Below, one piece after another: positions 1-64,000 of a DNA stretch of 64,000 bases. Positions within the stretch are counted from its first letter, which is position 1. The number at the start of each line of letters is the position of its first letter. Location: the IMG/VR virus record IMGVR_UViG_3300008111_000019, positions 47,088-111,087 of that record; one strand, given 5' to 3'. Under the pieces are notes generated by a model that was not told where the DNA came from, ran no database searches, and saw only the letters and a list, made by a program, of their open reading frames with translations. Both the position numbers and the translations under genes were made by a program. Origin of the DNA: a virus.

Positions 1-1
1 T

Positions 2-1228
2 GTTGTTGACTATATATTTGACGGTAACACAAATACGCTTACTATAAATGAGGATTCTCTAGAGATAGGTGATGTGGTATTGATTGTTAATGATCTTGCA
101 GTTCAGTATAGATTAGAAAATAACAATATTGTAATTGCTCCTTCAGTACCATTGACAGTTAATGATCCAATAACAATTACATGGTTTAGCGAATATCCTA
201 CACTTGATCTTATTAGCGATGAATTCAGTGGCGGAAAAGTAAATTACCAATTGCCAAGAAATCCAATCGATGTAAATTTCATATGGGTTTATAAAAATGG
301 AGAAAGATTAACCAAAGATAGAGATTATTACCTGTCATTGCCGAGGGGAGTGGTTTATCTAGTGGATCCTACAATCAGAACTGATTTAATTAAAATTATA
401 CAGTTTGGCACTAAAACTTATGAGCCACCTAGAGCATTTGAAATCTATAAAGATATGTTGAATAACAATATCTATAAGAGATATCAAAAGAAAAATTCAG
501 TTAAGTTGACTAAGGTTTTAAATTATTACGATACTACTGTAGAAGTATCAGATGCAACTCAATTATCTGAACCGATCCTAAGTAGAAATATTCCAGGTAT
601 CATTACTATTAATAACGAGCGTATTGAATACTTTGCCAAGAGCGGCAATGTACTTTCTCAATTGCGTAGGGGAAGTCTAGGCACTGCTATTAAAGAATCG
701 CATGCTATTGGAAGTTATGTAATTGATTCGGGTAGTGGAGAAACTATTTCTTATACAGATACAGAATCTACCAATGATTTCTTAAGTGACGGAACCCCCG
801 ACGATTCAACAGTGGGCGCAGCACAAACTATAGGACCGTTGGATTTCATACCTGCTAAATCTCAACGTAATTCTTGGTATAGAGATACTATCCCTCAAAC
901 TTATGGACCATGCGATACTATCGAAGTATTTGTGGGTGGAAAACGATTGAGAAAAAATCCTATAGATTTATACAATTCAGAATTGTCTGCAAGTAGTCCT
1001 GCAGGCGATGAGCATATCGAAGCAGAGTTTAGTGTAGATGGATCTACAGCATTTGTGAGATTAACCGAAACAGTGCCTGCAGGAACCAAGATAACAGTGG
1101 TTCGTAAAACAGGTAGAATTTGGTATGACAAAGGCGAAACTACTGCAAGTACAGGAATATCTCTGCTATACAATGATACTCCAATCGCAAAATTCATCGA
1201 TGCGGGTAGCACTGAATTGCCCGAATAA
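2..1228 (+). CDS. Large virion structural (baseplate-like) protein, C-terminal part; 5' end outside window
   Basis: Frame is open from position 2, upstream of the track's GTG at 74; beta-rich; first gene of the baseplate/fibre block. Confidence 0.6.
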   Translation, partial: VVDYIFDGNTNTLTINEDSLEIGDVVLIVNDLAVQYRLENNNIVIAPSVPLTVNDPITITWFSEYPTLDLISDEFSGGKVNYQLPRNPIDVNFIWVYKNGERLTKDRDYYLSLPRGVVYLVDPTIRTDLIKIIQFGTKTYEPPRAFEIYKDMLNNNIYKRYQKKNSVKLTKVLNYYDTTVEVSDATQLSEPILSRNIPGIITINNERIEYFAKSGNVLSQLRRGSLGTAIKESHAIGSYVIDSGSGETISYTDTESTNDFLSDGTPDDSTVGAAQTIGPLDFIPAKSQRNSWYRDTIPQTYGPCDTIEVFVGGKRLRKNPIDLYNSELSASSPAGDEHIEAEFSVDGSTAFVRLTETVPAGTKITVVRKTGRIWYDKGETTASTGISLLYNDTPIAKFIDAGSTELPE

Positions 1229-1231
1229 ATA
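1224..1231 (+). promoter_or_regulatory. Late promoter-like AATAAATA
   Basis: Matches the xATAAATA motif recurring before structural genes; overlaps the stop codon; 5 nt before ATG 1237. Confidence 0.5.
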
Positions 1232-1236
1232 CTACT

Positions 1237-1905
1237 ATGAACAAATCATCAGAGCCAAATATGATAGAAAATCAGCCCGAAAATCAACAAAAATATGAAA
1301 AACCCAACGAATCTGGGGGTTTTCATTTCGAAGGACACATCAAAATATTTGATCCGGAAAACGGAGAAGTCCTAATAGATAAAAGAAATGCCATCCACTA
1401 CGAAAATATGAGTGTGGCCATGGTCAATGCTTTGAGCAATCAAGGACAGGGAACCATATATGAAATGGTTTTTGGTAATGGTGGAACCACAGTAGATCCC
1501 ACAGGGTTGATCACATATCTAACAACTAATACTGTAGGTATCAATACTAGTTTGTATAATCAAACATACAATAAAGTAGTTGATCAAAATTCTGCTAATA
1601 ACACAGATCCTGTGAGAAACAAGATGGAAATACGTCATATTAGCGGTGCTACTTACAGCGACATTATTGTAAGTTGTATCCTTGATTACTCTGAACCAGA
1701 TGGTCAGCAGGCTTTTGATAATTCTGTAGACATGAGCGGAAATTTTGTATTTGATGAATTAGGTTTGCGCAGTTATAACCCAGACGGAACAGGAAAACTT
1801 CTAACACATGTTATATTTCATCCTGTGCAAAAATCATTGAACAGACTTTTACAAATCGATTACACGATTAGAATACAGAGTCTAACCAGTTTCGTTGAGG
1901 TGTAA
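1237..1905 (+). CDS. Baseplate/fibre-attachment structural protein
   Basis: FDELGL...LLTHVIFHPVQKS..R...IDY pattern typical of baseplate/tail-collar attachment proteins; structural context. Confidence 0.6.
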   Translation: MNKSSEPNMIENQPENQQKYEKPNESGGFHFEGHIKIFDPENGEVLIDKRNAIHYENMSVAMVNALSNQGQGTIYEMVFGNGGTTVDPTGLITYLTTNTVGINTSLYNQTYNKVVDQNSANNTDPVRNKMEIRHISGATYSDIIVSCILDYSEPDGQQAFDNSVDMSGNFVFDELGLRSYNPDGTGKLLTHVIFHPVQKSLNRLLQIDYTIRIQSLTSFVEV

Positions 1906-1908
1906 TAG

Positions 1909-3981
1909 ATGCCATATATTGTAAATTTTACAGATAAAGACAATAAACTGCCAATAACAGTTTATGATAATACATCTAGCAACGATACTAGTTTAACATT
2001 TCCTGGAAGAAACGTTACAGGATACGGACAGATTATTGCTGAAAACTTTTTGGCCATACTAGAAAATTTTGCCAAAGATACTGCACCAGTAAACCCAATC
2101 GAAGGCCAATTATGGTATGACACAGGGACTGCTAGATTAAAAATATGGGATAGCACTTTATGGAAAAGTGCGTCTAGTATCCAGACTAGCAGTGTTGAAC
2201 CTCCAACTGAAGAAAGTAAAGTAGGTGAGTTGTGGGTTGATACAGTTAATCAACAGGTATATGTTTATTCTGGTACACGATGGATTTTAGTAGGTCCTAC
2301 ATTTTCTACAGGTTTACGTAGCGGTCCACTAGTTGAATCTATTATAGACTCCGACAACATCACTAGGGTTGTATTAACCTTATACATTGAAGATGTGCCA
2401 GTGGTTATTATTAGTAGAGATAAATTTACTCCTAAAATTTCTATTTCTGGTTTTACAATTATTAACTCGGGATTCAATATTACTTCAAATGATGTAAGTG
2501 AAATTGCTGCCGAAACTAAAATATGGGGTACTGCTACATCTGCAGAATCCTTAATTATCAATGATGTTGAAATTCCTGCTTCTCGATTTATGAGAACAGA
2601 TATAACAAACACTTCAGATTTTCCTATAAACATTAGAAATAACAGTGGTGTTTTGATTGGAGTCAATAGTAATTTCAGTATCAGCACTTCTGAAACCTCT
2701 GCAAAAATTTACAATAGTTCTGTAGGATCTAGTATAGATTTACAAATTAACAGAGAAGGGGCACCAACTACTGTATTAAGAGTTTTTGATAACAAGATAG
2801 GTATAAACGTTGCTGCCCCGGAAGAGTCTTTAGATGTTGACGGAAATATTAGAACTAACGGAAGTTTAATATTAACCGGTACAGCATCTAGTACTAATTT
2901 TAATAATGGTACGTTTAGAACTGCAGGCGGTGCAGCAATTTCTAAAAATCTATTAGTCGGCGAAGGTATAATAGTAAATGGCACAGCCAATTTTGAAAAC
3001 ACTCAGCCGCAGACTACAGATACCTATGACTCCGGTAGTGTTACAAAGAGATGGAAAACAGTTAGAACTAAAACACTTGTAGCAGAAAATATTGAAGGTG
3101 TTTTAGTAGGTAACATTGTAGGTAATGCAACTACAGCAACCAATTTAAAATTTCCTACTACATTTAGAATTGAAGGAGATATTACATCTCCTAACGTATC
3201 GTTTGACGGACAGGTTGGCGGTCTAACTAAAACTTTCAACACCACACTGACTGCAACATTGATTAGTAGTAAAAATGAACCAGTTCCTAATACCAGCAAG
3301 CCCGATGACTATGTTTTAGTATTCAGAGGCGGTACTGGTCTATTAAAAGAAACCAGAGATGTATTCATTGGAGATTTAGGAGTACCAGTCGGAGGTATTA
3401 TACCTTTTGCAGGCGCTTTTGCTCCGTATGGTTATTTGCTTTGTGATGGTAGCGAAGTTGAAAAAACCAAATATAGTTTATTGTTTGACGTTATAGGTAA
3501 TACCTACAACGGAGCATTACCCTTAGTGGGTGTAGGTACATATCGTTTACCTGATCTGCGAGGCAGATTCCCCCTAGGTAAAGATAATATGGATAACGGA
3601 ATAACAGTGCCAAATACCACAGGTGGATATATTGATGCAGGTGGCGGAAATATTGACAGAGTTTCTGGTACTGCGCCTGATAACCTAGGCGACGGTGGCG
3701 GTCAATCTACTAATAATTTAACAGTGTCTAATCTTCCTGATCATGAACACAACATGAAAGGTTCTACAGGCCAGCAATATTATGCTTCTAGACTTGACAC
3801 AGCCATTCCTTTAGATACAGGATCTTTTTCTGATAAAGGACCTACATCACTTGGTCAAACACAATATGTTCCTACATCGGGCGGAGTTAAGACTGCAGGA
3901 GCACTGGGACAGGCCTTTTCAGTGATGAACCCGTACTTAACATTAAACTATATTATTCGCTCGGGCCCACCGAACTTCTAA
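1909..3981 (+). CDS. Tail fibre protein with C-terminal phage tail-collar domain
   Basis: PVGGIIPFAG..APYGYLLCDG..YRLPDLRGRFPLG..MNPYLTLNYII collar signature; N-terminal domain shared with the next three genes. Confidence 0.85.
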   Translation: MPYIVNFTDKDNKLPITVYDNTSSNDTSLTFPGRNVTGYGQIIAENFLAILENFAKDTAPVNPIEGQLWYDTGTARLKIWDSTLWKSASSIQTSSVEPPTEESKVGELWVDTVNQQVYVYSGTRWILVGPTFSTGLRSGPLVESIIDSDNITRVVLTLYIEDVPVVIISRDKFTPKISISGFTIINSGFNITSNDVSEIAAETKIWGTATSAESLIINDVEIPASRFMRTDITNTSDFPINIRNNSGVLIGVNSNFSISTSETSAKIYNSSVGSSIDLQINREGAPTTVLRVFDNKIGINVAAPEESLDVDGNIRTNGSLILTGTASSTNFNNGTFRTAGGAAISKNLLVGEGIIVNGTANFENTQPQTTDTYDSGSVTKRWKTVRTKTLVAENIEGVLVGNIVGNATTATNLKFPTTFRIEGDITSPNVSFDGQVGGLTKTFNTTLTATLISSKNEPVPNTSKPDDYVLVFRGGTGLLKETRDVFIGDLGVPVGGIIPFAGAFAPYGYLLCDGSEVEKTKYSLLFDVIGNTYNGALPLVGVGTYRLPDLRGRFPLGKDNMDNGITVPNTTGGYIDAGGGNIDRVSGTAPDNLGDGGGQSTNNLTVSNLPDHEHNMKGSTGQQYYASRLDTAIPLDTGSFSDKGPTSLGQTQYVPTSGGVKTAGALGQAFSVMNPYLTLNYIIRSGPPNF

Positions 3982-3991
3982 GGTATAAGAC

Positions 3992-5830
3992 ATGGCATAT
4001 ACGATTAATAAAACAGACGGAACAATTTTAGCAACAGTGGCCGACGGACAGATAGATACTATCAGTAGTGATCTCACTTTGATAGGTAAAAACTATAGCG
4101 GTTTCGGCGAATCTATCAACGAAAATTTTATCAAATTACTGGAAAATTTTTCTAGCACAGCAGCACCAGATAATCCTATTAGAGGCCAAATTTGGTTCGA
4201 TGTTAATGAACTTAAATTAAAAGTTTATAACGGCAATGCTTTTGTTCCTGTAAGTTCTGCAACTATTTCAAACACACAACCTACAAGTTTAGGTGTTGGT
4301 GATTTATGGTTCAATGATGTTGATAAACAGTTATATTTTTATGATGGGTCTAACACTATACTTTTAGGTCCTGATTATTCTCAGAGTCAAGGCCTAAGCG
4401 GATTAAAAGTAGCCAATATTTTAGACTCGCTCAATCAAAATCGAGTTATTACTTATTTGTATAATAACGGTATTTTGTTAGGAATATTTTCCAAAGATTC
4501 TTTTACTCCTAAGTTGCCTATACAAGGATTCACAGGAGAGATTAATCCAGGATTTAATTCCGGCACATTGTCCGGAATGAAATTTTATGTTACAGCCACT
4601 AATGCTGACAGTTTAGGTAATCAACCTGCAAGTTCTTATGTAAGAAATGATACCAACAATATTATCAACGGCGGATTAATTCTTACTTCAAATTTAGGAT
4701 TGATTATCGGTGATGCAAGTCAAGGTCAATTTAACATTTCTGACGGTAATCTTACAATCGCTAATATTGCGTCTAACAAAGACATTACATTAACAGTAAG
4801 ACGAGATGTTATTGCTGAACAAGCAATTAAGATTAGATCTTTATCGAGAAAAATAAATCTTTATGAAGGTATACCTGATAGTGAAGTAGATGTTGGCGGG
4901 GATCTAATTGTACAGGGAGATCTTACAGTTAATGGTGATTTTGTAACTATCAATACCAGCACATTGACTGTTGAAGATAAAAATATAGTATTAGCCAAGC
5001 AAACCAACACTTTACCTACAGACGGAAATGCTGCTGGTGGCGGAGTGATATTACAAGGCGCCACTAGTCATGTGTTCTTATGGCACGATGTTGGTCAAGT
5101 AGCAACTTCTAACTCTTCGGAAGCGATTGCCGATGGGTATAACGATGCATGGCCTCAGTTAGCCAGCGGTGCTTGGAACAGTTCGGAACATATCAATTTA
5201 GCATCCGGCAAAGAATTTAAGATCAATGGTGTTACAGTTTTATCTAGTACATCGCTTGGTCCTGGTATTACAAGTATTCCTGGCGTAACTAGTTTCGGTG
5301 CGCAAACTCAATTTACAGTAGATGATCTGTTTATGGATAACAGTACTATTGAAGTGACTGCTCCTAATACAGATTTGACGTTAGATATTAACGGCACAGG
5401 TACCCTTAATTTAAGCAGTAAGAAAATTACCAACGTTGCTAATCCAACTTCTGCTCAAGACGCCGCCACAAAAAATTATGTAGACACTACAGTGCGAAGC
5501 AGAAGTATCGTGTTAAGTATGGATATTTCCGACGGTATATCTAACTCTGCTATCGCCGGATTAGTTGAGCAGGTAGCCCCTGCTGCTGAATATGCGAATG
5601 GAACTATTGCCCGTGTACTATGTTCTCAATTAGTAAACGGTACTACATCTTTAGACATCAATCCGTTATTGTCTACAGGTACTACTGAATTTAACACACC
5701 AACTGGTACTGCATTCGGTGTTAGCAGTATTGCTTTTGGATTAGCCACTGTAGCAGCACCGGGTATCCTTGTGTCTAGAACTGTAAAAACATTCCAGATC
5801 ATAAGCAGTGCTTGGTCGTTCGTATCATGA
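3992..5830 (+). CDS. Tail fibre protein
   Basis: Shared N-terminus (GKNYSGFGE..NENF..LLENF); KITNVANPTSAQDAATKNYVD trimeric-fibre motif. Confidence 0.8.
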   Translation: MAYTINKTDGTILATVADGQIDTISSDLTLIGKNYSGFGESINENFIKLLENFSSTAAPDNPIRGQIWFDVNELKLKVYNGNAFVPVSSATISNTQPTSLGVGDLWFNDVDKQLYFYDGSNTILLGPDYSQSQGLSGLKVANILDSLNQNRVITYLYNNGILLGIFSKDSFTPKLPIQGFTGEINPGFNSGTLSGMKFYVTATNADSLGNQPASSYVRNDTNNIINGGLILTSNLGLIIGDASQGQFNISDGNLTIANIASNKDITLTVRRDVIAEQAIKIRSLSRKINLYEGIPDSEVDVGGDLIVQGDLTVNGDFVTINTSTLTVEDKNIVLAKQTNTLPTDGNAAGGGVILQGATSHVFLWHDVGQVATSNSSEAIADGYNDAWPQLASGAWNSSEHINLASGKEFKINGVTVLSSTSLGPGITSIPGVTSFGAQTQFTVDDLFMDNSTIEVTAPNTDLTLDINGTGTLNLSSKKITNVANPTSAQDAATKNYVDTTVRSRSIVLSMDISDGISNSAIAGLVEQVAPAAEYANGTIARVLCSQLVNGTTSLDINPLLSTGTTEFNTPTGTAFGVSSIAFGLATVAAPGILVSRTVKTFQIISSAWSFVS

Positions 5831-5849
5831 TAAAGAATTGGAGCGATAA

Positions 5850-7679
5850 ATGGCCTATGTAATTAATAAAACTAACGGATTACAGTTAATAGTCTTAGAA
5901 GACGGAACAGTAGATACGTCAACTAGTGTAGGTTTGGTAGGACGTAACTATACAGGTTACGGCGAAATCCAGAATGAAAATTTCTTAGGCCTTTTAGAAA
6001 ATTGGGCCAATGCTAATCCTCCTTCTCGTCCAATAAGTGGACAGACATGGTTTAATACTTTTAATAAAACTCTTAATGTCTATGAAGGAGACAAGTGGGT
6101 ACCTGTTGGGTCAACAGTGATTCAAAATACCAGTCCCGAAGGCATCGCTGGAACATTGTGGTTTAAAGGTTCAACAAAACAATTATTTGTCTATAATGAA
6201 AATGCATGGAATCTTGTTGGACCCGAAGGACTTGAAGGATTCGGAGAAACTAGATCTATTTCTACTTTTCTATTAGATTCAACTGGTGCTCAAAGACCAA
6301 TTATATTAAATGTTGTAGATGATAAAGTTATATCTATGACAGCCAGTTCGGCATACCTTATCAGGGCCAACGAACAAACTCATATCACTAACAAATACAA
6401 TTTAGGTTATACCGATAGCGTGTTAAGAACAGTTAGTTCTGGTGTTAACCTAAATATGTTTCCTTCTTTTGGTAATAATTTTATAGGTGCATTAGACGGA
6501 AATGCAGCATCTGCTAGTAGACTAGAAACTCCAAGATTTATCAACGGCATTGCCTTTGATGGACAGAATGATATAACAATAACTTCATCAACTACAGGTA
6601 CACTGAATAGGGGTAGTTATCTAACAGGGAATAATTTTAACGGTTTAAATACCGTGACTTGGGCTGTTGATGCTAGTTCATCTAATTTAATAGGTAAAGT
6701 TGTAGCCAGAGACAGCGCCGGCGACTTTGCTGCCGGAACAATTACAGCAAATTTAGTAGGTAATGTCACAGGTAATGTAACTGCTACAGAAGGCACAAGT
6801 TCTTTTAATGTGGTACAAGCCAACGAGTTTGTAGGAGCGCAACTATCTGGCAATGCGTTTACTGCAACTAGATTGAAAACTCCTAGAACTATAAACGGAG
6901 TAGCGTTCGATGGCAGTGCTGATATCACTGTTACTGCCGCTGCAGATACATTGACAGGTACACAGTTAGCGGCTAACATTGTTCAATTAGGTACACTGAA
7001 TCAATTGAATGTAGCGGACACTGGAATATCTATAGGTAATTCCGGTCAGTTAGATATTTTTATTGATGTGTCTATTCCTACTATTAGAGATACTTCATCA
7101 CAAGGCATTACTTTTAATATTATCGATAATACTATAGGCGATGTAGATTTCAAATTAATTAACAGTACACTGTCGCTATCTCTAGGAGGCGCTAACGCAC
7201 CTGCATTTGTGCCAGAAAATGACAATGTAACTCATTTAGGTATTGTTACTAAACGTTGGAATACTGTTCATGCTAATCTATTTCAAGGTACTGCTACTGC
7301 TGCACGTTATGCCGACCTAGCAGAAAACTATCTAGCAGATGTAGATTATGAACCAGGTACAGTTTTAGAATTTGGTGGCAGTCAAGAAGTTACTGTAGCA
7401 GAAGATGAAACTCGTAAAGTGGCAGGAGTTGTGTCTAGTAATCCAGCATATTTAATGAACAGCGAATTACAAGGCGATCATGTAGTTGCCCTAGCACTAC
7501 AGGGAAGAGTTCCTTGTAAAGTTAGAGGCAAAATCCGTAAAGGAGACATGCTAGTCAGTGGCGGAAACGGCTATGCTAGACCTACTATAGATCCTAAAAT
7601 AGGCACTATTATCGGTAAAGCACTGGAAGATTTTGAAGGTACAGACGGAATTATTGAAATTGTAGTGGGCAGAGTTTAA
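5850..7679 (+). CDS. Tail fibre protein with C-terminal intramolecular-chaperone/autocleavage-like domain
   Basis: Two LxTPRxINGxAFDG repeats; C-terminal YADLAENY..YEPGTV..GVVSSNPAYLMN..ALQGRVPCKV (peptidase G2/IMC-like). Confidence 0.8.
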   Translation: MAYVINKTNGLQLIVLEDGTVDTSTSVGLVGRNYTGYGEIQNENFLGLLENWANANPPSRPISGQTWFNTFNKTLNVYEGDKWVPVGSTVIQNTSPEGIAGTLWFKGSTKQLFVYNENAWNLVGPEGLEGFGETRSISTFLLDSTGAQRPIILNVVDDKVISMTASSAYLIRANEQTHITNKYNLGYTDSVLRTVSSGVNLNMFPSFGNNFIGALDGNAASASRLETPRFINGIAFDGQNDITITSSTTGTLNRGSYLTGNNFNGLNTVTWAVDASSSNLIGKVVARDSAGDFAAGTITANLVGNVTGNVTATEGTSSFNVVQANEFVGAQLSGNAFTATRLKTPRTINGVAFDGSADITVTAAADTLTGTQLAANIVQLGTLNQLNVADTGISIGNSGQLDIFIDVSIPTIRDTSSQGITFNIIDNTIGDVDFKLINSTLSLSLGGANAPAFVPENDNVTHLGIVTKRWNTVHANLFQGTATAARYADLAENYLADVDYEPGTVLEFGGSQEVTVAEDETRKVAGVVSSNPAYLMNSELQGDHVVALALQGRVPCKVRGKIRKGDMLVSGGNGYARPTIDPKIGTIIGKALEDFEGTDGIIEIVVGRV

Positions 7680-7690
7680 TAACAGGGTAC

Positions 7691-7698
7691 GATAAATA
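7691..7698 (+). promoter_or_regulatory. Late promoter GATAAATA
   Basis: T4-like late promoter motif in the intergenic gap, followed by GGAG SD and ATG 7721. Confidence 0.6.
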
Positions 7699-7720
7699 AG
7701 TGTATATACGGAGTTAATCA

Positions 7721-9466
7721 ATGGCATATCAAGTAGACAAGTTTAATGGGACGAGATTAGTCTCTGTAGAAGACGGCACCATTGATACCACTACCGACAT
7801 ACGTTTTGTAGGTAAAAACTACGCAGGATACGGTGAAGTACAGAACGAGAATTTTTTACATCTATTAGAAAATTTCTCAAATACCAGTGCTCCTCCTAAG
7901 GTAGTAACCGGGCAGATATGGTATGATAGTGGTAATAAAAAGTTAAGATTTTATGATGGTAGTCGTTTTAGGACTGCCAGCGGTGCAGAAATAGGAACGA
8001 CAGCCCCATCCGGGCTTCAAGCAGGAGATTTTTGGTTCGATACCAGCGCAGAACAGTTGTATGCTTATAACGGTTCTACGTTTGTTTTGATAGGACCAGA
8101 AACTACCCCAGAATTAGGTGCTGCCTCATTGACAGCACAGGTAGTAAAAGATACTCTAGGTACTAATCACAGCATAGGAAAAATTATTTCCGGCGGTGAT
8201 ACCATTGCTATTGTTAGTAAAGATGCGTTTACTCTAGACAGTGGGTTGAACCCCATTACTGGATTCACCACAATAAAGAAAGGTTTGAATCTTGTTAATA
8301 CTAACGGATCTACTGGAGTTACCAGTACAGACCACTTCTATTGGGGAACAGCATCAAATGCTGCTAGATTGGGTGGCTTTTTGGCCAGCGAATATGTAAG
8401 AACTGGAGAAGTTCGATTCGATACAGAGGTGAATTATTCAGATCCTGGTTTAACCATTGGCGGTAATTATCCTTCATACAGTAAAGATCTAGTTCTTAAA
8501 ATAGAGAATGGTGATGAACCAATTATTGAATCTAGATTAGCCAGCCCACTAACTCTTCGTGTAAGAGTTTCAGCCAGCGATGTGCGTAATTTTTATATTA
8601 CTTCTACAGGCTTTTTGCCAGGAGCCAATAATTTTTACAATTTAGGTTCTTCTACAGAAAATTGGGCTAATGTTTACGCTACGACATTTACAGGAAATCT
8701 AAGTGGATCAGTAACTGGTAACACGTCTGGTACACATACAGGTCCAATGGTAGGCAATTTAACCGGTAATGTGATTGGAAATTTAAATGGCACAGTCACA
8801 GGAAACGTTATTGGATCAGTTACTGGAACGGCTAGTAATGCTTTAACCTTAAACAGTCTAAATAGTGAATTTGGTGCAGTGGCAGTATCGGTGGCTATCA
8901 GAGACGCATCTGCCAATCTTACAGCAAACAGATTTATTGGAATCGCAGATAAGTCAGATAGATTAAAAATTGATGACAGTGCTACAGATACAGATCCTAG
9001 TTATAGGTCTGCTAAAACTCTTGCTTCTGGTAATACTATTGCAGCCAGAGATAGTTTAGGTAATTTGTTTGCAGTTTTGTTTGACGGTACTGCTACAGCA
9101 GCGAAATATGCTGACCTAGCAGAGAAGTATCTTACAGATCGTGAGTATGAACCAGGTACAGTAGTGACAGTGGGCGGCGAAGCAGAAGTTAGAGCCACTG
9201 TTTTTGGAGATCGTGCTATCGGAGTAGTAAGTACAAATCCAGCATTTATGATGAACAAAGAGTTAGAAGGTGGTACATATATTGCCCTAAAAGGTCGTGT
9301 ACCGTGCAAGGTAGTAGGATCGGTACGCAAAGGCGATCGATTAGTGGCTACAGAAAATGGTTGTGCTATCGCTGCCAGTTTCCATCAACATCCAGATGTT
9401 TTTGGTATCGCTTTACAAAGTGATCAAGATGTTGGCGTCAAAACTATAGAAGTGTTAGTATTATAA
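7721..9466 (+). CDS. Tail fibre protein with C-terminal intramolecular-chaperone/autocleavage-like domain
   Basis: Shared N-terminus; G-x-x-x repeats; C-terminal YADLAEKY..YEPGTV..GVVSTNPAFMMN..ALKGRVPCKV. Confidence 0.8.
   Translation: MAYQVDKFNGTRLVSVEDGTIDTTTDIRFVGKNYAGYGEVQNENFLHLLENFSNTSAPPKVVTGQIWYDSGNKKLRFYDGSRFRTASGAEIGTTAPSGLQAGDFWFDTSAEQLYAYNGSTFVLIGPETTPELGAASLTAQVVKDTLGTNHSIGKIISGGDTIAIVSKDAFTLDSGLNPITGFTTIKKGLNLVNTNGSTGVTSTDHFYWGTASNAARLGGFLASEYVRTGEVRFDTEVNYSDPGLTIGGNYPSYSKDLVLKIENGDEPIIESRLASPLTLRVRVSASDVRNFYITSTGFLPGANNFYNLGSSTENWANVYATTFTGNLSGSVTGNTSGTHTGPMVGNLTGNVIGNLNGTVTGNVIGSVTGTASNALTLNSLNSEFGAVAVSVAIRDASANLTANRFIGIADKSDRLKIDDSATDTDPSYRSAKTLASGNTIAARDSLGNLFAVLFDGTATAAKYADLAEKYLTDREYEPGTVVTVGGEAEVRATVFGDRAIGVVSTNPAFMMNKELEGGTYIALKGRVPCKVVGSVRKGDRLVATENGCAIAASFHQHPDVFGIALQSDQDVGVKTIEVLVL
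8686..8830 (+). repeat. Degenerate 12-nt (G-x-x-x) coding repeat in tail fibre
   Basis: FTGNLSGSVTGNTSGTHTGPMVGNLTGNVIGNLNGTVTGNVIGSVTG, Gly every 4 residues. Confidence 0.7.
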
Positions 9467-9476
9467 GGAATAGAAA

Positions 9477-10448
9477 ATGCCAATCGGTGATTTAATTAGT
9501 GTAACAGACTATAACAATATTAGAACTAAAATTTCTGGTATCATGGGACCAGGTTCTACTAACAGTGGATATGGTCAAACTTTGAATGCTCCTACAGCAT
9601 TATCATCAGGAGCCACAGTAACTAAAGCACAATGGGACAATTTAAGATTTGATATCTATAATGCCATAGTACACCAAACCGGTTCAGCACCTAGTATTAC
9701 TACAATTAATGAAGGCGATGTTATAAGATACGGAACATCCCATCCTAATTTTCAATATAACACATTAGCAGATCAAGCCATAACAAATAAATTCAATTTA
9801 GGCACAGGGCAGTTTGTTACAGAGGCTATTGGATCACAATCAAGATTCTCTAATTGGACTTCTTTAGTTACTTCCACAGTCACAATCAATTTTGCAGACA
9901 ATAATGCCTGTAGATATTTCTTTAACAGTGGCGGTAAAATACGATTTGCCAGCACTAGATCAGGCGGGTCAGGAACTCTTCAAGATCAAAGATGGTCTAG
10001 TTTATTAAGTGGTGCAGGGCAGCCGTTCTTTGCCGGTAATTCTACTTTATATCCTGCCTCTGGCGGTAATGCCACATACAATAATATTGGTTTTTGGCAA
10101 TTGACCACATCTGATCAACAGGTTTGGTCATTCCAAGCCAGTAGTCCCTATACTGCAAACACATGGGTGTTGCAGGCTAGATTGGCAAGTGGAACTACCA
10201 GTACCGCAACATCCGTTATACTAACAGTAAGATGGCAGGATAATTATGTTGATCCTGCAACATCTCCACATACACCAACTACCGTTCTTCCTTTTGACGA
10301 AGTAACAGGAACACTATCATTAAGTGTAGATCAAGTACGGGCTAGAGGCGAGTTGGCTCCTTCATTGATTCCTAACAGTTTTGCTATTACTGGCCCGATA
10401 TTAGTCGGTGGCGGTGCATCTACAGTAGGCGCTATTTCCGGTAGTTAA
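9477..10448 (+). CDS. Virion structural protein (fibre/baseplate associated)
   Basis: Ser/Thr/Gly-rich; last gene of fibre operon; SD AAGGA upstream. Confidence 0.55.
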   Translation: MPIGDLISVTDYNNIRTKISGIMGPGSTNSGYGQTLNAPTALSSGATVTKAQWDNLRFDIYNAIVHQTGSAPSITTINEGDVIRYGTSHPNFQYNTLADQAITNKFNLGTGQFVTEAIGSQSRFSNWTSLVTSTVTINFADNNACRYFFNSGGKIRFASTRSGGSGTLQDQRWSSLLSGAGQPFFAGNSTLYPASGGNATYNNIGFWQLTTSDQQVWSFQASSPYTANTWVLQARLASGTTSTATSVILTVRWQDNYVDPATSPHTPTTVLPFDEVTGTLSLSVDQVRARGELAPSLIPNSFAITGPILVGGGASTVGAISGS

Positions 10449-10454
10449 TTTTTC

Positions 10455-10498
10455 CTCCTATAAAACCACATATAAATAATGTGCGTATTTTATAGGAG
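10455..10498 (+). promoter_or_regulatory. RBS-occluding hairpin with late promoter TATAAATA (10471-10478) in its loop
   Basis: Perfect 11-bp IR CTCCTATAAAA/TTTTATAGGAG plus inner CACAT/ATGTG; 3' arm contains the AGGAG SD of ORF 10504. Confidence 0.8.
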
Positions 10499-10503
10499 TT
10501 CAC

Positions 10504-10854
10504 ATGGACGAACGTCTGGCTAAAGCCCTAGATTTTTCAAAATTTAGGCAAACACTAACATTAGAACGTAAAAATCTCAAAGAAAAAATTGATGCTAATC
10601 TAACCTACGGTTATAATGGAGGCATCTTTAAAATTGATAGATCTTTGATAGTATTTGTTCAAATGTTAATCGACCAACAGAGAACTGAAAATGTTCCTCT
10701 CCTAGATTCAAATGACACACCTATTTTAATTTCTGATTTGAATACCTTCAAAGACGAAATATTAGATAGGTATATGACTGCGGTTTATGAATATTTTAGG
10801 CAGTACGAAAAAATAAAAAAATCTAGATCAGTAGATAAACTTATAGAACTATGA
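10504..10854 (+). CDS. Hypothetical protein, first gene of GT/radical-SAM operon
   Basis: ORF with AGGAG SD; stop overlaps next start (ATGA). Confidence 0.75.
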   Translation: MDERLAKALDFSKFRQTLTLERKNLKEKIDANLTYGYNGGIFKIDRSLIVFVQMLIDQQRTENVPLLDSNDTPILISDLNTFKDEILDRYMTAVYEYFRQYEKIKKSRSVDKLIEL

Positions 10855-11708
10855 AAAAAGGAATAGTTATTTTCGCTCATAACAGCCGAAAGGTTGATTA
10901 TAGTCTTATGTCTATAATCGCTGGCGGCCTAGCGAAAAAGCATCTTCAGATGCCAGTCTCTTTGATAACTGATCAATCTACTATGGATTGGATGAGTACT
11001 AGCAGTGCTATAAAAGATGCCGAATCTGTTTTTGATCAAATTATTATAACCGAACGTCCTTACTCAGAAAATTATAGAACATTAAGTGATGGTAATCTTA
11101 TAGACAATGTTCCTTTTATTAACAACAATAGATTTTCAGTTTGGGATTTAACTCCTTACGATAGAACATTATTAATTGACAGTGATTTTTTAATTTTTTC
11201 AGACAGATTAAAATCTCATATTGATTCTGATATTGATCTAATGATTGGAGAATCTATGATCGATCTAGGCGGAAATCGAGTAGGCACTTTAGACAAGTAT
11301 GTTTCAGACACTGGCCCTAATTTATATTGGGCAACTAATGTAGTTTTTACAAAAAATGAAAATACAAAAATATTTTTTAATTTGGTAGACTACATAAAAG
11401 AAAATTATTCTTATTATTGTGATCTTTTTAGATTTTATCCTAGACCTTATAGGAACGATATTTCATTTAGCGTTGCTAAACATATACTAGACGGATATAA
11501 CAAATCTCAAGAACAAAGTTTACCGTCAATACCCACAACTACAGATAAAGATCTATTAGTGGATATAGATGCCAACGGAAAATTAATTTTTTTAATTAAT
11601 CAAGGTAATGACGATTACGTTGCAATCTCTATCAAGAATCAAGATGTTCATGTTATGAACAAACAGAGTTTGATAAGGAACAGTGAAGTTTTGCTTAAAT
11701 TAATATGA
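10851..11708 (+). CDS. GT-A fold glycosyltransferase-like protein (GT8-like)
   Basis: TPYDRTLLIDSDFL DxD motif; paralogous to next gene. Confidence 0.65.
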   Translation: MKKGIVIFAHNSRKVDYSLMSIIAGGLAKKHLQMPVSLITDQSTMDWMSTSSAIKDAESVFDQIIITERPYSENYRTLSDGNLIDNVPFINNNRFSVWDLTPYDRTLLIDSDFLIFSDRLKSHIDSDIDLMIGESMIDLGGNRVGTLDKYVSDTGPNLYWATNVVFTKNENTKIFFNLVDYIKENYSYYCDLFRFYPRPYRNDISFSVAKHILDGYNKSQEQSLPSIPTTTDKDLLVDIDANGKLIFLINQGNDDYVAISIKNQDVHVMNKQSLIRNSEVLLKLI

Positions 11709-12532
11709 AATTTGGATATTTACTAATCACCTCAAAAAACGAATCTGTTAACTATAACAAACTAGCCTATGCGTTAGCGTTGAGTATAAAAAACACACAG
11801 AAAGAAGGGTATGACCAAGTCTGCTTAGTTACAGACGATTTGTTGTCAGCAAAAAATTTTACATCTTCGTGGGTGTTTGATCAAATAATAGAACATCCAG
11901 GACACACTGGGTGGTCTGGCAGAAGTTATATGGACCAATTGAGTCCTTTTGATTACACAGTCTGTTTAGATGTTGACATGTTATTTTTAAATGATTGCAG
12001 TCATTGGGCACAATACTTTATTGAAAATACAGATTTGTTTATCACAGACAGAGCGTTTACCTATAGAGGCGAGCCTGTAACTTCCGATTATTATAGAAAG
12101 ACATTTACGGCTAATAACTTGCCAAACCTATATAGTTATTATACATTCTTCAAACGAGATTCAGATCAAGTAAAAGAATTTTTTACCTTGCAAAGAGAAA
12201 TTTATAATAATCCTACAGAATTTTCTAATGTCTTTCTCAACGAATTCAAACCTAAAATAATTGGAACAGATGAAGCGTTTGCTTTGTCTGCAAAATTGTT
12301 AGAACTAGAATTTCCTAAATTAGAATTTCCTAACGTAGTACACATGAAAGGTCAAGTACAAAACTGGCCTTGGCCCGCTGACGAATGGACCAATCATGTG
12401 GGATTTTATTTTAACAAAACTGGATTAAAAATAGGAAATTTTCAACAGAAAGATCTTATACATTATGTTAATAAAGATATTATCCTGGATGAAATAATCA
12501 GTATACTTGAGGAAACAGCATGGAAGAAGTAA
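11705..12532 (+). CDS. GT-A fold glycosyltransferase-like protein (GT8-like)
   Basis: ALALSIK..VCLVTD..SPFDYTVCLDVDMLF DxD motif. Confidence 0.65.
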   Translation: MKFGYLLITSKNESVNYNKLAYALALSIKNTQKEGYDQVCLVTDDLLSAKNFTSSWVFDQIIEHPGHTGWSGRSYMDQLSPFDYTVCLDVDMLFLNDCSHWAQYFIENTDLFITDRAFTYRGEPVTSDYYRKTFTANNLPNLYSYYTFFKRDSDQVKEFFTLQREIYNNPTEFSNVFLNEFKPKIIGTDEAFALSAKLLELEFPKLEFPNVVHMKGQVQNWPWPADEWTNHVGFYFNKTGLKIGNFQQKDLIHYVNKDIILDEIISILEETAWKK

Positions 12533-13107
12533 TTGACTTCGATCAATGGTATCAAACTCATAATATAGAAATTGAGTACTGGGCAGTTTATGATCCTGAA
12601 ACGGGTAAAGTAAAAGGAATATATCCTAACCAATCTGCAGATTCCTTCGAACATAAAATTAAAGTAGATCAAGAAACAGGAGAAGCCATAGGTTCTGGAA
12701 AAATATCATTGGCTAATTGTTATATTGATTTTGAATCAGATACTCTTGAAATAATAGAAATTAAATCGTTGATTAAAATTGACGATGTTCTACACAGAAT
12801 AATAGACAGTCGCTGGGCCGATTCAAAAGATCCCGACCTAACAATCAGTGTCAAAGATAATAATTTAATTTTTTCTTTGTCAGACAAAGTAAAATCAAAA
12901 AAAAGAATTCATTATAACGGTGATACTATAATGGATTTTTACATTACCGAATACAACGATCCTAATATACTTTTTGAAAAATTTTCAATACAATTAAATC
13001 AGTTAATTGACGAGGAAAAAAGTTTTCAAATTAAATTGCCTCAAAAATTTAGTGTGTATACACGTCGCATTTTTAAAAAATATATTCTTATAAATGAAAA
13101 CAATTGA
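12520..13107 (+). CDS. Hypothetical protein
   Basis: 195-aa ORF overlapping both neighbours. Confidence 0.7.
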   Translation: MEEVIDFDQWYQTHNIEIEYWAVYDPETGKVKGIYPNQSADSFEHKIKVDQETGEAIGSGKISLANCYIDFESDTLEIIEIKSLIKIDDVLHRIIDSRWADSKDPDLTISVKDNNLIFSLSDKVKSKKRIHYNGDTIMDFYITEYNDPNILFEKFSIQLNQLIDEEKSFQIKLPQKFSVYTRRIFKKYILINENN

Positions 13108-14011
13108 ATTTGATGTAATCTTTTTAAGTTATGACGAGCCTAATGCAGATCTGCATTATGCTGATTTATGCAGTAAGGTACCTTGGGCTAAACGTGTACA
13201 CGGTGTTAAAGGTTCCGACCATGCTCACAAAGCCGCAGCAAATTTATCAGATACTGATTGGTTTATCACTGTGGATGCTGATAATATTGTAGATCCTAAA
13301 TTTTTTAATATTGATCTAGATATGAGTGATCCTAAGATACAGGTCTATGGATGGTGCGGTCGTAATGTGATCAACGGATTGCGTTACGGAAACGGCGGAT
13401 TAAAAATTTGGAAGAAAGATTTTGTGCTTAACATGAAAACGCACGAAAACTCAGATAGTGATCGCGGACAAGTAGATTTTTGTTGGGAAGATGGATATCG
13501 TAACTTTCCTTTAAGTTTCAGCGACAGTATCATTACAGGTTCTCCATTTCAGGCTTGGAGAGCAGGATTTCGAGAAGGTGTTAAAATGACCTTACTTGAT
13601 GGTGTTAAAGTTCCTGCACAAGAAATACAACAGAGAATATGGTGGCATAATATCCATAGACTGCGCATGTGGTCTACAGTTGGTAGCCATGAAGAAAATG
13701 GAATCTATGCAGTATATGGTGCAAGATTAGGCACATGGATGGCCAACTGCACCGAATGGAATTATGTAGATGTAAGAGATTTTGAAATACTTAGAGGTAT
13801 ATGGCAGCAGTACGGAAAACCTTATGAAGAAGTTAACGAAGACGGCCTAGTTGACGAAATAAAAAATCTCGGAGAAAAAATAAAATACAATCTAGGATTA
13901 GATTGGCCTTGGCTAGATGCCCAACAGAGCAAATATACTTTGGATTTATATAATGAAACTATGAATCTAAACGATACTTATTTCCGGATGCCGGTGCCTG
14001 CAGATGTATGA
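13094..14011 (+). CDS. GT-A (family 2-like) glycosyltransferase
   Basis: DVIFLSYDEP..AHKAAA..WFITVDADN DxD motif..YGNGGLK. Confidence 0.7.
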   Translation: MKTIEFDVIFLSYDEPNADLHYADLCSKVPWAKRVHGVKGSDHAHKAAANLSDTDWFITVDADNIVDPKFFNIDLDMSDPKIQVYGWCGRNVINGLRYGNGGLKIWKKDFVLNMKTHENSDSDRGQVDFCWEDGYRNFPLSFSDSIITGSPFQAWRAGFREGVKMTLLDGVKVPAQEIQQRIWWHNIHRLRMWSTVGSHEENGIYAVYGARLGTWMANCTEWNYVDVRDFEILRGIWQQYGKPYEEVNEDGLVDEIKNLGEKIKYNLGLDWPWLDAQQSKYTLDLYNETMNLNDTYFRMPVPADV

Positions 14012-15992
14012 TATTTTTTACGTTTCAAAAACAAAAGGCAATGATGATGACTGGGCAACATTTAAGTCAGAATATCCTATTGCACAACGTTTAACAAATG
14101 TAACATCCTACGAACAAATTAAGTCAAAAGCATTTACAAAAATGTTTTGGGTAGTTTGGGATGATCTTAATTTACTAAAAACATTTAATTTAAATAATTA
14201 TAGAGCAACAAAATGGGACGATATGTATGTTCACGTTTTTAAAAACGGAGAACATCATGACGGAGTTTGTTTATTTCCTAAATCATTAAATGTTTCTCAA
14301 AAAGAATTTCATCATAGATTTTTTACAGCAAAAAAAGAAATAGAGATTAACGCTAGTACTCCAAAGAAATATAATATCTATACTCCGCAATCATATGATG
14401 AGTATAAGTCTATAGAAGATGAAATGTTCTGGTGTATATGGCCAGAGGTTGAAGTTACAGACGAATCTATTTTTGATTTATATTTCAGCCATCATAACAC
14501 ATATGATCGCAGAGAAAATCATATTTTTAAAAACACATGTAACGAAGTTGATTCGTATATGAGTGGCATCGTGCTTTGTAGCAGGTATAAGCGAATTTCA
14601 TCTCGAGAGTTTGAAAAACAATATCTTGTTGATAAAAAAGAATACGATGTAACTGCCAGCAAATTTAGATACCCTAGGCATGTTATACATAGTTATGAAC
14701 AATACTTAGAAATTTTAAACAACGAAAGCCAAAGTATGTTTTGGGGTATATGGCCAGAGATTGAAATAATTGACACAACAATACTTGATTTTTACTTTGA
14801 TCCTAACAATAAAGAATATGATGCTGACAGACATCAAAATCATATGTTTAAAAATTTATGTAATAATGAAGAGTCTTATCTTAACGGACTTGTTTTATTT
14901 TCTAAAGAGAAAACTATATCGAAAAAAGAATTTTCTCGCAGATATCTAATCGAGAAAAAAGAACATAACAAGGTTGTTAGTCGTTATAGATATCCTAGAT
15001 ATGTTATGCATAGTTATGAGCAGTACTTAGAAATTTTAAACAATGAAAGTCAAAAAATGTTCTGGGGTATATGGCCAGAAGTTGAAATTATAGATCAATC
15101 TATTTTTGGTTTATATTTTGATCCCAGAGACTGGAAAGAACAATACGACACCAGCGAAAATAACACATTTAAACATAGTTTCAATGATAAGATAATATCA
15201 ATGAATAGTCCAGTATTATTTTCTAAACAGAGTCCTATAGGAAAACGAGAATTTTCTCATAGATTCTTAACCAATAAAAAAGAAAATGATAAAGTTATCT
15301 CCAAGCATAAATTATATGATGTAGTTTTTATAAGTTATAATGAACCGAATGCAGATGAAAACTATCAAAAATTACTAGATAAATGTCCCAGGGCTAAGAG
15401 AGTACATGGTGTAAAAGGAATACATCGGGCTCATATTAAGGCAGCGGAATTGTCAGAAACAGACATGTTATGGATAGTGGATGGTGATGCTATCATATCC
15501 AATGATTTCAATTTTGATCTAGTATATTTTAGTTACAGTTATGATGTAGATTGCGTTCACGTATGGAGTAGTCGGAACCCTATTAACGGTTTAGAATACG
15601 GATATGGCGGAGTAAAATTGCTTCCAAGATTATTAACATTGAATATGGACTTAAATACTGCCGACATGACTACATCTATATCTAAAAAATTCAAATCGAT
15701 GAATGTTGTATCTAATATCACTGTCTTTAATACTGATCCTTTTAACACATGGAAATCGGCATTTAGAGAATGCGCTAAGTTAGCCAGTAAGGTAATAGAA
15801 AGACAAGACAATGACGAAACAATTAAACGATTAGATACATGGTGTGAAGTTGCCGATGGGGATTACGGATATTATGCCATTGCAGGAGCATTAGCAGGTC
15901 GTGCATACGGAGAGCAGAATAAAGGTAACTTCGAAACACTTAAGAAGATAAACGATTTTGACTGGTTAAGAGAAAAATTTAATGCAGGATAA
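14004..15992 (+). CDS. Glycosyltransferase with four N-terminal degenerate repeats and a C-terminal GT2-like domain
   Basis: C-terminal DVVFISYNEP..AHIKAA..MLWIVDGDA..YGYGGVK paralogous to 13094; four ~105-aa MFWxxW repeats. Confidence 0.7.
   Translation: MYDIFYVSKTKGNDDDWATFKSEYPIAQRLTNVTSYEQIKSKAFTKMFWVVWDDLNLLKTFNLNNYRATKWDDMYVHVFKNGEHHDGVCLFPKSLNVSQKEFHHRFFTAKKEIEINASTPKKYNIYTPQSYDEYKSIEDEMFWCIWPEVEVTDESIFDLYFSHHNTYDRRENHIFKNTCNEVDSYMSGIVLCSRYKRISSREFEKQYLVDKKEYDVTASKFRYPRHVIHSYEQYLEILNNESQSMFWGIWPEIEIIDTTILDFYFDPNNKEYDADRHQNHMFKNLCNNEESYLNGLVLFSKEKTISKKEFSRRYLIEKKEHNKVVSRYRYPRYVMHSYEQYLEILNNESQKMFWGIWPEVEIIDQSIFGLYFDPRDWKEQYDTSENNTFKHSFNDKIISMNSPVLFSKQSPIGKREFSHRFLTNKKENDKVISKHKLYDVVFISYNEPNADENYQKLLDKCPRAKRVHGVKGIHRAHIKAAELSETDMLWIVDGDAIISNDFNFDLVYFSYSYDVDCVHVWSSRNPINGLEYGYGGVKLLPRLLTLNMDLNTADMTTSISKKFKSMNVVSNITVFNTDPFNTWKSAFRECAKLASKVIERQDNDETIKRLDTWCEVADGDYGYYAIAGALAGRAYGEQNKGNFETLKKINDFDWLREKFNAG
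14667..15300 (+). repeat. Tandem ~321-nt coding duplication
   Basis: YPRHVIHSYEQYLEILNNESQSMFWGIWPE at ~14667 and YPRYVMHSYEQYLEILNNESQKMFWGIWPE at ~14988, near-identical DNA at their starts. Confidence 0.85.
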
Positions 15993-17352
15993 AGCTAGAA
16001 TACAAAAATTTATTCCTATTATGAATGAAGTTTCGCCGACTTTTTGTTTAGCGAAATGGCATCATACTACGATTTATTTACAGACAGGTGAAACTCATAG
16101 TTGTTATCACCCTCCACCACACCCAATTCCTCTTGAAGAGTTAATAATGAATCCCGGTGCATTACATAATACTACTCAAAAGAAAATGGAAAGGCTGGAA
16201 ATGCTCAACGGAGAAAAACCCAGCGGTTGTAACTATTGTTGGAATATAGAAGCACTAGGCGAAGATTATATCAGCGATCGAAAAGAAAGAAATGCCAGCA
16301 TTTACAATCTCGAAAGATTTGATCAGATTAAAAACGGCGATTGGGATCAAAATATTAATCCTCAATATATAGAAATAAGTTTTGGTAACGAATGTAATTT
16401 CAAGTGCGGGTATTGTCACCCTAAACATTCAAGCAGTTATTACAAAGAAATAAAAGATCACGGTCCTTATACTATGGTTAAAAATCATAGGAACGACATT
16501 GATTGGTTTAAAATTTATGAAGAAGAAAATAATCCGTATGTAGATGCCTGGTGGCGTTGGTGGCCTGAAGTACGTAATACTCTGACAATTCTAAGAATAA
16601 CAGGAGGCGAACCGTTACTGCAACAAAGTACTTGGCGCCTGTTAGAAGATCTGGAAAACAACCCGTCGCCTGATCTTGAACTTAATATTAACAGCAATTT
16701 TGGTGTAAAGCCTATACTTTTAGATAGACTTACTGAAAAGGTCAATAATTTAATAGAAAATAAAAAAATTAAAGATTTTAAAATTTTCACTAGTATGGAT
16801 ACTTGGGGTCCCCAAGCAGAGTATATTCGAACAGGATTAGACATTGAACTATGGGAAAGAAATCTCAATACCTACCTAACTAAAACCAATTTGCCCATAA
16901 CATTCATGATTACCTTTAATATATTAACGGTTCCAAATTTTTCAACTTTATTAACTAAAATTTTAGAGTGGAGACAGAAATATAATCATGATAATCAAAA
17001 CAAATGGCAACGTGTGAGATTCGATACTCCGTTTTTAAAAGAACCGTTGCAGTATGATATGAATATATTGCCTAAAGAAGAATTCATGCCCTATATGTAC
17101 GATCATTTAAATTTTATCAAAGATAATTTAGATGATAAAAATAGGTTTAAATTTAGTGAATTAGAATATGAAAAATTTTTAAGGGTAGTGAAGTACATGG
17201 AAACTACCAACTATAGCAATGATAAATTAACTGAAGGAAGAAAAGATTTTTATAATTGGTTCAACGAGTACGATCGAAGACGAGGAACTAATTTTGAAGA
17301 AACCTTCCCTCAACTAAGAAATTTTTTAGAGATGTGTAAAAATTATGGATAA
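15982..17352 (+). CDS. Radical SAM protein with N-terminal Twitch/SPASM-like domain
   Basis: CNFKCGYC, TGGEP; N-terminal FC..SCYH..CNYCW. Confidence 0.9.
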   Translation: MQDKARIQKFIPIMNEVSPTFCLAKWHHTTIYLQTGETHSCYHPPPHPIPLEELIMNPGALHNTTQKKMERLEMLNGEKPSGCNYCWNIEALGEDYISDRKERNASIYNLERFDQIKNGDWDQNINPQYIEISFGNECNFKCGYCHPKHSSSYYKEIKDHGPYTMVKNHRNDIDWFKIYEEENNPYVDAWWRWWPEVRNTLTILRITGGEPLLQQSTWRLLEDLENNPSPDLELNINSNFGVKPILLDRLTEKVNNLIENKKIKDFKIFTSMDTWGPQAEYIRTGLDIELWERNLNTYLTKTNLPITFMITFNILTVPNFSTLLTKILEWRQKYNHDNQNKWQRVRFDTPFLKEPLQYDMNILPKEEFMPYMYDHLNFIKDNLDDKNRFKFSELEYEKFLRVVKYMETTNYSNDKLTEGRKDFYNWFNEYDRRRGTNFEETFPQLRNFLEMCKNYG

Positions 17353-19798
17353 AGACAATTTTTGTTTACAGCCTTGGGTAGGAATTCATGCATGGCCAGA
17401 CGGGTCAGTTTTCCCCTGCTGTATGTACGATTCAAGTAAACCCCTTGGAAACATTAATCAAGAACATATTGAAGATTTAGTTAATAACGATTCTTACAAG
17501 CAATTAAGACACCAGTTACTAAACAACGAACGTCCCGAGGGATGTAAGCGTTGTTATCAGTTAGAAGAATCGGGCATTCAAACACTAAGACAATCAACCA
17601 GTGCTACGTTCAAGAAACATCTAATTCCTATTGTTGAATCAAAAAAAGATACAATGAGTGAAGTTAGGTATCTTGATATTAGATTTAGTAATATCTGCAA
17701 TTTCAAATGCAGAACATGTGGCCCCGAATTAAGCAGTAAGTGGGGACCCGAGATTCCTCTTTTAAAAAATCAACCAGATCCTGGAATTATTCAAATACCA
17801 AGAGAAAAGTTTTGGAATTATTACGAACAGGCTTTAGAAACTGCTGAAGAAATAGTTTTTGCTGGGGGTGAGGCATTGATGCAAGAAGAGCATTATGCTG
17901 CCTTAACAAAATTGATCGAGATGAAACGCTTCGATGTCAAGTTAATGTATACTACGAATCTTAGCACTTTGAAATACAAACAGATAGATCTTTTTGAATT
18001 ATGGAGTAAGTTTTATAGAGTTGAAGTGTATGCTAGTTTAGATGCATCGTGGGAGCGAGGAGAATACTTACGAAAAGGCACTGTATGGAAAAATATAGTT
18101 GAAAACAGGAAAAAATTAAAATTATTGCCCGGCGTAAAATTCCATATCACGCCTACTATAAGTCTTTATAATGTATGGCATTTTCCAGATTTCTATAAAG
18201 AGTGGGTGCTAGAAGAATTACTAGAACCTAAGAATATTAGATTGAATATACTAACACAGCCCCCTCGTCAACAGGCCAATGTGCTAGAAAATAAACATGT
18301 CATTATCGATAAATGGAACGAACTAATTACATGGACCAAGGCTGTAATGAAAAATACAGAAGCCAGTTCAGCAGTAGTAAGTCAGTTTGAAAGTGTGATA
18401 AATTTTTTAATGACTGAACCAGAAAATAAATTTAAATTAACAGAAAAATTTGGATACGTTAATCAATCAGTTGACAGCATTCGAAATGAAGATCTTTTTG
18501 AAACTTTCCCAGAACTTAGAGATCATTTAAAAATTCCATCGATGAGATCTAAAACGTTTTGTGTATTTCCTTTCTTTAATTTAAACAGCAATACAGATGG
18601 TAGTGTAAAACTTTGTTGTACTGTGCGAGATAATTCACACCTTAAAAAATCTGACGGTACTGAATTTAATTTAGGTCAGGATTCTATAGAAGAAATTTGG
18701 AATAACGAACATATGCAGAATGCTCGCTGGAAAATGCTAGTGGGTGAAGAAGTTTCTGACTGCCAAGTTTGTTATAGACACGAAAAATTATCCGGTAGTA
18801 GCAGTAGAACTGAATCTAATAAAAAATATCAATCTGATATTAATGTTATAAAGTCAGTGAATGAATTTTTACACAATTCAAAAGTATCTCTAGACAAATT
18901 AACTAGTTTAGAATTAAGATTGGGCAATACTTGTAATTTGGCCTGTAATTCATGTTGGGGCGGCAGTAGTAGTAAAGTCAATGAAGAACGGCAACGTATT
19001 TTAGATAAAGAGACGGAAAATAAAAAATATCAGGTAATGTGGGCCAGTGAACGAAATATTCCTGCTGATATTAATAAATGGTTTAAAAATGAAACATACA
19101 AAGATACTATGGAGAAAGTATCGGGTAATCTTAAAAGAATATACCTTACAGGCGGCGAACCGACTTTGATCAAAGAAAATAGAACATTACTAAAAAATCT
19201 TATAGAATCTAACAATACAGATTGTTTTGTAAGTTTTACTACTAATGGTACAACAGCAGAAGGCGAACTGTTAGATTTAATGTCTCATTTCCCTAATAAT
19301 GAGATACAGATCAGTATAGATGGTGTTGGGTATGAAGGAAATTATATTAGACATCCTTTAAATTGGCAAGAATTTGATAATAACTTTACTGCTATTGCAG
19401 CCCTGCCAAATATCAAGATTGTTGTTTATTCTGTGATCAGTGCTTACAATTTATTTTCTTTACCAGACATATGGCGTTATCTCGATAACAAAGCAGAATA
19501 TCGCCCTGTAGGTTGGTATCCTATTTTCTTAGATAATCCAAACTTTATGCGCACTACGATATGGAGTAGTGAAATGAGATCAGATGCTGTGATTAAAATG
19601 CAAGAAGCAGAGGGACAACTAAAACATCTAAATAGATATGTAGGTCAAGAAGTGTTCCAAAAAATTTACGAATACTATTACAGTGAAGAATACCAAAAAG
19701 ATAAGATCAGTGAGTTTTTAGAATTTAATAGACTGCTGGACAAACATAGAGGCACGAATTTCGAGTCTACATTTTTTGAGATATCATGCCGAATCTAA
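17345..19798 (+). CDS. Tandem double radical SAM protein (two Twitch-like+rSAM units)
   Basis: CNFKCRTC/AGGEA and CNLACNSC/TGGEP, each preceded by FC.xP..G...CC..CxxC. Confidence 0.9.
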   Translation: MDKDNFCLQPWVGIHAWPDGSVFPCCMYDSSKPLGNINQEHIEDLVNNDSYKQLRHQLLNNERPEGCKRCYQLEESGIQTLRQSTSATFKKHLIPIVESKKDTMSEVRYLDIRFSNICNFKCRTCGPELSSKWGPEIPLLKNQPDPGIIQIPREKFWNYYEQALETAEEIVFAGGEALMQEEHYAALTKLIEMKRFDVKLMYTTNLSTLKYKQIDLFELWSKFYRVEVYASLDASWERGEYLRKGTVWKNIVENRKKLKLLPGVKFHITPTISLYNVWHFPDFYKEWVLEELLEPKNIRLNILTQPPRQQANVLENKHVIIDKWNELITWTKAVMKNTEASSAVVSQFESVINFLMTEPENKFKLTEKFGYVNQSVDSIRNEDLFETFPELRDHLKIPSMRSKTFCVFPFFNLNSNTDGSVKLCCTVRDNSHLKKSDGTEFNLGQDSIEEIWNNEHMQNARWKMLVGEEVSDCQVCYRHEKLSGSSSRTESNKKYQSDINVIKSVNEFLHNSKVSLDKLTSLELRLGNTCNLACNSCWGGSSSKVNEERQRILDKETENKKYQVMWASERNIPADINKWFKNETYKDTMEKVSGNLKRIYLTGGEPTLIKENRTLLKNLIESNNTDCFVSFTTNGTTAEGELLDLMSHFPNNEIQISIDGVGYEGNYIRHPLNWQEFDNNFTAIAALPNIKIVVYSVISAYNLFSLPDIWRYLDNKAEYRPVGWYPIFLDNPNFMRTTIWSSEMRSDAVIKMQEAEGQLKHLNRYVGQEVFQKIYEYYYSEEYQKDKISEFLEFNRLLDKHRGTNFESTFFEISCRI

Positions 19799-20745
19799 TA
19801 GCCATTTCTCCCAAAGACAATCCGTACCTTGCTATAACATGGCAGGTTAATAATTTTTGCAATTATAGGTGTAGTTATTGTAACGAAGGAAACTGGAGTG
19901 GGTCTTACACTAATGAAGATAAAATTGATGTTTTATTAGAAAATTTAGAAAAAATAATAAAATATTATCAAGATAACGGTTATGTATATTTCAAGTTTTA
20001 TTACAGTGGCGGTGAACCTACCCTCTGGAAAGGTTTAATACCAGTATCTAATTTTCTCAAAGAGAGATTGGGTCATAATGTAACTTTAGGAATTAATACA
20101 AACCTAAGTAGAAAAATTTCTTGGTGGGAAAAACATTATCAATTGTTTGATGATGTAGTTGCTAGTTATCATCCTGAGTTTGCAAATAAATCAAATTACT
20201 TAGAAATTGCAGAATTTTTACAAAATAAAGTAAATTATCTTTGTTTAAGAATGATGCTGTTAGAAGAAAAGTTCGATGACATGTTAACAGTAGGAGCAGA
20301 AATTAAAAGTAAATTAAAGAATTACAATCTTGAATGGGTTCCGCTATTAGATGAAATGAGTGTTGTAACGGGCCCGTGGAAATACAAAGATTCTAGAATA
20401 TCGGATTTTATATCAAAAAATAATTTTGAATCTAAGGTAACTATATATAAACCCGAACCAAAAACAGTAATTGCTTCAGTAGAAAAATACGATGATGGCA
20501 CTGTAAAGACTTTGAATAGTAATAGAATCGTAGCAGAAAACAGAAATTTTTTCCAAGGATGGAAATGTAAAGTTCAGGAATCTATTTTTATTTCACCTAG
20601 CGGAACAATGAGAGCCGCAAGTTGCGGCCAAGGACCGATGTTAGGAAACATATTCGATGTTTTTAAATTAACGTCAAATGACGTTATCTGTCAAAAGGAC
20701 TATTGTCATTGCGGAACTGATATATTAATTACTAAAGAAAAATGA
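19786..20745 (+). CDS. Radical SAM protein with C-terminal Cys cluster
   Basis: CNYRCSYC, SGGEP; C-terminal WKC..SC..ICQKDYCHC. Confidence 0.9.
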   Translation: MPNLIAISPKDNPYLAITWQVNNFCNYRCSYCNEGNWSGSYTNEDKIDVLLENLEKIIKYYQDNGYVYFKFYYSGGEPTLWKGLIPVSNFLKERLGHNVTLGINTNLSRKISWWEKHYQLFDDVVASYHPEFANKSNYLEIAEFLQNKVNYLCLRMMLLEEKFDDMLTVGAEIKSKLKNYNLEWVPLLDEMSVVTGPWKYKDSRISDFISKNNFESKVTIYKPEPKTVIASVEKYDDGTVKTLNSNRIVAENRNFFQGWKCKVQESIFISPSGTMRAASCGQGPMLGNIFDVFKLTSNDVICQKDYCHCGTDILITKEK

Positions 20746-21977
20746 CCAGAAAAAATTTTTGCCTATATCCTTTTGCTGCGTTTAGTCTTGATAATGCAGG
20801 CAGACAACGTATATGTTGTAATAATCAAGGATATGATAGATTAGAAAAAAATAAAGAATTTAACGATCCCACGTTTGAAGTCTTAGAATCTTTTAATAAT
20901 GATTTTCATAAAGAAATAAGAAAATATTTCATAGAAGATAAAAAACATCCTACTTGTAAAAAATGTTGGGAGATTGAAAGTAACGGAAAAATAAGTTGGA
21001 GACAATGGTTCAACGAAAGTTTCGGAGTTTCAATGGATGAAGAATATTGGATTTCGAAATGTGACGCAGACGGTACTATCAAAGAAGCAGAATTTTATTA
21101 TCTAGATATCACGTTCGGTAACAGATGTAATCTTAAATGCGTAATGTGTAACGGATTTAACAGTACTTTATTTCTAAAAGAACAATTAGATACCAAACAA
21201 ATACCTATAGAACATTATGATAGAATGATGAAGTTAGATTGGTATCATGACGGAAGTTGCCTTGAAAAACTGTATCCTTTTGTCAGCAAGGTTGAAAGAA
21301 TACATATTGTTGGCGGCGAACCTTTAATAATTGATCATCAAGCATTTTTACAAAAATTTATTGATCTCGGAATATCTAAGAACATAGTATTAAGTTATAA
21401 TTCTAATCTTACTAAAACACCAAGAGAAATATTAGACTGTTGGAAAGAATTCAAACGTGTTTATTTGTGTGTAAGTGTTGATGCTTACGGTAAATTAAAT
21501 GAATTTATTAGATATCCAATGAAATGGAATAAGTTAATAGATAATTTAGAAACTATTGATGCTGTGGCTAAAGAACAAGAAAATATTAGCATACAGATAC
21601 ATGCAACATTTAGTTCATTAAACTGTGATAGGATTATAGAGTTTTTAGATTGGCACAAGGAAATATCTACACAATTAACATCGATTGAACCTCATCCCAT
21701 GTTCAATTATGTTTATAACCCTAAATATTTTGATCCAACACATCTTCCTCAAGAAACTAAAAATAAAATATACGAAGATTATATCAAATGGGAATCAAAT
21801 AATCTCGAATACTTAGAAAGAAACGGAACCAGAGAAAGAATTGATATGTTGAAAAGTTATATCGAAAAAATGATAAAGTCTGGAAGAAACGAAAAACTAT
21901 ATCGAGACGGCATAGATAAAATTGCTTTCTTTGAAAAAGTAAGAGATATTACTTTTCCTACTAAAACAGAGTCTTAG
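20742..21977 (+). CDS. Radical SAM protein with N-terminal Twitch/SPASM-like domain
   Basis: CNLKCVMC, VGGEP; FCLYPF..ICC..CKKCW. Confidence 0.9.
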   Translation: MTRKNFCLYPFAAFSLDNAGRQRICCNNQGYDRLEKNKEFNDPTFEVLESFNNDFHKEIRKYFIEDKKHPTCKKCWEIESNGKISWRQWFNESFGVSMDEEYWISKCDADGTIKEAEFYYLDITFGNRCNLKCVMCNGFNSTLFLKEQLDTKQIPIEHYDRMMKLDWYHDGSCLEKLYPFVSKVERIHIVGGEPLIIDHQAFLQKFIDLGISKNIVLSYNSNLTKTPREILDCWKEFKRVYLCVSVDAYGKLNEFIRYPMKWNKLIDNLETIDAVAKEQENISIQIHATFSSLNCDRIIEFLDWHKEISTQLTSIEPHPMFNYVYNPKYFDPTHLPQETKNKIYEDYIKWESNNLEYLERNGTRERIDMLKSYIEKMIKSGRNEKLYRDGIDKIAFFEKVRDITFPTKTES

Positions 21978-22266
21978 TTGAATCGGTAATATCTCTTTTC
22001 AATCTTTCTATATCTATTTTAAAATCTATCTTTTTTATTTCGTCTTTGTACTCTTGAAGAGTCTCTAATAGTTTTTCTGCGATAGATTCTGGAGCAGACC
22101 CTTGGAGTTGAGCACGTACATCAATCTGCCATATCCTGCCATCTTCAAACGTTAAATGTACCATTTCAAGATATGCAACAGGCATGGTATTCATGTACAT
22201 ATCTTCAAATACCTCCGGCCACTCTTTTACAAGATGCATTGGCGGTCTAAACAACGGCTTAGGCAT
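21961..22266 (-). CDS. Hypothetical protein
   Basis: Last gene of minus-strand operon; converges on the rSAM gene with a 17-bp overlap. Confidence 0.7.
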   Translation of the reverse strand: MPKPLFRPPMHLVKEWPEVFEDMYMNTMPVAYLEMVHLTFEDGRIWQIDVRAQLQGSAPESIAEKLLETLQEYKDEIKKIDFKIDIERLKRDITDSTKTLF

Positions 22267-22909
22267 CTGCTGTTTCTTTAGTCTTTGAAGATTTTTTTAC
22301 AGTCGGATCTAGATCTTCTGCTTCTTTACGTAGACGTGCTGCTTCTTTGTATAGTGCATCTGCTTGACTGCGTAATCCTTTAGCAATATCTTTGTCAGAT
22401 AATATTTCATTCTGCTGTGCTTGAATTTTTGCAGGCTTGCTAGGTTCTCCTAGATCTTTTCCCAGGTCGTTAACTGCGGCAACATTTTCTACAGTAGCAT
22501 CTGACTGTTTTGGAGCACCGGATACAAATGTACATAGATCGTCAACAGCACAGTTTTTTTGCTCTGCTATCAACGAATTTAATTGATGCAACGGAATGTT
22601 ATCATTGGGTGTAGGAGTCATTAGAACAGAATCAGTAGTTACTCTTTCCAATAATCCGTCTGCTCTTAGTGCCTGTAGCATTGGACGACCATCTGGAAAA
22701 CTTCTAATAAAAAGAATTTCACCAAACTCAAAAACTTCTTGAGCCTGATCACTTTCTACTACTTTCATAATAGAGTCGTGATATGTATCAGATAACTGAG
22801 CCACAGGAATAACTAGAGAATAGTTAGATTCTCCGGGGAGCGTCCTGAATACCACCAAAACTTTCGCTCCCGATTTGATCATTCTACCAGTGTGTTTTAG
22901 TGCTCTCAT
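22259..22909 (-). CDS. Hypothetical protein with C-terminal coiled coil
   Basis: 216-aa ORF, SD AAGGA. Confidence 0.75.
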   Translation of the reverse strand: MRALKHTGRMIKSGAKVLVVFRTLPGESNYSLVIPVAQLSDTYHDSIMKVVESDQAQEVFEFGEILFIRSFPDGRPMLQALRADGLLERVTTDSVLMTPTPNDNIPLHQLNSLIAEQKNCAVDDLCTFVSGAPKQSDATVENVAAVNDLGKDLGEPSKPAKIQAQQNEILSDKDIAKGLRSQADALYKEAARLRKEAEDLDPTVKKSSKTKETADA

Positions 22910-22910
22910 A

Positions 22911-23141
22911 TTATTGTTCCTTTTTGTTTACTGAATCTAAAAATGCAGTTAATTTGTTGTAAGTCTTACCAACAACTTCTAGTTCGTTGGCCTTAAATGC
23001 ACCGCGCTGAGATGCGATATCGATGATATTTCTCACAGCAGCAAGATCAGTAATATTTAGATCAGGTGCAGAAGGTTGTGGCGCAGCAGCAGCATCGACA
23101 GGCGCTGTAGCGGCTTCTTGATTTTTTACTTCTTCAGTCAT
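22911..23141 (-). CDS. Hypothetical protein
   Basis: SD AGGAG; TAATG coupling. Confidence 0.75.
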   Translation of the reverse strand: MTEEVKNQEAATAPVDAAAAPQPSAPDLNITDLAAVRNIIDIASQRGAFKANELEVVGKTYNKLTAFLDSVNKKEQ

Positions 23142-23416
23142 TAATTTCTCCTTAAATGAGGACAGGCTAGTATAAAATAAGTTATCTCTTTTTGATCTTC
23201 AAACCCTGCAAATCTGGCTGTTTTTAATTTTCCATCTTCGGTTACATAAGGCTGAGGAATGATATAATATCTGCCTTTTAAATTAGCAGTAATCCAATTT
23301 TCTATAGTTTGGTCATTGTCCCATTCTACGGAATGGATCATCACTTTTGAAAAATGCGGAACAGCAGTATTCATTTTTCTGCTGTCTAAGATATCAAGAG
23401 CATTAAGATCTAACAT
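23141..23416 (-). CDS. Hypothetical protein
   Basis: ORF preceded by CGTAAATA (23425-23432). Confidence 0.65.
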   Translation of the reverse strand: MLDLNALDILDSRKMNTAVPHFSKVMIHSVEWDNDQTIENWITANLKGRYYIIPQPYVTEDGKLKTARFAGFEDQKEITYFILACPHLRRN

Positions 23417-23440
23417 AACGAATTTATTTACGTAATAAGT

Positions 23441-23845
23441 TTATTGAGGTTGGGATTCTTGGCTTAATCTTTTGGCCATGGCTTTGGCTGATCCTAATTT
23501 TCTAACATCTCCAGAAAACAGGTATAACTCAAATGCAGATTTTTCAGATAAAACTTTGATATATCTTTTTTCTAAATGCCAGGGAGTTTCTAAGAATTGG
23601 TCTAACCAAATTAGTACTTGAGGACCTATGGTAAGATCTTTTGGTAAATCTATTTTATAAATTTTAATGTCTGCAACAGTTTCTAAAAATTCTAGACATT
23701 GATCAGTGATACGGAGACCACCGTTGGATTTTTCTCTTGTGCTGAACCACCATCGTGATCGGCAGTCTTTGACATTTTTCTCATCAATGGGTAAGCCGGC
23801 CGCCTTTAAAAAAACTTCAGTGTATCGGTCTTTATTGTCCATCAC
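23441..23845 (-). CDS. Hypothetical protein
   Basis: 134-aa ORF in packed operon. Confidence 0.7.
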   Translation of the reverse strand: MMDNKDRYTEVFLKAAGLPIDEKNVKDCRSRWWFSTREKSNGGLRITDQCLEFLETVADIKIYKIDLPKDLTIGPQVLIWLDQFLETPWHLEKRYIKVLSEKSAFELYLFSGDVRKLGSAKAMAKRLSQESQPQ

Positions 23846-24130
23846 TCATTTCAATTCTTCGCCGGTAGTTAATTTATAAACTGAAAAGTCTTTGGTTTTA
23901 AATAATTTATTTAATTTCTTGGCGAGATTGTGAGCGTGTCCTGGATTGCTAAAACTTACCTTCTTATATTTAGGTCCGGGATAATTGGCCAGCAGACTAC
24001 CACTTTTTAAATTAAAAGGTTTGCTCTGGTAAAACACAGCCCAGATAGCCTCGCTTTCTAAAATTTGTTCCACTTTATAATTCTCTTTGTTTGCATGTTC
24101 AAGAATTACTTTAGGTTTTGGTCTGCTCAT
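23846..24130 (-). CDS. Hypothetical basic protein
   Basis: 94-aa ORF with own late promoter/hairpin. Confidence 0.75.
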   Translation of the reverse strand: MSRPKPKVILEHANKENYKVEQILESEAIWAVFYQSKPFNLKSGSLLANYPGPKYKKVSFSNPGHAHNLAKKLNKLFKTKDFSVYKLTTGEELK

Positions 24131-24131
24131 C

Positions 24132-24168
24132 TATATACGTATCCTAATAAACCACGTATATATTTATC
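24132..24168 (-). promoter_or_regulatory. Late promoter GATAAATA overlapping a 9-bp hairpin over the RBS
   Basis: IR TATATACGT (24132-24140)/ACGTATATA (24154-24162); promoter 24161-24168; AGGA in loop; ATG at 24130. Confidence 0.65.
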
Positions 24169-24172
24169 AACT

Positions 24173-24421
24173 TTAGAACGTTCCCCCGTCGAACTTAACA
24201 TCAATCTTAGTAGTTGATTCTCGTATTTCCGACAGCATTTGATGTATTTCTTGAACAGTTAAACCTAATTTAGATGTTAGAATAGCCAATTCGGCAGTTA
24301 AATCACGTGCTTCTTGTATAGTGATTCTAATTTCTTTCTGTTGACTCTTTTCAGCAACAACAGTTCTAGAAATTATTTTTTCTATAGTAGGTAATGTAGT
24401 AGGTAATTTATTTTGAGACAC
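24173..24421 (-). CDS. Hypothetical protein
   Basis: 82-aa ORF overlapping upstream gene. Confidence 0.65.
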   Translation of the reverse strand: MSQNKLPTTLPTIEKIISRTVVAEKSQQKEIRITIQEARDLTAELAILTSKLGLTVQEIHQMLSEIRESTTKIDVKFDGGTF

Positions 24422-24884
24422 TTGATAGTACCTGTTTCATTTCAATTTCAGTTTTAAACGGGCCTTGATATGGATATCTTTGTAGTGTGATTAATTTAGG
24501 GCAAAAACTTTTAACCCACCCTTTATCAAACTTGATGATATAATAACCGGCACAGTACAGGCTTTTTGAATCTTCGCTCTTAGTAAATAGAGGTAATTTC
24601 TTTTTAATGTCATAAAGAGGATTATGAGGTTCGGCACTGGTACTGAATCCGTGAACCTCGTTGGGTAATGCAGTATCACTTTCTTTTACAATCTTAACAA
24701 CAAAAAAGTCTTTACCGAATTGGTCAGTTAAACTTTTTTTGTTTTCGTAGATCTTTATTCCTAACTCATTGCTCATTACAAAACGATTGTCTTCGTTTTT
24801 TCTTAGAGTAGCAATTTTTTCTCCGTCTTGTTCAACGATCCAAAATTTATTATCGATGATTGGTTTAGCATGTATCTCTGTCAT
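24408..24884 (-). CDS. Hypothetical protein
   Basis: 158-aa ORF, ATGA-coupled to RNase H. Confidence 0.75.
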   Translation of the reverse strand: MTEIHAKPIIDNKFWIVEQDGEKIATLRKNEDNRFVMSNELGIKIYENKKSLTDQFGKDFFVVKIVKESDTALPNEVHGFSTSAEPHNPLYDIKKKLPLFTKSEDSKSLYCAGYYIIKFDKGWVKSFCPKLITLQRYPYQGPFKTEIEMKQVLSSVSK

Positions 24885-25867
24885 AGTGTGTACCTCGCAT
24901 TTAGTGGTTCAGCATAACTTTGCGCCTGTTCGGCAATTTTTTTCAAATCATATAGATTACAAAATTTAATCAGTCTAATACCTACTTGACTGATATTTTT
25001 ATTTGCATCAATAGCCTGTGAGATAGTTGTGGCAATGATTTCTTTAATGTCGTCTGGTTGATGACCCAAATCAATCAGTCGACGATTGCGTTCATAATCT
25101 TCTAGTACACGATGTTCTTTGCCTTCGTGGTCAGTCCATCTCTGAAGCATGAGATTGTTCCACGCAAATCCTTTGGTTTTACGATCTTCGAACGCTTCAG
25201 TAAGACCCACTTTTTTGCTTGTGCCTTTAGTACGCACACCTGGATACGCCGAGAAGACATTATCACTGGTATCACCACGCATACATTTTTCAAACAAGAG
25301 CCATTCTGGATTTGGAGCGGCTTTTGCTTCTTTTGTTTTCTTATCAATGACTGGTTTACCTTTGTCATCAAAGATTCCTTCGTGTGTGATTACATGTTCC
25401 ATAACACCATTGTATTGTTTTACATTAGGTGCAATAAGTTGTACAAAATCTGTATCAGTTGAAATAATCACATGATTATCATCTGGATGACTTTGAATCC
25501 AACCTGCAATAAGATCGTCTGCTTCTAGTTGTGGATTTTGTAGTACTGTGCAGTTAGTTTTATCTGTAATAAAATCTTTGAATGTATCAAACGCTTCCCA
25601 AAATACTTTTTCTTCTTCTGCTTCTTTTTCTGTGTGTGCGGCACGAGCATCTGATCGATTTCGTTTATAAGGAGCATAATAGTCTTTGCGCCATGATCTA
25701 CCTTCTAAGCAGAAAATAACGTGAGTACCATTAAACTGCTGCCACGCTTTACGAATAGAATTTAGAGTTATGTGAAATGCCATGCCAAGTTTAATATCGG
25801 CATCGCCGTTAATAACATGTCTAGCACGAAAAAATGTGTTAGCAGTATCAACTAAAATATATGTCAT
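24881..25867 (-). CDS. rnh: 5'-3' exonuclease / T4 RNase H-like flap nuclease
   Basis: ILVDT.N, YK.NR, EADD, STDTDF.QL, GDTSDN motifs of the FEN/5'-3' exo family. Confidence 0.9.
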   Translation of the reverse strand: MTYILVDTANTFFRARHVINGDADIKLGMAFHITLNSIRKAWQQFNGTHVIFCLEGRSWRKDYYAPYKRNRSDARAAHTEKEAEEEKVFWEAFDTFKDFITDKTNCTVLQNPQLEADDLIAGWIQSHPDDNHVIISTDTDFVQLIAPNVKQYNGVMEHVITHEGIFDDKGKPVIDKKTKEAKAAPNPEWLLFEKCMRGDTSDNVFSAYPGVRTKGTSKKVGLTEAFEDRKTKGFAWNNLMLQRWTDHEGKEHRVLEDYERNRRLIDLGHQPDDIKEIIATTISQAIDANKNISQVGIRLIKFCNLYDLKKIAEQAQSYAEPLNARYTL

Positions 25868-26301
25868 TGATTATTCTTTTTCACAGTCTGTATATCTAAA
25901 GTACCTGTATCAACAGGACCACCAAAATCACCATCTACTACAACATTTGCACAAAGTTCACGGAACCATCGATCTACGATTTCTTCGTCTTTATCACCAT
26001 CTACACCGTAACCTTCTTGCTTTAATTGTAACACAAATTGGTCATTCCAGTCAAGTTCAAAAAATCCATTTCGTACATTATCTGAATTGACATGAGTATT
26101 CAAAACTCCTACCCAGGGTTCTTTTTTACGAGTAGCACGATCTTTTGGACTAAGTTTAGCCAATTCTTGTTCTTGAGCAATTTCTTTTAAACTGTTTTCG
26201 GCTTCTTCTTTTAATTTGGTAGCCTGCTCTAGTGCCTGTCTTGCTTCTTCTATATTGGCTTCGATTTTATCTAACCCAAATAATTTTTTAACGAATTTCA
26301 T
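25864..26301 (-). CDS. Hypothetical protein
   Basis: Start moved to ATG 26301 (TAATG coupling with queE stop). Confidence 0.7.
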   Translation of the reverse strand: MKFVKKLFGLDKIEANIEEARQALEQATKLKEEAENSLKEIAQEQELAKLSPKDRATRKKEPWVGVLNTHVNSDNVRNGFFELDWNDQFVLQLKQEGYGVDGDKDEEIVDRWFRELCANVVVDGDFGGPVDTGTLDIQTVKKNNQ

Positions 26302-27158
26302 TAAGTTCCCCACTCATTTTTAAACAATGGTACTTGTAGTCTGTCACTGTACCGTAATCCATTCTTCATAGCCAGTTCCGCAACACGGCGATTATTTAAA
26401 GTATAAACACTTTCAACTCCGCCTACAGGCATTAGATAGATTGGACCAGTAAACCCGTGTGCTCGATAGATATCGGCAGTCTCTATGGCTTCTTCGGCAT
26501 CTTCTTCTGTAGCAATTACAAATTTTAGATATGTGTATCCATATTCTTCGTATTCACAAACAACTTCAGGCTGTATAGCAACATGCCTCTCTTCTCCGGA
26601 ACAACTCAATTTTGCACTTACACTGAAAGTGATTTCTCTCCAAAAGTCGTGTGCATGATGACTTTTCCAGGTGTGTAAGTATAATTTAAAATCATCTGTT
26701 AATGCTTGAGTGCCATTAGTCTCAAATGTAATTTCTTTTAGATTTTGCATCTTAGGATGATCTAGCAGGTCTGGATATGCACGTTGCCAACCTAGTAAAG
26801 GTTCACCACCTGTGATAACAAGATGTTCATCTCGCCATTCGTTGAAAGGCAGAATCTCACAGATACGTTCTGCAATACCATCGCTAGTAAGCATAGGACT
26901 GAGATCTTTAAAACGAGGATCCCAACTTGCATAACTGTCACAGCCTGTGCTAACTAATGGCAATTCTTCATATTTTGTAAATTCATGCACTCTAGAAGCA
27001 ATGGCTTCAACTTCTTGGCTAGCCTCACCTCTAGGCATACCAAATCCCGCACACTTAAAGTTACAACCAAATGTACGTAAGAAAACAGAAGGCACGCCCA
27101 TGAAACGTCCTTCACCTTGAATACTATAAAATAGTTCAGCGATTTTAATTTTGCTCAT
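26301..27158 (-). CDS. queE: 7-carboxy-7-deazaguanine synthase (radical SAM), atypical Cys spacing
   Basis: IAELFYSIQGEG..G.PSVFLRTFGCNFKC...GCDS, VITGGEP, FETNGT, LKFV, IYLMP, RLQV. Confidence 0.85.
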   Translation of the reverse strand: MSKIKIAELFYSIQGEGRFMGVPSVFLRTFGCNFKCAGFGMPRGEASQEVEAIASRVHEFTKYEELPLVSTGCDSYASWDPRFKDLSPMLTSDGIAERICEILPFNEWRDEHLVITGGEPLLGWQRAYPDLLDHPKMQNLKEITFETNGTQALTDDFKLYLHTWKSHHAHDFWREITFSVSAKLSCSGEERHVAIQPEVVCEYEEYGYTYLKFVIATEEDAEEAIETADIYRAHGFTGPIYLMPVGGVESVYTLNNRRVAELAMKNGLRYSDRLQVPLFKNEWGT

Positions 27159-27351
27159 TCTTTATTATACCACTTTTTACGAAAGTTGTCAAATCTTCTT
27201 TGACCAATTGATAACTACCATCACCTAGATCTATCCAATGGATATGATCTCCCTCTTTCCAATTTGTTTCTTTTAAAAGATCTTCTGGAAATTTAAGAAA
27301 AAAATCACTAGTTTCGAGATCTTCTTCAACTTCTAAAATCCATCTTTTCAT
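27145..27351 (-). CDS. AbrB/MazE-like small protein
   Basis: LKFPEDLLKETNWKEGDHIHW swapped-hairpin signature. Confidence 0.55.
   Translation of the reverse strand: MKRWILEVEEDLETSDFFLKFPEDLLKETNWKEGDHIHWIDLGDGSYQLVKEDLTTFVKSGIIKNEQN
27164..27192 (-). promoter_or_regulatory. Perfect sigma70 promoter TTGACA-17-TATAAT with extended TG
   Basis: -35 at 27192-27187, -10 at 27169-27164, 17-nt spacer; 5 nt before queE ATG. Confidence 0.85.
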
Positions 27352-27542
27352 GTTCTATATTTTTCATTGTTGTACTGCATTTTAAGTTTTCGACATTCTT
27401 CTTTAACTTCTTTAGGAATATCAGGATGCCATTCAGCCATACTACAATCGTAGACTTTACCTGTTGACTCTCCAAAGTTTGTCAAACACAAAATTAATGC
27501 TGCCGCAATGACCGCTAACAAGAATACATAACTATTTTTCAT
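27348..27542 (-). CDS. Small membrane-anchored hypothetical protein
   Basis: N-terminal hydrophobic segment; two downstream Cys; ATGA coupling. Confidence 0.65.
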   Translation of the reverse strand: MKNSYVFLLAVIAAALILCLTNFGESTGKVYDCSMAEWHPDIPKEVKEECRKLKMQYNNEKYRT

Positions 27543-27739
27543 ATTTGATCACTTATCAATAATTTGCACATCAACGCATCTTGCTCAGTGTTGAAATGAA
27601 ACTTCATACAATCTGTACTAACTTCTGTTCTATATCGTGTTCCTGGTAAACCAAAATGATACATAACGTTGGCGCATGTTTCATTCCACCAAACTTCTTT
27701 TTGATTTTGCCAAGGAATAGTAATTGTGTTATTTTTCAT
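27539..27739 (-). CDS. Hypothetical protein
   Basis: 66-aa ORF coupled to neighbours. Confidence 0.65.
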   Translation of the reverse strand: MKNNTITIPWQNQKEVWWNETCANVMYHFGLPGTRYRTEVSTDCMKFHFNTEQDALMCKLLISDQI

Positions 27740-28313
27740 TTATGTGTTTAGCAATAGTTTCATAAATGACTCTGTTGCCGTTAATAGTATAATGATTGAT
27801 AGAACCTCTTTCTTTTTTCCACAGATCACTAAAGTCGAGACAATTTGTTTCAATGGTTAATTCTCTGCTAATATCTGTATGTGTAAGACTAAGATAAGGC
27901 TGTTTTTCTACAGTGTCGAGAATTTTTTGCCTAATCAAATTATAAATGTCTATTTGATATTCGTCGTCATAATGATATTTGAAATATCCTTGAGCAACCC
28001 TTAAACTAGGATTGAACCAATTGTTTCTGTCAATGATATCATTGGCTAAAAGATCGCAGTTTTTATGAAAGCCTTCAATGTGAATAGGATGTTTTGGAGT
28101 GTGGATTCTGCTTGGACTAGTATGACTAACGATTGTTAGATCAAACTTTGTAATATCCACTGACTGTAACTGCTTTAATATTTTATACTCGCCACAACCG
28201 GCCATAGCAAGATTAGTAACATTGTGTCTGTGAGATAAAATATCTACCCAGCCTAGTTTTGCAAACGGCCATTTGGCTGCAAAACTGTCGCCTACCACAA
28301 GAATATTGATCAT
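27729..28313 (-). CDS. SGNH/GDSL hydrolase-like protein
   Basis: VVGDSF, NLAMAGCG, C-terminal NHY..GN. Confidence 0.65.
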   Translation of the reverse strand: MINILVVGDSFAAKWPFAKLGWVDILSHRHNVTNLAMAGCGEYKILKQLQSVDITKFDLTIVSHTSPSRIHTPKHPIHIEGFHKNCDLLANDIIDRNNWFNPSLRVAQGYFKYHYDDEYQIDIYNLIRQKILDTVEKQPYLSLTHTDISRELTIETNCLDFSDLWKKERGSINHYTINGNRVIYETIAKHINEK

Positions 28314-28337
28314 AATGTTTTTAACCAGGGTAGATAT

Positions 28338-29135
28338 TTAGTGGCTATCAAAAGTATGATATTCTCTGTTATAGTGTTCTTGATCTTCCAAAAAGTATTT
28401 AGAATGATCAATGTGTCGTTCTTTCATAAAACTTTCAACTGCTTTCCGAGTCAGTGCAGTTGATTTTAATTTTCCGTAATATTCAAATGTTTGGGGATAT
28501 CGTAATCTATCAGTGACATTGAAAAGATATAATTTTGCACCATTTTCTTGACAGAGCCTATCCCAAACAAATACATTCAATAGGAAATCTCTTTTTTCAA
28601 TAAAACTATTCATTTCGAAGAATAATTTTATCTGCATAAAAGTGTGTTCTCTAATGTTTGGTGTTTTAAGACCGTTATCTGGATCTAAATCTAATCCTGG
28701 AAAAGTATTGTAATCGTCACTGAGTGCTTTATTAAACAGTTGTAAGTTTTCTTCATTGATAGTTAAATCACAGTACCTATCTATAAAGCCATTCGATGAA
28801 GGCATCTTAGTAGTAAAATGATTCACAGCAATTACATTATCACTTAGTTTTCCATCAAATCCTATAGTAAATCTATTGAACGGAGCCATGCAAAGAAAAA
28901 CTTCATCGATATCATTGTAAGTGTCAAACATAGATTTCATCCAGTCTGTATAAACACGATTATTGACACCTGCCATAGCATAAATGGCTACTGGCTTGTT
29001 ATTTTCTTCTGCATAAATTTCTGCATAGTTGTTATCATTCCAATAGGTATATGATCCAGGACCTTGATTGGTCGGATGGCTCCAATATCCACAAGTATGA
29101 CTATCACCTATAAACAATGCTCTTGACATTACCAC
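28338..29135 (-). CDS. SGNH/GDSL hydrolase-like protein; probable +1 frameshift near 3' end (true end likely 28310)
   Basis: FIGDSHT, AMAGV, DQEHY; removing one T of the run at 28350-28353 gives HTLIATKYLPWLKTL* ending in an ATGA overlap. Confidence 0.65.
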   Translation of the reverse strand: MVMSRALFIGDSHTCGYWSHPTNQGPGSYTYWNDNNYAEIYAEENNKPVAIYAMAGVNNRVYTDWMKSMFDTYNDIDEVFLCMAPFNRFTIGFDGKLSDNVIAVNHFTTKMPSSNGFIDRYCDLTINEENLQLFNKALSDDYNTFPGLDLDPDNGLKTPNIREHTFMQIKLFFEMNSFIEKRDFLLNVFVWDRLCQENGAKLYLFNVTDRLRYPQTFEYYGKLKSTALTRKAVESFMKERHIDHSKYFLEDQEHYNREYHTFDSH

Positions 29136-29527
29136 TTCCTATAATTGCCCTTTTCGGGAATAACATGACGCACTCCGCCTGTTGGATCTTCCATATCTCC
29201 TTTGCGTCGAGGAATTAAATGAATATGCGGCCATTCTACAGTTTGACCTGCTGCCTGTCCGTAATTAAATCCAACATTAAAACCGTCCCATTCGCCTGCC
29301 TGCACTCTTCTGATACCGTCTTGTACTGCTTGCTCAACACAGTCCATCAGCACATGAACTGTATTGTATTTAGGTACAAACAAAAGGTGTCCTTCTGTAA
29401 CTGGGTATTTGTCTAAAAATACTTTAACATGATAATCTTCTTCCACCAGTTCAGTCCAAGGTGCCTTACTGTCTTCTATAAAAGAAGATTGTCCTAACAT
29501 TACTTTATTAGTATCGTTTTGTTTCAT
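29129..29527 (-). CDS. HIT-family nucleotide hydrolase
   Basis: DKYPVTEGHLLFVPK, N.G.AAGQTV.WPHIHLIPR (first His of the triad replaced by Trp). Confidence 0.85.
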   Translation of the reverse strand: MKQNDTNKVMLGQSSFIEDSKAPWTELVEEDYHVKVFLDKYPVTEGHLLFVPKYNTVHVLMDCVEQAVQDGIRRVQAGEWDGFNVGFNYGQAAGQTVEWPHIHLIPRRKGDMEDPTGGVRHVIPEKGNYRKW

Positions 29528-29751
29528 CTTTGATATTCCTTTCGTTCTCCTGGCAATGAATCTTCTTTGATAACAAATTCTCTACCCATAAGACTACCAA
29601 AGAACACTTTTGTATTTTCTTTATAAACCATTCTCAGTTTTACTGTTTGAAATGCAACTTCTAAAAATGCTCGAGGTTTGTAATTGAGAATATGTGCCTC
29701 AACATCTTTGCCATTATCTGTGCAACGAATTTTTACTTTAGCATCTATCAT
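29524..29751 (-). CDS. Hypothetical protein
   Basis: 75-aa ORF with ATGA couplings. Confidence 0.7.
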   Translation of the reverse strand: MIDAKVKIRCTDNGKDVEAHILNYKPRAFLEVAFQTVKLRMVYKENTKVFFGSLMGREFVIKEDSLPGERKEYQR

Positions 29752-29867
29752 TTCTTTTTACCTATACCATGATTAGTAAAGTCGCATAATTTGTGGTATC
29801 CCATATTATAACAGGCACAATGTTTTCCTAATATCCAACGGGCTAATACTATTCTAAGTTTAGTCAT
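29748..29867 (-). CDS. Small unannotated ORF, 39 aa (MTKLRIVLARWILGKHCACYNMGYHKLCDFTNHGIGKKK)
   Basis: Fills the gap exactly; stop overlaps next ATG (ATGA). Confidence 0.6.
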   Translation of the reverse strand: MTKLRIVLARWILGKHCACYNMGYHKLCDFTNHGIGKKK

Positions 29868-30057
29868 TTATGAGGTCTCCGGTTATCGCATTAATTTTCA
29901 TTCCGGATTCGTTGACAAAGTAAGGTTGGCACATTTTTTCACCGTCCCATTTTTGTCCGCACCAACATTGACCTTCTGAATTAATGACACAAGAATCAGT
30001 ACCGCAACAACGATTATCCATGTATTCGCCTGCAGTAGTAAATTTTAGGTCATTCAT
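29860..30057 (-). CDS. Small Cys-rich hypothetical protein
   Basis: CC..C..CWC..C; ATGA coupling. Confidence 0.6.
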   Translation of the reverse strand: MNDLKFTTAGEYMDNRCCGTDSCVINSEGQCWCGQKWDGEKMCQPYFVNESGMKINAITGDLIND

Positions 30058-30638
30058 TTAGTCCACCAATCTTCCCAAGGGAAATCAACCCAAACATCAT
30101 TTTCTGCTTTATTGATTTCTATTCCTACATAATCCATTTTTACATTACATTTGCTTGATAGATTATCTACCAACACAGCAAATTTTACATTATTGTTCCA
30201 AACTTCTTCCCAGGCCGGGTCTTCTGGGAAACAACCACTAGGCCAGTCTTTCATAATCCAATTAAATGTTGCTCCGGTGTCGTTGATATCGTCAACTAAC
30301 AGAATTTCTTTATAAGTTCCATTTTCTAACAAATCACCTGCGGCTTCTAATATACCCGCAACATCTACGGGATTTTCTACAAATCTTTCTCTAGAATTAG
30401 GACCAAGGGCATCTTCGGCCATCCATAAATTTGATTCTCCGCTGTTGCCGTCTCGCAAACTGACGTTTAATGTGTGCATAGGCACATTTAAATATTGACT
30501 AATCATCACAGCGGGAACAAGGCCCCCTCTAGTGATGCCTACTATATAATCGGGCCGCCATCCACTGATTATAATATCTCTACATAATTTAGAAACTAAT
30601 CCGTTCAGTTCAGACTGTTTGATTACGTGCTTGTTCAT
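30054..30638 (-). CDS. Type I phosphoribosyltransferase (purine PRTase/Gpt-like)
   Basis: VGITRGG, LLVDDINDTGAT PRPP-binding motif, WVDFPWE. Confidence 0.85.
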   Translation of the reverse strand: MNKHVIKQSELNGLVSKLCRDIIISGWRPDYIVGITRGGLVPAVMISQYLNVPMHTLNVSLRDGNSGESNLWMAEDALGPNSRERFVENPVDVAGILEAAGDLLENGTYKEILLVDDINDTGATFNWIMKDWPSGCFPEDPAWEEVWNNNVKFAVLVDNLSSKCNVKMDYVGIEINKAENDVWVDFPWEDWWTK

Positions 30639-31080
30639 ATCTCTCCTTTAGATATTGTTCGTGTTGAACCCATTTATTATTAACTAAAAATCCCCATTCA
30701 CGTTTGTGGGGTCCGGGCATAAACAGTGTCCAAGCGGTCACGCCAGGCTTAAGCTCAATACGATGATAAGAGTTAGGACTACATATACGAAAATGGCCGG
30801 GTCCTCTCCATTTACGTATCTCACAAGATTTATTGCCTTGTTCGTCAAACTGCGGAATCCATTCATAGTATCCACCTTTCAAAATTAATGTAGCATAGGG
30901 CCATGGATGATCGTGAACATCGTCTGGATCACCTTTTAGGAACTTGTGTAAAAATACGTTGAAGGGAAAACGTTTACGATCTTTTAAAAAGAGATAATAC
31001 CGTTCGAGATACGGTTCGTTATGCACACGATCAAAAATGATACGTTTGCGATCTAGTTTTTCAAGTAGTTTCAACAACAT
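30610..31080 (-). CDS. Cupin-like protein
   Basis: HDHPW..LILKGGYYE..HRIEL..WTLF..GP..REWGF. Confidence 0.6.
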   Translation of the reverse strand: MLLKLLEKLDRKRIIFDRVHNEPYLERYYLFLKDRKRFPFNVFLHKFLKGDPDDVHDHPWPYATLILKGGYYEWIPQFDEQGNKSCEIRKWRGPGHFRICSPNSYHRIELKPGVTAWTLFMPGPHKREWGFLVNNKWVQHEQYLKERYEQARNQTV

Positions 31081-31483
31081 TAAAAATCTCCTCGTCTAGA
31101 TATCGTCTCAGTTCTTTATCTGTAGGCTGTACAGTGTAGTTTTGTTTAAAAAAGATTTCATAACTATCTGAGCCATATTTGCCAATGCCATATAACATTG
31201 TAGCATCATTTCCGTCCCAAGTCAAATAGTCTTGACTCATTTTAATCAAACGAGTATATCGGACATTAACCATTCCTAAAGGTTGGATTATACTTTTGAC
31301 AAACTGTTCATTAGCGGCTAACAAAGCCTGTGGATTAGGAAACCAATATAAAAACTCTGGCAATGTTGTTTTTACAGATTTTCTACCAGTTTGGTTAAGC
31401 ATGATTACTCCTACCATGTGTTCCCATGCATTGGAAATCTGTTGTTGCACCATTAGATTATCGTGTAAGGGTGTAAACCACAT
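31061..31483 (-). CDS. HhH-GPD DNA glycosylase (MBD4-like)
   Basis: IMLNQT, IQPLGM..R, LYGIGKYGSDSY HhH motif, DKEL. Confidence 0.8.
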   Translation of the reverse strand: MWFTPLHDNLMVQQQISNAWEHMVGVIMLNQTGRKSVKTTLPEFLYWFPNPQALLAANEQFVKSIIQPLGMVNVRYTRLIKMSQDYLTWDGNDATMLYGIGKYGSDSYEIFFKQNYTVQPTDKELRRYLDEEIFNVVETT

Positions 31484-31485
31484 CG

Positions 31486-31557
31486 TTATCTCCTAATGAT
31501 GATCCAGGCAATAATTCCAATAACAATACCTACGATCATTCCTAGAGCAAATAACAT
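31486..31557 (-). CDS. Small unannotated membrane peptide, 23 aa (MLFALGMIVGIVIGIIAWIIIRR)
   Basis: TAATG coupling to upstream gene; single TM helix with basic C-terminus; contains SD of next gene. Confidence 0.6.
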   Translation of the reverse strand: MLFALGMIVGIVIGIIAWIIIRR

Positions 31558-31775
31558 TATTCTACACCTTCCCCAAACCAATCGTCAACTTGACGCTCTG
31601 CTTCTTCTTGTGTCATAGCATGAACAAAGATTCTAGCAGGCTCGCCTACAGTGTGTTGTATGTCATATTTTACAACTCCTGCTGGAATAAGAGACCAATC
31701 TCTTTCTACAACAAATTCTTGCAGATTTTTTGCACGATTGATTAAATTATCTGCTATTTCTTTTGCTGTGTTCAT
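31557..31775 (-). CDS. Hypothetical protein
   Basis: 72-aa ORF, coupled. Confidence 0.7.
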   Translation of the reverse strand: MNTAKEIADNLINRAKNLQEFVVERDWSLIPAGVVKYDIQHTVGEPARIFVHAMTQEEAERQVDDWFGEGVE

Positions 31776-31972
31776 GACGACCTCTGACTAGTACAAGAGT
31801 CATTCCACAGTTCTTGTGCTCGGCGTTTATAATCTTCTAATTCCCACTCTGCTAATCTTTCACGATATTCGCCTTCTTCTAGACCGTGCCAACCAATACA
31901 CTTGCCTGTAGGACTACGACCACAACCACATGGTGAGCCGCCTTCAGTAATTTGATCTGCTCTTATCTGCAT
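31772..31972 (-). CDS. CDGSH-type iron-sulfur protein variant
   Basis: CGCGRSPTGKCIGWH resembles the CxCxxS..C-D-G-S-H [2Fe-2S] motif. Confidence 0.6.
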   Translation of the reverse strand: MQIRADQITEGGSPCGCGRSPTGKCIGWHGLEEGEYRERLAEWELEDYKRRAQELWNDSCTSQRSS

Positions 31973-32012
31973 GAATTTTCTCCAAAGTAACTATTCATAA
32001 TTTCTTGTTTTG

Positions 32013-32519
32013 TTATTCTTCCTCGGGTTTAGGATTATCCACACTCCATGGCCACGATGTTCTAGGATCTGGACGAGGTTTAAGTTTAACATTTTCTTCA
32101 ATGACTGTGCCATCATCTTCGCACAGATCAATTTGATATGGAGCAATGATGTGAACAGCAGTATCTTCTTCCTGCCAATCGTGTTCACCATCAAACAACC
32201 AACCTGCGCCACCTTCGTAGTATGCTTCGCGAATGGCTTCTTGTTCATCTTCGCTGATATCATCACTGAACTCAATCTCAATGTTGATACTATCGTCGAA
32301 TTCACATCCCCACCCTGCATCTGCTCGAGCATAGGCAACATCGTCTCCTTCCCATGGAAGATTGCAGTCTAAGTCGCCTTCGACAAAACCTTGTCCCCAA
32401 CGATATGTTTCGTCTAGGGTAAAAGAACTGATACTGCCGTCTGAATTTTCTCTAAACATCTCTACATGATAGATGATGCTTTTCTTTTCAAGAGGTTTAA
32501 TTACATATACTTGGCTCAT
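32013..32519 (-). CDS. Acidic hypothetical protein
   Basis: 168-aa ORF, SD AAGGA. Confidence 0.75.
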   Translation of the reverse strand: MSQVYVIKPLEKKSIIYHVEMFRENSDGSISSFTLDETYRWGQGFVEGDLDCNLPWEGDDVAYARADAGWGCEFDDSINIEIEFSDDISEDEQEAIREAYYEGGAGWLFDGEHDWQEEDTAVHIIAPYQIDLCEDDGTVIEENVKLKPRPDPRTSWPWSVDNPKPEEE

Positions 32520-32527
32520 AGTGTTCC

Positions 32528-33367
32528 TTATCTCGGTGCAAAATCTTGTTGTAGTTTAATGTTGTCAAAGAATTCTTTCTTTGTACTCTGATCGTCTTTG
32601 AAAGCACCTTTAAGAACTGTGGTCTGTGTAAGACTAGAATGTGCCATAATACCACGATTCTCACAGCAACCGTGAACTGCTTGAATATAAATTCCTACAT
32701 CTTTGGCATCTGTGGCTCTCATGATTTCCCGAGCAATGTCATTAGCAAGTTCCTCCTGGAGAGTACCTCGTCTCGCACACCACTGAGCGATGCGTGTGTA
32801 CTTTGAGAGCCCGATGAGTTTCTCAGCAGCAATAAGACCAATATAAGCAACGCCACTAACGGGTTGATGATGATGGCTACACATAGAGCGCAACTCACTA
32901 CGAACAACCAGCATACCTTCATACCGATCCTCCGTATCATTTGGAAATGCTGTTGCGTCTGGTGCTGGTTCATATCTTCCTGCCATTATTTCATTAAAGT
33001 ACATTTTAGCCAAGCGTCTCGCTGTACCCTGCGAGTTAGGATCGTTTTCACGATCAATCAGCAAGCGATCAAGCACTAGTTCAAATGCTTCTGTTGCTTC
33101 ATCAATTAATTTCTCTATATCACCTTCGTGCAAGTAGTCACTGATGTTGTCACCTGCCCAGAAACGTTTCTGGTCACGTTTCATTTTAAAGCGAAGATGA
33201 TCGCCTAGATATGCTTCTTGATAGCCACCGTCACCTGCCATAGCGTCTAGTGCTGTTTCCTTTTTAACATATACTTCTTTGTTTAACGGAGTATATTCAT
33301 CTGATTTAAACGGTGCTCTAAGATCACCGTTAATTGTTGGATCTAGTTTAAATTCTGTTTTGCTCAA
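32528..33367 (-). CDS. folE: GTP cyclohydrolase I
   Basis: TARRLAKMY, SMCSHHHQP, IGLSKY.R, RGTLQE, HGC..RG, T.T; TTG start. Confidence 0.95.
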   Translation of the reverse strand: MSKTEFKLDPTINGDLRAPFKSDEYTPLNKEVYVKKETALDAMAGDGGYQEAYLGDHLRFKMKRDQKRFWAGDNISDYLHEGDIEKLIDEATEAFELVLDRLLIDRENDPNSQGTARRLAKMYFNEIMAGRYEPAPDATAFPNDTEDRYEGMLVVRSELRSMCSHHHQPVSGVAYIGLIAAEKLIGLSKYTRIAQWCARRGTLQEELANDIAREIMRATDAKDVGIYIQAVHGCCENRGIMAHSSLTQTTVLKGAFKDDQSTKKEFFDNIKLQQDFAPR

Positions 33368-33400
33368 TTATAATTCTCCGAGTTATTGTCGTGGATGACA
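33368..33400 (-). promoter_or_regulatory. Candidate compact pseudoknot over the folE RBS
   Basis: TGTC-ATCCAC-GACA-ATAACTC-GGAG; loop TCC complementary to SD GGA. Confidence 0.45.
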
Positions 33401-33402
33401 TA

Positions 33403-34494
33403 TTATTTTAACATCTCTAGTAAATTATCGCAACTAAAGAAATCTAATTTTAAAATATCTACCTGTTTATTTAGGTTTATGAAATGTCTTTCGTAGTTTT
33501 CCATGTAATTGACAATTTGGTCAATAATCAATGGTCTATGTGCTTTGTATGCATCGAATGATTCTGTCCATACTGACGGATACTTAAAACAATCTAAAGC
33601 CATTTCTCTGTAACTGAGTCGGTCAGGTACCATAGGAATAGCATCTACTAATGCACCTTCGTACCAACTGATGCCTAGTGTTTCTTGTAGATTGGCACTG
33701 AATACCAATTTTGCTTCACCTAACAAGTTATGATACTCATTCTTTGATAATTGCTGATCCTGGCACACAACAAACTCGTACTGTGGCAATTGTTCTTTTA
33801 GATCTCTAAAAATTTCAACTTGTTTCTCAGGAGCAATACGATGCGGAAAAAGAATTAAATCTCTCTTAGGCATATTTTTATACATCAGCAGAGTATCTGC
33901 CATATACTCCATTGGCCAACCTGTCCGAACAATTTTTTTAGAATCTAACAAATGTTTTTTGTCTTCATTATAATAGCCAAGCCCATCATTTAATTCTAAT
34001 AGATTGTTTAAGAACATTTCAATATGAAAGTCTGTGGCAAAATAGTTGTAGTTGATAGCATGAAAGAAAGACTTTTCAGCGTGTCTAACCCAGGGAGCAT
34101 CTCCAATAAGCCTTCCTAAAAAGTCTTGCGGATCATAACTGCCAGCATGCCATAAAGCGTGTATCTTGACAGGTATGCCAAGAAGTTCACTCATGTACTT
34201 TAAGTTTATGATACCGGGATGCCAAGCATCAGTAAAGATGAACTGATCATTAGGCTTAACTGATCCGGAGCAAAATAACCTACTAATCTGTTCAACTTGA
34301 CTAGACTTATAGATATTAGTGCCGCCGAAATTAAGAAAGGCGCCAGGAGTAGTGGCACGAGGAATATCCTCAGGGCCACTGATAACTTGAACATCATGTC
34401 CGTGTCTCCGCAAAAGATCGGGTAGGTGGGTTTTCCACTGACCCGTGTATCTTGTTTCTACTGATTCGAGATCAACGAGAAAAACGTTGCTCAT
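33403..34494 (-). CDS. GT-B fold glycosyltransferase (GT4-like)
   Basis: ILFPHRIAPEKQ..ETLGISWYEG..P.VPDRLSY.E (E-x7-E motif); lies between queD-like and folE. Confidence 0.75.
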   Translation of the reverse strand: MSNVFLVDLESVETRYTGQWKTHLPDLLRRHGHDVQVISGPEDIPRATTPGAFLNFGGTNIYKSSQVEQISRLFCSGSVKPNDQFIFTDAWHPGIINLKYMSELLGIPVKIHALWHAGSYDPQDFLGRLIGDAPWVRHAEKSFFHAINYNYFATDFHIEMFLNNLLELNDGLGYYNEDKKHLLDSKKIVRTGWPMEYMADTLLMYKNMPKRDLILFPHRIAPEKQVEIFRDLKEQLPQYEFVVCQDQQLSKNEYHNLLGEAKLVFSANLQETLGISWYEGALVDAIPMVPDRLSYREMALDCFKYPSVWTESFDAYKAHRPLIIDQIVNYMENYERHFINLNKQVDILKLDFFSCDNLLEMLK

Positions 34495-34723
34495 TGCGTC
34501 TTCCGTTATTGTCCCAACGTGGGTTCTTACCTTGGTAAGGTCTACGTGGACGCTTACTTGCTAGATAAGCAGAGTAATTTGCAGAATCTTTGCGGTAAAG
34601 ATCAGCAGGGTTAAAATCGCAGAGTTCAAATCTGCACCAATCGTGGTAGGCCTCAAGGTCATCCCACACTCTTACAACATCAGGACGATTTTCAAAGTAC
34701 CTGTAGTCCTTGTAGTTTTTCAT
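34472..34723 (-). CDS. Hypothetical protein
   Basis: 83-aa ORF, SD AAGGA. Confidence 0.7.
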   Translation of the reverse strand: MKNYKDYRYFENRPDVVRVWDDLEAYHDWCRFELCDFNPADLYRKDSANYSAYLASKRPRRPYQGKNPRWDNNGRRNEQRFSR

Positions 34724-34734
34724 CTGTATTCCTT

Positions 34735-35124
34735 TTAGTATTTGATGAATGAACCATTTTCTCCGTCTTCGGAGACCTCAATCCAAACCTCTCGGCCTGG
34801 ATACTTTTGTGAAATCATGTCATATAAATCATCTGACATCATTTCGCAACTCTTAAAGTCTAAACTGATTGTAGCATCTTTATAAAGATTTAGCAACCAT
34901 CGTTTGAACTGAATAAACTCAATATCGCGATCGTTATGCGTTACGCCAATCCAAACTTTAAAATGGAATATATGGCGATGCGGATAACCTAGAAAACTTA
35001 CATCGTATTCGTCACCTGTGGCAAGTGCTGGATCTGTAAGTGCGGCTGGATATTTGTGCATACCTTCTTTCTGAAAGGTAACCCAAATCATTTTGTTAGG
35101 TCGTTGGTCTTGTCTAATAATCAT
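34735..35124 (-). CDS. queD: QueD-like 6-carboxytetrahydropterin synthase (T-fold)
   Basis: F..EGMH..HRH.FHF.V..EF..SCEM..IEVSEDGEN pattern of QueD/PTPS; context with folE/queE. Confidence 0.7.
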   Translation of the reverse strand: MIIRQDQRPNKMIWVTFQKEGMHKYPAALTDPALATGDEYDVSFLGYPHRHIFHFKVWIGVTHNDRDIEFIQFKRWLLNLYKDATISLDFKSCEMMSDDLYDMISQKYPGREVWIEVSEDGENGSFIKY

Positions 35125-35462
35125 CGCTTCAATGCCTCTATCATAACAATTTTACCTAGTGCATCACCGAGATCTTGATCTTCAGTGATAACGTGCATAC
35201 TATTAAGATTACGATCTTTGTGACTATCGTAACTACGAGTTTCTACAACATAGCCACCACTGGCTCTGTAGATCTGCAGACGCAACCCCTCACTAGAAAG
35301 TCTGTCTGATTCTATGATCTGGGGAATATCTTCTCCATATTCATCATTCATTAGCCAATTCTTGATACGTTGTCTTAGTGTTAGTTTCACTTTTTTTGCT
35401 TTCCTGATTTTACGAGACGATTGACTGGCTGTAACAGCCTGTCCATAACCTATTCTACTCAT
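35121..35462 (-). CDS. Hypothetical protein
   Basis: 113-aa ORF, ATGA couplings. Confidence 0.7.
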   Translation of the reverse strand: MSRIGYGQAVTASQSSRKIRKAKKVKLTLRQRIKNWLMNDEYGEDIPQIIESDRLSSEGLRLQIYRASGGYVVETRSYDSHKDRNLNSMHVITEDQDLGDALGKIVMIEALKR

Positions 35463-36016
35463 TGTAATATTTCATCCTTGCCATATTGATCCCAATCGGT
35501 AAACTTATCTCTTCCCAGAAGGTCCTGTAGGTTATGGCACCATACCCCAGGATTGGTTGCACTAAAATCTTTATCGTCTATCTTCAGCGTAGCATTATAG
35601 CCTAGTTGATTAATATAAGGTAATTTTACACTAATTTGCGGAATAAATCTACGCTTTTCGGTAAGACCACTCTCTAGCAATCCTTCCGTTTCTTTAACAT
35701 CAAAGTCCAGCGTACACCAAAGATTATATTCACTGTCAAGGCAGACATAGATCATGTTTTCCCAAGGACGCCATGTTTCACTATCGTTAACACCGTTGGT
35801 CTTAAAACTTTGATTAGCACCAAAGTAGATATGTGTGATATGTTTAGATTGATCGGTGTATGATCTAGATTCTTTTACAATATCTAAAATTGTGTAAGGA
35901 TCATGCACTCCTACTACAAACAGAGTTTTCATTCCGTATGCAGGAGTTTTTTCAATCTCTACGCCTGTGAAGAATGTAATATCTGAGGCAATACCGTCTT
36001 TGTAATCTCTTTTCAT
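35459..36016 (-). CDS. Hypothetical protein within deazaguanine cluster
   Basis: 185-aa ORF (HIYFGANQSF, KIDD.DF..TNPGVW). Confidence 0.75.
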   Translation of the reverse strand: MKRDYKDGIASDITFFTGVEIEKTPAYGMKTLFVVGVHDPYTILDIVKESRSYTDQSKHITHIYFGANQSFKTNGVNDSETWRPWENMIYVCLDSEYNLWCTLDFDVKETEGLLESGLTEKRRFIPQISVKLPYINQLGYNATLKIDDKDFSATNPGVWCHNLQDLLGRDKFTDWDQYGKDEILQ

Positions 36017-36034
36017 ACTGCTTTCTTTTTAAAG

Positions 36035-36244
36035 TTATCTGTCATCGTCAAAATCTATAGTTTCGTTATCATGTTCCCATTGCTTACGTTTAAGTTTAGC
36101 AATTTCGTCTCGAAGATGCAACCTTTGTTTCTTCAAATCGTGCATACTGGTATCTTCGTATTTGCCATCACGTATTAAAAGATCAATTTGTTTGTCCAAA
36201 ACACGGTGCGCTTCTTCTAAATGTGCTATACGATTTTCGTACAT
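36035..36244 (-). CDS. YdcH/DUF465-like coiled-coil protein
   Basis: LEEAHRVLDKQI..LKKQRLHLRDEI. Confidence 0.7.
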   Translation of the reverse strand: MYENRIAHLEEAHRVLDKQIDLLIRDGKYEDTSMHDLKKQRLHLRDEIAKLKRKQWEHDNETIDFDDDR

Positions 36245-36253
36245 AGTAACTCC

Positions 36254-37771
36254 TTAATCAACTTTTAGATTATCTAATGCCTCATCCTCTCTATCATCTT
36301 CCCAAGAAGTTTCGTCTTCTGACTCTTCATAAAAAAGTGTATGAGCAATATTTGTAACACCGCCACGTAATCTAGCACCTTCTAAATTCTGCAAGAATCC
36401 TAAACGTTCTGCTTCTGCTATCATTTCAAAACATTCTTCTTTAGATTTAAGATTGAATAACTCTTCAACGAATCGGTTGAAGTACAATACATTTCTTGGA
36501 ACCCACTCTGACATCTCATCTGATTTGTCAGCATCCTTGACTTTCCTCCAACGTCTCCAGTCTGGTTTGTGTTTAGTAAGTTCGATGTCCATTAGATTAT
36601 TAGCACGTTGAACAGCACGGATGTGACATTCTACGTTATGACCCATCATTAGGGCATAAGCAAAACTATCCCACGAAGTTTTACCTTCCTTGCCAATTTT
36701 GTTTAGCATTCCTGGTGCATAGTGGCATATATCTGCGATCGTAAGTCTTCGACCAAAATTGCTTTCGAAAGGAAAAGGTATATCGTGCCGTCCGGCAAGA
36801 CTCTTATCATCCGGGGCTTTATCCATGATAACACTGAATCGTTTAGAGGTATGCTGGGCGTTAGTATATACCAATCCGTGTGCTGTTGCAATGAATGGCG
36901 ATGCGCAATCGAAAGAGATAGTGAATTCTTCATTTACGTGTTTCCTAATTTGACGCTGAATAGCGGTTAAGTAACATGCCCAATCTAATTGAGCGGTACC
37001 CAAGAAGTGCATCCAATTTTTACCTTCTAGCATACCATCAAAGCGCATAGTAATAAGACGTTTGAGTGTAATAGGCATCTTGCACATATTAGCACCACCC
37101 ATAGCCCAACCCTCAGCAGCCCTGTCTCCATATTTGCTAGTATCGGAATATTCTTTAACACCTTGATACCATGCTTCTGCGTTCTCCCAATTAGAGCCTT
37201 GAAGAACATTTAACAGTTTAGTTCCGCCTTCTTTAGAACCTATAAACTTTGTCTTGTCTAAACAATCATCAAATGTTTTTAATCCAGTCTTTGGACTATG
37301 AATGTGATCGCAGGCCCAGGTAGGAACGTCTAACATCATTGACCAGTCAGCAGTAACGTCTAGCCAAGTTAAGATCTTTTTTCTAACTTTATTGGCTTCC
37401 TCACCTTCAAAATTCTGCCAATCGAATTTGATAACACCTTTACCAATCTGATATCCGCCTGAGTCACCTAAGATCATTGTCTTTGAACGATCGCGATCTT
37501 GAATCATTAATTCTTGTTTAAGACTTTTTTCAATATCCAACTGTGCATGACCTGCTGAATACAACGCATTTTTGTAATAAAAATATCCTTGTTCTGGATT
37601 TAAGAAGTTCATTCCTTCGATACCGCGATCAAATCCTGATGGAATACGATTCTTAGGAATAAATTCTTCTTTACGTTGTTTATCTACATATGTACTGTAA
37701 AAAGAACTGATAGCGGGTAGATATACTGCATAGTCTTTTTGTAATGGTGTTAGGTCAATTGGTTGTTTCAT
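36254..37771 (-). CDS. dpdA: TGT-fold guanine transglycosylase (DpdA-like)
   Basis: MILGDSGGYQ, MMLDVP, NVLQG, MHFLG, ISFDCASP: ordered TGT catalytic motifs; no recognisable tRNA-TGT CxCxxC Zn site; clustered with folE/queD/queE. Confidence 0.7.
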   Translation of the reverse strand: MKQPIDLTPLQKDYAVYLPAISSFYSTYVDKQRKEEFIPKNRIPSGFDRGIEGMNFLNPEQGYFYYKNALYSAGHAQLDIEKSLKQELMIQDRDRSKTMILGDSGGYQIGKGVIKFDWQNFEGEEANKVRKKILTWLDVTADWSMMLDVPTWACDHIHSPKTGLKTFDDCLDKTKFIGSKEGGTKLLNVLQGSNWENAEAWYQGVKEYSDTSKYGDRAAEGWAMGGANMCKMPITLKRLITMRFDGMLEGKNWMHFLGTAQLDWACYLTAIQRQIRKHVNEEFTISFDCASPFIATAHGLVYTNAQHTSKRFSVIMDKAPDDKSLAGRHDIPFPFESNFGRRLTIADICHYAPGMLNKIGKEGKTSWDSFAYALMMGHNVECHIRAVQRANNLMDIELTKHKPDWRRWRKVKDADKSDEMSEWVPRNVLYFNRFVEELFNLKSKEECFEMIAEAERLGFLQNLEGARLRGGVTNIAHTLFYEESEDETSWEDDREDEALDNLKVD

Positions 37772-38126
37772 ATTCTCTCGATAAAATTGCTGTAAGTTCT
37801 AATCTTGTTTTTGCCTGTTCTAACTGTTCTAATGCTATACGAACCGCTTCATTGGATGATGCAAGAGCATACCATTTTGATTCTTCATCACGCTTTTTAC
37901 GTGCCCAGTCAAGCAATGATTCTGCTTCACTGTTTAGGCCTACACTGGCGTAGTCCATATTAAGCATTATCCACGAATTGCCATCAAACACTTCCATGTT
38001 TTGAGTGGAAGTGTTAAATCGCATATTTCCAACACCTTGTGCCCCGGAATAACCGTTGACATAGGTGCTAGAATTACCGCCTGAAACCGTAATGTATCGT
38101 CCGATTGGCGTGATGTTCTTAATCAT
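37755..38126 (-). CDS. Hypothetical protein
   Basis: 123-aa ORF between clamp and TGT-like gene. Confidence 0.7.
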   Translation of the reverse strand: MIKNITPIGRYITVSGGNSSTYVNGYSGAQGVGNMRFNTSTQNMEVFDGNSWIMLNMDYASVGLNSEAESLLDWARKKRDEESKWYALASSNEAVRIALEQLEQAKTRLELTAILSREYETTN

Positions 38127-38128
38127 AT

Positions 38129-38866
38129 TTAGGCTGCTTGTGCAGGAATAATATATTTGTAAGTTGCTAATCCGCTATCTAGAGTGATTTGAATAGCACC
38201 TTCATTCGACAGCGACATCTTCGTGTTGTTGACATCGGCAATCTTAAGAATGCTCAAGATTGGAAGCACTGGCCAAGTCCAACCGCGATCCAGTTTACCT
38301 GCAACGTTCTGTGCAAAAATAAACTCACCGCCGTGTGTCGAAGCGTCGCCAAAGATAAATTTCAAGTTGCTACTGTCTGTCTTTGCTAGGAACGTTGGGT
38401 GTTCATTGTTGGCACCTGCTTGAAAGTTGAAACGTTGAACAGCGGCTACGCTAGGTTCTACTTCTACGTCCCACTTAACACCGCGGAACTTAACTGTTTT
38501 CATCTTTTCGTTAATGATTTCTTGATTCATAAAACGATAATCATTCTTGAAGTCTCCGTCTTTGTTTTCAAAGTGGATACCGACAGGAATAGTTTCTCCG
38601 TTACGTTCGGCTGTAGTAATACTAATCTTAGCATCTTCTTTGTATTCAGCACCGTCTAACAAATACTTGAGTTTTTGTAGTTGCGGCATACCAAATACAC
38701 CAATCATATCTGGATATGGATTGTGCGTAGTGGCTTCCATAATAACTGATCGGTCATCAGCCATTGAAAAAATATTTGTGCCATCTCCGGCTCCTGTAAC
38801 TTTAACAGTTGTTAGGAAGCCTAGATTTTGTGTATGAGACACGATGTCTTGTAAAATGTCCTTCAT
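38129..38866 (-). CDS. Probable sliding clamp (gp45-like)
   Basis: 245 aa, directly downstream of the polymerase (which ends in LFDFE, a clamp-binding motif); clamp loader in window; mainly context-based. Confidence 0.55.
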   Translation of the reverse strand: MKDILQDIVSHTQNLGFLTTVKVTGAGDGTNIFSMADDRSVIMEATTHNPYPDMIGVFGMPQLQKLKYLLDGAEYKEDAKISITTAERNGETIPVGIHFENKDGDFKNDYRFMNQEIINEKMKTVKFRGVKWDVEVEPSVAAVQRFNFQAGANNEHPTFLAKTDSSNLKFIFGDASTHGGEFIFAQNVAGKLDRGWTWPVLPILSILKIADVNNTKMSLSNEGAIQITLDSGLATYKYIIPAQAA

Positions 38867-38889
38867 TGAGAATTCTCCTTAATAATAAG

Positions 38890-38918
38890 ATTATATTTAG
38901 ATCGTAAGTAAAAAGCAA
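38890..38918 (-). promoter_or_regulatory. Sigma70 promoter TTGCTT-17-TATAAT overlapping late-like CTAAATA
   Basis: -35 38918-38913, -10 38895-38890; CTAAATA 38900-38894. Confidence 0.65.
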
Positions 38919-38926
38919 CCGCTAAA

Positions 38927-41596
38927 TCACTCAAAATCGAATAGTTTACTGAATGTGTTATCTGACCTTGTGCTACTGATGTCCCATTCCAAAACACCAA
39001 TAAGGTTTTCAAGTTTTTCATCGATGACTGTAGTTTCCATTTCACCGTCATCAAATGGAAGATCTTTGAACCATTGAGGAAGTCTAAGTTCGTCAACAGG
39101 ATACGCTACGGATGTATATGCCATAGGGTTGTCTTTGAGTTTACAGACAATAACTTTGGCCCCGTCAACAATACTCATTGAGTATTTGTCATCCATCATA
39201 CGCTTCAAAGTGTTCCAGTTTAAACTAGCACGAACGTGTCCGGGCATGTTAGTCTTACCTGCTTTCTTTTCTTTGTCGCGATACTCTGAAATCTTGTTAG
39301 CACGTTTAGGGCTACCTTTCTCCCAACCGGGTCTAGTTTTAAACTCAGTACGGAACCCAGTGATATACTCTAGTACATCTTCTTTTTGCGAACCTTTCAA
39401 CACCATTTCAAGAACTTCACTTAAAAAGTCTTGAATGGCTACCGGAGTATCAGATCTCTTGAGATCCAATCCCATGGCTTTTATCTTTCCCGCTTTACCA
39501 TCAATATCGGTACGTTTTCCTTCTTTGTCGTAATAGAGGACTGCATATCGCTTTTTGGTGATGAATAGTCCTTTGCTTGCAACAATCTCGCGACCTGCCT
39601 TGATGACCTCTCCTCGAGTTTTGGGTGTATGGAAGGCGTCCTGCATGAACTTAACAAACGTGCCATTTACTTCTTCTCCTATAGTATCATAAAGTTCGAT
39701 TACTGATTCTTTAGTCCAAGGTAAAGAACCTTTTTCAATTTCTTTCTTTAGAGTAGTGTATGCTGAAAAATAGCAAGAATCTGTATCACCATATATAATG
39801 GATTTACCTATATGATCGTATTCCCCAGTAACAATCTCATTCACTTTACTTGCCATGTGACGAGCAATGGCTCTACCAGTAAGAGTTGTGGATTGACCAA
39901 TTCTGTTATCAAAGAATCTACAGCCTGGATTAAGAATAGCGCCATACAAACTGTTAAGGTTAATCTTCTTGACCAACTGACGCTTGTCCCAGTATTCTTC
40001 TTCAATCTTATTTCCAGCAGTAATACATTCTTTAAGTTTGGCCTGCATCTCTTTACGTTCTTTATACCAACGTGCTAAGAGTCCAGGAATGATACCTTCT
40101 TTGTCATAGGTAAAGATAGTGCCGTTGGCCGATAGCATCCACGGCTGGTTAGAATCAAAGATTAGATCATATATCTGTGCGGCACTGAGTGTATCACTGC
40201 CACCATCTTCCCAGTCTATGGTAATTTCTCTACCCACTTCTTTATTCATCACAGCAGTATATTCTAATGAACCAAATACACCTTCCCATGCGCTGGCAAA
40301 AGATTTGCCTTTGGCCATTTCTGCTGCGATATAATCTTTCGTTCCATCTTGGCGTAACTGCCCAACGATAGTTTCTGGACCCATGTTTAACGCACGAATC
40401 GCAGAAGGATACAGTGAGTTAATATCTAGTGAACCGATCCACTCATGAATACCTTTCTTAGGATAGGCAACATAAGCACCAGCAGCCTGTGTATCGCCAT
40501 GCTCTTCCATCTTTTTACGATTAGGAACGATCATTCCTCTTCGATGTGCTTCATTGATAATGGCCTGCTCTGTAACTGCCACAGCACCCATGGTAGTCTG
40601 TAACAATACAGTACAGTCGTGTGCTAGTTTATTAGCAAGGTCTAGAAATTTTAATTTTTGATCTAACTTGTTTAATAGCGCACAATCTTGTCTATTATAT
40701 TCGATGAATTTACGGAAGTCATTGTTGTACAACTGATCTAATGTACCTTCATAGACTGTTTTGTTCTCACCTATCTCCATTTCTCCGATAGCATCTAGTC
40801 GATATGTATGTCGTTCTTCATAGGTATACTTTCTATACATTTCGAGACTATCTAAGTGAACTCTGCCGACAAGATCGTAAGTAACGGCAGTCTTTCCAAA
40901 CTTTTCATATTCTCTTTTCTTAGGATAGCAGTTCCACAAACAGAAACGTCTTGTATCTTCTTTGCCTAATACTTTGATTACACGATTAACAGTGTAAGGA
41001 ATATCAAAGCCTTCCGAGTTCCAACCACTTAATACGTCTGCATCTTCGATGAGATCTAAGAAGTTATCTAACATATCTGCTTCATTATCGAATAACATAG
41101 TATTAGGAAATTCTTCTACAGCCTTTTTAGCCTCTTCCATGCTCATAGTTTTTGGCGGAATAGCAAGACAGACTAGAGTGTCCATCCACTGCAAATGAAC
41201 AGCAATAGCAGTGATAGGCATAAATGCATCGTCGGGAGAGGCGTAACCTCTTTCTGGATCAAAGTCTACTTCAATATCGAAAAATGCTACATTTAGTTTT
41301 GGAGCATCAACATTTAGATAATGATCTTCTAAACACCGATAGATAGGATTGATATCAGATTCGTAAAGTTTTTTGTTGGAATGGATTGCTAATTCTTTAC
41401 GGAGTTCTTTGATATTTTTACATAGAACTCGACTTAGAGGTTCGCCTTTGATAGACTGATACTTTCCTCTAGGGTCGTAATAGTAGAATAAGTGTTTGGC
41501 AGGATAGTCTTTAAAATTCCTATTGCCTTTGTCATCACGCTCAACGACACGAATCATGTCATCGTCGCGATCATAGAATGCGTCAACGTAACTCAA
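38927..41596 (-). CDS. polB: Family B DNA polymerase (gp43-like)
   Basis: FDIE exo I, WNSEGFD, YN.QD, DINSLYPS, K...NSLYG, YGDTDS, KKRY; TTG start with AGGAG SD. Confidence 0.97.
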   Translation of the reverse strand: MSYVDAFYDRDDDMIRVVERDDKGNRNFKDYPAKHLFYYYDPRGKYQSIKGEPLSRVLCKNIKELRKELAIHSNKKLYESDINPIYRCLEDHYLNVDAPKLNVAFFDIEVDFDPERGYASPDDAFMPITAIAVHLQWMDTLVCLAIPPKTMSMEEAKKAVEEFPNTMLFDNEADMLDNFLDLIEDADVLSGWNSEGFDIPYTVNRVIKVLGKEDTRRFCLWNCYPKKREYEKFGKTAVTYDLVGRVHLDSLEMYRKYTYEERHTYRLDAIGEMEIGENKTVYEGTLDQLYNNDFRKFIEYNRQDCALLNKLDQKLKFLDLANKLAHDCTVLLQTTMGAVAVTEQAIINEAHRRGMIVPNRKKMEEHGDTQAAGAYVAYPKKGIHEWIGSLDINSLYPSAIRALNMGPETIVGQLRQDGTKDYIAAEMAKGKSFASAWEGVFGSLEYTAVMNKEVGREITIDWEDGGSDTLSAAQIYDLIFDSNQPWMLSANGTIFTYDKEGIIPGLLARWYKERKEMQAKLKECITAGNKIEEEYWDKRQLVKKINLNSLYGAILNPGCRFFDNRIGQSTTLTGRAIARHMASKVNEIVTGEYDHIGKSIIYGDTDSCYFSAYTTLKKEIEKGSLPWTKESVIELYDTIGEEVNGTFVKFMQDAFHTPKTRGEVIKAGREIVASKGLFITKKRYAVLYYDKEGKRTDIDGKAGKIKAMGLDLKRSDTPVAIQDFLSEVLEMVLKGSQKEDVLEYITGFRTEFKTRPGWEKGSPKRANKISEYRDKEKKAGKTNMPGHVRASLNWNTLKRMMDDKYSMSIVDGAKVIVCKLKDNPMAYTSVAYPVDELRLPQWFKDLPFDDGEMETTVIDEKLENLIGVLEWDISSTRSDNTFSKLFDFE

Positions 41597-41608
41597 ATTT
41601 TTCTCCTA

Positions 41609-41661
41609 TGCAATTTTTGGCTTGCAAATACCTACTGTGCGGTTTATGGCCCGGCCTACCA
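41609..41661 (-). promoter_or_regulatory. Tandem hairpins with GCCAWAAA loops in polymerase 5' leader (candidate translational operator)
   Basis: CGG-GCCATAAA-CCG and TGCAA-GCCAAAAA-TTGCA, second abutting SD. Confidence 0.55.
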
Positions 41662-41670
41662 TCTTCTTTC

Positions 41671-41678
41671 TATTTATA
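41671..41678 (-). promoter_or_regulatory. Late promoter TATAAATA
   Basis: Exact T4 late consensus overlapping upstream stop codon. Confidence 0.55.
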
Positions 41679-41958
41679 GCATTCTAATAAGACCAATGGT
41701 ATCTATGGTTGTAAGAAGTATATAATTAGCCAACATACCAAAGGAACCACGACTATAAGAGCACCAAGCATATATAGCACAACCAATAATCCAAATTGGG
41801 TAAAGAACAAGGAGAGGTGGATTTGGAACGGTGAGTGCCATAACGACAGAACAGCCAATAGAAATAGCCCAAGCAACGACCTCAAGACAAAAACGTACTC
41901 TACCGCTTTTCCAATCTTCTTTGATCCAATCAGTGATTCCATATAATATGTTTATCAT
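41674..41958 (-). CDS. Small multi-pass membrane protein
   Basis: About three hydrophobic segments. Confidence 0.7.
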   Translation of the reverse strand: MINILYGITDWIKEDWKSGRVRFCLEVVAWAISIGCSVVMALTVPNPPLLVLYPIWIIGCAIYAWCSYSRGSFGMLANYILLTTIDTIGLIRML

Positions 41959-42215
41959 TCTGGCAATCGCTTAGTTACACCTAGGATCATTTCAATCTCA
42001 TCCCACTCTTGTTCGTGCTCTTTCCAGTTATCTTTATGTGCAATCTTAATTGCCTTATTGATCCAACTAGGCTTGATTTGAAGTTCTTCTGCTACTGCTT
42101 TAACAGTTTCTTTAAGACCTTCTTGCAGATCTTCCACTTCACGCAGTACATTGGAGCCTTCGTTGATTAGTCTTTCTAATTTTGCTTTTTCTTCAGGGCC
42201 GTAAATTTTTGACAT
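41955..42215 (-). CDS. dsDNA-binding protein (T4 DsbA-like)
   Basis: Start moved to ATG 42215 (AGGAG SD); helical LKETVKAVAEELQIKP..INKAIK.AHK pattern. Confidence 0.55.
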   Translation of the reverse strand: MSKIYGPEEKAKLERLINEGSNVLREVEDLQEGLKETVKAVAEELQIKPSWINKAIKIAHKDNWKEHEQEWDEIEMILGVTKRLPE

Positions 42216-42234
42216 GTGTAATCTCCTAATCTGT

Positions 42235-42263
42235 ATTATATAGCCGTAAAAAAAGCCGGTCAA
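42235..42263 (-). promoter_or_regulatory. Sigma70 promoter TTGACC-17-TATAAT
   Basis: -35 42263-42258, -10 42240-42235, 17-nt spacer. Confidence 0.8.
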
Positions 42264-42278
42264 CCAAGAACCGGCTTT
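42248..42278 (-). terminator. Intrinsic terminator
   Basis: AAAGCCGGT-9nt-ACCGGCTTT stem with T7 tail on minus strand. Confidence 0.8.
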
Positions 42279-42296
42279 ATTTTTACCAAAACTAAA

Positions 42297-43295
42297 TTAT
42301 TTTTGATCTTCGCTTAACACATCATACATTTCAAAACGTCCACCGTTTCTTTCATAGATCATAGCAGCAAAAATTTCTGCCTTTTGGCTTTCTTGAACTT
42401 TAGTAACAGAAACTCGATTGGCCCATGTCCATAGTGCTTTGTCTAATGGATCAATTGCTTGTTGTCCGCCACTTTCGTTGACTAGTTTTAACATTTCTTT
42501 TAGACTAAGTTTTGTCTCAACGCTTTCTGCTACAACTGCTTTATCTTTTTTAACAGATTCGTTCTTCTTACCAAAGAATTTTTCTTGCTTGGCCGACATA
42601 CCTTTCTTGCCATCTTTCTTAGCACCGCCTTTATCAGCAACTGCTTTTTTCATTGGCTCTTTCTTGTCGCCGTCTTTGTCCATATCTAAGAAATCTGGCT
42701 TTGCTGCTTCGTCCATCTTCTTGTCTTTCTTAGACATTTTATCTTTCTTGGCTTCTACCATCTTGGTAAACTTTTCTTTGAATGCAGTTTTGTCAATGCT
42801 TTCGTCTTTCTTTTTCTCTTTGTCAGACTCTTTATCTGCTTTCTGGCTTTGCCAACCTTGTACTTTAGTAGCCTTTACTTTTGCGCCACTTGGAAGTTCT
42901 ACTTCTCTTTCTGATTTCTTTGCAGAAGCACGATCGTTTGCTTCGGCAACTTCTAACGATTCATCTTTCTTTTTCTTCTCTGGAAGACCTTTGTGCTTTG
43001 TAGATGCAAAATCTTTAGCATCCTTCTTGCCCATGTCCTTAGCGACTTTAGCAACATCTTTACTTGCCGGCTTTTCGCCTTTTTGTGTAGCGTGAACCAT
43101 GCCCATGAATTTTTGTTGTGCCTTGCTCACTGCTTTTTCAGCAATAATGCTTTCAGTTAGCGCAGTAACTCCTGCTAACACACGTAATTCTGTATCTTCG
43201 TCTAAACGAATTGGAGCAGCCTTTTCGGGTGCTTTTGGAGTATCGATAGGTCCGTCGATACTTTCAATTTTGCTGATCAGTGATTTAAAATCCAT
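42297..43295 (-). CDS. Lys-rich probable internal head protein
   Basis: Modules AVSKAQQKFMG..STKHKGLPEK and EF-hand-like DMDKDGDKKE separated by xxE sites; late promoter upstream. Confidence 0.55.
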   Translation of the reverse strand: MDFKSLISKIESIDGPIDTPKAPEKAAPIRLDEDTELRVLAGVTALTESIIAEKAVSKAQQKFMGMVHATQKGEKPASKDVAKVAKDMGKKDAKDFASTKHKGLPEKKKKDESLEVAEANDRASAKKSEREVELPSGAKVKATKVQGWQSQKADKESDKEKKKDESIDKTAFKEKFTKMVEAKKDKMSKKDKKMDEAAKPDFLDMDKDGDKKEPMKKAVADKGGAKKDGKKGMSAKQEKFFGKKNESVKKDKAVVAESVETKLSLKEMLKLVNESGGQQAIDPLDKALWTWANRVSVTKVQESQKAEIFAAMIYERNGGRFEMYDVLSEDQK

Positions 43296-43320
43296 TTTAA
43301 GGTTTCCTTGAATCGTATTG

Positions 43321-43328
43321 TATTTATC
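43321..43328 (-). promoter_or_regulatory. Late promoter GATAAATA
   Basis: Motif overlaps upstream stop; AAGGA SD follows. Confidence 0.6.
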
Positions 43329-43569
43329 TTTTTATTGTAGGGCCACCAAAAAGGCTAGTACCCTTCATATCTAATGCATTATCTGTAGGTTTTTGTTTTT
43401 TAGGCTTAGGTTGCGGGGGTGCTTTAGTACCGCTTTTTCCTGGGCTACCTATATATGACTTTTTACCTCTAGCAGCCCCTGGGCTGATATGAGGAGCATC
43501 TACAGTAGAGATATCACCTGCTGAAGTAGAGCCTGCTGTAGCGGTTTCTAATAATTCTTTGATTTTCAT
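43324..43569 (-). CDS. Probable internal head protein
   Basis: N-terminus MKIKELLE; basic, low complexity. Confidence 0.6.
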   Translation of the reverse strand: MKIKELLETATAGSTSAGDISTVDAPHISPGAARGKKSYIGSPGKSGTKAPPQPKPKKQKPTDNALDMKGTSLFGGPTIKR

Positions 43570-43574
43570 ATATG

Positions 43575-44105
43575 TTATTTATTTCGTCCGCTTTTCATAT
43601 TAGCACACCAGTGATACATTTTAGCCTTTTCACCTGATGCATTTTTAGCCTTGCTACGAAGATCTGCAACAGATCCAGAACAACTAGCACCTGCATTTTT
43701 TACTCGACCCGGACGGCTTTTACCTTTAACTTTACCGTCAGCAAAGTTTTCCCCTACATTATAAGTCTTATCTGTTTTTTGTCCTTTTTTCTTTTCATGA
43801 GATTTAGGATCTATATCAGTAGTATCTAGTCCGGTTTTCTTTAAGTTTTTAATATATTCGTGTTCCTCATCTTCGCTGCCAAAAGATAAAATGGCGCTAG
43901 GTGGTCCCTTGCCGAAATCGTGTTTTCCAAGACCCTTTAAGTCGCTAATGTGCTGTCCTAGTTTATACCAATCGTAGACATCACTAACATCAACTTTTAC
44001 AGTGCCTTTTGGCATAGTAGGTTTGGTTTCGGGACCCCGAGGTTTTTCGTTTGGATGTTGATCCTCTGATTGTTTTCTTTCTACAATAAATTCACGTGCT
44101 CTCAT
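43575..44105 (-). CDS. Probable internal head protein
   Basis: N-terminus MRAREFIVE; basic C-terminal module after VGE. Confidence 0.6.
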   Translation of the reverse strand: MRAREFIVERKQSEDQHPNEKPRGPETKPTMPKGTVKVDVSDVYDWYKLGQHISDLKGLGKHDFGKGPPSAILSFGSEDEEHEYIKNLKKTGLDTTDIDPKSHEKKKGQKTDKTYNVGENFADGKVKGKSRPGRVKNAGASCSGSVADLRSKAKNASGEKAKMYHWCANMKSGRNK

Positions 44106-44896
44106 TTCATTGCCACCTGGAATGCTTGATGTTTTTCTTTACGTTGATCTAGATGTTTAAGTCCCGGATTGATGGGTTTAGTTACATCCTTAACATCTTT
44201 GAAATCCGAAACTTTAGGCTGCACACGATTCTGCCAATACCACACTGCAACTTTAGCGGCCACGTCTGGACGTTCAACTAATTCTGGTTTATTGACCAAA
44301 TCTAATCCTAATGCTTGTCCTGCACGTTTATAATTGTATTTGCCTGTGAGTTGTATATATCCACGACCCTTAAATTTTGCTCCATCGCCGGGTTTGGTAT
44401 TTCCTAATATCTTTGCTTTACGTGGTGCAAATTTAATATCGTATTTTTTAAAATCTAATGAACCACCAATTTCTTTCATATGCTTAAAGTCCAAAGTCTC
44501 GTGTGCGGCCTGTGCTAAAAATGCAGCCAGTTCTTGTCCTTTGATACCTGCTTTCTCTGCTTCTTTTTTTAGAATAACTTCATGTGGATTGCCTGTTACT
44601 GTTTTTGATAAATCTTTTTTACTTACTTGTTTTACAATATCAGGCTTGTTTGACTTTGATGCTTCGGCATCGCCTGGGGCACCAAATGCTAACGCTGTGC
44701 CTAATGCACCAGCAGCAGCCCAGTCTTTCCATCCTTCCTGTTCAACACTTTCACCACCACCTCCGCCGTCGCCCCCACCGTCGCCACTATAGCCTACAGC
44801 ATAACCGTATCCACCGTACGGTCCAGGACCATAGGCAGCCCAACGTGGTTTCTTACGTTTACGTTTTTTTTCAGTGACGAACTCGTGTGCTCTCAT
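44102..44896 (-). CDS. GH19 lysozyme/chitinase-fold protein with N-terminal targeting leader
   Basis: AFLAQAAHET, GDGAKFKGRGYIQLTGKYNY, INPG; N-terminal MRAHEFVTE and Gly linker. Confidence 0.85.
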   Translation of the reverse strand: MRAHEFVTEKKRKRKKPRWAAYGPGPYGGYGYAVGYSGDGGGDGGGGGESVEQEGWKDWAAAGALGTALAFGAPGDAEASKSNKPDIVKQVSKKDLSKTVTGNPHEVILKKEAEKAGIKGQELAAFLAQAAHETLDFKHMKEIGGSLDFKKYDIKFAPRKAKILGNTKPGDGAKFKGRGYIQLTGKYNYKRAGQALGLDLVNKPELVERPDVAAKVAVWYWQNRVQPKVSDFKDVKDVTKPINPGLKHLDQRKEKHQAFQVAMK

Positions 44897-44973
44897 ACAG
44901 GGCTATATGGATTACAAGGACGATCCCATTCGCCTTCTTGTTCTGGGTACACAGGATAATCGTTCGGGTTCAT
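44893..44973 (-). CDS. Small unannotated ORF, 26 aa ([26 protein letters not shown])
   Basis: ATGA overlaps at both ends. Confidence 0.6.
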
Positions 44974-45296
44974 ACTGAAAAACTGCTGCCGCAGCCGCAT
45001 GTAGTTTGTGCATTGGGATTTTTGATGCTAAAGTTAGATCCATGTAGATCTTCTTGATAGTCAATTACGGCACCATCCATGTACTGCATACTCATCGAAT
45101 CTATTACCACGGTCCATTTATCGTCTAGTGGAATTTCCCAATCATCCTCGTTTCTCTCTTCGTCAAAAGTAAAACCGTACTGGAAACCAGAACATCCGCC
45201 ACCTTGTACAAATGTTCTTAGTTTTAAATTAGGATTATTTTCCTCTAGCAAAAGATCAATGACTTTAGATCTAGCGGAGTCTGTTATCTCAACCAT
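44970..45296 (-). CDS. erpA: A-type Fe-S cluster carrier (ErpA/IscA)
   Basis: [32 protein letters not shown]. Confidence 0.9.
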
Positions 45297-45520
45297 TTTT
45301 CATCCCCTACAGGTCGTTCGCCTGTCATATAAGGTAAACTAAACCATAACTGAAACCATTCAGGTGTACCTGGTTTAATTTTATGCTTTTTTTCTAACTG
45401 TTGTTTTTCGTTGCCGGTAATACTAACATTACTGCCGTCAAGTGAATTAACAAGGTCGTATTTCACGTACCCCTTGAATTCGTTTATACCAGCAAGACGT
45501 TTTAATTCTGATAGTTCCAT
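45284..45520 (-). CDS. Hypothetical (probable head) protein
   Basis: [14 protein letters not shown]; IKPGTPEWF. Confidence 0.65.
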
Positions 45521-47046
45521 TATTCTGTAGGAGACTCACCGGTAATAGATACAGTCCACTTCTTACCAGTAGCCTGAGATTTTGCCTGAGCCCAATTTTG
45601 CAGTTGACGATAATGTTGTATTTCTTTATAGTCATCCGCAAACTGTCCGCGACCCTTAAACACTTTCCACTTCTTACCGTTGATATAAATGGCAAAGTTA
45701 TTTGGTGGTTCTGTATTACCTTCGTCCCAATCTTCCGGATCTCTTACTCTTTCAGACATACGTTGTCCTAACACTTGTCGAACCAATAATTCAGGAGCAA
45801 AGTCCATGTCGCCTGCTAGTTCTCTTGCCGCTGATAATATTGCTTGTTTAGTTGGCGCCAATCTTTTTTCTTCTACATCACGACGCAGTTTCATTATGAG
45901 AGATTGAGCATCATACCCTAAGTCTCTTACACCCTCGGGCATACTTTTGTTCTGTTTTTGTAAATCAGCATAGGCACTTACAAAGTCGCTTGGAAAATCT
46001 TCATCGTAGTTAAGTTTGCCATAAGCAGCCTTTTTACCTAAGTCTCTAACCATCAACGGGTAGGCAGCGTCTAACACTTCTTCTGCTCGACCACTGGCAT
46101 CAAGGTTGGGATTCATGTCAAACACTTCTTGGGCCAACTGTTCATAATAATAACCGCCCGAACCTTCCATAGGTACAAGATCTTTTTTGTGTTTAACATC
46201 GCCTTGCTTTTCGGCACGTTTCATATCTTTGTGTGCGCCAGCACCTGCGGTTTTTTGATTTTTCGCTACAAAGTTTCTGGGTTTGCTTGCTGGTATAAAT
46301 TCTTTTGCTTTCATATCGGTGCTCTCTGTTTTGTGCATTAATCTGTAGGTTTTGATAAATTCTTGTTCTCTTTTAGTTAGTACTCTTCCTAATTTTAATT
46401 TACCTACGATAAATTTGTAATATGCTTCCTCATCAGCCAGTTCGTTAATTTCTAAACTTTCGGAAATGCCCATGCCTTTACGAACAGCATCAAACATTGG
46501 TTGAGCCATTTCTCCAGCACCAGTAGCCTTTTTAAATGATTCAAGATCATTGTTTGCTGCTGCGAGTCTAGCACCAGAAGCACTTACACCTGCAACACCT
46601 TCCGCACCATCTTCGCGTTCGCCACTGCTTACAAAATCTAAAATATCAAATTTATAAAATCCGTGTGCTTTGCCTTCTACTCCGTTATACTGAGTTAGTA
46701 ATTTTTTAAATTGCTCTAATCTATCACTGCCTGCAACAAAAGTAGCATCTCTATATCCTTGGTCATAAAGATAACTGGCTGCCTTGACTACTGTGTTAAT
46801 ACTGCTGTCTTCTATAACATGACTAGCATATTCTTTATGTATGGATTTTATAAATTTAATTTTTGTTCCATAGTCTAAGGGATTTTCTTTTTTATCCTGA
46901 CTTTGACTTACAAAAATAAAATAATCTCCACCTTGCCCGGCCATAGTTTCAAAAACTTTGGCATGACCTATCGTAGGAGGATTCATTCTGCCGAAGCAGA
47001 ATGTTGCATGTTTACCTTCGGCTTCGAATAACTCTCTTAACAACAT
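45520..47046 (-). CDS. Cytidylyltransferase/NMNAT-like nucleotidyltransferase with C-terminal appended modules
   Basis: FGRMNPPTIGH (HxGH-type), NPL, VAGSDR, VSAS..R; N-terminus MLLRELFE. Confidence 0.75.
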   Translation of the reverse strand: MLLRELFEAEGKHATFCFGRMNPPTIGHAKVFETMAGQGGDYFIFVSQSQDKKENPLDYGTKIKFIKSIHKEYASHVIEDSSINTVVKAASYLYDQGYRDATFVAGSDRLEQFKKLLTQYNGVEGKAHGFYKFDILDFVSSGEREDGAEGVAGVSASGARLAAANNDLESFKKATGAGEMAQPMFDAVRKGMGISESLEINELADEEAYYKFIVGKLKLGRVLTKREQEFIKTYRLMHKTESTDMKAKEFIPASKPRNFVAKNQKTAGAGAHKDMKRAEKQGDVKHKKDLVPMEGSGGYYYEQLAQEVFDMNPNLDASGRAEEVLDAAYPLMVRDLGKKAAYGKLNYDEDFPSDFVSAYADLQKQNKSMPEGVRDLGYDAQSLIMKLRRDVEEKRLAPTKQAILSAARELAGDMDFAPELLVRQVLGQRMSERVRDPEDWDEGNTEPPNNFAIYINGKKWKVFKGRGQFADDYKEIQHYRQLQNWAQAKSQATGKKWTVSITGESPTE

Positions 47047-47381
47047 TAATTGTAATCGCCTTTTTCTAAAAATTTTTCTTGTTCGTTAGCGATATATCTA
47101 GCCAATTCTATGATTTTTTCTTTAGGAAATTTCAATTCAGGTTTTTCAATTTCAAACTTTTCACAATAGGCCTCTTTACATCTCATTAAAGGATGCACAT
47201 ATAATTTATATGCGTTAGGATTACCTTTGTGATCTTTGTGTTTTTTCACTGCCGGAAAGAAAAACTGATTCAGCATTTGATCATCGTTGTCCATGAAGAA
47301 TTTAAGATCCTCAAGCCAATTAACATCTTGCTCTTCGTCTTTAGGTGCCCCTATAGGGCTAAACATTTCTAATAATTTCAT
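47046..47381 (-). CDS. Hypothetical protein
   Basis: Start moved to MKLLEMF at 47381, just after upstream stop. Confidence 0.65.
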   Translation of the reverse strand: MKLLEMFSPIGAPKDEEQDVNWLEDLKFFMDNDDQMLNQFFFPAVKKHKDHKGNPNAYKLYVHPLMRCKEAYCEKFEIEKPELKFPKEKIIELARYIANEQEKFLEKGDYN

Positions 47382-47382
47382 A

Positions 47383-48132
47383 TTACCAAGACCTACATGA
47401 CCAATAACGTGCTTTCCAGCGTGGACCTGGATTTTTGCAGTTGTGACGTGCTCTGAATGATTTACGTCTCTTTGGATTAGATTTCTTAATACGCATTTTC
47501 TTATCGCCAAAGTTTACTTTGACAATGTTACCGTTAGGCTTGCGTACATATACTTTTGATTTTTTTACATCACCGGCCATCTTTTTACCTAATGGTACTT
47601 CACGGCCTTGATATTTGGCTTCGTCGGTTTGGTCTTCTTCCAAATCTTCGCCCATCTTAACACAGTTGTCTACGGTCTTGCCGCCTTTCTGTTTGGTGCC
47701 CATACGCTTGTAGCCTTTCCAACAGGCTTTGCCATCGACACCTTTTTGTTTTTCTTCATCTAATTGTGCATCTTCAAATGATAAACCTTCGTTGGTAATG
47801 TAATTTAAAGAATAGTCATCTAGTTCTACTACAATACCGTCTTCTACGATATCAACAATCTCGGTTTCAATTTCAAAATCTTCAGAAAAACTGATACCAA
47901 AGTCGTCTCCAATCTGGTAGACATCTTCGTTTTCTGTGAATCCCTTAGATTCGGCTTCTTTTTCTAGATCTGCTCTACGCTGATCGATGGCTGCTGAAAT
48001 TTCAGGATCCTTTGAAGCCACGGGATCTGATTCTAAATCATCTAGTGCTTTGCGCTTGGCTGCTAGATCTGAAGGATCTTTAAGTGCTGTTTCGCTGACT
48101 AGTGCGTCTAATTTAGATAATAGGTCTCTCAT
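47383..48132 (-). CDS. Modular probable internal head protein
   Basis: Acidic N-part, CWKGY..NCV module, basic C-terminal VNFG..FRARHNC..ARYWSC module. Confidence 0.6.
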   Translation of the reverse strand: MRDLLSKLDALVSETALKDPSDLAAKRKALDDLESDPVASKDPEISAAIDQRRADLEKEAESKGFTENEDVYQIGDDFGISFSEDFEIETEIVDIVEDGIVVELDDYSLNYITNEGLSFEDAQLDEEKQKGVDGKACWKGYKRMGTKQKGGKTVDNCVKMGEDLEEDQTDEAKYQGREVPLGKKMAGDVKKSKVYVRKPNGNIVKVNFGDKKMRIKKSNPKRRKSFRARHNCKNPGPRWKARYWSCRSW

Positions 48133-48164
48133 AGTATTCCTCGTGGGGCAATACTGTATTTATC
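48133..48164 (-). promoter_or_regulatory. Late promoter GATAAATA with hairpin over RBS
   Basis: Promoter 48157-48164; AGTATT-g-CC/GG-AATACT stem covering GAGG SD. Confidence 0.55.
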
Positions 48165-48176
48165 GTGACTACTATC

Positions 48177-48545
48177 TTAGTAATTAAAGCGAAGGTCTAC
48201 TATAGTACCGTTCTGTAGATTGTATGCAGCACGAATCCATACGAAATTGCCTACAAAATTTCGTGAAATTGAATAATTTTGACCATCTATTCCGCCAACA
48301 CCGGAACTATCGTCACCTATCTCTGTATTAGCAATATCAACCCAGTCGTTATCTCCAGGATAGAGATTAAGGGTTCCTTGCAATTTAACAGTACCTGAAA
48401 AACTGTTAACAGTGTAGATAGTAGTATGGACAGCATCGCCGCTTTGATGATATCCTGAGGCTTTTTTCTTAGATCCGTAGGAAAGATTAGCGTTGCCTGC
48501 TTCAGCAGTTACATTTGACAATAAAATTGTGTTTTCAGTGGGCAT
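48177..48545 (-). CDS. Hypothetical beta-rich (probably structural) protein
   Basis: Preceded by GATAAATA (48550-48557). Confidence 0.65.
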   Translation of the reverse strand: MPTENTILLSNVTAEAGNANLSYGSKKKASGYHQSGDAVHTTIYTVNSFSGTVKLQGTLNLYPGDNDWVDIANTEIGDDSSGVGGIDGQNYSISRNFVGNFVWIRAAYNLQNGTIVDLRFNY

Positions 48546-48548
48546 CTC

Positions 48549-49220
48549 TTATTTATCGGATAATACGTATTCGTAAACCTTGCCCAGGACTTCAGGACTG
48601 CGCATATGTAAAAACAACAAAGTTCGTTGGTCTTCAACAAGTATATATCTTCGATCCCAGTTCCAATCAGTGCGCACAAACCAATCTTTGACTGCCTCAC
48701 TGATTAAAACATTTTTTTGTGTTTCTAACCAGTCTATGTAATGCTGTTTCCCTAATCTATCATTTTTCATCTTATGTGGTTTTAGATAGATTTTATATCT
48801 ATAGAGATCATGAGGAAGTTTTTTACAAACTATATAATTTTGATTTTCATAATCCGCTGATCTAGACGGGTCAGGCTCGCTGCACAACAAAAGTATGTGT
48901 TTAAATTTTTCACATAGCGTATTATATATAGATTGCTCGTTGGTATATAGATCTAGATTGTTTACTTCTATTCTTTTTGACCAGTCAGCAGTATCTAGTG
49001 TAGAAAGGTATGAGCATAAATCTGTGATGTCATCTCGATTAGCATAGGCTTTTCGATAATAGTGTAATTTTAGATTTTCTTCAGAGTGAGTTTTATTTAA
49101 AAAATCAACAACGTCTTGTAAAGAATGATTCCGTAGAACGGCTATACCAGGCAATCTTAGACTAGCCTTGTATAACCATTTACCGTAGAATTTTTTTCTA
49201 GTTACATTACTCTTGAACAT
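48549..49220 (-). CDS. Hypothetical protein
   Basis: 223-aa ORF overlapping clpA end. Confidence 0.7.
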   Translation of the reverse strand: MFKSNVTRKKFYGKWLYKASLRLPGIAVLRNHSLQDVVDFLNKTHSEENLKLHYYRKAYANRDDITDLCSYLSTLDTADWSKRIEVNNLDLYTNEQSIYNTLCEKFKHILLLCSEPDPSRSADYENQNYIVCKKLPHDLYRYKIYLKPHKMKNDRLGKQHYIDWLETQKNVLISEAVKDWFVRTDWNWDRRYILVEDQRTLLFLHMRSPEVLGKVYEYVLSDK

Positions 49221-51537
49221 CAGTGACTGGTTCCGTTAGAGGCAAAGGAATACCTCTTTTTAATGCTTTTCTTTCTTGCTTAGTTAATGGTCTTGCTCTT
49301 TCAGTAATATCAAACTGGAGATCGTTATCTGCCAATACTACATGAACATTACCACCGTTCACAAGATCACCAAACAGCACTCTACGACTCAATGGAGACT
49401 TAACTTTATTATCAATTAGACGAGATAGCGGTCTAGCACCCATCTTTTTGTCGTAACCATTTTCTACAAGCCATTTAACAGATTCCTCACTAGGAATAAT
49501 TTCAATGTTTTTATCCTTGAGTTGAACATTTAGTTCGTTAATAAACTTGTAAACGATTTTTTCTACAGTTTCAAAACTTAGTTTGTTAAACTTAACTACA
49601 GCATCTAAGCGATTGCGGAATTCGGGCGGGAAGAATTTCTTGATGGCTTTATCATCTTCTCCTTCACGTTCTAGTTCACCAAATCCTATAGTATTATTTT
49701 CATTGTCTCTAGCACCTAAATTAGATGTCATAATTAAGATACAATTACGACCGTCTGCTTGTTTGCCGTTCGACCCTGTGACAAAGCCGTTATCCATGAA
49801 CTGTAACAAGATGTTTGATACATCCGGATGGCTCTTTTCAATCTCATCTAACAACAAAACACAGTTAGGATGTTCTTGCAGTTTAGTAATTAGTTGTCCA
49901 GCGTTATCTTCGTAGCCAACGTAGCCAGGAGGAGCACCGATCAATCTTGCCACACTATGTTTTTCTTGATACTCGCTCATATCAAATCTAACTAATTGCA
50001 TACCCATCTTTTCAGATAGTTGTTTAGCAGTTTCAGTCTTACCGCAACCAGTAGGGCCTAAGAATAAAAATGCTCCAATCGGTTTGTTAGGAGATTTCAT
50101 ACCTGCCTGACTTACAAATATTTTGTCTAACAGAGTATCCACAGCCTTGTCTTGACCTAACACTGCTGTTTTCATATTGCCTTCCAAGTCAGAAAGATTT
50201 TTGCTTTCTTTTTGTGCTACAATTTCTAAAGGCATGTTGATCATTTTACTGAGTTCGTATGATACTTGCTCAATGTCAACGATCTGTTCAACACCTTCCA
50301 TGTTTTCTTCGTCTCTGAGTTTATATCGAGCCGCGGCACAATCTAATATATCAATAGCCTTGTCCGGTAACTTTTTATCACTCATGTACTTTACTGATAA
50401 TTTTACTGCATGATCAATGGCAGCATCAGTGATTTTAACTTCGTGATGTTTTTCGTAATATTTCTTTAGACCTTTGAGAATTTTAACTGACAATTCTTCG
50501 CTAGGCTCGTCAACAGTGACACGTTGGAATCTGCGCATTAAAGCACGATCCTTTTCAAAGTGCTTGCGATATTCTTCCCACGTAGTTGAAGCAATCAATT
50601 TCATAGACTTTTTAGTAAGAATAGGTTTCAACATGTTGCTCATGTCGTTGCTGCTTTGGTTGGCAGCACCTGCTCCTTGCATCATATGTGCTTCGTCGAT
50701 AAAGACAATAACTTTACCTTTTTTCTCTAAAGCCGCAAACACTGCTTTGATACGTTCTTCAAAGTCTCCACGATATTTGCTTCCAGCCAATAGTGCAGAA
50801 ATATCTAAAGTATACACAGTGTGGTCCTGAATAAACTTAGGAACTTTCTTTTCAAAGATTTTTCTAGCCAAGCCCTCAGCAATAGCAGTTTTTCCTACTC
50901 CTGGCTCGCCTACTAATAATGCATTACATTTATTACGTCTTGCCAAGATTAGTTGTATCTTTTCTAGTTCTTCGTCTCTGCCGATTACAGGATCTATTTT
51001 TCTTTGTTTAGCCTGTAAACTTAAATTTGTACAAAATTGATTTAAAATTCTTTCTATCTGATTGTTTGTAGCCACAGGTATGCTTTCTTGTTCTTCTTCT
51101 ATAACAATGTTTTCCTGGAAATATTTTACAAATTTTTCTTTGGTTAACCCGCCTTTGTTTAAAAAGTAATAACCAAAGGAGTTCTTTTCAGCCAATACAC
51201 TGATGATCACGTCAGCAACTTCCATACGCTGACGCCCGCTAAACAGCACTTGTGTAAAGCAACGATTTAATACTCTTTCTACACTGGTAGTTTTTTTTGG
51301 TTTTTCAACTTGTGTAGCAGAAGAGATCTCTTTGAGATTGTTTTTTAAATAGTGATCTATATTGGTTTTAATAAAATTAGCATTGGCTCCAAAATTGGAA
51401 ACCATATCAAACGATTCTTGATCACACATAATACTGTAGACTAGATGTTCTACAGTGATATATTCGTGATTAAGTTCTTTGGCTACTTCAACTGCATGAT
51501 TAAAAATATTCTGCAGGTGCTGACTAGGTTCTATCAT
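49207..51537 (-). CDS. clpA: ATP-dependent Clp protease ATPase subunit (ClpA-like)
   Basis: DPVIGR, GEPGVGKT, GPTGCGKT, GAPPGYVG, IGF loop, no ClpB M-domain. Confidence 0.92.
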   Translation of the reverse strand: MIEPSQHLQNIFNHAVEVAKELNHEYITVEHLVYSIMCDQESFDMVSNFGANANFIKTNIDHYLKNNLKEISSATQVEKPKKTTSVERVLNRCFTQVLFSGRQRMEVADVIISVLAEKNSFGYYFLNKGGLTKEKFVKYFQENIVIEEEQESIPVATNNQIERILNQFCTNLSLQAKQRKIDPVIGRDEELEKIQLILARRNKCNALLVGEPGVGKTAIAEGLARKIFEKKVPKFIQDHTVYTLDISALLAGSKYRGDFEERIKAVFAALEKKGKVIVFIDEAHMMQGAGAANQSSNDMSNMLKPILTKKSMKLIASTTWEEYRKHFEKDRALMRRFQRVTVDEPSEELSVKILKGLKKYYEKHHEVKITDAAIDHAVKLSVKYMSDKKLPDKAIDILDCAAARYKLRDEENMEGVEQIVDIEQVSYELSKMINMPLEIVAQKESKNLSDLEGNMKTAVLGQDKAVDTLLDKIFVSQAGMKSPNKPIGAFLFLGPTGCGKTETAKQLSEKMGMQLVRFDMSEYQEKHSVARLIGAPPGYVGYEDNAGQLITKLQEHPNCVLLLDEIEKSHPDVSNILLQFMDNGFVTGSNGKQADGRNCILIMTSNLGARDNENNTIGFGELEREGEDDKAIKKFFPPEFRNRLDAVVKFNKLSFETVEKIVYKFINELNVQLKDKNIEIIPSEESVKWLVENGYDKKMGARPLSRLIDNKVKSPLSRRVLFGDLVNGGNVHVVLADNDLQFDITERARPLTKQERKALKRGIPLPLTEPVTDVQE

Positions 51538-52031
51538 TATTTTTGTTTCCTTAATTTCTGCATTGCTAATTGTAACTTCATAGGACTTACTATGTCAACA
51601 AAACATGTGCCAATGAGATGATCAAATTCATGTTGGAAACATCTGGCCACTAGACCGTCCATTTCTGCTTCTATGATATCCCCTCGACTGTTTTGATATT
51701 CAACTAAAATCTTTTTAGGTCTTTTAATATTCAACCATAGTCCTGGAAAACTTAAACAGCCTTCTTTGAATAATTCTGTATCGCTGCTCGAAGATATTAT
51801 TTTAGGATTAAAAACAGCAAATGGCTTTGGAAAACCTGGAATATTCTCGCTGCCCATAACAAACACTTGCTTGGTTAAACCAATTTGATTAGCCGCTAGG
51901 CCTATGCCCATGTGCTTCATCATAAAGTAACACATGTCGTGTTCTAATTTTTCTGCATCGCCGTCTGATAAAAAATCCCAAGTATCGCTGATTTGCTGTA
52001 AACTTGAATGTAGTCCTAGATTATAATCCAT
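51537..52031 (-). CDS. def: Peptide deformylase
   Basis: [22 protein letters not shown]. Confidence 0.95.
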
Positions 52032-52866
52032 TGTCTTTTAACTGTTGTATGATATCTAAATGATTTTTATTTGTAATTTTTGGTATTTTTATTTTAATTT
52101 TTACCAATAAGTTACCGCGAAGTTTGCTACGCATGTTAGGCAATCCTTCATTGCGACAACTTAAAACAGTTTCCGGTTGGCTGCCGGGAGGAACTGTTAT
52201 TTCTAATGATTTGTTATCTAATGTGTTGATATCTATTTTTGTTCCTAGTAAGGCATCCCAAACTGAAATATATTTTTCTACTACGAGATTATCCCCTTCT
52301 CGTCTGTAAGTACGATGTGGAATAACTCTAACATTTACTATTAGATCTCCGGCTGGTATGTTAGGTACGCTGTTGTCCCCCATACCCTGATATCTAATCT
52401 GTTGTCCTTCTTCTATACCTGCAGGGATAGCAATATTGATAATTTTCTTTCGACCGCCTGGTATAGAAACTTCAGCGTCAAGATTTTTACCGTTAAGAAC
52501 ATCTTCTAGAGTTAGATCAACAACTAAACTTATTGTTTTATTGCGATGTGCGTGCCTTTGTTGAAAACCGCCAAATCCAAAATTGCCAAACATATCTTCA
52601 AAATTGTGTGTGCCAAAATGGAATTCAAAAGGTCCGCTTTGTCCAAAGCCGCCGTGATGCTGTTGACCCTTAGGATCAACGCCCATATCAATCATTTGTT
52701 TTTTCTGAGGATCGCTAAGGATCTCGTAAGCCTCAGAGATTTGCTTGAATTTCTTTTCATCGCCACCTCGGTCTGGGTGATGTTGCATAGCCATCTTACG
52801 GTAGGCTTTCTTTATCTCCTCTTGAGATGCGTTTCGATTTAAACCTAAAGTAGAATAATAGTCCAT
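52021..52866 (-). CDS. dnaJ: DnaJ/CbpA-type co-chaperone (no Zn finger)
   Basis: DYY..LG..IKKAYRK..HPD, G/F region, C-terminal DnaJ domain. Confidence 0.9.
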
Positions 52867-52873
52867 ATTAAAA

Positions 52874-52905
52874 AAATAAAAAGGCCTTAAGTGGCCTTTT
52901 TATTT
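52874..52905. terminator. Intrinsic terminator (potentially bidirectional)
   Basis: AAATAAAAAGGCC-TTAAGT-GGCCTTTTTATTT. Confidence 0.75.
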
Positions 52906-52925
52906 AATATGAAAGCAGTGAAGGA

Positions 52926-53150
52926 TTATTTTTTCTTCTCAGGTACTGCTGTGCCTTCATGCTTTTTATGAACTTTTACGTCTTTACAATCTTGTTTTGG
53001 TTTTTTGGTTTTTGGATCAATAACTGGCTTGCCGTCTTTGCCTTGTACATCTACACAAACCTTTTTAGTTTCTGGTTTCTTGTCGTCGGCCGCGTATGAA
53101 GGATATGCTACCGCTAATGCTAGACCTGCTGCGAAAATAATATGTTTCAT
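52926..53150 (-). CDS. Small secreted protein
   Basis: Sec signal peptide ending SYA; two Cys; Lys-rich. Confidence 0.7.
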   Translation of the reverse strand: MKHIIFAAGLALAVAYPSYAADDKKPETKKVCVDVQGKDGKPVIDPKTKKPKQDCKDVKVHKKHEGTAVPEKKK

Positions 53151-53160
53151 TTATTTCTCC

Positions 53161-53742
53161 TTATAGTTCGGGTTGAGGTGGTTGAAATGGCATTGGTTTT
53201 CCAGTACTGCTCATCATAGGAGCAGCAGGAACGCCACCAAATGGACTAGAATCTGCTGGTGCTCCAAAACCGCCTGTGCTCATAGTATTTCCTCCTAGAG
53301 GAGCACCGCCAAATGCTGATGTTGGCGATTTGAATGAAGCATTGAATCCGCCTAGACTAGCCGATGCACTAAATCCTCCTGTTGGACTGCTAGGTGCAGT
53401 TGGACTTGGACTAACGCTAGGTGGTTTATTAGCAGCATCTAACGCTTTGGATTTTAGATCCTTATCGTTGCCTGCTAACATAATACCGCTTAGTGTTCCT
53501 GTAAGGAATGTGGCGATAGGAATGATCAATTCAAAAAACTTTTGATCAATTGGTGAAATAGCATTGAGAGGCTGTGTAACAAATATGATAGAATATAAAA
53601 CAACAAATACAATTCCAGTTAATGTCAATGCTAAACAAATACCAATAAAGAATCTCAACCTAGCCATTAACTGGTCTTCGGTATAGATAAAGAATTCTCC
53701 AGTATCTGTATTATTCTTTTTAAATTTCGATAGTAACTCCAT
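53161..53742 (-). CDS. Two-TM membrane protein with Pro/Gly/Ser-rich tail
   Basis: Two hydrophobic helices; start at TAATG overlap. Confidence 0.7.
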   Translation of the reverse strand: MELLSKFKKNNTDTGEFFIYTEDQLMARLRFFIGICLALTLTGIVFVVLYSIIFVTQPLNAISPIDQKFFELIIPIATFLTGTLSGIMLAGNDKDLKSKALDAANKPPSVSPSPTAPSSPTGGFSASASLGGFNASFKSPTSAFGGAPLGGNTMSTGGFGAPADSSPFGGVPAAPMMSSTGKPMPFQPPQPEL

Positions 53743-54020
53743 TACTTGCATCCTCCGCTCGTTGGCTGTGTTGGGGTCATAGTTGGTGTTGGTGCTGGAC
53801 TATCCTTAGCAGGACCAAGTCTAGGATCTCTTTGACCTTTGAAAATATGTTCTGGACAAGTCCTTGTTACATCACAAGTAGGTAACTTGCAGATATCCTT
53901 GTCCCAGTTTTTAGGATCTTGGCAAGGATAGCGGAAACTATCACCGCCGAACACGGCTAGACCCAGGGGTAGTGCTAGTAAAATTACCACCCATTTAAAT
54001 AGTTTTAAATCACTATTCAT
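53742..54020 (-). CDS. Membrane-anchored Cys-rich periplasmic protein
   Basis: N-terminal TM then YPCQDP..C..PTC..TCPE; GTTAAATA promoter at 54051-54058. Confidence 0.7.
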   Translation of the reverse strand: MNSDLKLFKWVVILLALPLGLAVFGGDSFRYPCQDPKNWDKDICKLPTCDVTRTCPEHIFKGQRDPRLGPAKDSPAPTPTMTPTQPTSGGCK

Positions 54021-54058
54021 ATCGCTCCTCGCTCTAATAAACTATACTGTTATTTAAC

Positions 54059-54082
54059 AAAAAAGCCCAGAAAACTGGGCTT
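54059..54082 (-). terminator. Intrinsic terminator ending lysis cassette
   Basis: GCCCAG-TTTT-CTGGGC followed by T6 on minus strand. Confidence 0.8.
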
Positions 54083-54108
54083 GGGTATTGAAGTATAAAG
54101 TGCTGTTA

Positions 54109-54336
54109 TTATTCTGTAGGTTTTTGTTTAGAAAATTTTTCAGATGCTGTAAACCCTAGTCCTGCTATGGCAATGTACATCATCGCTTCATAGACATTAG
54201 GATCTACAGTTTTATCCCAGACTAAGTCTCCAATAAATCCAGCAGCACACAACAAAAATGCTGCCACAGTTATTGCTCGCTTACTGCTTATACCTTCGTC
54301 GGTTCCGTCGGTGAGCATACTATGAAACCAGTTCAT
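54109..54336 (-). CDS. Holin-like two-TM protein
   Basis: 75 aa, SSKR then two TMs, charged tail; end of lysis cassette. Confidence 0.55.
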   Translation of the reverse strand: MNWFHSMLTDGTDEGISSKRAITVAAFLLCAAGFIGDLVWDKTVDPNVYEAMMYIAIAGLGFTASEKFSKQKPTE

Positions 54337-54623
54337 TGTTTGTCTCCGTTGTTTACTAGTTCTTCTTGCAGTTTAAGTCTTTCTTCGCAGGCTCGAACTT
54401 CTAACATCATCTCTGCTGCTACCTTTTGTGCCTTCTCTGCTGCTCTGATTGCTGCTTCGTGGGCATGTTTTGCTTCTTGGTATGCTTTGGTTTTGGCCGC
54501 TGATAGTTCTTTTTCTAATCTATCAACATCGTTGGCAGCATATTCTGCACGTTTATTAGAATCTAAAAATATACGTCTTAGTTTTTTAGCCGCTGTTTCT
54601 TCTAACTTTCTTATGAAATTCAT
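54333..54623 (-). CDS. Coiled-coil hypothetical protein in lysis cassette
   Basis: Start moved to MNFIRK after o-spanin stop; Ala/Glu/Lys-rich. Confidence 0.6.
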   Translation of the reverse strand: MNFIRKLEETAAKKLRRIFLDSNKRAEYAANDVDRLEKELSAAKTKAYQEAKHAHEAAIRAAEKAQKVAAEMMLEVRACEERLKLQEELVNNGDKQ

Positions 54624-54624
54624 T

Positions 54625-54894
54625 TCATTTTCCTTCGTAGATCTTCTTTTGACCGTTGTACCATACGATCCAGTCATCTACTTTGGCCTTGCATTCATAA
54701 TATGTACCATAGTTATCGGATACTACACCTATGATATCACTTAATTTGTCTGTTTTAGGATCCACTAGTTTTAAATCAGGACAGGCATCTAACAATTCTT
54801 TAGGTACATCTGGCCATACCTGTTTGATAGGCACAGGTTGTTTAAAAAGACAGCCAGTTAGCAAGAAAGGAGTTAGTAAGAGCCATAATTTCAT
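54625..54894 (-). CDS. o-spanin (outer-membrane lipoprotein)
   Basis: Lipobox LLTGC, Pro-rich, two further Cys; follows i-spanin. Confidence 0.75.
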   Translation of the reverse strand: MKLWLLLTPFLLTGCLFKQPVPIKQVWPDVPKELLDACPDLKLVDPKTDKLSDIIGVVSDNYGTYYECKAKVDDWIVWYNGQKKIYEGK

Positions 54895-55346
54895 TTGGCC
54901 TTCTCCGGATTAGCAGCAGATTTGTTTAGTAATTCTGGAACTTTAGGATCTATCTTACAATCTTTATCTATGAATTCTTTCTGTACCTGTATCTCAGTGC
55001 GTACACGATCTCTGTATTCAACCCTAACTTCTGATTTCTTTTTACGTTCGTCGGATAATTTTTTGTTTAGATCGGCCGCTTCTACTGCCTTTTTATCTGC
55101 AGCCTCTTGTGCCACACGTACTTTTTCTTCCCACATTGCTTGCACACCACTTCCGCCGTACATGAATACGCAAACTAATGCTGCAATACCCCCTAAGGGT
55201 TTTACAAACATCATGTAGGGTTTTAGAGGAGGGAAATGACTGAATATGCTGGCAAAAAAGAATGCTACTAGACCAGCCCCAGCCCCAGCCAACCACATCC
55301 AGGCAGGAATAGTACTAAGGACTGCGTCTATTAACCAAGTAAACAT
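54891..55346 (-). CDS. i-spanin
   Basis: N-terminal TM(s), coiled coil, C-terminal Cys; follows endolysin. Confidence 0.7.
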   Translation of the reverse strand: MFTWLIDAVLSTIPAWMWLAGAGAGLVAFFFASIFSHFPPLKPYMMFVKPLGGIAALVCVFMYGGSGVQAMWEEKVRVAQEAADKKAVEAADLNKKLSDERKKKSEVRVEYRDRVRTEIQVQKEFIDKDCKIDPKVPELLNKSAANPEKAK

Positions 55347-55973
55347 TTACACTCCGAAAATATGCAGAGCGTGATTGTAGTGTTTGATTCTATCTTCGAG
55401 GCCGATAGTGCCGCCATTGATACGTTTAGTTAATGTAAGAATATCGCCAGCATCTGCCCACTGGTTAAGTTTGTTCTGTTCCCAGAAAAAACATCCTGAC
55501 TGAACAGCACCTTCGAAGGTTTCTAAATATTCGCTGGCTTCTTCTACAGGAATATCTAGTGAACCTGCAAAGAATGTATAGTTGTTTTTACCAGTTAATT
55601 GAATAAGCCCACGGCCGCAATATCTCCAACCATCACCGCTGGCTTCATCACCGTTGCCCATGCGATTAGCATAGACTCTGTTGGCAATCATTTCGGGTTT
55701 GTTAGCATATGCGGCAGCAGTAGCATCGTCTGGGAAATACTTAGGAAATACTTTGCGCAGACTTGCTGCCTTGTAGTTTAAGTTTTCTTTTAAGAAAATA
55801 AATCCACCACTTTCGTGAGCGCATTGTGCTAAGAACGCTGCTACCCGTTGTGGAGTATTGATTTCGTATTCCGGAAGAATTTCTGATATTGCTTTATACC
55901 ATTGATCCACGTATGGATTTTTTGGAATCATTTCTTTTAATTGATCTTTGGTAAAATTAAATGTGAAACTCAT
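55347..55973 (-). CDS. GH19 endolysin
   Basis: AAFLAQCAHESGGF..ENLNY..YANRMGNG..GRGLIQLTGKNNY..INGG. Confidence 0.92.
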   Translation of the reverse strand: MSFTFNFTKDQLKEMIPKNPYVDQWYKAISEILPEYEINTPQRVAAFLAQCAHESGGFIFLKENLNYKAASLRKVFPKYFPDDATAAAYANKPEMIANRVYANRMGNGDEASGDGWRYCGRGLIQLTGKNNYTFFAGSLDIPVEEASEYLETFEGAVQSGCFFWEQNKLNQWADAGDILTLTKRINGGTIGLEDRIKHYNHALHIFGV

Positions 55974-56710
55974 TATTCTGTCCTTTGCAATAAAATAGTT
56001 TTGTCACCGTTAGTGAACAGGAAGTTTTCTCCGATTTTGTTTATGCTATAATCGCCTAATACTTTAGTAAGCCAGAAAACTTCACTGGTTGATTCTTCGT
56101 CAACTGTTATAGTACCTTCGTTCATAGACATAGATTCTTGATCTTCTATGATCTTAAATGTAAATTTTTTGTCAAAAGGTTTATGGAAAGTTATTAGATC
56201 GCCTTGTAGAGAAAGATCGTCCATTAATGTTTTATTGAAAAAATGTTTGTAACCTTCCACTTTAAATCCAGTCATAGTCTGCTCATATGCTACTGGAGTG
56301 GAAGGCACTACTGATTTTACTGCTTCTTCAGTGAGATCGTTTTCTTTACCACTTTTATAGTATTTAAATTTAAATGATTCTATATTGGTTAATTTTTTAA
56401 TTCCGTAAATTAATTCTTGTATTTGTTCTGCTAACTTTTCTGTTCTATTTAATTCTACAAAAACAAAGTATTCACCGTCTTTGTTTTCACCAGAACTAAC
56501 GTCAGCATCTAATACAAAGTTATATCCTTTCTCAATAAACTCCATAAGATCTTTAGCAGGAGATCGGTCTTTGGCTTTGAAACTGACCACACATACGTCA
56601 CGGTCCTCACCCATTTTAGATTTGTAAGTATCTATTTCTAGGGTAGAAAGTATCATCTCACTGAGATCTTCCGACCTCAGCCCTTCATTAAGTTGCTGGT
56701 TGTTCTGCAT
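55973..56710 (-). CDS. Hypothetical late protein
   Basis: Probable start MQNNQQLNE; FIEKGY.FVLDADVS. Confidence 0.7.
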   Translation of the reverse strand: MQNNQQLNEGLRSEDLSEMILSTLEIDTYKSKMGEDRDVCVVSFKAKDRSPAKDLMEFIEKGYNFVLDADVSSGENKDGEYFVFVELNRTEKLAEQIQELIYGIKKLTNIESFKFKYYKSGKENDLTEEAVKSVVPSTPVAYEQTMTGFKVEGYKHFFNKTLMDDLSLQGDLITFHKPFDKKFTFKIIEDQESMSMNEGTITVDEESTSEVFWLTKVLGDYSINKIGENFLFTNGDKTILLQRTE

Positions 56711-57209
56711 TCGCTGGTTCCTGTGTTGGTTCGGGCTGTGTGCCAACTACATTATTTTGATTGAGGATATCTTCTACTTTGTTTTTATCTAGAGTTTTGT
56801 AACCTCTGTTGATATCACTCATTAATTTTTTAGGCATTAAAATTTTGACCATCCATATATCTTCTTGATCAATTTTGCCTTTTCTTGTTCCTGGACGAAT
56901 ATCGTCAGGAGTTTTAATTTTTCTTACTTTGGCAATTTGGCTTTCGGCATACTGTACTTTACAGCCATAATCTAAAAGGCGTTGACCACCTCTAGGTTCA
57001 GGCATTTTGTCTTTAGGCCACATAAAAGTACACTCTACAAAGTAGCGTGATTCTTTAGGACCAGCCATAAGTTCGCCGTCGATCCAGTTGTCAAAAACAT
57101 AGACATCTAGTTCGTCTATAACACGCTCAAAATCCTTGAGTATGTTTAGGCTGTTGTTGGAGCCATATATTTGCTCTATATTTTGTATAACGTCTTTGAT
57201 ATCGGCCAT
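56688..57209 (-). CDS. Hypothetical late protein
   Basis: GATAAATA (57224-57231) and GGGAG SD upstream. Confidence 0.75.
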   Translation of the reverse strand: MADIKDVIQNIEQIYGSNNSLNILKDFERVIDELDVYVFDNWIDGELMAGPKESRYFVECTFMWPKDKMPEPRGGQRLLDYGCKVQYAESQIAKVRKIKTPDDIRPGTRKGKIDQEDIWMVKILMPKKLMSDINRGYKTLDKNKVEDILNQNNVVGTQPEPTQEPANAEQPAT

Positions 57210-57271
57210 GATTTCTCCCTAAGTATTTATCGTCAAAAGTTTATCATAACACATAACTTTTAGTGCTGTTT

Positions 57272-57328
57272 GTTAAATACTTTTGTGTTCGGCTACGGAC
57301 ACTACGGTTTGAGGTCCGTGCCTAACAC
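57272..57328 (+). promoter_or_regulatory. Late-type promoter GTTAAATA plus long 5' leader hairpin of phoH
   Basis: GTGTT/AACAC, GGC/GCC, ACGGAC/GTCCGT stems (57285-57328). Confidence 0.55.
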
Positions 57329-57350
57329 TTAAAAGGAGGGCTAACCTTAT

Positions 57351-58088
57351 ATGAAGAGAAAAAGAGCAGTAGCACAAAAGTCACACTCTTATCAAGAACA
57401 GCAGTCAAATGTTATTAAGTTAGTAGATAATCAACATCAAAAGCGCCATCGCGTACAGATATATCCCAAGAACCTCAATCAAGAATCTTACCTGTTAAAA
57501 CTTAACGATCAGCAAAAAATGATAATTTTTGCTATCGGTCCAGCCGGTACAGGTAAAACCATGTTGGCAGTTCAATGGGCTATAGATCAGTTAAAGTATG
57601 GTGATGCTGATAAGATCATTATAACTAGACCGGCTGTGTCAGTAGATGAAGAGCATGGATTTTTGCCGGGAGATCTACAGCAAAAAATGGAACCTTGGAC
57701 CAAGCCTATAATGGACGTTTTCGCAGAAAACTATTATGCTAAAGAAATTACTAACATGATAACAGAGGGGGTGATTGAAACTAGCCCTTTAGCATATATG
57801 CGAGGAAGAACATTTAAGAACGCTGTGATCATCGCAGATGAAATGCAAAATGCTACGCCCAGTCAGATGAAAATGTTACTGACAAGATTAGGACAAGGCA
57901 GCAAAATGGTAGTAACCGGAGACCTACAACAGGCCGATCGTCCTTCAAACAACGGATTACTAGAATTCTTGCAGTTATATAATAACTTTGAAAATCACAG
58001 ATATGTGGATATATGCCATTTCACAGTAGGTGATATCGAACGCCATGAGGCGGTAAAGGAGATACTAGCGATATACGGTGATTCTTAA
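57351..58088 (+). CDS. phoH: PhoH-family ATPase
   Basis: GPAGTGKT, TRPAV, GFLPG, YMRGRTF, DEMQN, LTRLG, GDLQQ.D. Confidence 0.95.
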   Translation: MKRKRAVAQKSHSYQEQQSNVIKLVDNQHQKRHRVQIYPKNLNQESYLLKLNDQQKMIIFAIGPAGTGKTMLAVQWAIDQLKYGDADKIIITRPAVSVDEEHGFLPGDLQQKMEPWTKPIMDVFAENYYAKEITNMITEGVIETSPLAYMRGRTFKNAVIIADEMQNATPSQMKMLLTRLGQGSKMVVTGDLQQADRPSNNGLLEFLQLYNNFENHRYVDICHFTVGDIERHEAVKEILAIYGDS

Positions 58089-58327
58089 TCTTTAGGAAGA
58101 TAGGGGGTCAACCGATCCCCTAGCATTCTTTTGTAAAACTCGATCATGTCATCATAGCCAGCATCGGGGTTAAGTCCGTTTTTGATCACTTTCTTTTCTT
58201 TAAGGTCTAAGATGACCTTAGAACTTTGTATGTGACTCGTTCTGTAATGTCTTTTAAATTCAGTTAGTTCATCATATTTGCCATTAGGCTTTTGAACGTA
58301 ACTAACAATCATATATCTTTCATTCAT
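58085..58327 (-). CDS. Hypothetical protein
   Basis: 80-aa ORF converging on phoH. Confidence 0.7.
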   Translation of the reverse strand: MNERYMIVSYVQKPNGKYDELTEFKRHYRTSHIQSSKVILDLKEKKVIKNGLNPDAGYDDMIEFYKRMLGDRLTPYLPKD

Positions 58328-58832
58328 CTAACTTCTCCACTGTTACTCCTGCTTTTTTGAGGAATAGTATTCCAGAATCATCCCTATAAGAATTCCGATA
58401 GAAAACAGAATTAAGTCCAGACTGGTAGACCAGTTTGGCACAATCCAAGCAAGGAGCATGAGTAACAAAGAGTACAGCCCCATCGCCACTCTCGTTGGAT
58501 TTAGCCAGTTTGGCGATTGCGTTTGTTTCAGCATGTAATACCTCTGGTTTAGTTTTTAATCCGTATCTATATTCTTCTTCTGCTTCTTCGTTGTATTCTG
58601 TGTAAGGATACATCGTATCAAATTCTTCCGGGCTTAGCCAACCGCCTGCACCTGGATCCCAAACCTTATCCTCGCAGTTGTTGTCCCATCCTGCTGGCAT
58701 ACCATTGTAGCCAATAGAAATAATTCTATCATCCTTGACTACAATAGCGCCAACATGCAGTCTACGTGCATGACTAAGTTCTGCAAATATTTCTGCAGTT
58801 TTCATGTACGCTTGTTTAAATTTTTGTTTCAT
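58320..58832 (-). CDS. dCMP deaminase
   Basis: VGA.VV..IGYNG, HAETNAI, PCLDC. Confidence 0.9.
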   Translation of the reverse strand: MKQKFKQAYMKTAEIFAELSHARRLHVGAIVVKDDRIISIGYNGMPAGWDNNCEDKVWDPGAGGWLSPEEFDTMYPYTEYNEEAEEEYRYGLKTKPEVLHAETNAIAKLAKSNESGDGAVLFVTHAPCLDCAKLVYQSGLNSVFYRNSYRDDSGILFLKKAGVTVEKLDE

Positions 58833-59316
58833 CTAAGGGGTTACCTTCTGCATCTACTTCTATCCATGTATAATCGCCTAACCATTTTACACGGCAGATA
58901 TAATCATACCAATCAGGAGCACTGCTGCTCCAGTCGTCGGGACCATGCATAGTTAATATAGTGCCGCCTTTCCATGTATCGTAGGCTAACCAATAAATTT
59001 GACCGTGATATGTTTGGAATTGATATTTGGCAGCATGTACAAGATCAGTTACTTCTAGTCTTCGTTTTATACTAGCAGCCTGTTTTTGTAATACTGCTAC
59101 TAGTTCCATGATACGATTATATTCCTGTTGTCCGTGCATGCGAGCCACATTGACCATAATGTCTTTTTGTTTTTCAACAGGAATAAGATCAAATGCAGGG
59201 CCTCCTACTTCAGTAGGATAGGGAGTCACATTCTTATTAAAAAATGCAACAATATTATCGCCTACTTTCGAGTCGTAACTATTTTGACCCTTGGCAACAT
59301 TAGATTTTTTAGCCAT
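58816..59316 (-). CDS. Hypothetical protein (DUF2452-like)
   Basis: PYPTEVGGPAF..AKY.F..G.IY.L..D.TW pattern recalled; unverified. Confidence 0.5.
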   Translation of the reverse strand: MAKKSNVAKGQNSYDSKVGDNIVAFFNKNVTPYPTEVGGPAFDLIPVEKQKDIMVNVARMHGQQEYNRIMELVAVLQKQAASIKRRLEVTDLVHAAKYQFQTYHGQIYWLAYDTWKGGTILTMHGPDDWSSSAPDWYDYICRVKWLGDYTWIEVDAEGNPLDETKI

Positions 59317-60229
59317 TCAGTTTAGCCAATCTAATCAGCGTGGCACTTAGGTTAATTTCTGGATCAGCACAGATTGGATGATCTACCAATCCCTGTTTGA
59401 TGATCAATATGGCTTTGTCTTGATTATCATCACTGCCAAAGATATCAAGGTTGTTATAAAGCCAACGATAGATTTCGATGATTTCATCCGCTTGCACTTT
59501 ACCACAGAGCATTTTACGTGCTTCTTGTATCTTACCTGCCTTGAATAATTTAACCATATCAAATTTCCACTCCAACGTGCCAGTGTCACTTTGATTAGGA
59601 GTAAACAATTTGCCTTCTCTAGTATTTTGTTGTAATAGATTTATACATTTTCTTAGATCCGGATATGTTGCTTTGACATAGGTATCTAACACTTCAAGAT
59701 CAAACTCTATACATTCTTCTACTAAAATAGTTGCGGCCCTAGCAGTAAATTCTACAGGATCTAATCTAGTAAAGTGAAACTGCTGGCATCGACTATGGAT
59801 CGCAGGAACAATCATGCTAGGTGTATTGCAGGTTAAGATAAATCTACTGAAGTTGCTGTATTCTTCCATAACACCTTTTAGAGCATCTTGTGCAAAAGGA
59901 GTAAGTCGATCTGCCTCGTCTAGTAGTACCACTTTAAATGGACCAAATGGAATCATGCTTACAAAGTTAGTGATTCTTTCTTTCATTAGATCTAGACCAC
60001 GTTCTCTAGATGCATTAATTTCTAACACGTCATATTCTTCAATGCCAATTTCGTTAATCAGCATTTTGGCCATAGTGGTTTTACCTATGCCCGGAGTACC
60101 ACTTAACAAAAGATGAGGAATACTTTTTTCTTTGATCCATGTCTGTACTTGTTTTTTCTGTTCTTCATCTCGCCAAACATACTCATCTAGTTTTTTAGGT
60201 CTATACTTTTCTACCCATAGTTCTTTCAT
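59309..60229 (-). CDS. Clamp loader ATPase (RFC small subunit/gp44-like)
   Basis: LWVEKYRP, GTPGIGKTT, INAS, LDEAD, SRC. Confidence 0.92.
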   Translation of the reverse strand: MKELWVEKYRPKKLDEYVWRDEEQKKQVQTWIKEKSIPHLLLSGTPGIGKTTMAKMLINEIGIEEYDVLEINASRERGLDLMKERITNFVSMIPFGPFKVVLLDEADRLTPFAQDALKGVMEEYSNFSRFILTCNTPSMIVPAIHSRCQQFHFTRLDPVEFTARAATILVEECIEFDLEVLDTYVKATYPDLRKCINLLQQNTREGKLFTPNQSDTGTLEWKFDMVKLFKAGKIQEARKMLCGKVQADEIIEIYRWLYNNLDIFGSDDNQDKAILIIKQGLVDHPICADPEINLSATLIRLAKLNG

Positions 60230-60435
60230 AATTTTCCTTCTTTTGTAGTTTCTTTTTCAATGTAAACTTCAGGCGGATTAAACGCCTTCCAACTATCAGG
60301 TGTAAAGATTTTAACAGGTTTCCAGTATTTGTGTAGTATGTTGTTGACAACAATCGCTGCAATTACTACAACGATAAACCCTAACGTTGTCAAAACGGTA
60401 CCGGCTAAAAATACAGCCGCTTGATCCATATTCAT
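60226..60435 (-). CDS. Small single-TM protein
   Basis: Hydrophobic segment; ATGA couplings. Confidence 0.65.
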   Translation of the reverse strand: MNMDQAAVFLAGTVLTTLGFIVVVIAAIVVNNILHKYWKPVKIFTPDSWKAFNPPEVYIEKETTKEGKL

Positions 60436-60866
60436 AATCTTAATCCTTTTTCAACTTCAGCAGCCACTACTCGTCCTCGAAGTTCGGTTGTGGAGAAAGA
60501 GTGTTCTCGACGATTAAAGTAAAATTCAATACCTTTATTGATACACTCGTATTTTCCTGTAAATTCTTTTTCTGCATATTCATCTCCTAGTATTCTAACA
60601 TTAATAGGATAAGAAAGCAAGATGTCTACTAATTCTTTTTCAGTAGAATACGGAATTACTTTATCCACATATTTGCAGGCTTCTAGTTGCACGAACCGTT
60701 CAAACACCGATTGAATCGGTTTATTTTTTTCGATCGGGCGATCTATTGTAGGATCAGTTTGTAATCCTACAATAAGATAGTCGCATCGTTTTTTGGCTTC
60801 TTCTAACATTAGAAGATGTCCAGCGTGAAAGAGGTCAAAGGTTGAGCAGGTAAATCCAATTTTCAT
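60432..60866 (-). CDS. tagD: Glycerol-3-phosphate cytidylyltransferase-like protein
   Basis: FDLFHAGH, LIVGL, KP..ER..L..CKYVD, R..FSTT. Confidence 0.7.
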   Translation of the reverse strand: MKIGFTCSTFDLFHAGHLLMLEEAKKRCDYLIVGLQTDPTIDRPIEKNKPIQSVFERFVQLEACKYVDKVIPYSTEKELVDILLSYPINVRILGDEYAEKEFTGKYECINKGIEFYFNRREHSFSTTELRGRVVAAEVEKGLRL

Positions 60867-61612
60867 ACAATATTATTTTTAATTAATTTTAAAATGCGTT
60901 GACGCATTTTATATTGTTTAAAATATTCGTAGCACTTTTCTAAAGAAATCGAAGCCATTGATTGTTTTTTAAGATTGCTACATACCCATTCCGGGCTACG
61001 TTCTTGCAACTGTTTAAATTCTACATCATCAAACTCAATTAATTTAACTTTTTCTGTGGTATTAAATTTGATATAGATCAGCGGATCGCCTTCTTTAATA
61101 TCAAGTTCAGCAATTCCAGGTTTAAAAATAAATGCAGGTTTAGCAGAAGGTCGAAACCATTGGCCGATATCAAAACTAGCAGATATAGAAAATGTATTAT
61201 CGACAAAACTGTTTGATTCGTAGTAAGCAGGTAGTTGGGTAGCGATTAAACTTTTTTCACTAAAGAAAAGGTAGCCCATCCCCAGTTGGTGAATCCCAAA
61301 CTTTCCTTGCGACTCGCCTACGAATGCTTTGGTAAAATTCATTTCTTGATTTTCTACTTTAATAGAATTTCTTCCAATATGAAGTTTTAAATTTACAGGA
61401 CTTTTAATAACATAGATATTTTTCAAATCATCTACAATAGCAGGACACTTAGATACTACAGGGCCGAAAAATTCTTGATAATTCATGTGTTTTAATAACG
61501 GCACAGGTTCTAACAGCCTCATAGCAGACATCATAGCATCAGGGCCAAATCCAATCATTGCTAGATCTTGAAACCCCGGGTTGGATCTAGTCCAGTAAAC
61601 ATTTACAGTCAT
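60863..61612 (-). CDS. Hypothetical protein
   Basis: 249-aa ORF, coupled. Confidence 0.7.
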   Translation of the reverse strand: MTVNVYWTRSNPGFQDLAMIGFGPDAMMSAMRLLEPVPLLKHMNYQEFFGPVVSKCPAIVDDLKNIYVIKSPVNLKLHIGRNSIKVENQEMNFTKAFVGESQGKFGIHQLGMGYLFFSEKSLIATQLPAYYESNSFVDNTFSISASFDIGQWFRPSAKPAFIFKPGIAELDIKEGDPLIYIKFNTTEKVKLIEFDDVEFKQLQERSPEWVCSNLKKQSMASISLEKCYEYFKQYKMRQRILKLIKNNIV

Positions 61613-62019
61613 TGCTCGTAACCTTGATTAAGTAAATTTTTTTCTCTTTCTTGATAGAGATATGGTTTTAAATCTGGTGGAGTCCAGCCTAGAGGTTTAA
61701 GAACTTTGCCATCTTCACGCTTACGTACCTTACCTGTGTCTTTATCGATCTTGGCAAAGTTAGTACGCATGACTTCTTTCCATGCTCCCTCTGCATCTGC
61801 ACCCATTGAATGTATAGTGCCGATAGTAACAACTAGAATATCAATGAGAGCATCTAGTGTTTCAAGTTGATCATTGTTTTCAACCGCAACTTGTAATTCT
61901 TTAAATTCTTCTTGAATCAGACCTAAGTACATTCTAAATTGTGCTTGATCAAACTCTCCACCCGCAGATTGATCGCAGGCAGACATAAATTTCGCTTGGT
62001 CGCGAAAGGGATTAGTCAT
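61609..62019 (-). CDS. MazG-like/all-alpha NTP pyrophosphohydrolase
   Basis: LIQEEFKEL..DALIDILVV..EV.RTN.AK..REDGKVLKP. Confidence 0.85.
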   Translation of the reverse strand: MTNPFRDQAKFMSACDQSAGGEFDQAQFRMYLGLIQEEFKELQVAVENNDQLETLDALIDILVVTIGTIHSMGADAEGAWKEVMRTNFAKIDKDTGKVRKREDGKVLKPLGWTPPDLKPYLYQEREKNLLNQGYEQ

Positions 62020-62028
62020 TGTATCTCC

Positions 62029-62268
62029 TTAAGACTTTAGAATCTTAATGATACGCTTTTGTTCTTGTTCTGTCAACCACTGTTGCTCCAAATCGCCAAA
62101 GTTTGGAGCCTTGTTGAGTGCGTGGTCTATTATGGATTTGATCTGATAAAGATCTTTTTTAAATTCGAAGGCAGTAAAGCCATCATTGTAAGGACTGGAA
62201 CACTCACGACCTAGTGCGCTAATTTGATTAGCGATATCTGCAGCATCCCAGTTCTTCTTAAGACCCAT
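62029..62268 (-). CDS. Hypothetical protein
   Basis: 79-aa ORF, TAATG coupling. Confidence 0.7.
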   Translation of the reverse strand: MGLKKNWDAADIANQISALGRECSSPYNDGFTAFEFKKDLYQIKSIIDHALNKAPNFGDLEQQWLTEQEQKRIIKILKS

Positions 62269-62624
62269 TATACACTATCTACAATAACATCGTCCTCGGC
62301 AGTGGGAGCCGTTTCTGATATTGCAAGAATGCTGTTAGCATCTACTCGCCAAATGTCTTTTTCACCTTCTCCGTCATTGATTCTAATTTTTCTAGTCCAA
62401 CGACCGTGTTCAACTAGGATCCATTGACCTATTTCAACATCTTTCTGTTCAGGTCCAATTTTATAAACCTGTCCCCACCTGGGTCTGATTCCGTGACTCT
62501 TACCATTGTCACTGCGTAAGATAATACCGCTGGCTGTTTTTCTTTCCGAAAAATTCATTCCAGTTACGATCACGTGATCATGTATAGCACGTATTTTGAT
62601 ATTTTGAGTATCGTAAAATGCCAT
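62268..62624 (-). CDS. groES: GroES-like co-chaperonin
   Basis: IRAIHDHVIV..KTASGIIL..G.V..IGP..V.IG..IL. Confidence 0.8.
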   Translation of the reverse strand: MAFYDTQNIKIRAIHDHVIVTGMNFSERKTASGIILRSDNGKSHGIRPRWGQVYKIGPEQKDVEIGQWILVEHGRWTRKIRINDGEGEKDIWRVDANSILAISETAPTAEDDVIVDSV

Positions 62625-62854
62625 TATTTCTTGTTTCCTCTTGTAGCGATTTCTTCTCTAACTGCTCTGGGATTATTTTTGTAATAATCTTGCATGATCT
62701 GTTCTTTAGTTCTGACGATCTGACCGCCAGGCCCTAGTTCATCTCCCCGTGCATTAACTTTCATGTTTCCTACAGCAGGTGTAAGTTCATTTCTCAATGA
62801 CAGTTTATCCATGTCAATTGTTTTTCCCTGCATACTGGTATATGTTCTACCCAT
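62624..62854 (-). CDS. Hypothetical protein
   Basis: GNMKVNARGDELGPGG; SD AGGAG. Confidence 0.75.
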   Translation of the reverse strand: MGRTYTSMQGKTIDMDKLSLRNELTPAVGNMKVNARGDELGPGGQIVRTKEQIMQDYYKNNPRAVREEIATRGNKK

Positions 62855-62855
62855 T

Positions 62856-63320
62856 TTATTTCTCCTTGAAGAACTCTTCTATTGGTATATTGTATTTAAT
62901 CGGGTCGATCTTATGGACCCCTATGATATGAAGCACATAACTGGCCACACTAGAACCTCTGCCTACTCCCCAAACTACGTTATTGGCTCTAAGAGTATCC
63001 ACGATATATTTCATAGTTTTTAGCATGAGAATCATATCATGTTTAGCGAACAGTCTTAGTTCTTCAACTACTCTTGCTCGTATTTCCGGAGTTGGACAAC
63101 GTTGATACAACCAATCTAATATATCCATAGTTCGATATTCTTCTGGAATAAACCAATGGTCTGTATCTATATTCTGCATAGGAATTGGATAATCTAATCT
63201 TTCATCGTCTATGCGTTGCATATACTGTTTGAATTCATTAGAAATTACACAGTCGGACAATATGTCCGGACCGTGTATCATTACTGCTTCTGTTAAATCT
63301 TTTAAGTTATTTGTTAACAT
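62856..63320 (-). CDS. dnaE: Stand-alone DNA polymerase III alpha (DnaE) palm-region fragment
   Basis: R..EEL..YIVD..R..V.WGVGRGSSVASYVL..IG...IDPIKY; ends before the PDID catalytic motif. Confidence 0.75.
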   Translation of the reverse strand: MLTNNLKDLTEAVMIHGPDILSDCVISNEFKQYMQRIDDERLDYPIPMQNIDTDHWFIPEEYRTMDILDWLYQRCPTPEIRARVVEELRLFAKHDMILMLKTMKYIVDTLRANNVVWGVGRGSSVASYVLHIIGVHKIDPIKYNIPIEEFFKEK

Positions 63321-63543
63321 TAATCAGTTGATCCAAATCGCCGTCAAGTTCTGCTTGTGTACGTTCACGATATCTTTTAGATAATTCGTCTTTGTATATT
63401 GTAACAAAAGTTGCGATCTGTGTCAACAGTTCTGGCTTGCCCAGACGTGATGCTTGGTAATATTTTCTAGTCAATTCTTGGACTTTTTCTTCCAATTCGT
63501 TTTCTTTCAATGCTGAAAGATCTTCAGTAAAAGGGTGAAGCAT
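63307..63543 (-). CDS. Hypothetical coiled-coil protein
   Basis: Probable start MLHPF after upstream stop. Confidence 0.65.
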   Translation of the reverse strand: MLHPFTEDLSALKENELEEKVQELTRKYYQASRLGKPELLTQIATFVTIYKDELSKRYRERTQAELDGDLDQLINVNK

Positions 63544-63544
63544 T

Positions 63545-64000
63545 TTATGACGAGAATTGTCCAATATAATTTAGAAAAATCCTATCGGATTTATGACGCC
63601 AAACTTCTACGATAATAGGATTGCCGCCGCCTGCTGCTAATTCTTGACTAGTGATAGTAAATGGTGCAGGGAATGTTGCATTCTTTTTCAATACAGTTCC
63701 GCCACTGGTACTGAAAGTTAATGTTCTAGTTGTGCCGTCGCCATACAATTCCAAAGTAACTTTACCTACACTTGGAGGTAATGTATTGCTGTCTGGAAAA
63801 TTTTGGAATTCAATTACTGTGTCTGCGCCAAAGCGGAAAATTTGATATGTACCGTTTTCAAAATCGATGATTAGCGGAGTTGTAATAGTACCGCCATCGA
63901 AACGCTTTTCGTAATTGTCTTGCATAACTGCACGGCTGATAATAGTTCTATTGAAGTCATTATCAATATCCAATCTAGCCGCATTGGCTTCTAGATCAGT
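63545..64000 (-). CDS. Probable structural protein, C-terminal part; 5' end outside window
   Basis: Frame open to window end; beta-rich. Confidence 0.55.
   Translation of the reverse strand, partial: TDLEANAARLDIDNDFNRTIISRAVMQDNYEKRFDGGTITTPLIIDFENGTYQIFRFGADTVIEFQNFPDSNTLPPSVGKVTLELYGDGTTRTLTFSTSGGTVLKKNATFPAPFTITSQELAAGGGNPIIVEVWRHKSDRIFLNYIGQFSS

Follow-up and report, generated by a model that had tools for sequence, protein, structure and literature searches.

Directly behind the fibre genes of the phage studied here lies an operon of ten overlapping genes, encoding four predicted GT-A domains, each with its DxD motif intact, and five radical-SAM domains whose cluster motifs are intact too; it probably builds and tailors a glycan. 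The fuller statement, that this coupled unit builds and radically edits a sugar decoration most likely carried by virion proteins, we advance more tentatively, although the virion is a plausible target. Gene positions follow the numbering of the window, that is, the whole 64,000-nt stretch of DNA analysed (IMG/VR record IMGVR_UViG_3300008111_000019). The source is an uncultured freshwater giant phage.

Layout of the operon and its upstream region

The ten open reading frames occupy 10504-21977 of the plus strand and are preceded by a fibre-like gene and a short leader:

9477-10448, plus strand: g0, fibre-like protein of 323 aa, 24% Ser+Thr
10455-10498, plus strand: leader with TAAATAA promoter-like element, TATAAATA at 10471-10478
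10504-10854, plus strand: g1, 116 aa, no Cys, conserved core, function unassigned
10851-11708, plus strand: g2, 285 aa, predicted GT8-like GT-A glycosyltransferase, DSD at nt 11178-11186
11705-12532, plus strand: g3, 275 aa, paralog of g2, DVD at nt 11969-11977
12520-13107, plus strand: g4, 195 aa, conserved core, function unassigned
13094-14011, plus strand: g5, 305 aa, predicted GT-A domain at residues 1-170, DAD at nt 13274-13282, helical C-terminal domain
14004-15992, plus strand: g6, 662 aa, four degenerate repeats and a predicted catalytic GT-A domain at residues 436-660, DGD at nt 15480-15488
15982-17352, plus strand: g7, 456 aa, N-terminal-twitch radical-SAM protein (NF033640, 314.5 bits), CxxxCxxC at nt 16393-16416
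17345-19798, plus strand: g8, 817 aa, two fused complete NF033640 enzymes, CxxxCxxC at nt 17696-17719 and 18932-18955
19786-20745, plus strand: g9, 319 aa, radical-SAM protein of another type, CxxxCxxC at nt 19858-19881, Cys-rich C-terminus
20742-21977, plus strand: g10, 411 aa, N-terminal-twitch radical-SAM protein (NF033640, 288.3 bits), CxxxCxxC at nt 21126-21149, last gene

Neighbouring genes overlap at all nine junctions (by 4-14 nt), and the 3' end of the operon, after g10, abuts convergent minus-strand genes. A preliminary description of this DNA had likewise reported ten tightly overlapped genes placed behind the fibre genes, and had found no precursor peptide. Indeed, no separate precursor-peptide gene is present inside g1-g10 and, since the operon has zero intergenic gaps, there is no room for one. 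Nor does the operon contain a gene for NDP-sugar synthesis, a membrane protein, a flippase, a polymerase or a priming transferase; an NTP_transferase gene was not found in the relatives. All ten proteins look soluble, since a Kyte-Doolittle scan detected no 19-residue stretch above 1.6 in any of them.

The TAAATAA element of the leader lies inside a hairpin (-16.3 kcal/mol, z -4.2), the 3' arm of which contains the Shine-Dalgarno sequence. TATAAATA occurs four times in 111 kb, in every case intergenic and 5' of a gene, and ATAAATA was present in 11 of 32 upstream regions, compared with 0.22 expected. The TAAATAA motif is kept in nine relatives, the flanks having diverged. Because the same motif precedes the baseplate hub, baseplate wedge and fibre genes, we read the element as a putative late-type promoter, T4-late-like by analogy only, although one of the four TATAAATA sites lies upstream of a gene that is not typically late, that of the DNA polymerase. 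Thus, of the late promoter proposed earlier, the motif itself is real and conserved, and late timing would follow by analogy to the T4 late-promoter sequence.

In related loci g0 is always found upstream of g1, in one or two copies, and is often duplicated or fused; a fused form in relatives is 573 aa long and carries a Gly_rich_2 domain. It is probably part of the fibre module and is a possible glycan acceptor. As to the suggestion that the fibres are Ser/Thr-rich, the Ser/Thr content of the fibre proteins (17-20%) is not unusual for fibres, and they contain no special Ser/Thr acceptor tracts.

Glycosyltransferase and radical-SAM domains

None of g1-g6 is named by Pfam, PHROGs or NCBIfam, and none reaches the cut-off of a curated glycosyltransferase model, so that assignment to this class rests on predicted folds and DxD motifs. 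By these means g2, g3, g5 and the C-terminus of g6 were confirmed as predicted GT-A glycosyltransferase domains, g2 and g3 being GT8/glycogenin-like and g5 and g6 A64R-like. The AF2 model of g2 (pLDDT 89) matched glycogenin, GlyE and UGGT in Foldseek (GT8/GT24-fold, E 2e-7), and the g2 family profile aligned with glycogenin at the DxD motif (E 0.22). These protein glycosyltransferases (glycogenin, S. pneumoniae GlyE and the UGGT catalytic domain) match g2 over about 240 aligned columns, but at 10-14% identity, and neither g2 nor g3 has a Pfam Glyco_transf_8 match. Comparison of g3 with the g2 family gave an hhalign probability of 97% (E 1e-10), and the DxD aspartates are invariant in both families (D110 and D112 in g2, D89 and D91 in g3).

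The g5 model (pLDDT 93.5) gave as its best Foldseek match PBCV-1 A64R (E 5e-6; PDB 2P6W/2P72/2P73), a GT-A enzyme with which the chlorovirus glycosylates its major capsid protein. A64R, like g5 a soluble viral GT-A protein with a DxD motif, is also its best solved-structure match (VIA-align Z 9.4 over 143 residues, rmsd 3.8). However, identity is only 15-18%, some 130 residues at the C-terminus of g5 form an additional helical domain, neither the virus nor its host is related, and many other GT-A enzymes match equally well (Z about 10), with nucleotidyltransferases of the same fold reaching Z 8-9. At 50% identity g5 is represented by 1235 clusters. Its family HMM scored 187 bits on residues 436-660 of g6, making this region a g5 paralog, and matched residues 2-82 weakly; the N-terminal part of g6 consists of four GT-A-like repeats of about 105 aa each without DxD, of which R1-R3 share about 50% mutual identity. 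Among relatives, g6 varies in length from 181 to 973 aa. The four GT-A proteins of the preliminary description are therefore borne out by AlphaFold models, Foldseek and paralog HMM/hhalign comparisons, with DxD aspartates invariant or nearly so. Its two unknowns also remain without assigned function: g1 had no Pfam, PHROG or NCBIfam match and an Atlas search returned unnamed viral clusters only, and the best match of g4, DUF5620, was sub-threshold (E 8e-4; 20.2 bits versus a 25-bit cut-off).

The best fold matches include protein-glycosylating enzymes: glycogenin and GlyE and, from viruses, A64R and the glycosyltransferase of mycobacteriophage Che8, which is among the viral matches of g5 (E 2e-4). 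Mycobacteriophage virion glycosylation, reportedly described by Freeman et al. in 2023, is said to involve phage GT-A genes beside structural genes, as in the operon. Unlike the operon, whose glycan and acceptor are putative, that system is reported to work without radical SAM enzymes.

As first described, four proteins contain CxxxCxxC, with five such motifs in all (g7, g8 twice, g9 and g10); four of the five radical-SAM domains carry an N-terminal twitch domain. These four, in g7, g10 and both halves of g8 (about residues 1-397 and 398-817, at 362.7 and 305.4 bits), belong at 288-363 bits to NF033640 (NCBIfam N_Twi_rSAM, twitch domain-containing radical SAM protein; cut-off 170 bits). They combine CxxxCxxC with an N-terminal Cys cluster (C7, C25/26, C72 and C75 in g10 numbering), and residues 7-71 of g8 match the SPASM Pfam model (E 1e-16). 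What sets the operon apart within NF033640 is that its members form a phage array, with one two-enzyme fusion, fixed to a GT-A core. In contrast, g9 matches the Pfam Radical_SAM model (E 5e-8) and, weakly, the STM4011 family; it is present in 5 of 80 loci, in the closest relatives only.

Positions 7-75 of the NF033640 family profile, the N-terminal domain, align to residues 168-236 of BtrN, its twitch domain (E 0.005). BtrN, the butirosin 2-deoxy-scyllo-inosamine dehydrogenase (PDB 4M7S/4M7T), is a twitch radical-SAM enzyme with a homologous auxiliary-cluster domain. This domain is C-terminal in BtrN whereas it is N-terminal in the phage enzymes, the radical-SAM core of which lies nearest to viperin (E 4e-5), and the pathway context of BtrN is not shared with the operon. 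None of g7-g10 fell into a known cofactor pathway. A literature search found no paper on the reaction of any NF033640 member, the family being defined by sequence only.

Conservation and genomic linkage

When related IMG/VR contigs were anchored on an independent flanking gene, about 48 of the 50 contained the conserved core, g1-g6 plus one g7-type radical-SAM gene. The minimal versions of the operon (L177 and L215) have a single radical-SAM gene, of g7 type; g7 is the sole radical-SAM gene belonging to the core, and the extra ones are a variable cassette. The core is also present in the tail module of the cultured Ralstonia phage RsoM2USA as ORF354-348, where it immediately follows the tail sheath gene ORF359 and ORF356, a structural protein confirmed by mass spectrometry. 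Here g1 corresponds to ORF354 (36% identity), g4 to ORF351 and g7 to ORF349 (37% identity) in a syntenic cluster. In both lineages, the freshwater group and RsoM2USA, the operon lies within the structural module, and the core has stayed linked and conserved between distant jumbo phages.

The most conserved gene is g5 (85-93% identity across relatives, dN/dS about 0.04, dS above 1.5), on a par with the capsid protein (86-89%) and DNA polymerase (87-90%). Where these three are 88-90% identical, g1-g4 have diverged to 50-60% and the fibre-like g0 to 35-47%. This pattern of slow g5 and fast g1-g4 and g0 fits a role at the host interface.

Glycosyltransferase and NF033640 genes are linked in three phage lineages: the freshwater group, RsoM2USA and Vibrio phage K566, where radical-SAM genes flank a Pfam GT8 gene. 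A second radical-SAM locus of RsoM2USA repeats the linkage, beside a carbamoyltransferase, and in relative G001 a second radical-SAM island encloses an SDR gene (NDP-sugar epimerase/dehydratase family). Bacterial NF033640 arrays lack the GT-A core found in phage; their neighbours are PMT_2/GT-C, ABC-2 transporter, DegT, GT2, SGNH and carbamoyltransferase genes. Since these arrays sit among envelope-glycan genes, they support a reading in which sugars are built and edited. Thus the composition on which glycan building and radical tailoring was first proposed stands, and the proposal gains support from the three-lineage linkage, the SDR gene and the bacterial context. The accompanying claim that no similar phage pathway is known needs softening. 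In pelagimyophages, GT8 genes and radical-SAM cassettes that vary among close relatives lie beside tail-fibre genes in a host-recognition hypervariable cluster (Zaragoza-Solas et al. 2020, PMC7029224); this is a different phage group, a fixed g1-g6 core is not described there, and the account is a genomic description only, function not having been demonstrated.

Proposed function and alternatives

We suggest that g1-g10 would form a single transcription unit, coupled in translation and preceded by a T4-late-like TAAATAA element of its own. Its soluble enzymes would act on an acceptor available in the cytoplasm of the infected cell, the likeliest candidates being tail-fibre or other virion proteins of the phage itself. 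The g5 protein, no more variable than the capsid protein, might perform a constant step, such as attachment of the first sugar, with the fast-evolving GT8-like g2 and g3, together with g6, extending the glycan from host NDP-sugars. With a 5'-deoxyadenosyl radical and an auxiliary cluster like that of BtrN, the NF033640 enzymes might then edit these sugars, for instance by oxidation, epimerisation or deoxygenation, and varying numbers of radical-SAM genes might diversify the product between phage lineages. Against sugar editing, most characterised SPASM/twitch radical-SAM enzymes act on peptides.

Lipid-linked intermediates of host glycans, at the inner membrane face, would be an equally possible substrate for the soluble glycosyltransferases. 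Many O-antigen glycosyltransferases are soluble peripheral proteins, and bacterial NF033640 arrays share their envelope-glycan-like loci with genes for ABC-2 transporters and GT-C enzymes; moreover, the pelagimyophage authors read their GT8 and radical-SAM cassettes as modifying the host O-chain (PMC7029224). Nevertheless, it seems rather unlikely that the operon serves to remodel the host envelope by modifying O-antigen, capsule or LPS intermediates. It lacks the membrane and priming functions listed above, shares its promoter motif with baseplate and fibre genes, and sits in the structural module of both lineages, and a surface change right before lysis would bring little gain. Were this the function, an altered cell surface might, for example, block superinfection or keep progeny off debris. 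We also consider it improbable that the NF033640 enzymes are maturases of phage protein side chains (in g1, g4, g0 or the fibres), with the glycosyltransferases modifying the same protein separately. Such chemistry would involve cross-links, epimerisation or similar, as by SPASM/twitch RiPP maturases. The SPASM match of g8, weaker matches among peptide maturases such as SkfB and PapB, the lack of sugar-nucleotide genes in the operon and the constant presence of the unassigned g1 and g4 all speak for it. However, there is neither a small precursor gene nor space for one, g1 has no Cys, the auxiliary domain is closest to that of BtrN, whose substrate is carbohydrate-like, and a relative's radical-SAM island contains an SDR sugar enzyme gene. 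Furthermore, small ORFs aside, the annotated genes adjoining bacterial arrays are of glycan-type families.

Phage glycosyltransferases acting on DNA are classical, as in T4, and 7-deazaguanine genes lie in the window, among them a QueE-like one at 26301-27158, which means that this phage does modify its own DNA. That the operon's glycosyltransferases act on modified phage bases, with the radical-SAM enzymes tailoring the adduct as an anti-restriction measure, is nonetheless highly improbable. The replication and modification genes are separate from the operon and on the opposite strand, and no thymidylate-synthase-family hydroxymethylase turned up among relatives of up to 80% completeness. The operon has the promoter motif of the tail genes and lies where they do, and its best fold matches are protein- or glycan-directed GT-A enzymes rather than the GT-B type of T4.

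Organisation of the operon and its promoter element

The analysed region makes up the final 64 kb of an IMG/VR contig (G000) of 111 kb, which is estimated to represent about 31% of a jumbo-phage genome and also encodes the major head, baseplate hub and baseplate wedge proteins. The features that concern us, in window coordinates, are:

2-1228, the 3' end of one ORF spanning 13.7 kb (about 4570 aa; G000 34606-48315), which has the fibre genes on one side and the baseplate wedge gene on the other
1909-9466, tail-fibre genes that share an N-terminus and differ in their C-termini
9477-10448, g0, a fibre-like gene (323 aa)
10504-21977, plus strand, the operon g1-g10
14004-15992, plus strand, g6 within the operon
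22259-22909, an unrelated convergent gene
26301-27158, minus strand, a QueE-like radical SAM gene (phrog_2076, E 3e-52), with an exonuclease gene, apart from the operon

The interval 10504-21977 is filled by ten plus-strand ORFs, all nine junctions of which overlap, by 4-14 nt. This is the tight arrangement claimed in the preliminary description, which also correctly placed the fibre genes ahead of it: the tail-fibre set and g0 lie directly upstream. Its statement that no precursor peptide is evident held as well, since the overlapping junctions leave no intergenic room between g1 and g10, and no precursor-peptide gene adjoins the radical SAM (rSAM) genes. The sole gap at the operon is a 55-nt leader. 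No membrane-like stretch, taken as a Kyte-Doolittle value over 1.6 across 19 residues, occurs in any of the ten proteins, and by the same measure the hallmarks of Gtr-type seroconversion, a GtrA-like flippase and a polytopic glycosyltransferase (GT), are absent from the ten operon proteins.

The sequence TATAAATA occurs at four sites in the 111 kb, compared with about 15 expected, and all four are intergenic, correctly oriented and upstream of a gene. At four sites the strict form is too rare to be informative alone, and the signal is carried by the relaxed forms ATAAATA and TAAATAA. ATAAATA is present in 11 of the 32 upstream intergenic regions of G000 against 0.22 expected (about 50-fold enrichment), including those of the baseplate hub, the baseplate wedge, the fibre gene f581 and g1. 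Ahead of g1 the TAAATAA core lies about 35 nt from the start and is kept in nine relatives with diverged flanks; it matches the T4 late-promoter consensus. In this group of phages ATAAATA is a candidate late-promoter element. One of the strict sites, however, lies ahead of the DNA polymerase gene, and late expression of the operon is an inference. Of the late promoter claimed previously, the conserved motif shared with baseplate and fibre genes stands, and the timing is drawn from the likeness to T4. The g1 leader can also form a hairpin (10455-10498; -16.3 kcal/mol, z -4.2), with the Shine-Dalgarno sequence AGGAG in its 3' arm and TATAAATA in its loop. Elsewhere on G000, sigma-70-like promoters precede some minus-strand genes.

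Radical SAM and glycosyltransferase domains

Among g1-g10, curated libraries recognised the rSAM genes only. The NCBIfam model NF033640 (N_Twi_rSAM) separated them clearly.

Scores of the operon rSAM genes against NF033640 (curated cut-off 170 bits, whole-protein score)
g7: 314.5 bits; member
g8, two fused enzymes: 656.1 bits (halves 362.7 and 305.4); member
g10: 288.3 bits; member
g9: 34-36 bits; non-member, a different rSAM enzyme

The rSAM assignment made earlier was thus confirmed for g7, both halves of g8 and g10 (288-363 bits against 170), with g9 belonging to another rSAM type. In the NF033640 members of the operon the CxxxCxxC motif is preceded by an N-terminal Cys cluster. Across a 24-sequence alignment the columns of this cluster are fully or almost fully invariant. 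With the family profile, the N-terminal domain aligned to BtrN, at its C-terminal twitch domain (E 0.005), and the best alignment for the rSAM core was to viperin (E 4e-5). The Pfam SPASM model (PF13186) matched g8 at 61.1 bits (gathering cut-off 21.5), best over residues 7-71, and had no match to g7, g9 or g10 at E <=0.01. A literature search found neither a characterised rSAM enzyme with an N-terminal twitch domain nor any paper describing a reaction that an NF033640 member catalyses.

The proteins encoded by g1-g6 were unnamed by Pfam, PHROGs and NCBIfam, and megablast of the phage collection returned no match. Searches of PDB sequences, with single sequences and with profiles, gave sub-threshold matches only (A64R, E 0.47; GmaR, 0.21; glycogenin, 0.22, the last with the g2 family profile), and g3 matched nothing there. 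The GT assignment called for predicted structures. Neither g2 nor g3 matched Pfam PF01501 (Glyco_transf_8, CAZy GT8) at E <=0.01, and the AF2 model of g2 (pLDDT 89) matched glycogenin, GlyE and UGGT at E 2e-7. The adjacent g3 is a paralog of g2, and their DxD motifs, DSD and DVD respectively, are both invariant. For g5, no Pfam GT2 model matched, and weak GT2 matches appeared in just 4 of 50 family members (best E 0.002-0.02). Its AF2 model (pLDDT 93.5), for which 50 sequences of distant relatives were aligned, shows a GT-A fold in residues 1-170; the top Foldseek match was PBCV-1 A64R (E 5e-6), and VIA-align of this domain gave Z of about 10 to many GT-A enzymes, with Z 9-11 to B4GALNT1, WrtF, SpsA and A64R. 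Since nucleotidyltransferases that share this fold reach Z 8-9, the transferase type of g5 is a prediction. Its DxD follows a beta strand, with D63 invariant and D61 kept at >=90%. In g6, four degenerate repeats of about 105 aa, all without DxD, are followed by a C-terminus paralogous to g5.

The DxD aspartates vary little or not at all in each of the operon's GT families. The four GT-A domains claimed in the preliminary description (g2, g3, g5 and the g6 C-terminus) hold as predicted assignments, from modelled fold or paralogy together with DxD and without curated sequence-model support: these proteins resemble GT8 and GT2-type GT-A enzymes in fold and DxD but fail their sequence models. For the two unassigned core genes, g1 and g4, the ESM Atlas returned unnamed viral clusters only, and a DUF4376 lead for g1 was dropped when Pfam on four homologs failed to confirm it. 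The length of g6 ranges from 181 to 973 aa in relatives (L008-L087), variation that appears to stem from the number of degenerate GT-like repeats before the catalytic domain.

Conservation, distribution and divergence

Scanning IMG/VR with g5 identified 430 related stretches. The 80 stretches retrieved from these all keep the order g0-g1-g2-g3-g4-g5-g6-rSAM(s) and differ in what comes after g6, namely one to five or more NF033640 genes and sometimes a B12-rSAM, a DUF6492 protein and unnamed proteins; g9 is confined to the closest relatives. When the convergent gene at 22259-22909 was used as an independent anchor, the cluster was found in about 48 of 50 relatives with enough flanking sequence, including minimal versions with one rSAM each. 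Among 50,697 GenBank phage records the GT core occurs only in the cultured Ralstonia jumbo phage RsoM2USA, where ORF354-348 are, in order, homologs of g1, g2, g3, g4, g5, a g7-type rSAM and the g6 C-terminus. These ORFs lie downstream of the tail sheath gene and of a structural protein confirmed by mass spectrometry; in the published study of this phage, protein identification covered major bands only. From the fixed order, the anchored survey and the RsoM2USA synteny, the conserved unit is g1-g6 plus one rSAM, with g8-g10 a variable cassette. The operon is a genuine phage module, conserved and widely distributed, and the presence of a small version in a cultured, published phage opens its function to direct bench testing.

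In public data g5 falls into more than 8000 near-identical protein clusters (1235 at 50% identity), and it is near universal in its own phage group. No genuine bacterial carrier of the GT core was found; it was seen in phages only. Two apparent carriers were rejected: in a 'Haliscomenobacter' MAG the cluster-bearing contigs also hold capsid genes 77% identical to that of this phage, and a 'Legionellales' MAG has a capsid gene 72% identical to it on another contig. The GTDB contigs concerned (L091, L095 and L096) are jumbo-phage contigs mis-binned with bacteria, and any hint they give of a host is at most weak.

The g5 protein is 85-93% identical in relatives whose g1-g4 are at 40-65%. Recent transfer was excluded as the cause, since synonymous sites are near saturation (dS >1.5) and, with dN/dS at about 0.04, point to strong constraint. 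Nor is this conservation exceptional: in the same genomes the capsid protein (86-89%) and DNA polymerase (87-90%) are at the same level, and g5 therefore behaves as a core gene. The remaining GTs, like the rSAMs, diverge fast, near the pace of the fibre-like g0.

Substrate and probable target

Gene neighbourhoods in phages and bacteria link the rSAM family to sugars. In Vibrio phage K566, three to four rSAM genes surround a Pfam GT8 gene, with NF033640 genes interleaved. RsoM2USA has a second rSAM locus (118.9-136.2 kb) in which the NF033640 gene ORF202 has three DUF6071 paralogs and a carbamoyltransferase gene as its neighbours. The IMG/VR relative IMGVR_UViG_3300042907_001080 carries a second island of about 28 kb (about 230-258 kb), some 80 kb from its fibre-linked cluster, with six NF033640 genes above cut-off, several other rSAM-like frames and, at 233438-234124, a gene of the SDR NDP-sugar epimerase/dehydratase family; a carbamoyltransferase gene lies elsewhere in this genome. 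Bacterial NF033640 genes (Bdellovibrionota, Bacteroidota, Polyangia) form tandem arrays of two to six beside PMT_2/GT-C, ABC-2 transporter, DegT, GT2, SGNH and carbamoyltransferase genes. No NTP_transferase gene was found in the relatives. The most plausible reading of the operon is a system in which the GT and rSAM enzymes would build a glycan and then edit it by radical chemistry. The glycan part of the earlier proposal is thus backed by this linkage; its virion target we would call probable.

Several observations argue for the virion: the operon lies inside structural modules in two lineages, g1 shares its promoter motif with baseplate and fibre genes, the best fold matches are protein-glycosylating enzymes, diversification proceeds at a fibre-like pace, and all the enzymes are soluble, with neither a flippase nor a priming transferase. 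That solubility is also compatible with lipid-linked host intermediates, on which the GTs could act instead, and no special acceptor tracts were seen in the fibres; both points temper the virion reading. RiPP-like maturation by the rSAM enzymes would call for a precursor gene, which the operon lacks. DNA modification is the weakest rival: the genes for replication and 7-deazaguanine lie away from the operon, and relatives yielded no thymidylate synthase homolog of the hydroxymethylase type. On balance, a glycan system probably aimed at the virion remains our preferred reading.

Virus-encoded enzymes glycosylate the capsid of chloroviruses and the virions of mycobacteriophages, to our knowledge in neither case with rSAM enzymes. 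These are the nearest functional precedents. The operon shares with them the placing of GT genes within a structural module, behind the fibres in the window and downstream of the tail sheath in RsoM2USA. Among described arrangements the closest comes from pelagimyophages, whose hypervariable tail-fibre cluster contains rSAM cassettes together with GT8 genes (PMC7029224). Our literature search found no description of a jumbo-phage GT-rSAM island, nor any tie between radical SAM chemistry and virus-encoded virion glycosylation. If the product decorates fibres, it would represent a new layer of host-range determination and new sugar-editing enzymology. More speculatively, and we think rather doubtfully, NF033640 enzymes might be uncharacterised radical glycan editors, with which jumbo phages, by joining a constant GT core to a shuffled rSAM cassette, would make a lineage-specific, chemically unusual fibre or virion glyco-coat that tunes adsorption or shields the particle. 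A hypervariable trait of the host interface would then be encoded by sugar chemistry and not by fibre sequence.

Finally, we noted that in Vicingaceae and other Flavobacteriales (L113, L115, L120, L132, L136, L137 and L143) a shorter NF033640-like subgroup lies among haem-synthesis genes, next to hemE (URO-D), hemB (ALAD), a HemL-type aminotransferase and the haem-binding protein ChaN. This setting suggests a separate, haem-related role for the subgroup, and the NF033640 family is therefore not uniform.

Follow-up and report, generated by a model that had tools for sequence, protein, structure and literature searches.

The folE leader and its genomic setting

The DNA analysed here, referred to as the window, is a stretch of 64,000 nucleotides from a virus record in IMG/VR (IMGVR_UViG_3300008111_000019). 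The record is 111 kb long, with a completeness estimate of 31%, and belongs to a giant lake phage whose relatives are phages of 330-356 kb. On the minus strand of the window, an ORF of 363 aa is followed by folE, the gene for GTP cyclohydrolase I, and the gap between the two ORFs is 35 nt (Table 1). The leader reads ...UAA UA-UGUC-AUCCAC-GACA-AUAACUC-GGAG-AAUUAUAA-UUG, and thus holds a short hairpin, a linker and a Shine-Dalgarno (SD) sequence between the stop codon of one gene and the start codon of the next. The protein cluster of the 363-aa ORF adjoins the motif in 117 of 189 loci. A preliminary description, made from the letters alone, had read the spacer as a 4-bp stem P1 with a loop UCC complementary to the GGA of the SD, and had associated it with folE as the first step of a biosynthetic pathway. 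Re-reading the sequence found all of these parts as described, and the association with folE is borne out by a Pfam match of the gene product and by the restriction of the motif to folE alone.

The Pfam family GTP_cyclohydroI (PF01227) matches residues 102-270 of the window's FolE (E 1.4e-39). The UUG start is supported by many relatives, in which the protein is conserved from residues 1-5 onward and an ATG or TTG start stands at the matching position. TTG serves as the start codon in 66 of the 135 distinct motif-bearing folE leaders; such starts are usually far rarer in bacterial and phage genes. Ahead of the Pfam domain lies an N-terminal extension of about 100 aa (residues 1-100), which is variable, as relatives start at query residues 1-5, about 28-37 or about 54-68.

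The motif is placed within a gene-to-gene spacer in which no terminator-like site was found, and promoter-like sites in the window are no commoner than in shuffled sequence, which together fits control at the level of translation. A weak promoter-like site (TTGCGA-17-TAAAAT with TG) at 33405-33433 on the minus strand extends as far as the upstream gene's stop codon; RNA transcribed from it would begin roughly at P1.

Table 1. Features of the folE leader and of neighbouring genes (window coordinates unless a locus is named)
Feature	Position	Strand	Remarks
363-aa ORF upstream of folE	33403-34494	minus	stop UAA 33403-33405, 2 nt 5' of P1
P1 5' strand UGUC	33397-33400	minus	sequence and covariation
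Hairpin loop AUCCAC	33391-33396	minus	A1 is L1; U2-C3-C4 is the P2 5' strand; then A5 and C6
P1 3' strand GACA	33387-33390	minus	sequence and covariation
Linker L3 AUAACUC	33380-33386	minus	class A form; class B counterpart UUAACAUC
Shine-Dalgarno GGAG	33376-33379	minus	GGA 33377-33379 is the P2 3' strand
SD-to-start spacer AAUUAUAA, 8 nt	33368-33375	minus	varies among relatives, usually 5-9 nt
folE, GTP cyclohydrolase I, 279 aa	32528-33367	minus	downstream of leader; UUG start 33365-33367
HhH-GPD protein	31061-31483	minus	downstream of folE
Phosphoribosyltransferase	30054-30638	minus	downstream of folE
QueE-like radical SAM protein	26301-27158	minus	PDB 6nhl/4njg, E 8e-7
5'-3' exonuclease	24881-25867	minus	downstream of folE
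ORF of about 130 aa between motif and folE	L018:2594-2992; L071:2603-2995		also in L019

Distribution, sequence forms and conserved bases

The motif occurs in about 190 fetched loci of uncultured phages. Each locus has a single copy, and what immediately follows it is in every case folE or an ORF of about 130 aa plus folE. In the latter arrangement, seen in L018, L019 and L071, it heads a two-gene unit, and the small ORF of L018 and L071 gave no match in sequence searches of Pfam, PHROGs or PDB. Among FolE relatives in IMG/VR with 77-91% identity, the same leader is found in about 60 of 80 loci. A scan with a degenerate DNA pattern recovered the motif, unchanged, ahead of FolE proteins down to 38% identity (L095); FolE lies directly downstream in 82 of the 120 matches, the remainder being chance matches without the hairpin. 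A second FolE clade, with proteins of 225 aa, likewise bears the motif, and some related folE genes have no such element (L003, L024, L030 and L077). The sequence upstream of the motif is unrelated among loci, consisting either of a gene end or of a promoter-like TTGACA-N17-TATAAT. A covariance model of the motif finds a single copy in its own genome, at 49.8 bits, the runner-up scoring 14 bits; no extra copies, of the kind left by a general operator or repeat, were found there.

Several observations lie beside this pattern. At L275 the motif is located about 430 nt upstream of folE. The promoter-like TTGACA-N17-TATAAT stands about 30-60 nt upstream of folE in L075-L077, L080, L003, L024, L030 and L023, and its spacer holds a conserved CCTAAATAA, possibly the mark of a dual early/late promoter. 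In L477, L479, L487 and L490, the same CUAACUCGGAGA ribosome-binding stretch comes after a 9-bp hairpin, GGGAGUGGG-AUAA-CCCACUCCC; this hairpin precedes an ORF of no known identity, not FolE.

The element exists in two forms. Class A, which includes the window, consists of the stem around AUCC[A/U]C, 0-3 variable nucleotides and (U/A)AAC-UC-GGAG, with a closing pair C-G or G-C. Class B has the form GGCA-AUCC[A/U/C]C-UGCC-UUAAC-AUC-GGAG, with a closing pair A-U and a linker longer by one A, and this association of closing pair and linker length holds in each of the 53 distinct cores. Three parts are nearly invariant: the loop AUCCNC, the linker (U/A)AAC(A)UC, in particular its AAC and UC, and the SD GGAG. 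A1, which forms L1, is A in 101 of 101 distinct sequences. Among 135 distinct leaders, 105 have A at loop position 5, 27 have U, three have C and none has G, and the distance from SD to start is mostly 5-9 nt. Loops of 7 nt, AUACCUC and AUCCCUC, also occur, paired with AUA-GGAA, which would permit CCU:AGG.

Searches of catalogues and genomes returned no earlier record of the motif. Rfam 15 scans of 801 nt, 251 nt and 58-66 nt around the leader gave nothing relevant. As a control, cmscan with Rfam 15 at E up to 1 also missed the validated type III preQ1-I aptamer of E. coli K-12 yhhQ (L469:9176-9211), so that a blank Rfam result is weak and does not exclude very small knots. The class B pattern had 0 matches in 185,579 bacterial and archaeal species genomes. 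Against cultured phages, megablast of the locus gave no match and blastn of the motif gave only chance matches resembling ribosome-binding sites. No description of the motif was found in the literature searched, which included few subscription journals.

Covariation and the pseudoknot

Folding energies of 38-nt and 66-nt stretches are no better than those of shuffled sequence (z about 0), which makes single-sequence folding uninformative for so small an element; the hairpin alone is predicted at -3.1 kcal/mol. Covariation was assessed on 101 distinct homologous leaders. In the MAFFT alignment, classes A and B fall out of register after UAAC, and this alignment was used for P1 only, while a trimmed alignment was used for P2. 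P1 is paired in 97% of cases, its inner three pairs in 100%, and all four pairs have changed on both sides. P2 is paired in 98.7%. Its C3-G and C4-G pairs show no variation among the 101 leaders, so that only the third P2 pair is informative. This pair is U-A in 89 of the distinct sequences, C-G in eight and mismatched in four. The covariation score is 0.52, compared with 0.13 in shuffles, none of 500 of which reach 0.52, and partners slid along the sequence score at most 0.09.

Larger collections extend this result. In IMG/VR, class B copies with a changed U2 occur in three loci, all changed to C and all with GGGAG; the converse scan, for class B copies with an SD other than GGA, returned the same three loci and 47 chance matches without the hairpin. 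About 20 distinct ACCCNC loops turned up in the metagenome collection, every one with AUCGGGAGA (GGGAG), and L404, with AACCAC and GGAG, is the exception. Tabulated for class B, the combinations are U2 with GGA in 73 cases, C2 with GGG in 19, A2 with GGA in one, and C2 with GGA or U2 with GGG in none. In a tree built from the FolE proteins downstream, at least three positions hold the C/G form: L447 next to L089 and L181, L444 next to L151, and, within the 225-aa clade, a large paraphyletic group. Such apparently independent switches could also be produced by recombination of leaders. In class A, scanning for an ACCC loop combined with GGGAG, the double variant, gave chance matches only, and some lineages ahead of FolE keep GGAG with a mismatched loop, namely ACCCAC in L478 and L488 and AACCAC in the L481 group. 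The mismatches are A.A in L404 and the L481 group and C.A in L478 and L488, in three lineages in all.

Selection for translation itself may account for part of the conservation of the SD and its neighbours. Comparative evidence nevertheless supports well a pseudoknot whose outermost P2 pair can be lost. The preliminary description had proposed an H-type pseudoknot over the ribosome-binding site and had named a collection of related leaders as its test; in that collection P1 and the UCC/GGA complementarity are conserved, P1 and one P2 pair covary, and the SD is included in P2. It had also cautioned that stems so short might arise by chance. Functionless complementarity in an AT-rich spacer, which would agree with the short stems and the unremarkable folding energy, is left with next to no probability by hundreds of conserved, covarying copies, all at folE. 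A palindromic DNA site for a protein was also considered; such a site would keep its sequence, yet the stem sequence changes while pairing is maintained, and a DNA-level site is rejected on that ground.

Pathway genes around folE and cultured relatives

The genes encoded near folE point to a 7-deazaguanine-type pathway. The window and its relatives share a QueE-like protein, a phosphoribosyltransferase, a HIT protein and an HhH-GPD protein, and a protein of the PTPS/QueD family is present in five of five large relatives. PTPS, QueC and TGT were not detected by Pfam in the phage's own record of 111 kb, which is incomplete. Neither QueC nor TGT/DpdA has a Pfam match in this incomplete record or in any of 10 large relatives, of which three are at least 96% complete; preQ0 and preQ1 are on that account not obvious products or ligands. 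Given the QueE-like and PTPS proteins and the absence of Pfam matches to QueC and TGT/DpdA, the product of the branch is likely 7-carboxy-7-deazaguanine (CDG) or a compound derived from it, rather than preQ0 or preQ1. Neighbouring ORFs of 363, 505, 129 and 168 aa had no match in sequence searches of Pfam, PHROGs and PDB.

The cultured phages with the nearest FolE proteins, Sinorhizobium phage Phosso and Vibrio phage 2.275.O, do not carry the motif. Phosso (469 kb; L470, PV764938, 149932-155633) has the same gene order as the window: glycosylase, 363-aa glycosyltransferase, small ORF, folE-like gene and, further on, a queE-like gene. Its counterpart of the 363-aa ORF, identical in length and position, is annotated as a glycosyltransferase, and the phage could serve as an experimental relative. 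Vibrio phage 2.275.O (MG592671), a jumbo phage, encodes a full preQ1-type cluster, with QueF, a YhhQ-like transporter and a queuosine biosynthesis protein annotated. Its folE leader (L471:2235-2265) holds a different element, which has a weak Rfam PreQ1 match of 12.5 bits, the gathering score being 39.

Proposed mechanism and alternative explanations

The folE pseudoknot leader is a real, widespread and uncatalogued element specific to phage folE, and it is a strong riboswitch candidate. The reading given the most weight here, with a probability somewhat short of even, is that it acts as a translational OFF riboswitch for a guanine-like metabolite of the pathway. A cis-acting RNA of about 26-30 nt would form a minimal H-type pseudoknot on the folE leader, composed of P1 (4-5 bp), L1 (a single A), P2 (UCC paired with the GGA of the SD GGAG), L2 (N-C) and L3, (U/A)AAC(A)UC. 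Formation of the knot would let the loop capture the GGA of the SD. Three P2 pairs are expected to be marginal, so something would have to stabilise them; A1, C6 and the C before GGA, which are nearly invariant and unpaired, would surround the P1/P2 junction, at the places that hold the ligand in preQ1-I riboswitches. It is this combination of a P2 of only three pairs with nearly invariant junction bases that suggests a riboswitch. A product or intermediate of the FolE/QueD/QueE branch with a guanine face could pair with C6 while stacked between P1 and P2. Candidate ligands are CDG or a derivative and, less likely, preQ0, preQ1 or a pterin. A riboswitch that senses a deazaguanine or a pterin was the candidate put forward in the preliminary description, and it stays a candidate here. 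Binding would lock the SD in P2 and lower the production of FolE, providing feedback at the entry of the pathway.

A further-reaching version of this proposal is fairly unlikely. On this version, the element would stand for a new class of riboswitch confined to phages and, at about 26-30 nt, would be the smallest natural aptamer known, sensing CDG or another non-preQ1 7-deazapurine or pterin intermediate. It would thereby gate GTP into a DNA-hypermodification route that lacks QueC and a TGT-type DpdA and possibly proceeds through a nucleotide-level phosphoribosyltransferase.

Alternatively, the leader may be a translational operator bound by a protein, a phage product (perhaps FolE or another pathway enzyme) or a host protein, which blocks the SD by binding the loop and linker; the pseudoknot would then be the bound form or a competitor. 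Autogenous translational repression is common in phages, and in the leaders regulated by T4 gp43, gp32, RegA and ribosomal proteins, the repressor binds at a loop or linker and the SD is blocked. The phage folE leader, in which a hairpin of invariant loop sequence lies immediately ahead of the SD, matches the T4 gp43 operator in architecture, and conserved unpaired bases are equally expected of a protein site. However, the element is tied to one gene and one copy per genome, and it spans divergent phages whose FolE N-termini differ (query start 1, about 35 or about 55-68). No co-occurring regulator is prominent among its neighbours either, the commonest of them being present in 117 of 189 loci. 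In addition, the coupled change of U-A to C-G between loop and SD is a prediction of RNA-RNA pairing, not of protein contact, and favours the former. A protein operator thus holds a minor, though appreciable, share of the probability.

Control may also be independent of any ligand or sensor protein, the knot serving for constitutive damping or tuning of FolE translation, for a response to temperature or Mg2+, or, at loci with a promoter close by on the 5' side, for protection of the mRNA 5' end. The knot is tiny and marginally stable, as the hairpin energy indicates, and the weak TTG start of half of the folE genes suggests selection for low FolE output. Moreover, in many relatives the hairpin starts 6-10 nt past a -10-like box and could therefore be a 5'-terminal stem-loop, whereas the window element is internal to an operon spacer with no clear 5' end. 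Plain damping, however, does not require A1, C6, AAC and UC to stay invariant and unpaired while FolE diverges to 38% identity, and the related folE genes without the element likewise count against this explanation. This explanation is considered rather unlikely.

If a ligand does bind, the element would be the most compact natural riboswitch yet and among very few native to phages, and it would show how far a preQ1-I-type knot can be pared down and retuned. It would also offer a sensor or reporter handle on a pathway of 7-deazaguanine type, as yet uncharacterised, which is common among giant aquatic phages without the usual QueC and DpdA genes. Even without a ligand, the leader exemplifies, clearly and in abundance, a pseudoknot that sequesters the SD and persists over deep divergence, and it is a useful metagenome marker for the folE gene cluster.

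Comparison with known systems

Small RNA structures at the ribosome-binding site of a phage gene are well known from T4, where the gp43 hairpin and the gene 32 leader pseudoknot lie upstream of, or overlap, the ribosome-binding site of the regulated gene. The T4 operators are recognised by the protein that their own gene encodes, and none is known from more than one phage lineage. The phage folE element is likewise a small hairpin or pseudoknot at such a site; it differs in its covarying loop-SD pairing and in having no known binding protein.

Two other groups of riboswitches share its gene or its ligand family. The preQ1-II and preQ1-III riboswitches (RF01054, RF02680) are HLout pseudoknots with P1-P4, about twice as large; neither gave an Rfam match, and the whole phage leader is 35 nt. 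The THF-II riboswitch, or folE RNA motif (RF02977), is described as a longer hairpin with internal loops, which occurs in Gram-negative bacteria and binds tetrahydrofolate (PMC9881143, PMC11317127). It resembles the phage element in lying in the folE 5' leader and controlling translation. Its topology is different, the phage element being a hairpin of 4-5 bp with a 6-nt loop, and Rfam gave no THF-II match on the leader.

The closest known relative in form is the preQ1-I riboswitch. In this family, a conserved C sits directly 5' of the P1 3' strand, the base before it being U in type I and A in types II and III (PMC11625349), and a conserved U or UU right after the P1 5' strand contacts the ligand (PMC11625349, PMC10622847). 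In type III members, P1 is short, L1 is one base long and L2 three, and the loop, rich in pyrimidines, pairs with the SD; the specificity C has an A before it, and a 30-mer binds preQ1 at about 50 nM (PMC11625349, PMC10622847). An example is the yhhQ leader of E. coli and Shigella (PDB 8FZA; PMC10622847, reviewed in PMC11625349), which belongs to the Rfam family RF00522 and reads AUUGGG-UUCCCUCAC-CCCAAU-GGUUAAUC-AAAAAGG in E. coli.

The phage element might accordingly be a divergent true member, a further-shrunken type III that binds preQ1 or preQ0 made by the host. The series UUCCCUCAC ... GGUUAAUC ... AAGG of E. coli yhhQ does resemble AUCC(C)UC or AUCCAC ... UUAACAUC ... GGAG of the phages, AC or UC stands before the P1 3' strand as in the preQ1-I types, and the weak PreQ1-like match of the related Vibrio phage 2.275.O lies ahead of folE. 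Against membership, though with little weight given the blank yhhQ control, Rfam PreQ1 gave no match on 58-66 nt at E up to 10; in the other direction, the covariance model of the motif did not find the E. coli yhhQ aptamer. The conserved U or UU at L1 is replaced by an invariant A, and the A-rich L3, which occupies the P1 minor groove in preQ1-I, has as its counterpart an L3 of 7-8 nt with two or three A and no A tract; a preQ1-I-style pocket is for this reason not assured. The loop, at 6 nt, is three shorter than the 9 nt of type III, and together with the blank PreQ1 search this agrees with the preliminary description, which had noted that the sequence departs from the preQ1-I consensus by its shorter loop. 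The SD is GGAG in place of AAGG, and the regulated gene is folE, while preQ1-I controls a queuosine-precursor transporter or a que operon. As for placement, the gene behind the leader opens the pathway, and genes of the QueE-like and PTPS kinds are present, while Pfam QueC and TGT are absent from 11 records, the phage's own incomplete one included; these phages also have no Pfam match for QueC or the QueF route. True membership is accordingly rated improbable. Since two defining features, the U or UU after the P1 5' strand and the A-rich L3, are absent, the element is not filed as a preQ1-I member.

The likeness that remains is extensive. The preliminary description had pointed to a preQ1-I topology with a C at the ligand-pairing position, and both hold: C6, immediately 5' of the P1 3' strand, is C in all distinct leaders, and the pseudoknot, with its one-base L1 and the SD in P2, is closest to type III. 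As in type III, an H-type pseudoknot of about 30 nt has a short P1 and the same order of parts, and the loop C's pair with the SD, whose burial is proposed to exert control in the phage element as well. A very short L2 ends in [A/U]C before the P1 3' strand, and this C is the base that confers specificity in preQ1-I by Watson-Crick pairing. The linker contains UUAA..UC with a similar start, and both elements are tied to the pathway from GTP to 7-deazaguanines. By this analogy, the phage element would work in the manner of a preQ1-I riboswitch, set at the entry of the pathway.

Follow-up and report, generated by a model that had tools for sequence, protein, structure and literature searches.

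To our knowledge, phage T4 and a few close relatives provide the only cases of a replicative DNA polymerase under autogenous control through its mRNA, and we know of no structure of such a polymerase-mRNA complex. The gp43 polymerases of T4, RB69 and RB49 bind a hairpin in their own leader next to the ribosome-binding site and repress translation, while some T4-related polymerases do not autoregulate; for the gene 43 operator there is no evidence of a pseudoknot (PMC3014915). Read from their records, the T4 and RB69 leaders each hold a single hairpin with a stem of 4-5 bp and an 8-nt loop next to the Shine-Dalgarno sequence (SD), the loop being of other sequence than the one described here. 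Leader pseudoknots are found in T4 gene 32 and in E. coli rpsO, whose products (S15 in the case of rpsO) repress their own translation (PMC3014915). The pseudoknot of gene 32 sits well upstream, as the nucleation site for cooperative binding along an A/U-rich tract that lacks structure.

The leader element described here precedes the polymerase gene of an uncultured virus. The window, by which we mean the whole 64,000-nt stretch analysed, comes from IMG/VR record IMGVR_UViG_3300008111_000019, a viral record of 111 kb whose completeness is estimated at only 31%, and the source is therefore taken to be a giant phage. Its family-B DNA polymerase gene, polB (38927..41596, minus strand; 889 aa, with the TTG start codon at 41596-94), matches Pfam DNA_pol_B and DNA_pol_B_exo1. 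The nearest solved structure is RB69 gp43 (E 5e-62), with which the product is collinear over residues 26-835, and by this similarity the window polymerase is an RB69/T4 gp43-type orthologue. The best cultured polymerases, those of Sinorhizobium phage Phosso and Agrobacterium phage Atu_ph07, are about 50% and about 47% identical to it, and no cultured phage is similar to the window at the DNA level. A spacer of 77 nt separates polB from an upstream 94-aa ORF with its stop codon at 41674-41676. Other minus-strand genes nearby encode a protein like the T4 dsDNA-binding protein DsbA (41955-42263; Pfam PF11126, above threshold), a 332-aa protein with a weak DUF3008 match (42297-43295) and a protein with a GH19 (chitinase class I) domain (44102-44896).

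Directly 5' of the SD and the TTG codon, the minus strand holds two hairpins with 8-nt loops of the form GCC-NN-AA-R, all within 41603-41662, and a GGU complementary to the loop GCC stands 5' of each hairpin. Unit 1 opens with A-N-GGU (41658..41662; GGU at 41660-41658, with a conserved A at -2), the putative 5' strand of a pseudoknot stem S1, and continues into hairpin 1 (41639..41655), the S2 stem of that unit, with a 5' strand at 41655-41651 that includes a bulged C41653, the loop GCCAUAAA at 41650-41643 and a 3' strand at 41642-41639. A variable linker (41633..41638), 6 nt long in the window and 4-7 nt across alignments, leads to unit 2, where GGU (41632-41630) and the following AUU (together 41627..41632) are the presumed S1 5' strand and loop L1, and where hairpin 2 (41609..41626) forms S2 from UGCAA at 41626-22 and UUGCA at 41613-09 around the loop GCCAAAAA (41621-14). 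The SD, AGGAG (41603..41607), begins 1 base past hairpin 2 and is followed by six bases to the TTG; at the other end of the leader an extended -10-like word, TGC-TATAAA (41673..41681), overlaps the stop codon of the 94-aa ORF. The initial annotation had described tandem hairpins with a shared 8-nt loop, each preceded by GGU, and the letters of the minus strand match it exactly; the hairpin 1 stem that it had drawn is present, but its three CGG/CCG pairs are better read, by homology, as four pairs with the bulged C41653.

Like the gene 43 operator, the window leader is short, lies between a -10-like word and the SD and precedes a gp43-type family-B gene, and its hairpins are of the same kind (16-18 nt, with a stem of 4-5 bp and an 8-nt loop near the SD). 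The gene 43 operator consists of one unit, whereas the window leader has two, and the loops carry GCC-NN-AA-R here but UAAC in T4 and RB69. The loops of the window element are also proposed to pair with a 5' GGY into a pseudoknot, unlike the gene 43 operator as reviewed (PMC3014915). The leaders of gene 32 and rpsO share with the element the pseudoknot as such, but in the window two tiny units abut the SD and the gene that would be regulated encodes a polymerase.

Conservation of the twin hairpins

Taken by itself, the window sequence gives twin hairpins that do not go beyond chance. The fold of the leader is no better than that of shuffles (z-score +1.11 for 96 nt, where the minimum free energy is -11.9 kcal/mol, and +0.28 for 131 nt), the window contains 8 copies of the loop word GCCAWAAA where 6.7 are expected, and TATAAATA is likewise not enriched there. 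An ORF of 18 codons (AUG at 41661 to UAG at 41608, minus strand) crosses both hairpins before it ends in the SD. It could thus be argued from the unremarkable fold and the ORF that the leader has no RNA structure, and that the hairpins are due to chance, to a leader peptide, to the terminator of the upstream gene or to a site acting at the level of DNA. The comparative data refute this reading, which we give practically no credence. Covariation is massive, as detailed below. A leader peptide can be set aside, as 101 of 139 leaders have no such AUG and the frame is disrupted by indels, and so can a terminator or attenuator, there being neither a U-tract nor a terminator-like site called, with no intrinsic terminator (G+C-rich stem plus U-run) anywhere in 41450-42050. 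Finally, the structure belongs to the sense-strand RNA, because S1 contains U-G wobbles, which on the other strand would be A-C mismatches.

Relatives were sought by polB homology among the uncultured viral contigs of IMG/VR, and 579 were confirmed. Both hairpins are present in each of the 80 best of these 579 (86-100% identical polymerases), and both are maintained, with many compensatory changes, in about 240 related contigs of viral origin, the polymerases of which are 70-100% identical. In a MAFFT alignment of 50 distinct leaders, collected by polB homology alone, 93.9% of the cells are paired, against 25-39% in slid controls; the covariation score of this alignment was reached by none of 500 shuffles, and the named structure outscores all shuffles and all slid controls. 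Searched with a covariance model, 100 loci (799 kb) give exactly one match each. The model was built on 60 leaders chosen for a uniform register, and the hairpin 1 pairing percentages of those leaders are biased accordingly; the MAFFT alignments mix two registers of hairpin 1, for which reason the paired-row set A3 was chosen, and the fair counts for hairpin 1 are those of alignments A1 and A4 and of a custom parse of the leaders.

When 100 distinct leaders are aligned to the model, every one has hairpin 2 fully paired; both sides have changed in 37 of them at its third pair and in 57 at its fourth (CG/UA/AU and AU/GC/CG), while in the L252 lineage the second pair has gone from G-C to A-U. Across the 100 leaders, each of the four core pairs of hairpin 1 is formed in 94-100%, with 14-32 double changes per pair, and the custom parse distinguishes 48 stem versions among 139 distinct leaders, 61 of which, the window included, have a one-base bulge in the 5' strand. 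Both hairpins have stems of 4-5 bp and loops of 8 nt, occasionally 9, in which GCC and two A's are kept almost without exception, whereas at loop positions 4-5 unit 1 mostly has AU or AC and unit 2 is free of constraint. The AUU of unit 2 is nearly invariant (UUU in one marine lineage), and the conserved A two bases before the first GGY is found in 97% of 150 sequences. This comparative evidence, drawn from aligned leaders, is decisive for a twin-hairpin RNA structure, and the earlier proposal of a duplicated, structured RNA motif in the polymerase leader is confirmed, given both hairpins in 80 of the 80 best relatives and their covariation.

No catalogued family accounts for this element. Nothing in Rfam 15 matches at the element in the window (E up to 10) or in 9 diverse loci (E up to 5), in keeping with the idea of a new family, and word searches of the literature found no description of this leader element. 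The motif is absent from the leaders of the closest cultured polymerases (Phosso, Atu_ph07, Vibrio 2.275.O and CBB; 40-50% identity by local comparison). The leader element is thus an uncatalogued and widespread cis-regulatory RNA, whose structure is well supported and whose function we infer.

Proposed pairing between the leader triplets and the loops

Does each GGU pair with its loop? The GGY triplet stands 1-4 nt (mostly 2) 5' of hairpin 1 and 3 nt 5' of hairpin 2. In the base set of 50 leaders the GG of the unit 1 triplet is invariant, and the third base, opposite the loop G, is U in 42 and C in 8, so that triplet and loop are GGU:GCC or GGC:GCC almost everywhere. Five leaders (L020, L112, L202, L250 and L252) have AGU:GCU or AGC:GCU instead, every leader with a GCU loop has AGU or AGC, and this AGY:GCU state needs three separate changes on the polB tree. 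The A-C combination is seen in no leader, and a single leader, L188, has a U-U mismatch in the triplet pairing. A pattern scan for further GCU-loop variants returned, among the matches listed, three that were already known and chance matches. The AGY:GCU covariation, arising independently at least three times, supports an H-type pseudoknot in unit 1. In unit 2, the GGU and the GCC are invariant in all sets, and the unit may be read as a pseudoknot by its likeness to unit 1. Of the double pseudoknot that had been suggested for this leader, the first half is therefore supported by covariation and the second by analogy.

The alignments support a compact geometry in which a 3-bp S1 would stack on the 4-5 bp of S2 with no junction loop and with an A-rich L3, where two A's are invariant. 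A longer S1 of 5 bp (AUGGU with GCCAU) is possible in the window but is not conserved, the U being present in 26 of 50 leaders while its partner never varies.

Such a geometry recalls the preQ1-I riboswitch, likewise a compact H-type pseudoknot directly before the SD, with a third loop rich in A and a length of about 30 nt per unit. Tandem riboswitch aptamers are known, and it is conceivable that a metabolite such as a nucleotide or a 7-deazapurine is the ligand of each small pseudoknot, and that translation of the polymerase is tuned in this way. We consider this very unlikely. PreQ1-I has a junction loop with a ligand-pairing base and holds its SD in P2, whereas in the window element S1 and S2 abut, leaving neither a junction loop nor an internal loop for a pocket, and the SD lies outside the knot and outside any conserved pairing, with no anti-SD or terminator that could act as an expression platform. 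Conserved unpaired bases are few, the element conserving the bases of its short S1 helix rather than loop residues, unlike preQ1-I, and the Rfam search is silent up to E 10. A broader form of the proposal, in which the twin pseudoknots are a new class of tandem riboswitch or else an RNA that mimics the nucleic-acid substrate of the polymerase and is recognised by it as such, is also a long shot; if true, it would mean that a very large clade of uncultured giant phages ties its polymerase synthesis directly to nucleotide supply or replication load.

Distribution, copy number and operon position

A pattern scan for the unit 2 core found at least 120 contigs, and the matches listed, except three that are due to chance, all precede a polB with an identity of 70-90%. 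A further homology search, unbiased and seeded with the most distant of these polymerases, added more tandem forms, a single-unit clade and a few genes without the element. In 152 of 186 distinct polB rows the 110 nt upstream hold the tandem form, and in 23 they hold the single form; 5 further rows have the element before an inserted ORF, and 6 have none in that interval, so that the element is dispensable. On the polB tree (rooted at its midpoint, with no outgroup), tandem forms occur on both sides of the root, and the single-unit and element-less clades are nested among them; tentatively, the tandem form looks ancestral by this topology. Overall, the uncultured giant phages that carry the element come from lakes and seas and make up a large, abundant and distant clade.

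The single-unit form belongs to a marine clade (L253, L256, L259, L261 and L265-L288), in which, in the stretch of about 60 nt before polB, one unit of GGY, stem (GUUG/CAAC) and GCC loop abuts the SD; 5' of this unit stand a covarying hairpin of another kind and, after that hairpin, a conserved word resembling CAUGUAGAAGG. In L121 (100-157, minus strand), unit 1 is replaced by a G+C-rich hairpin with a U-run that resembles a terminator, and unit 2 alone is left before polB.

Every genome searched has one copy of the element, and it stands nowhere but at the head of the polB operon. The covariance model gives one strong match (60-83 bits) in the source record, in each of five large records, which include a complete 372-kb genome with terminal repeats, and in each of the 100 loci, all other matches being at or below 14 bits; the 14-bit match at 53616-53668 lies within an ORF and lacks the loop word. 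A single-unit descriptor, with or without the bulge, matches the complete genome 9 times, against 12.1 +/- 3.1 expected, and is thus not in excess, and the only units standing side by side in the descriptor scans are those of polB. A lone unit-like hairpin (GGU, with the loop GCCACAAG) occurs about 35 nt before an AGGAGG-ATG at G001:C1:about 321960-322030 (minus strand), probably by chance, as such matches are below their expected count. The folE pseudoknot candidate (33365-33402) does not share the twin-unit motif.

In five relatives (L098, L105, L106, L123 and L249) an extra ORF follows the leader, and polB overlaps its stop codon (ATGA or TAATG). In four of them this is a Cys-rich ORF of 57-65 aa with a CxxC-type pattern in the gap between leader and polB (L098:4839-5034, L105:4646-4857, L106:2045-2267 and L123:409-639, all minus strand), with its stop overlapping the polB start as ATGA; in three of these four the SD after hairpin 2 is degenerate. 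The ORF in L249 (738-1361, plus strand) encodes about 205-207 aa with a weak, sub-threshold match to 2OG-Fe(II) oxygenases. L173, of a lineage unrelated to L249, has an inserted ORF of 204 aa with no Pfam match (2817-3431, minus strand), and its polB has its own SD 15 nt past the stop of that ORF, which indicates that the element is tied to the operon head and not strictly to the ribosome-binding site of polB. Where the polB start overlaps the stop of the inserted ORF, control exerted at the first ribosome-binding site would pass to polB by coupling.

This distribution bears on which protein might bind the leader. It is possible that the element is an operator for a trans-acting protein other than the polymerase, be it a dedicated RNA-binding regulator of the phage or a factor of the host, perhaps acting as a dimer on two loops of the same type. 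Two units with one loop type would suit a dimeric or two-domain binder, and it is by analogy that the polymerase is proposed as the binder of its leader RNA. Nevertheless, we regard another protein as an unlikely candidate. A general regulator such as RegA has many targets, and because the element controls one operon only, being single-copy and found at the polB operon head alone, a general repressor is disfavoured. Moreover, the genes upstream of the leader vary among lineages, and no conserved neighbouring gene travels with it. A RegA homologue was not found in the source record or in two further genomes (G001 and G002), an argument that weighs little as the control genomes are silent too.

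Proposed control of polymerase synthesis

The position of the element relative to the transcript and to the SD suggests how it could act. Hexamers resembling a -10 element lie 15-20 nt before the first GGY in 109 of 150 distinct relatives; in the window the -10-like word is weakly enriched (18 against 12.2 expected), and a simple sigma-70 promoter scan did not call it. The word may be a promoter, and transcription would then start a few bases upstream of unit 1. The SD lies 1-4 nt past the stem of hairpin 2 across leaders and is unpaired in the predicted folds of 96 and 131 nt, CUCC occurs in none of 139 leaders, and of six words resembling an anti-SD only CCUC is found, in 7 leaders.

If the pseudoknot were the extreme 5' end of the transcript, as the -10-like words may indicate, it could be a structural feature that works without any ligand, protecting the 5' end of the mRNA or presenting the SD, and thus serve as a stabiliser or translational enhancer. 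An SD that is always open and a leader that stays at the operon head despite ORF insertions fit such a role. It nonetheless strikes us as rather doubtful: a stabiliser would need just a stable stem, and the stems here are short and weak, as the folding energy of the 96-nt leader illustrates, while the GCC/AA loop word, the GGY and most of unit 2 remain almost invariant as the stems vary, a pattern typical of specific recognition.

The most likely scenario is that the element is a 60-nt cis-acting RNA of two tandem pseudoknot units before the polB start, to which a protein binds so that the 30S subunit is either blocked or trapped at the SD alongside. With the SD open, and with no anti-SD and no terminator, a bound factor beside the SD would be the simplest mechanism. 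By analogy with gp43 of T4, RB69 and RB49, the bound protein would most likely be the polymerase itself when it is off DNA, and its binding would amount to autogenous translational repression. The presence of one copy per genome, the position against the SD and the lack of both anti-SD and terminator speak indirectly for binding by the polymerase. We therefore put autogenous repression by the polymerase through its leader pseudoknots forward as a tentative proposal, one that we hold with a little less than even confidence. Whereas the structure, its conservation and its confinement to the polB operon head are shown by the comparative data, it is the gene 43 analogy that would supply the binding of a protein, the identity of that protein and the sign of the regulation.

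The analogy is to be understood as one of function. Kinship with the T4 operator in sequence or structure is not borne out: the loop words differ, and the covariance model finds no match in the T4 locus (L409). Loop 1 reads GCC-A-UAAA in 68 of 139 leaders, and the UAAA of the RB49 loop sits in a different loop position; loop 2 is free at the site of the U. The 3' strand of the T4 hairpin and the bases that follow it (L409:5900-5940, minus strand) agree with 10 of 11 bases of the hairpin 1 word, a likeness that RB69 lacks and that is probably a coincidence. The element probably acts in the manner of the gene 43 operator, by analogy of position and gene, but it is not demonstrably a member of that family.

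For work on such control, the element offers a better-defined RNA of about 60 nt, with two putative pseudoknots and hundreds of natural variants in the same place. If the polymerase binds it, control of this kind would be old and widespread among gp43-type polymerases, and leader and polymerase would form a compact RNA-protein pair for structural work. If something else binds it, the element would represent a new class of regulatory RNA. Either way, the aligned leaders are a ready seed for a new RNA family.
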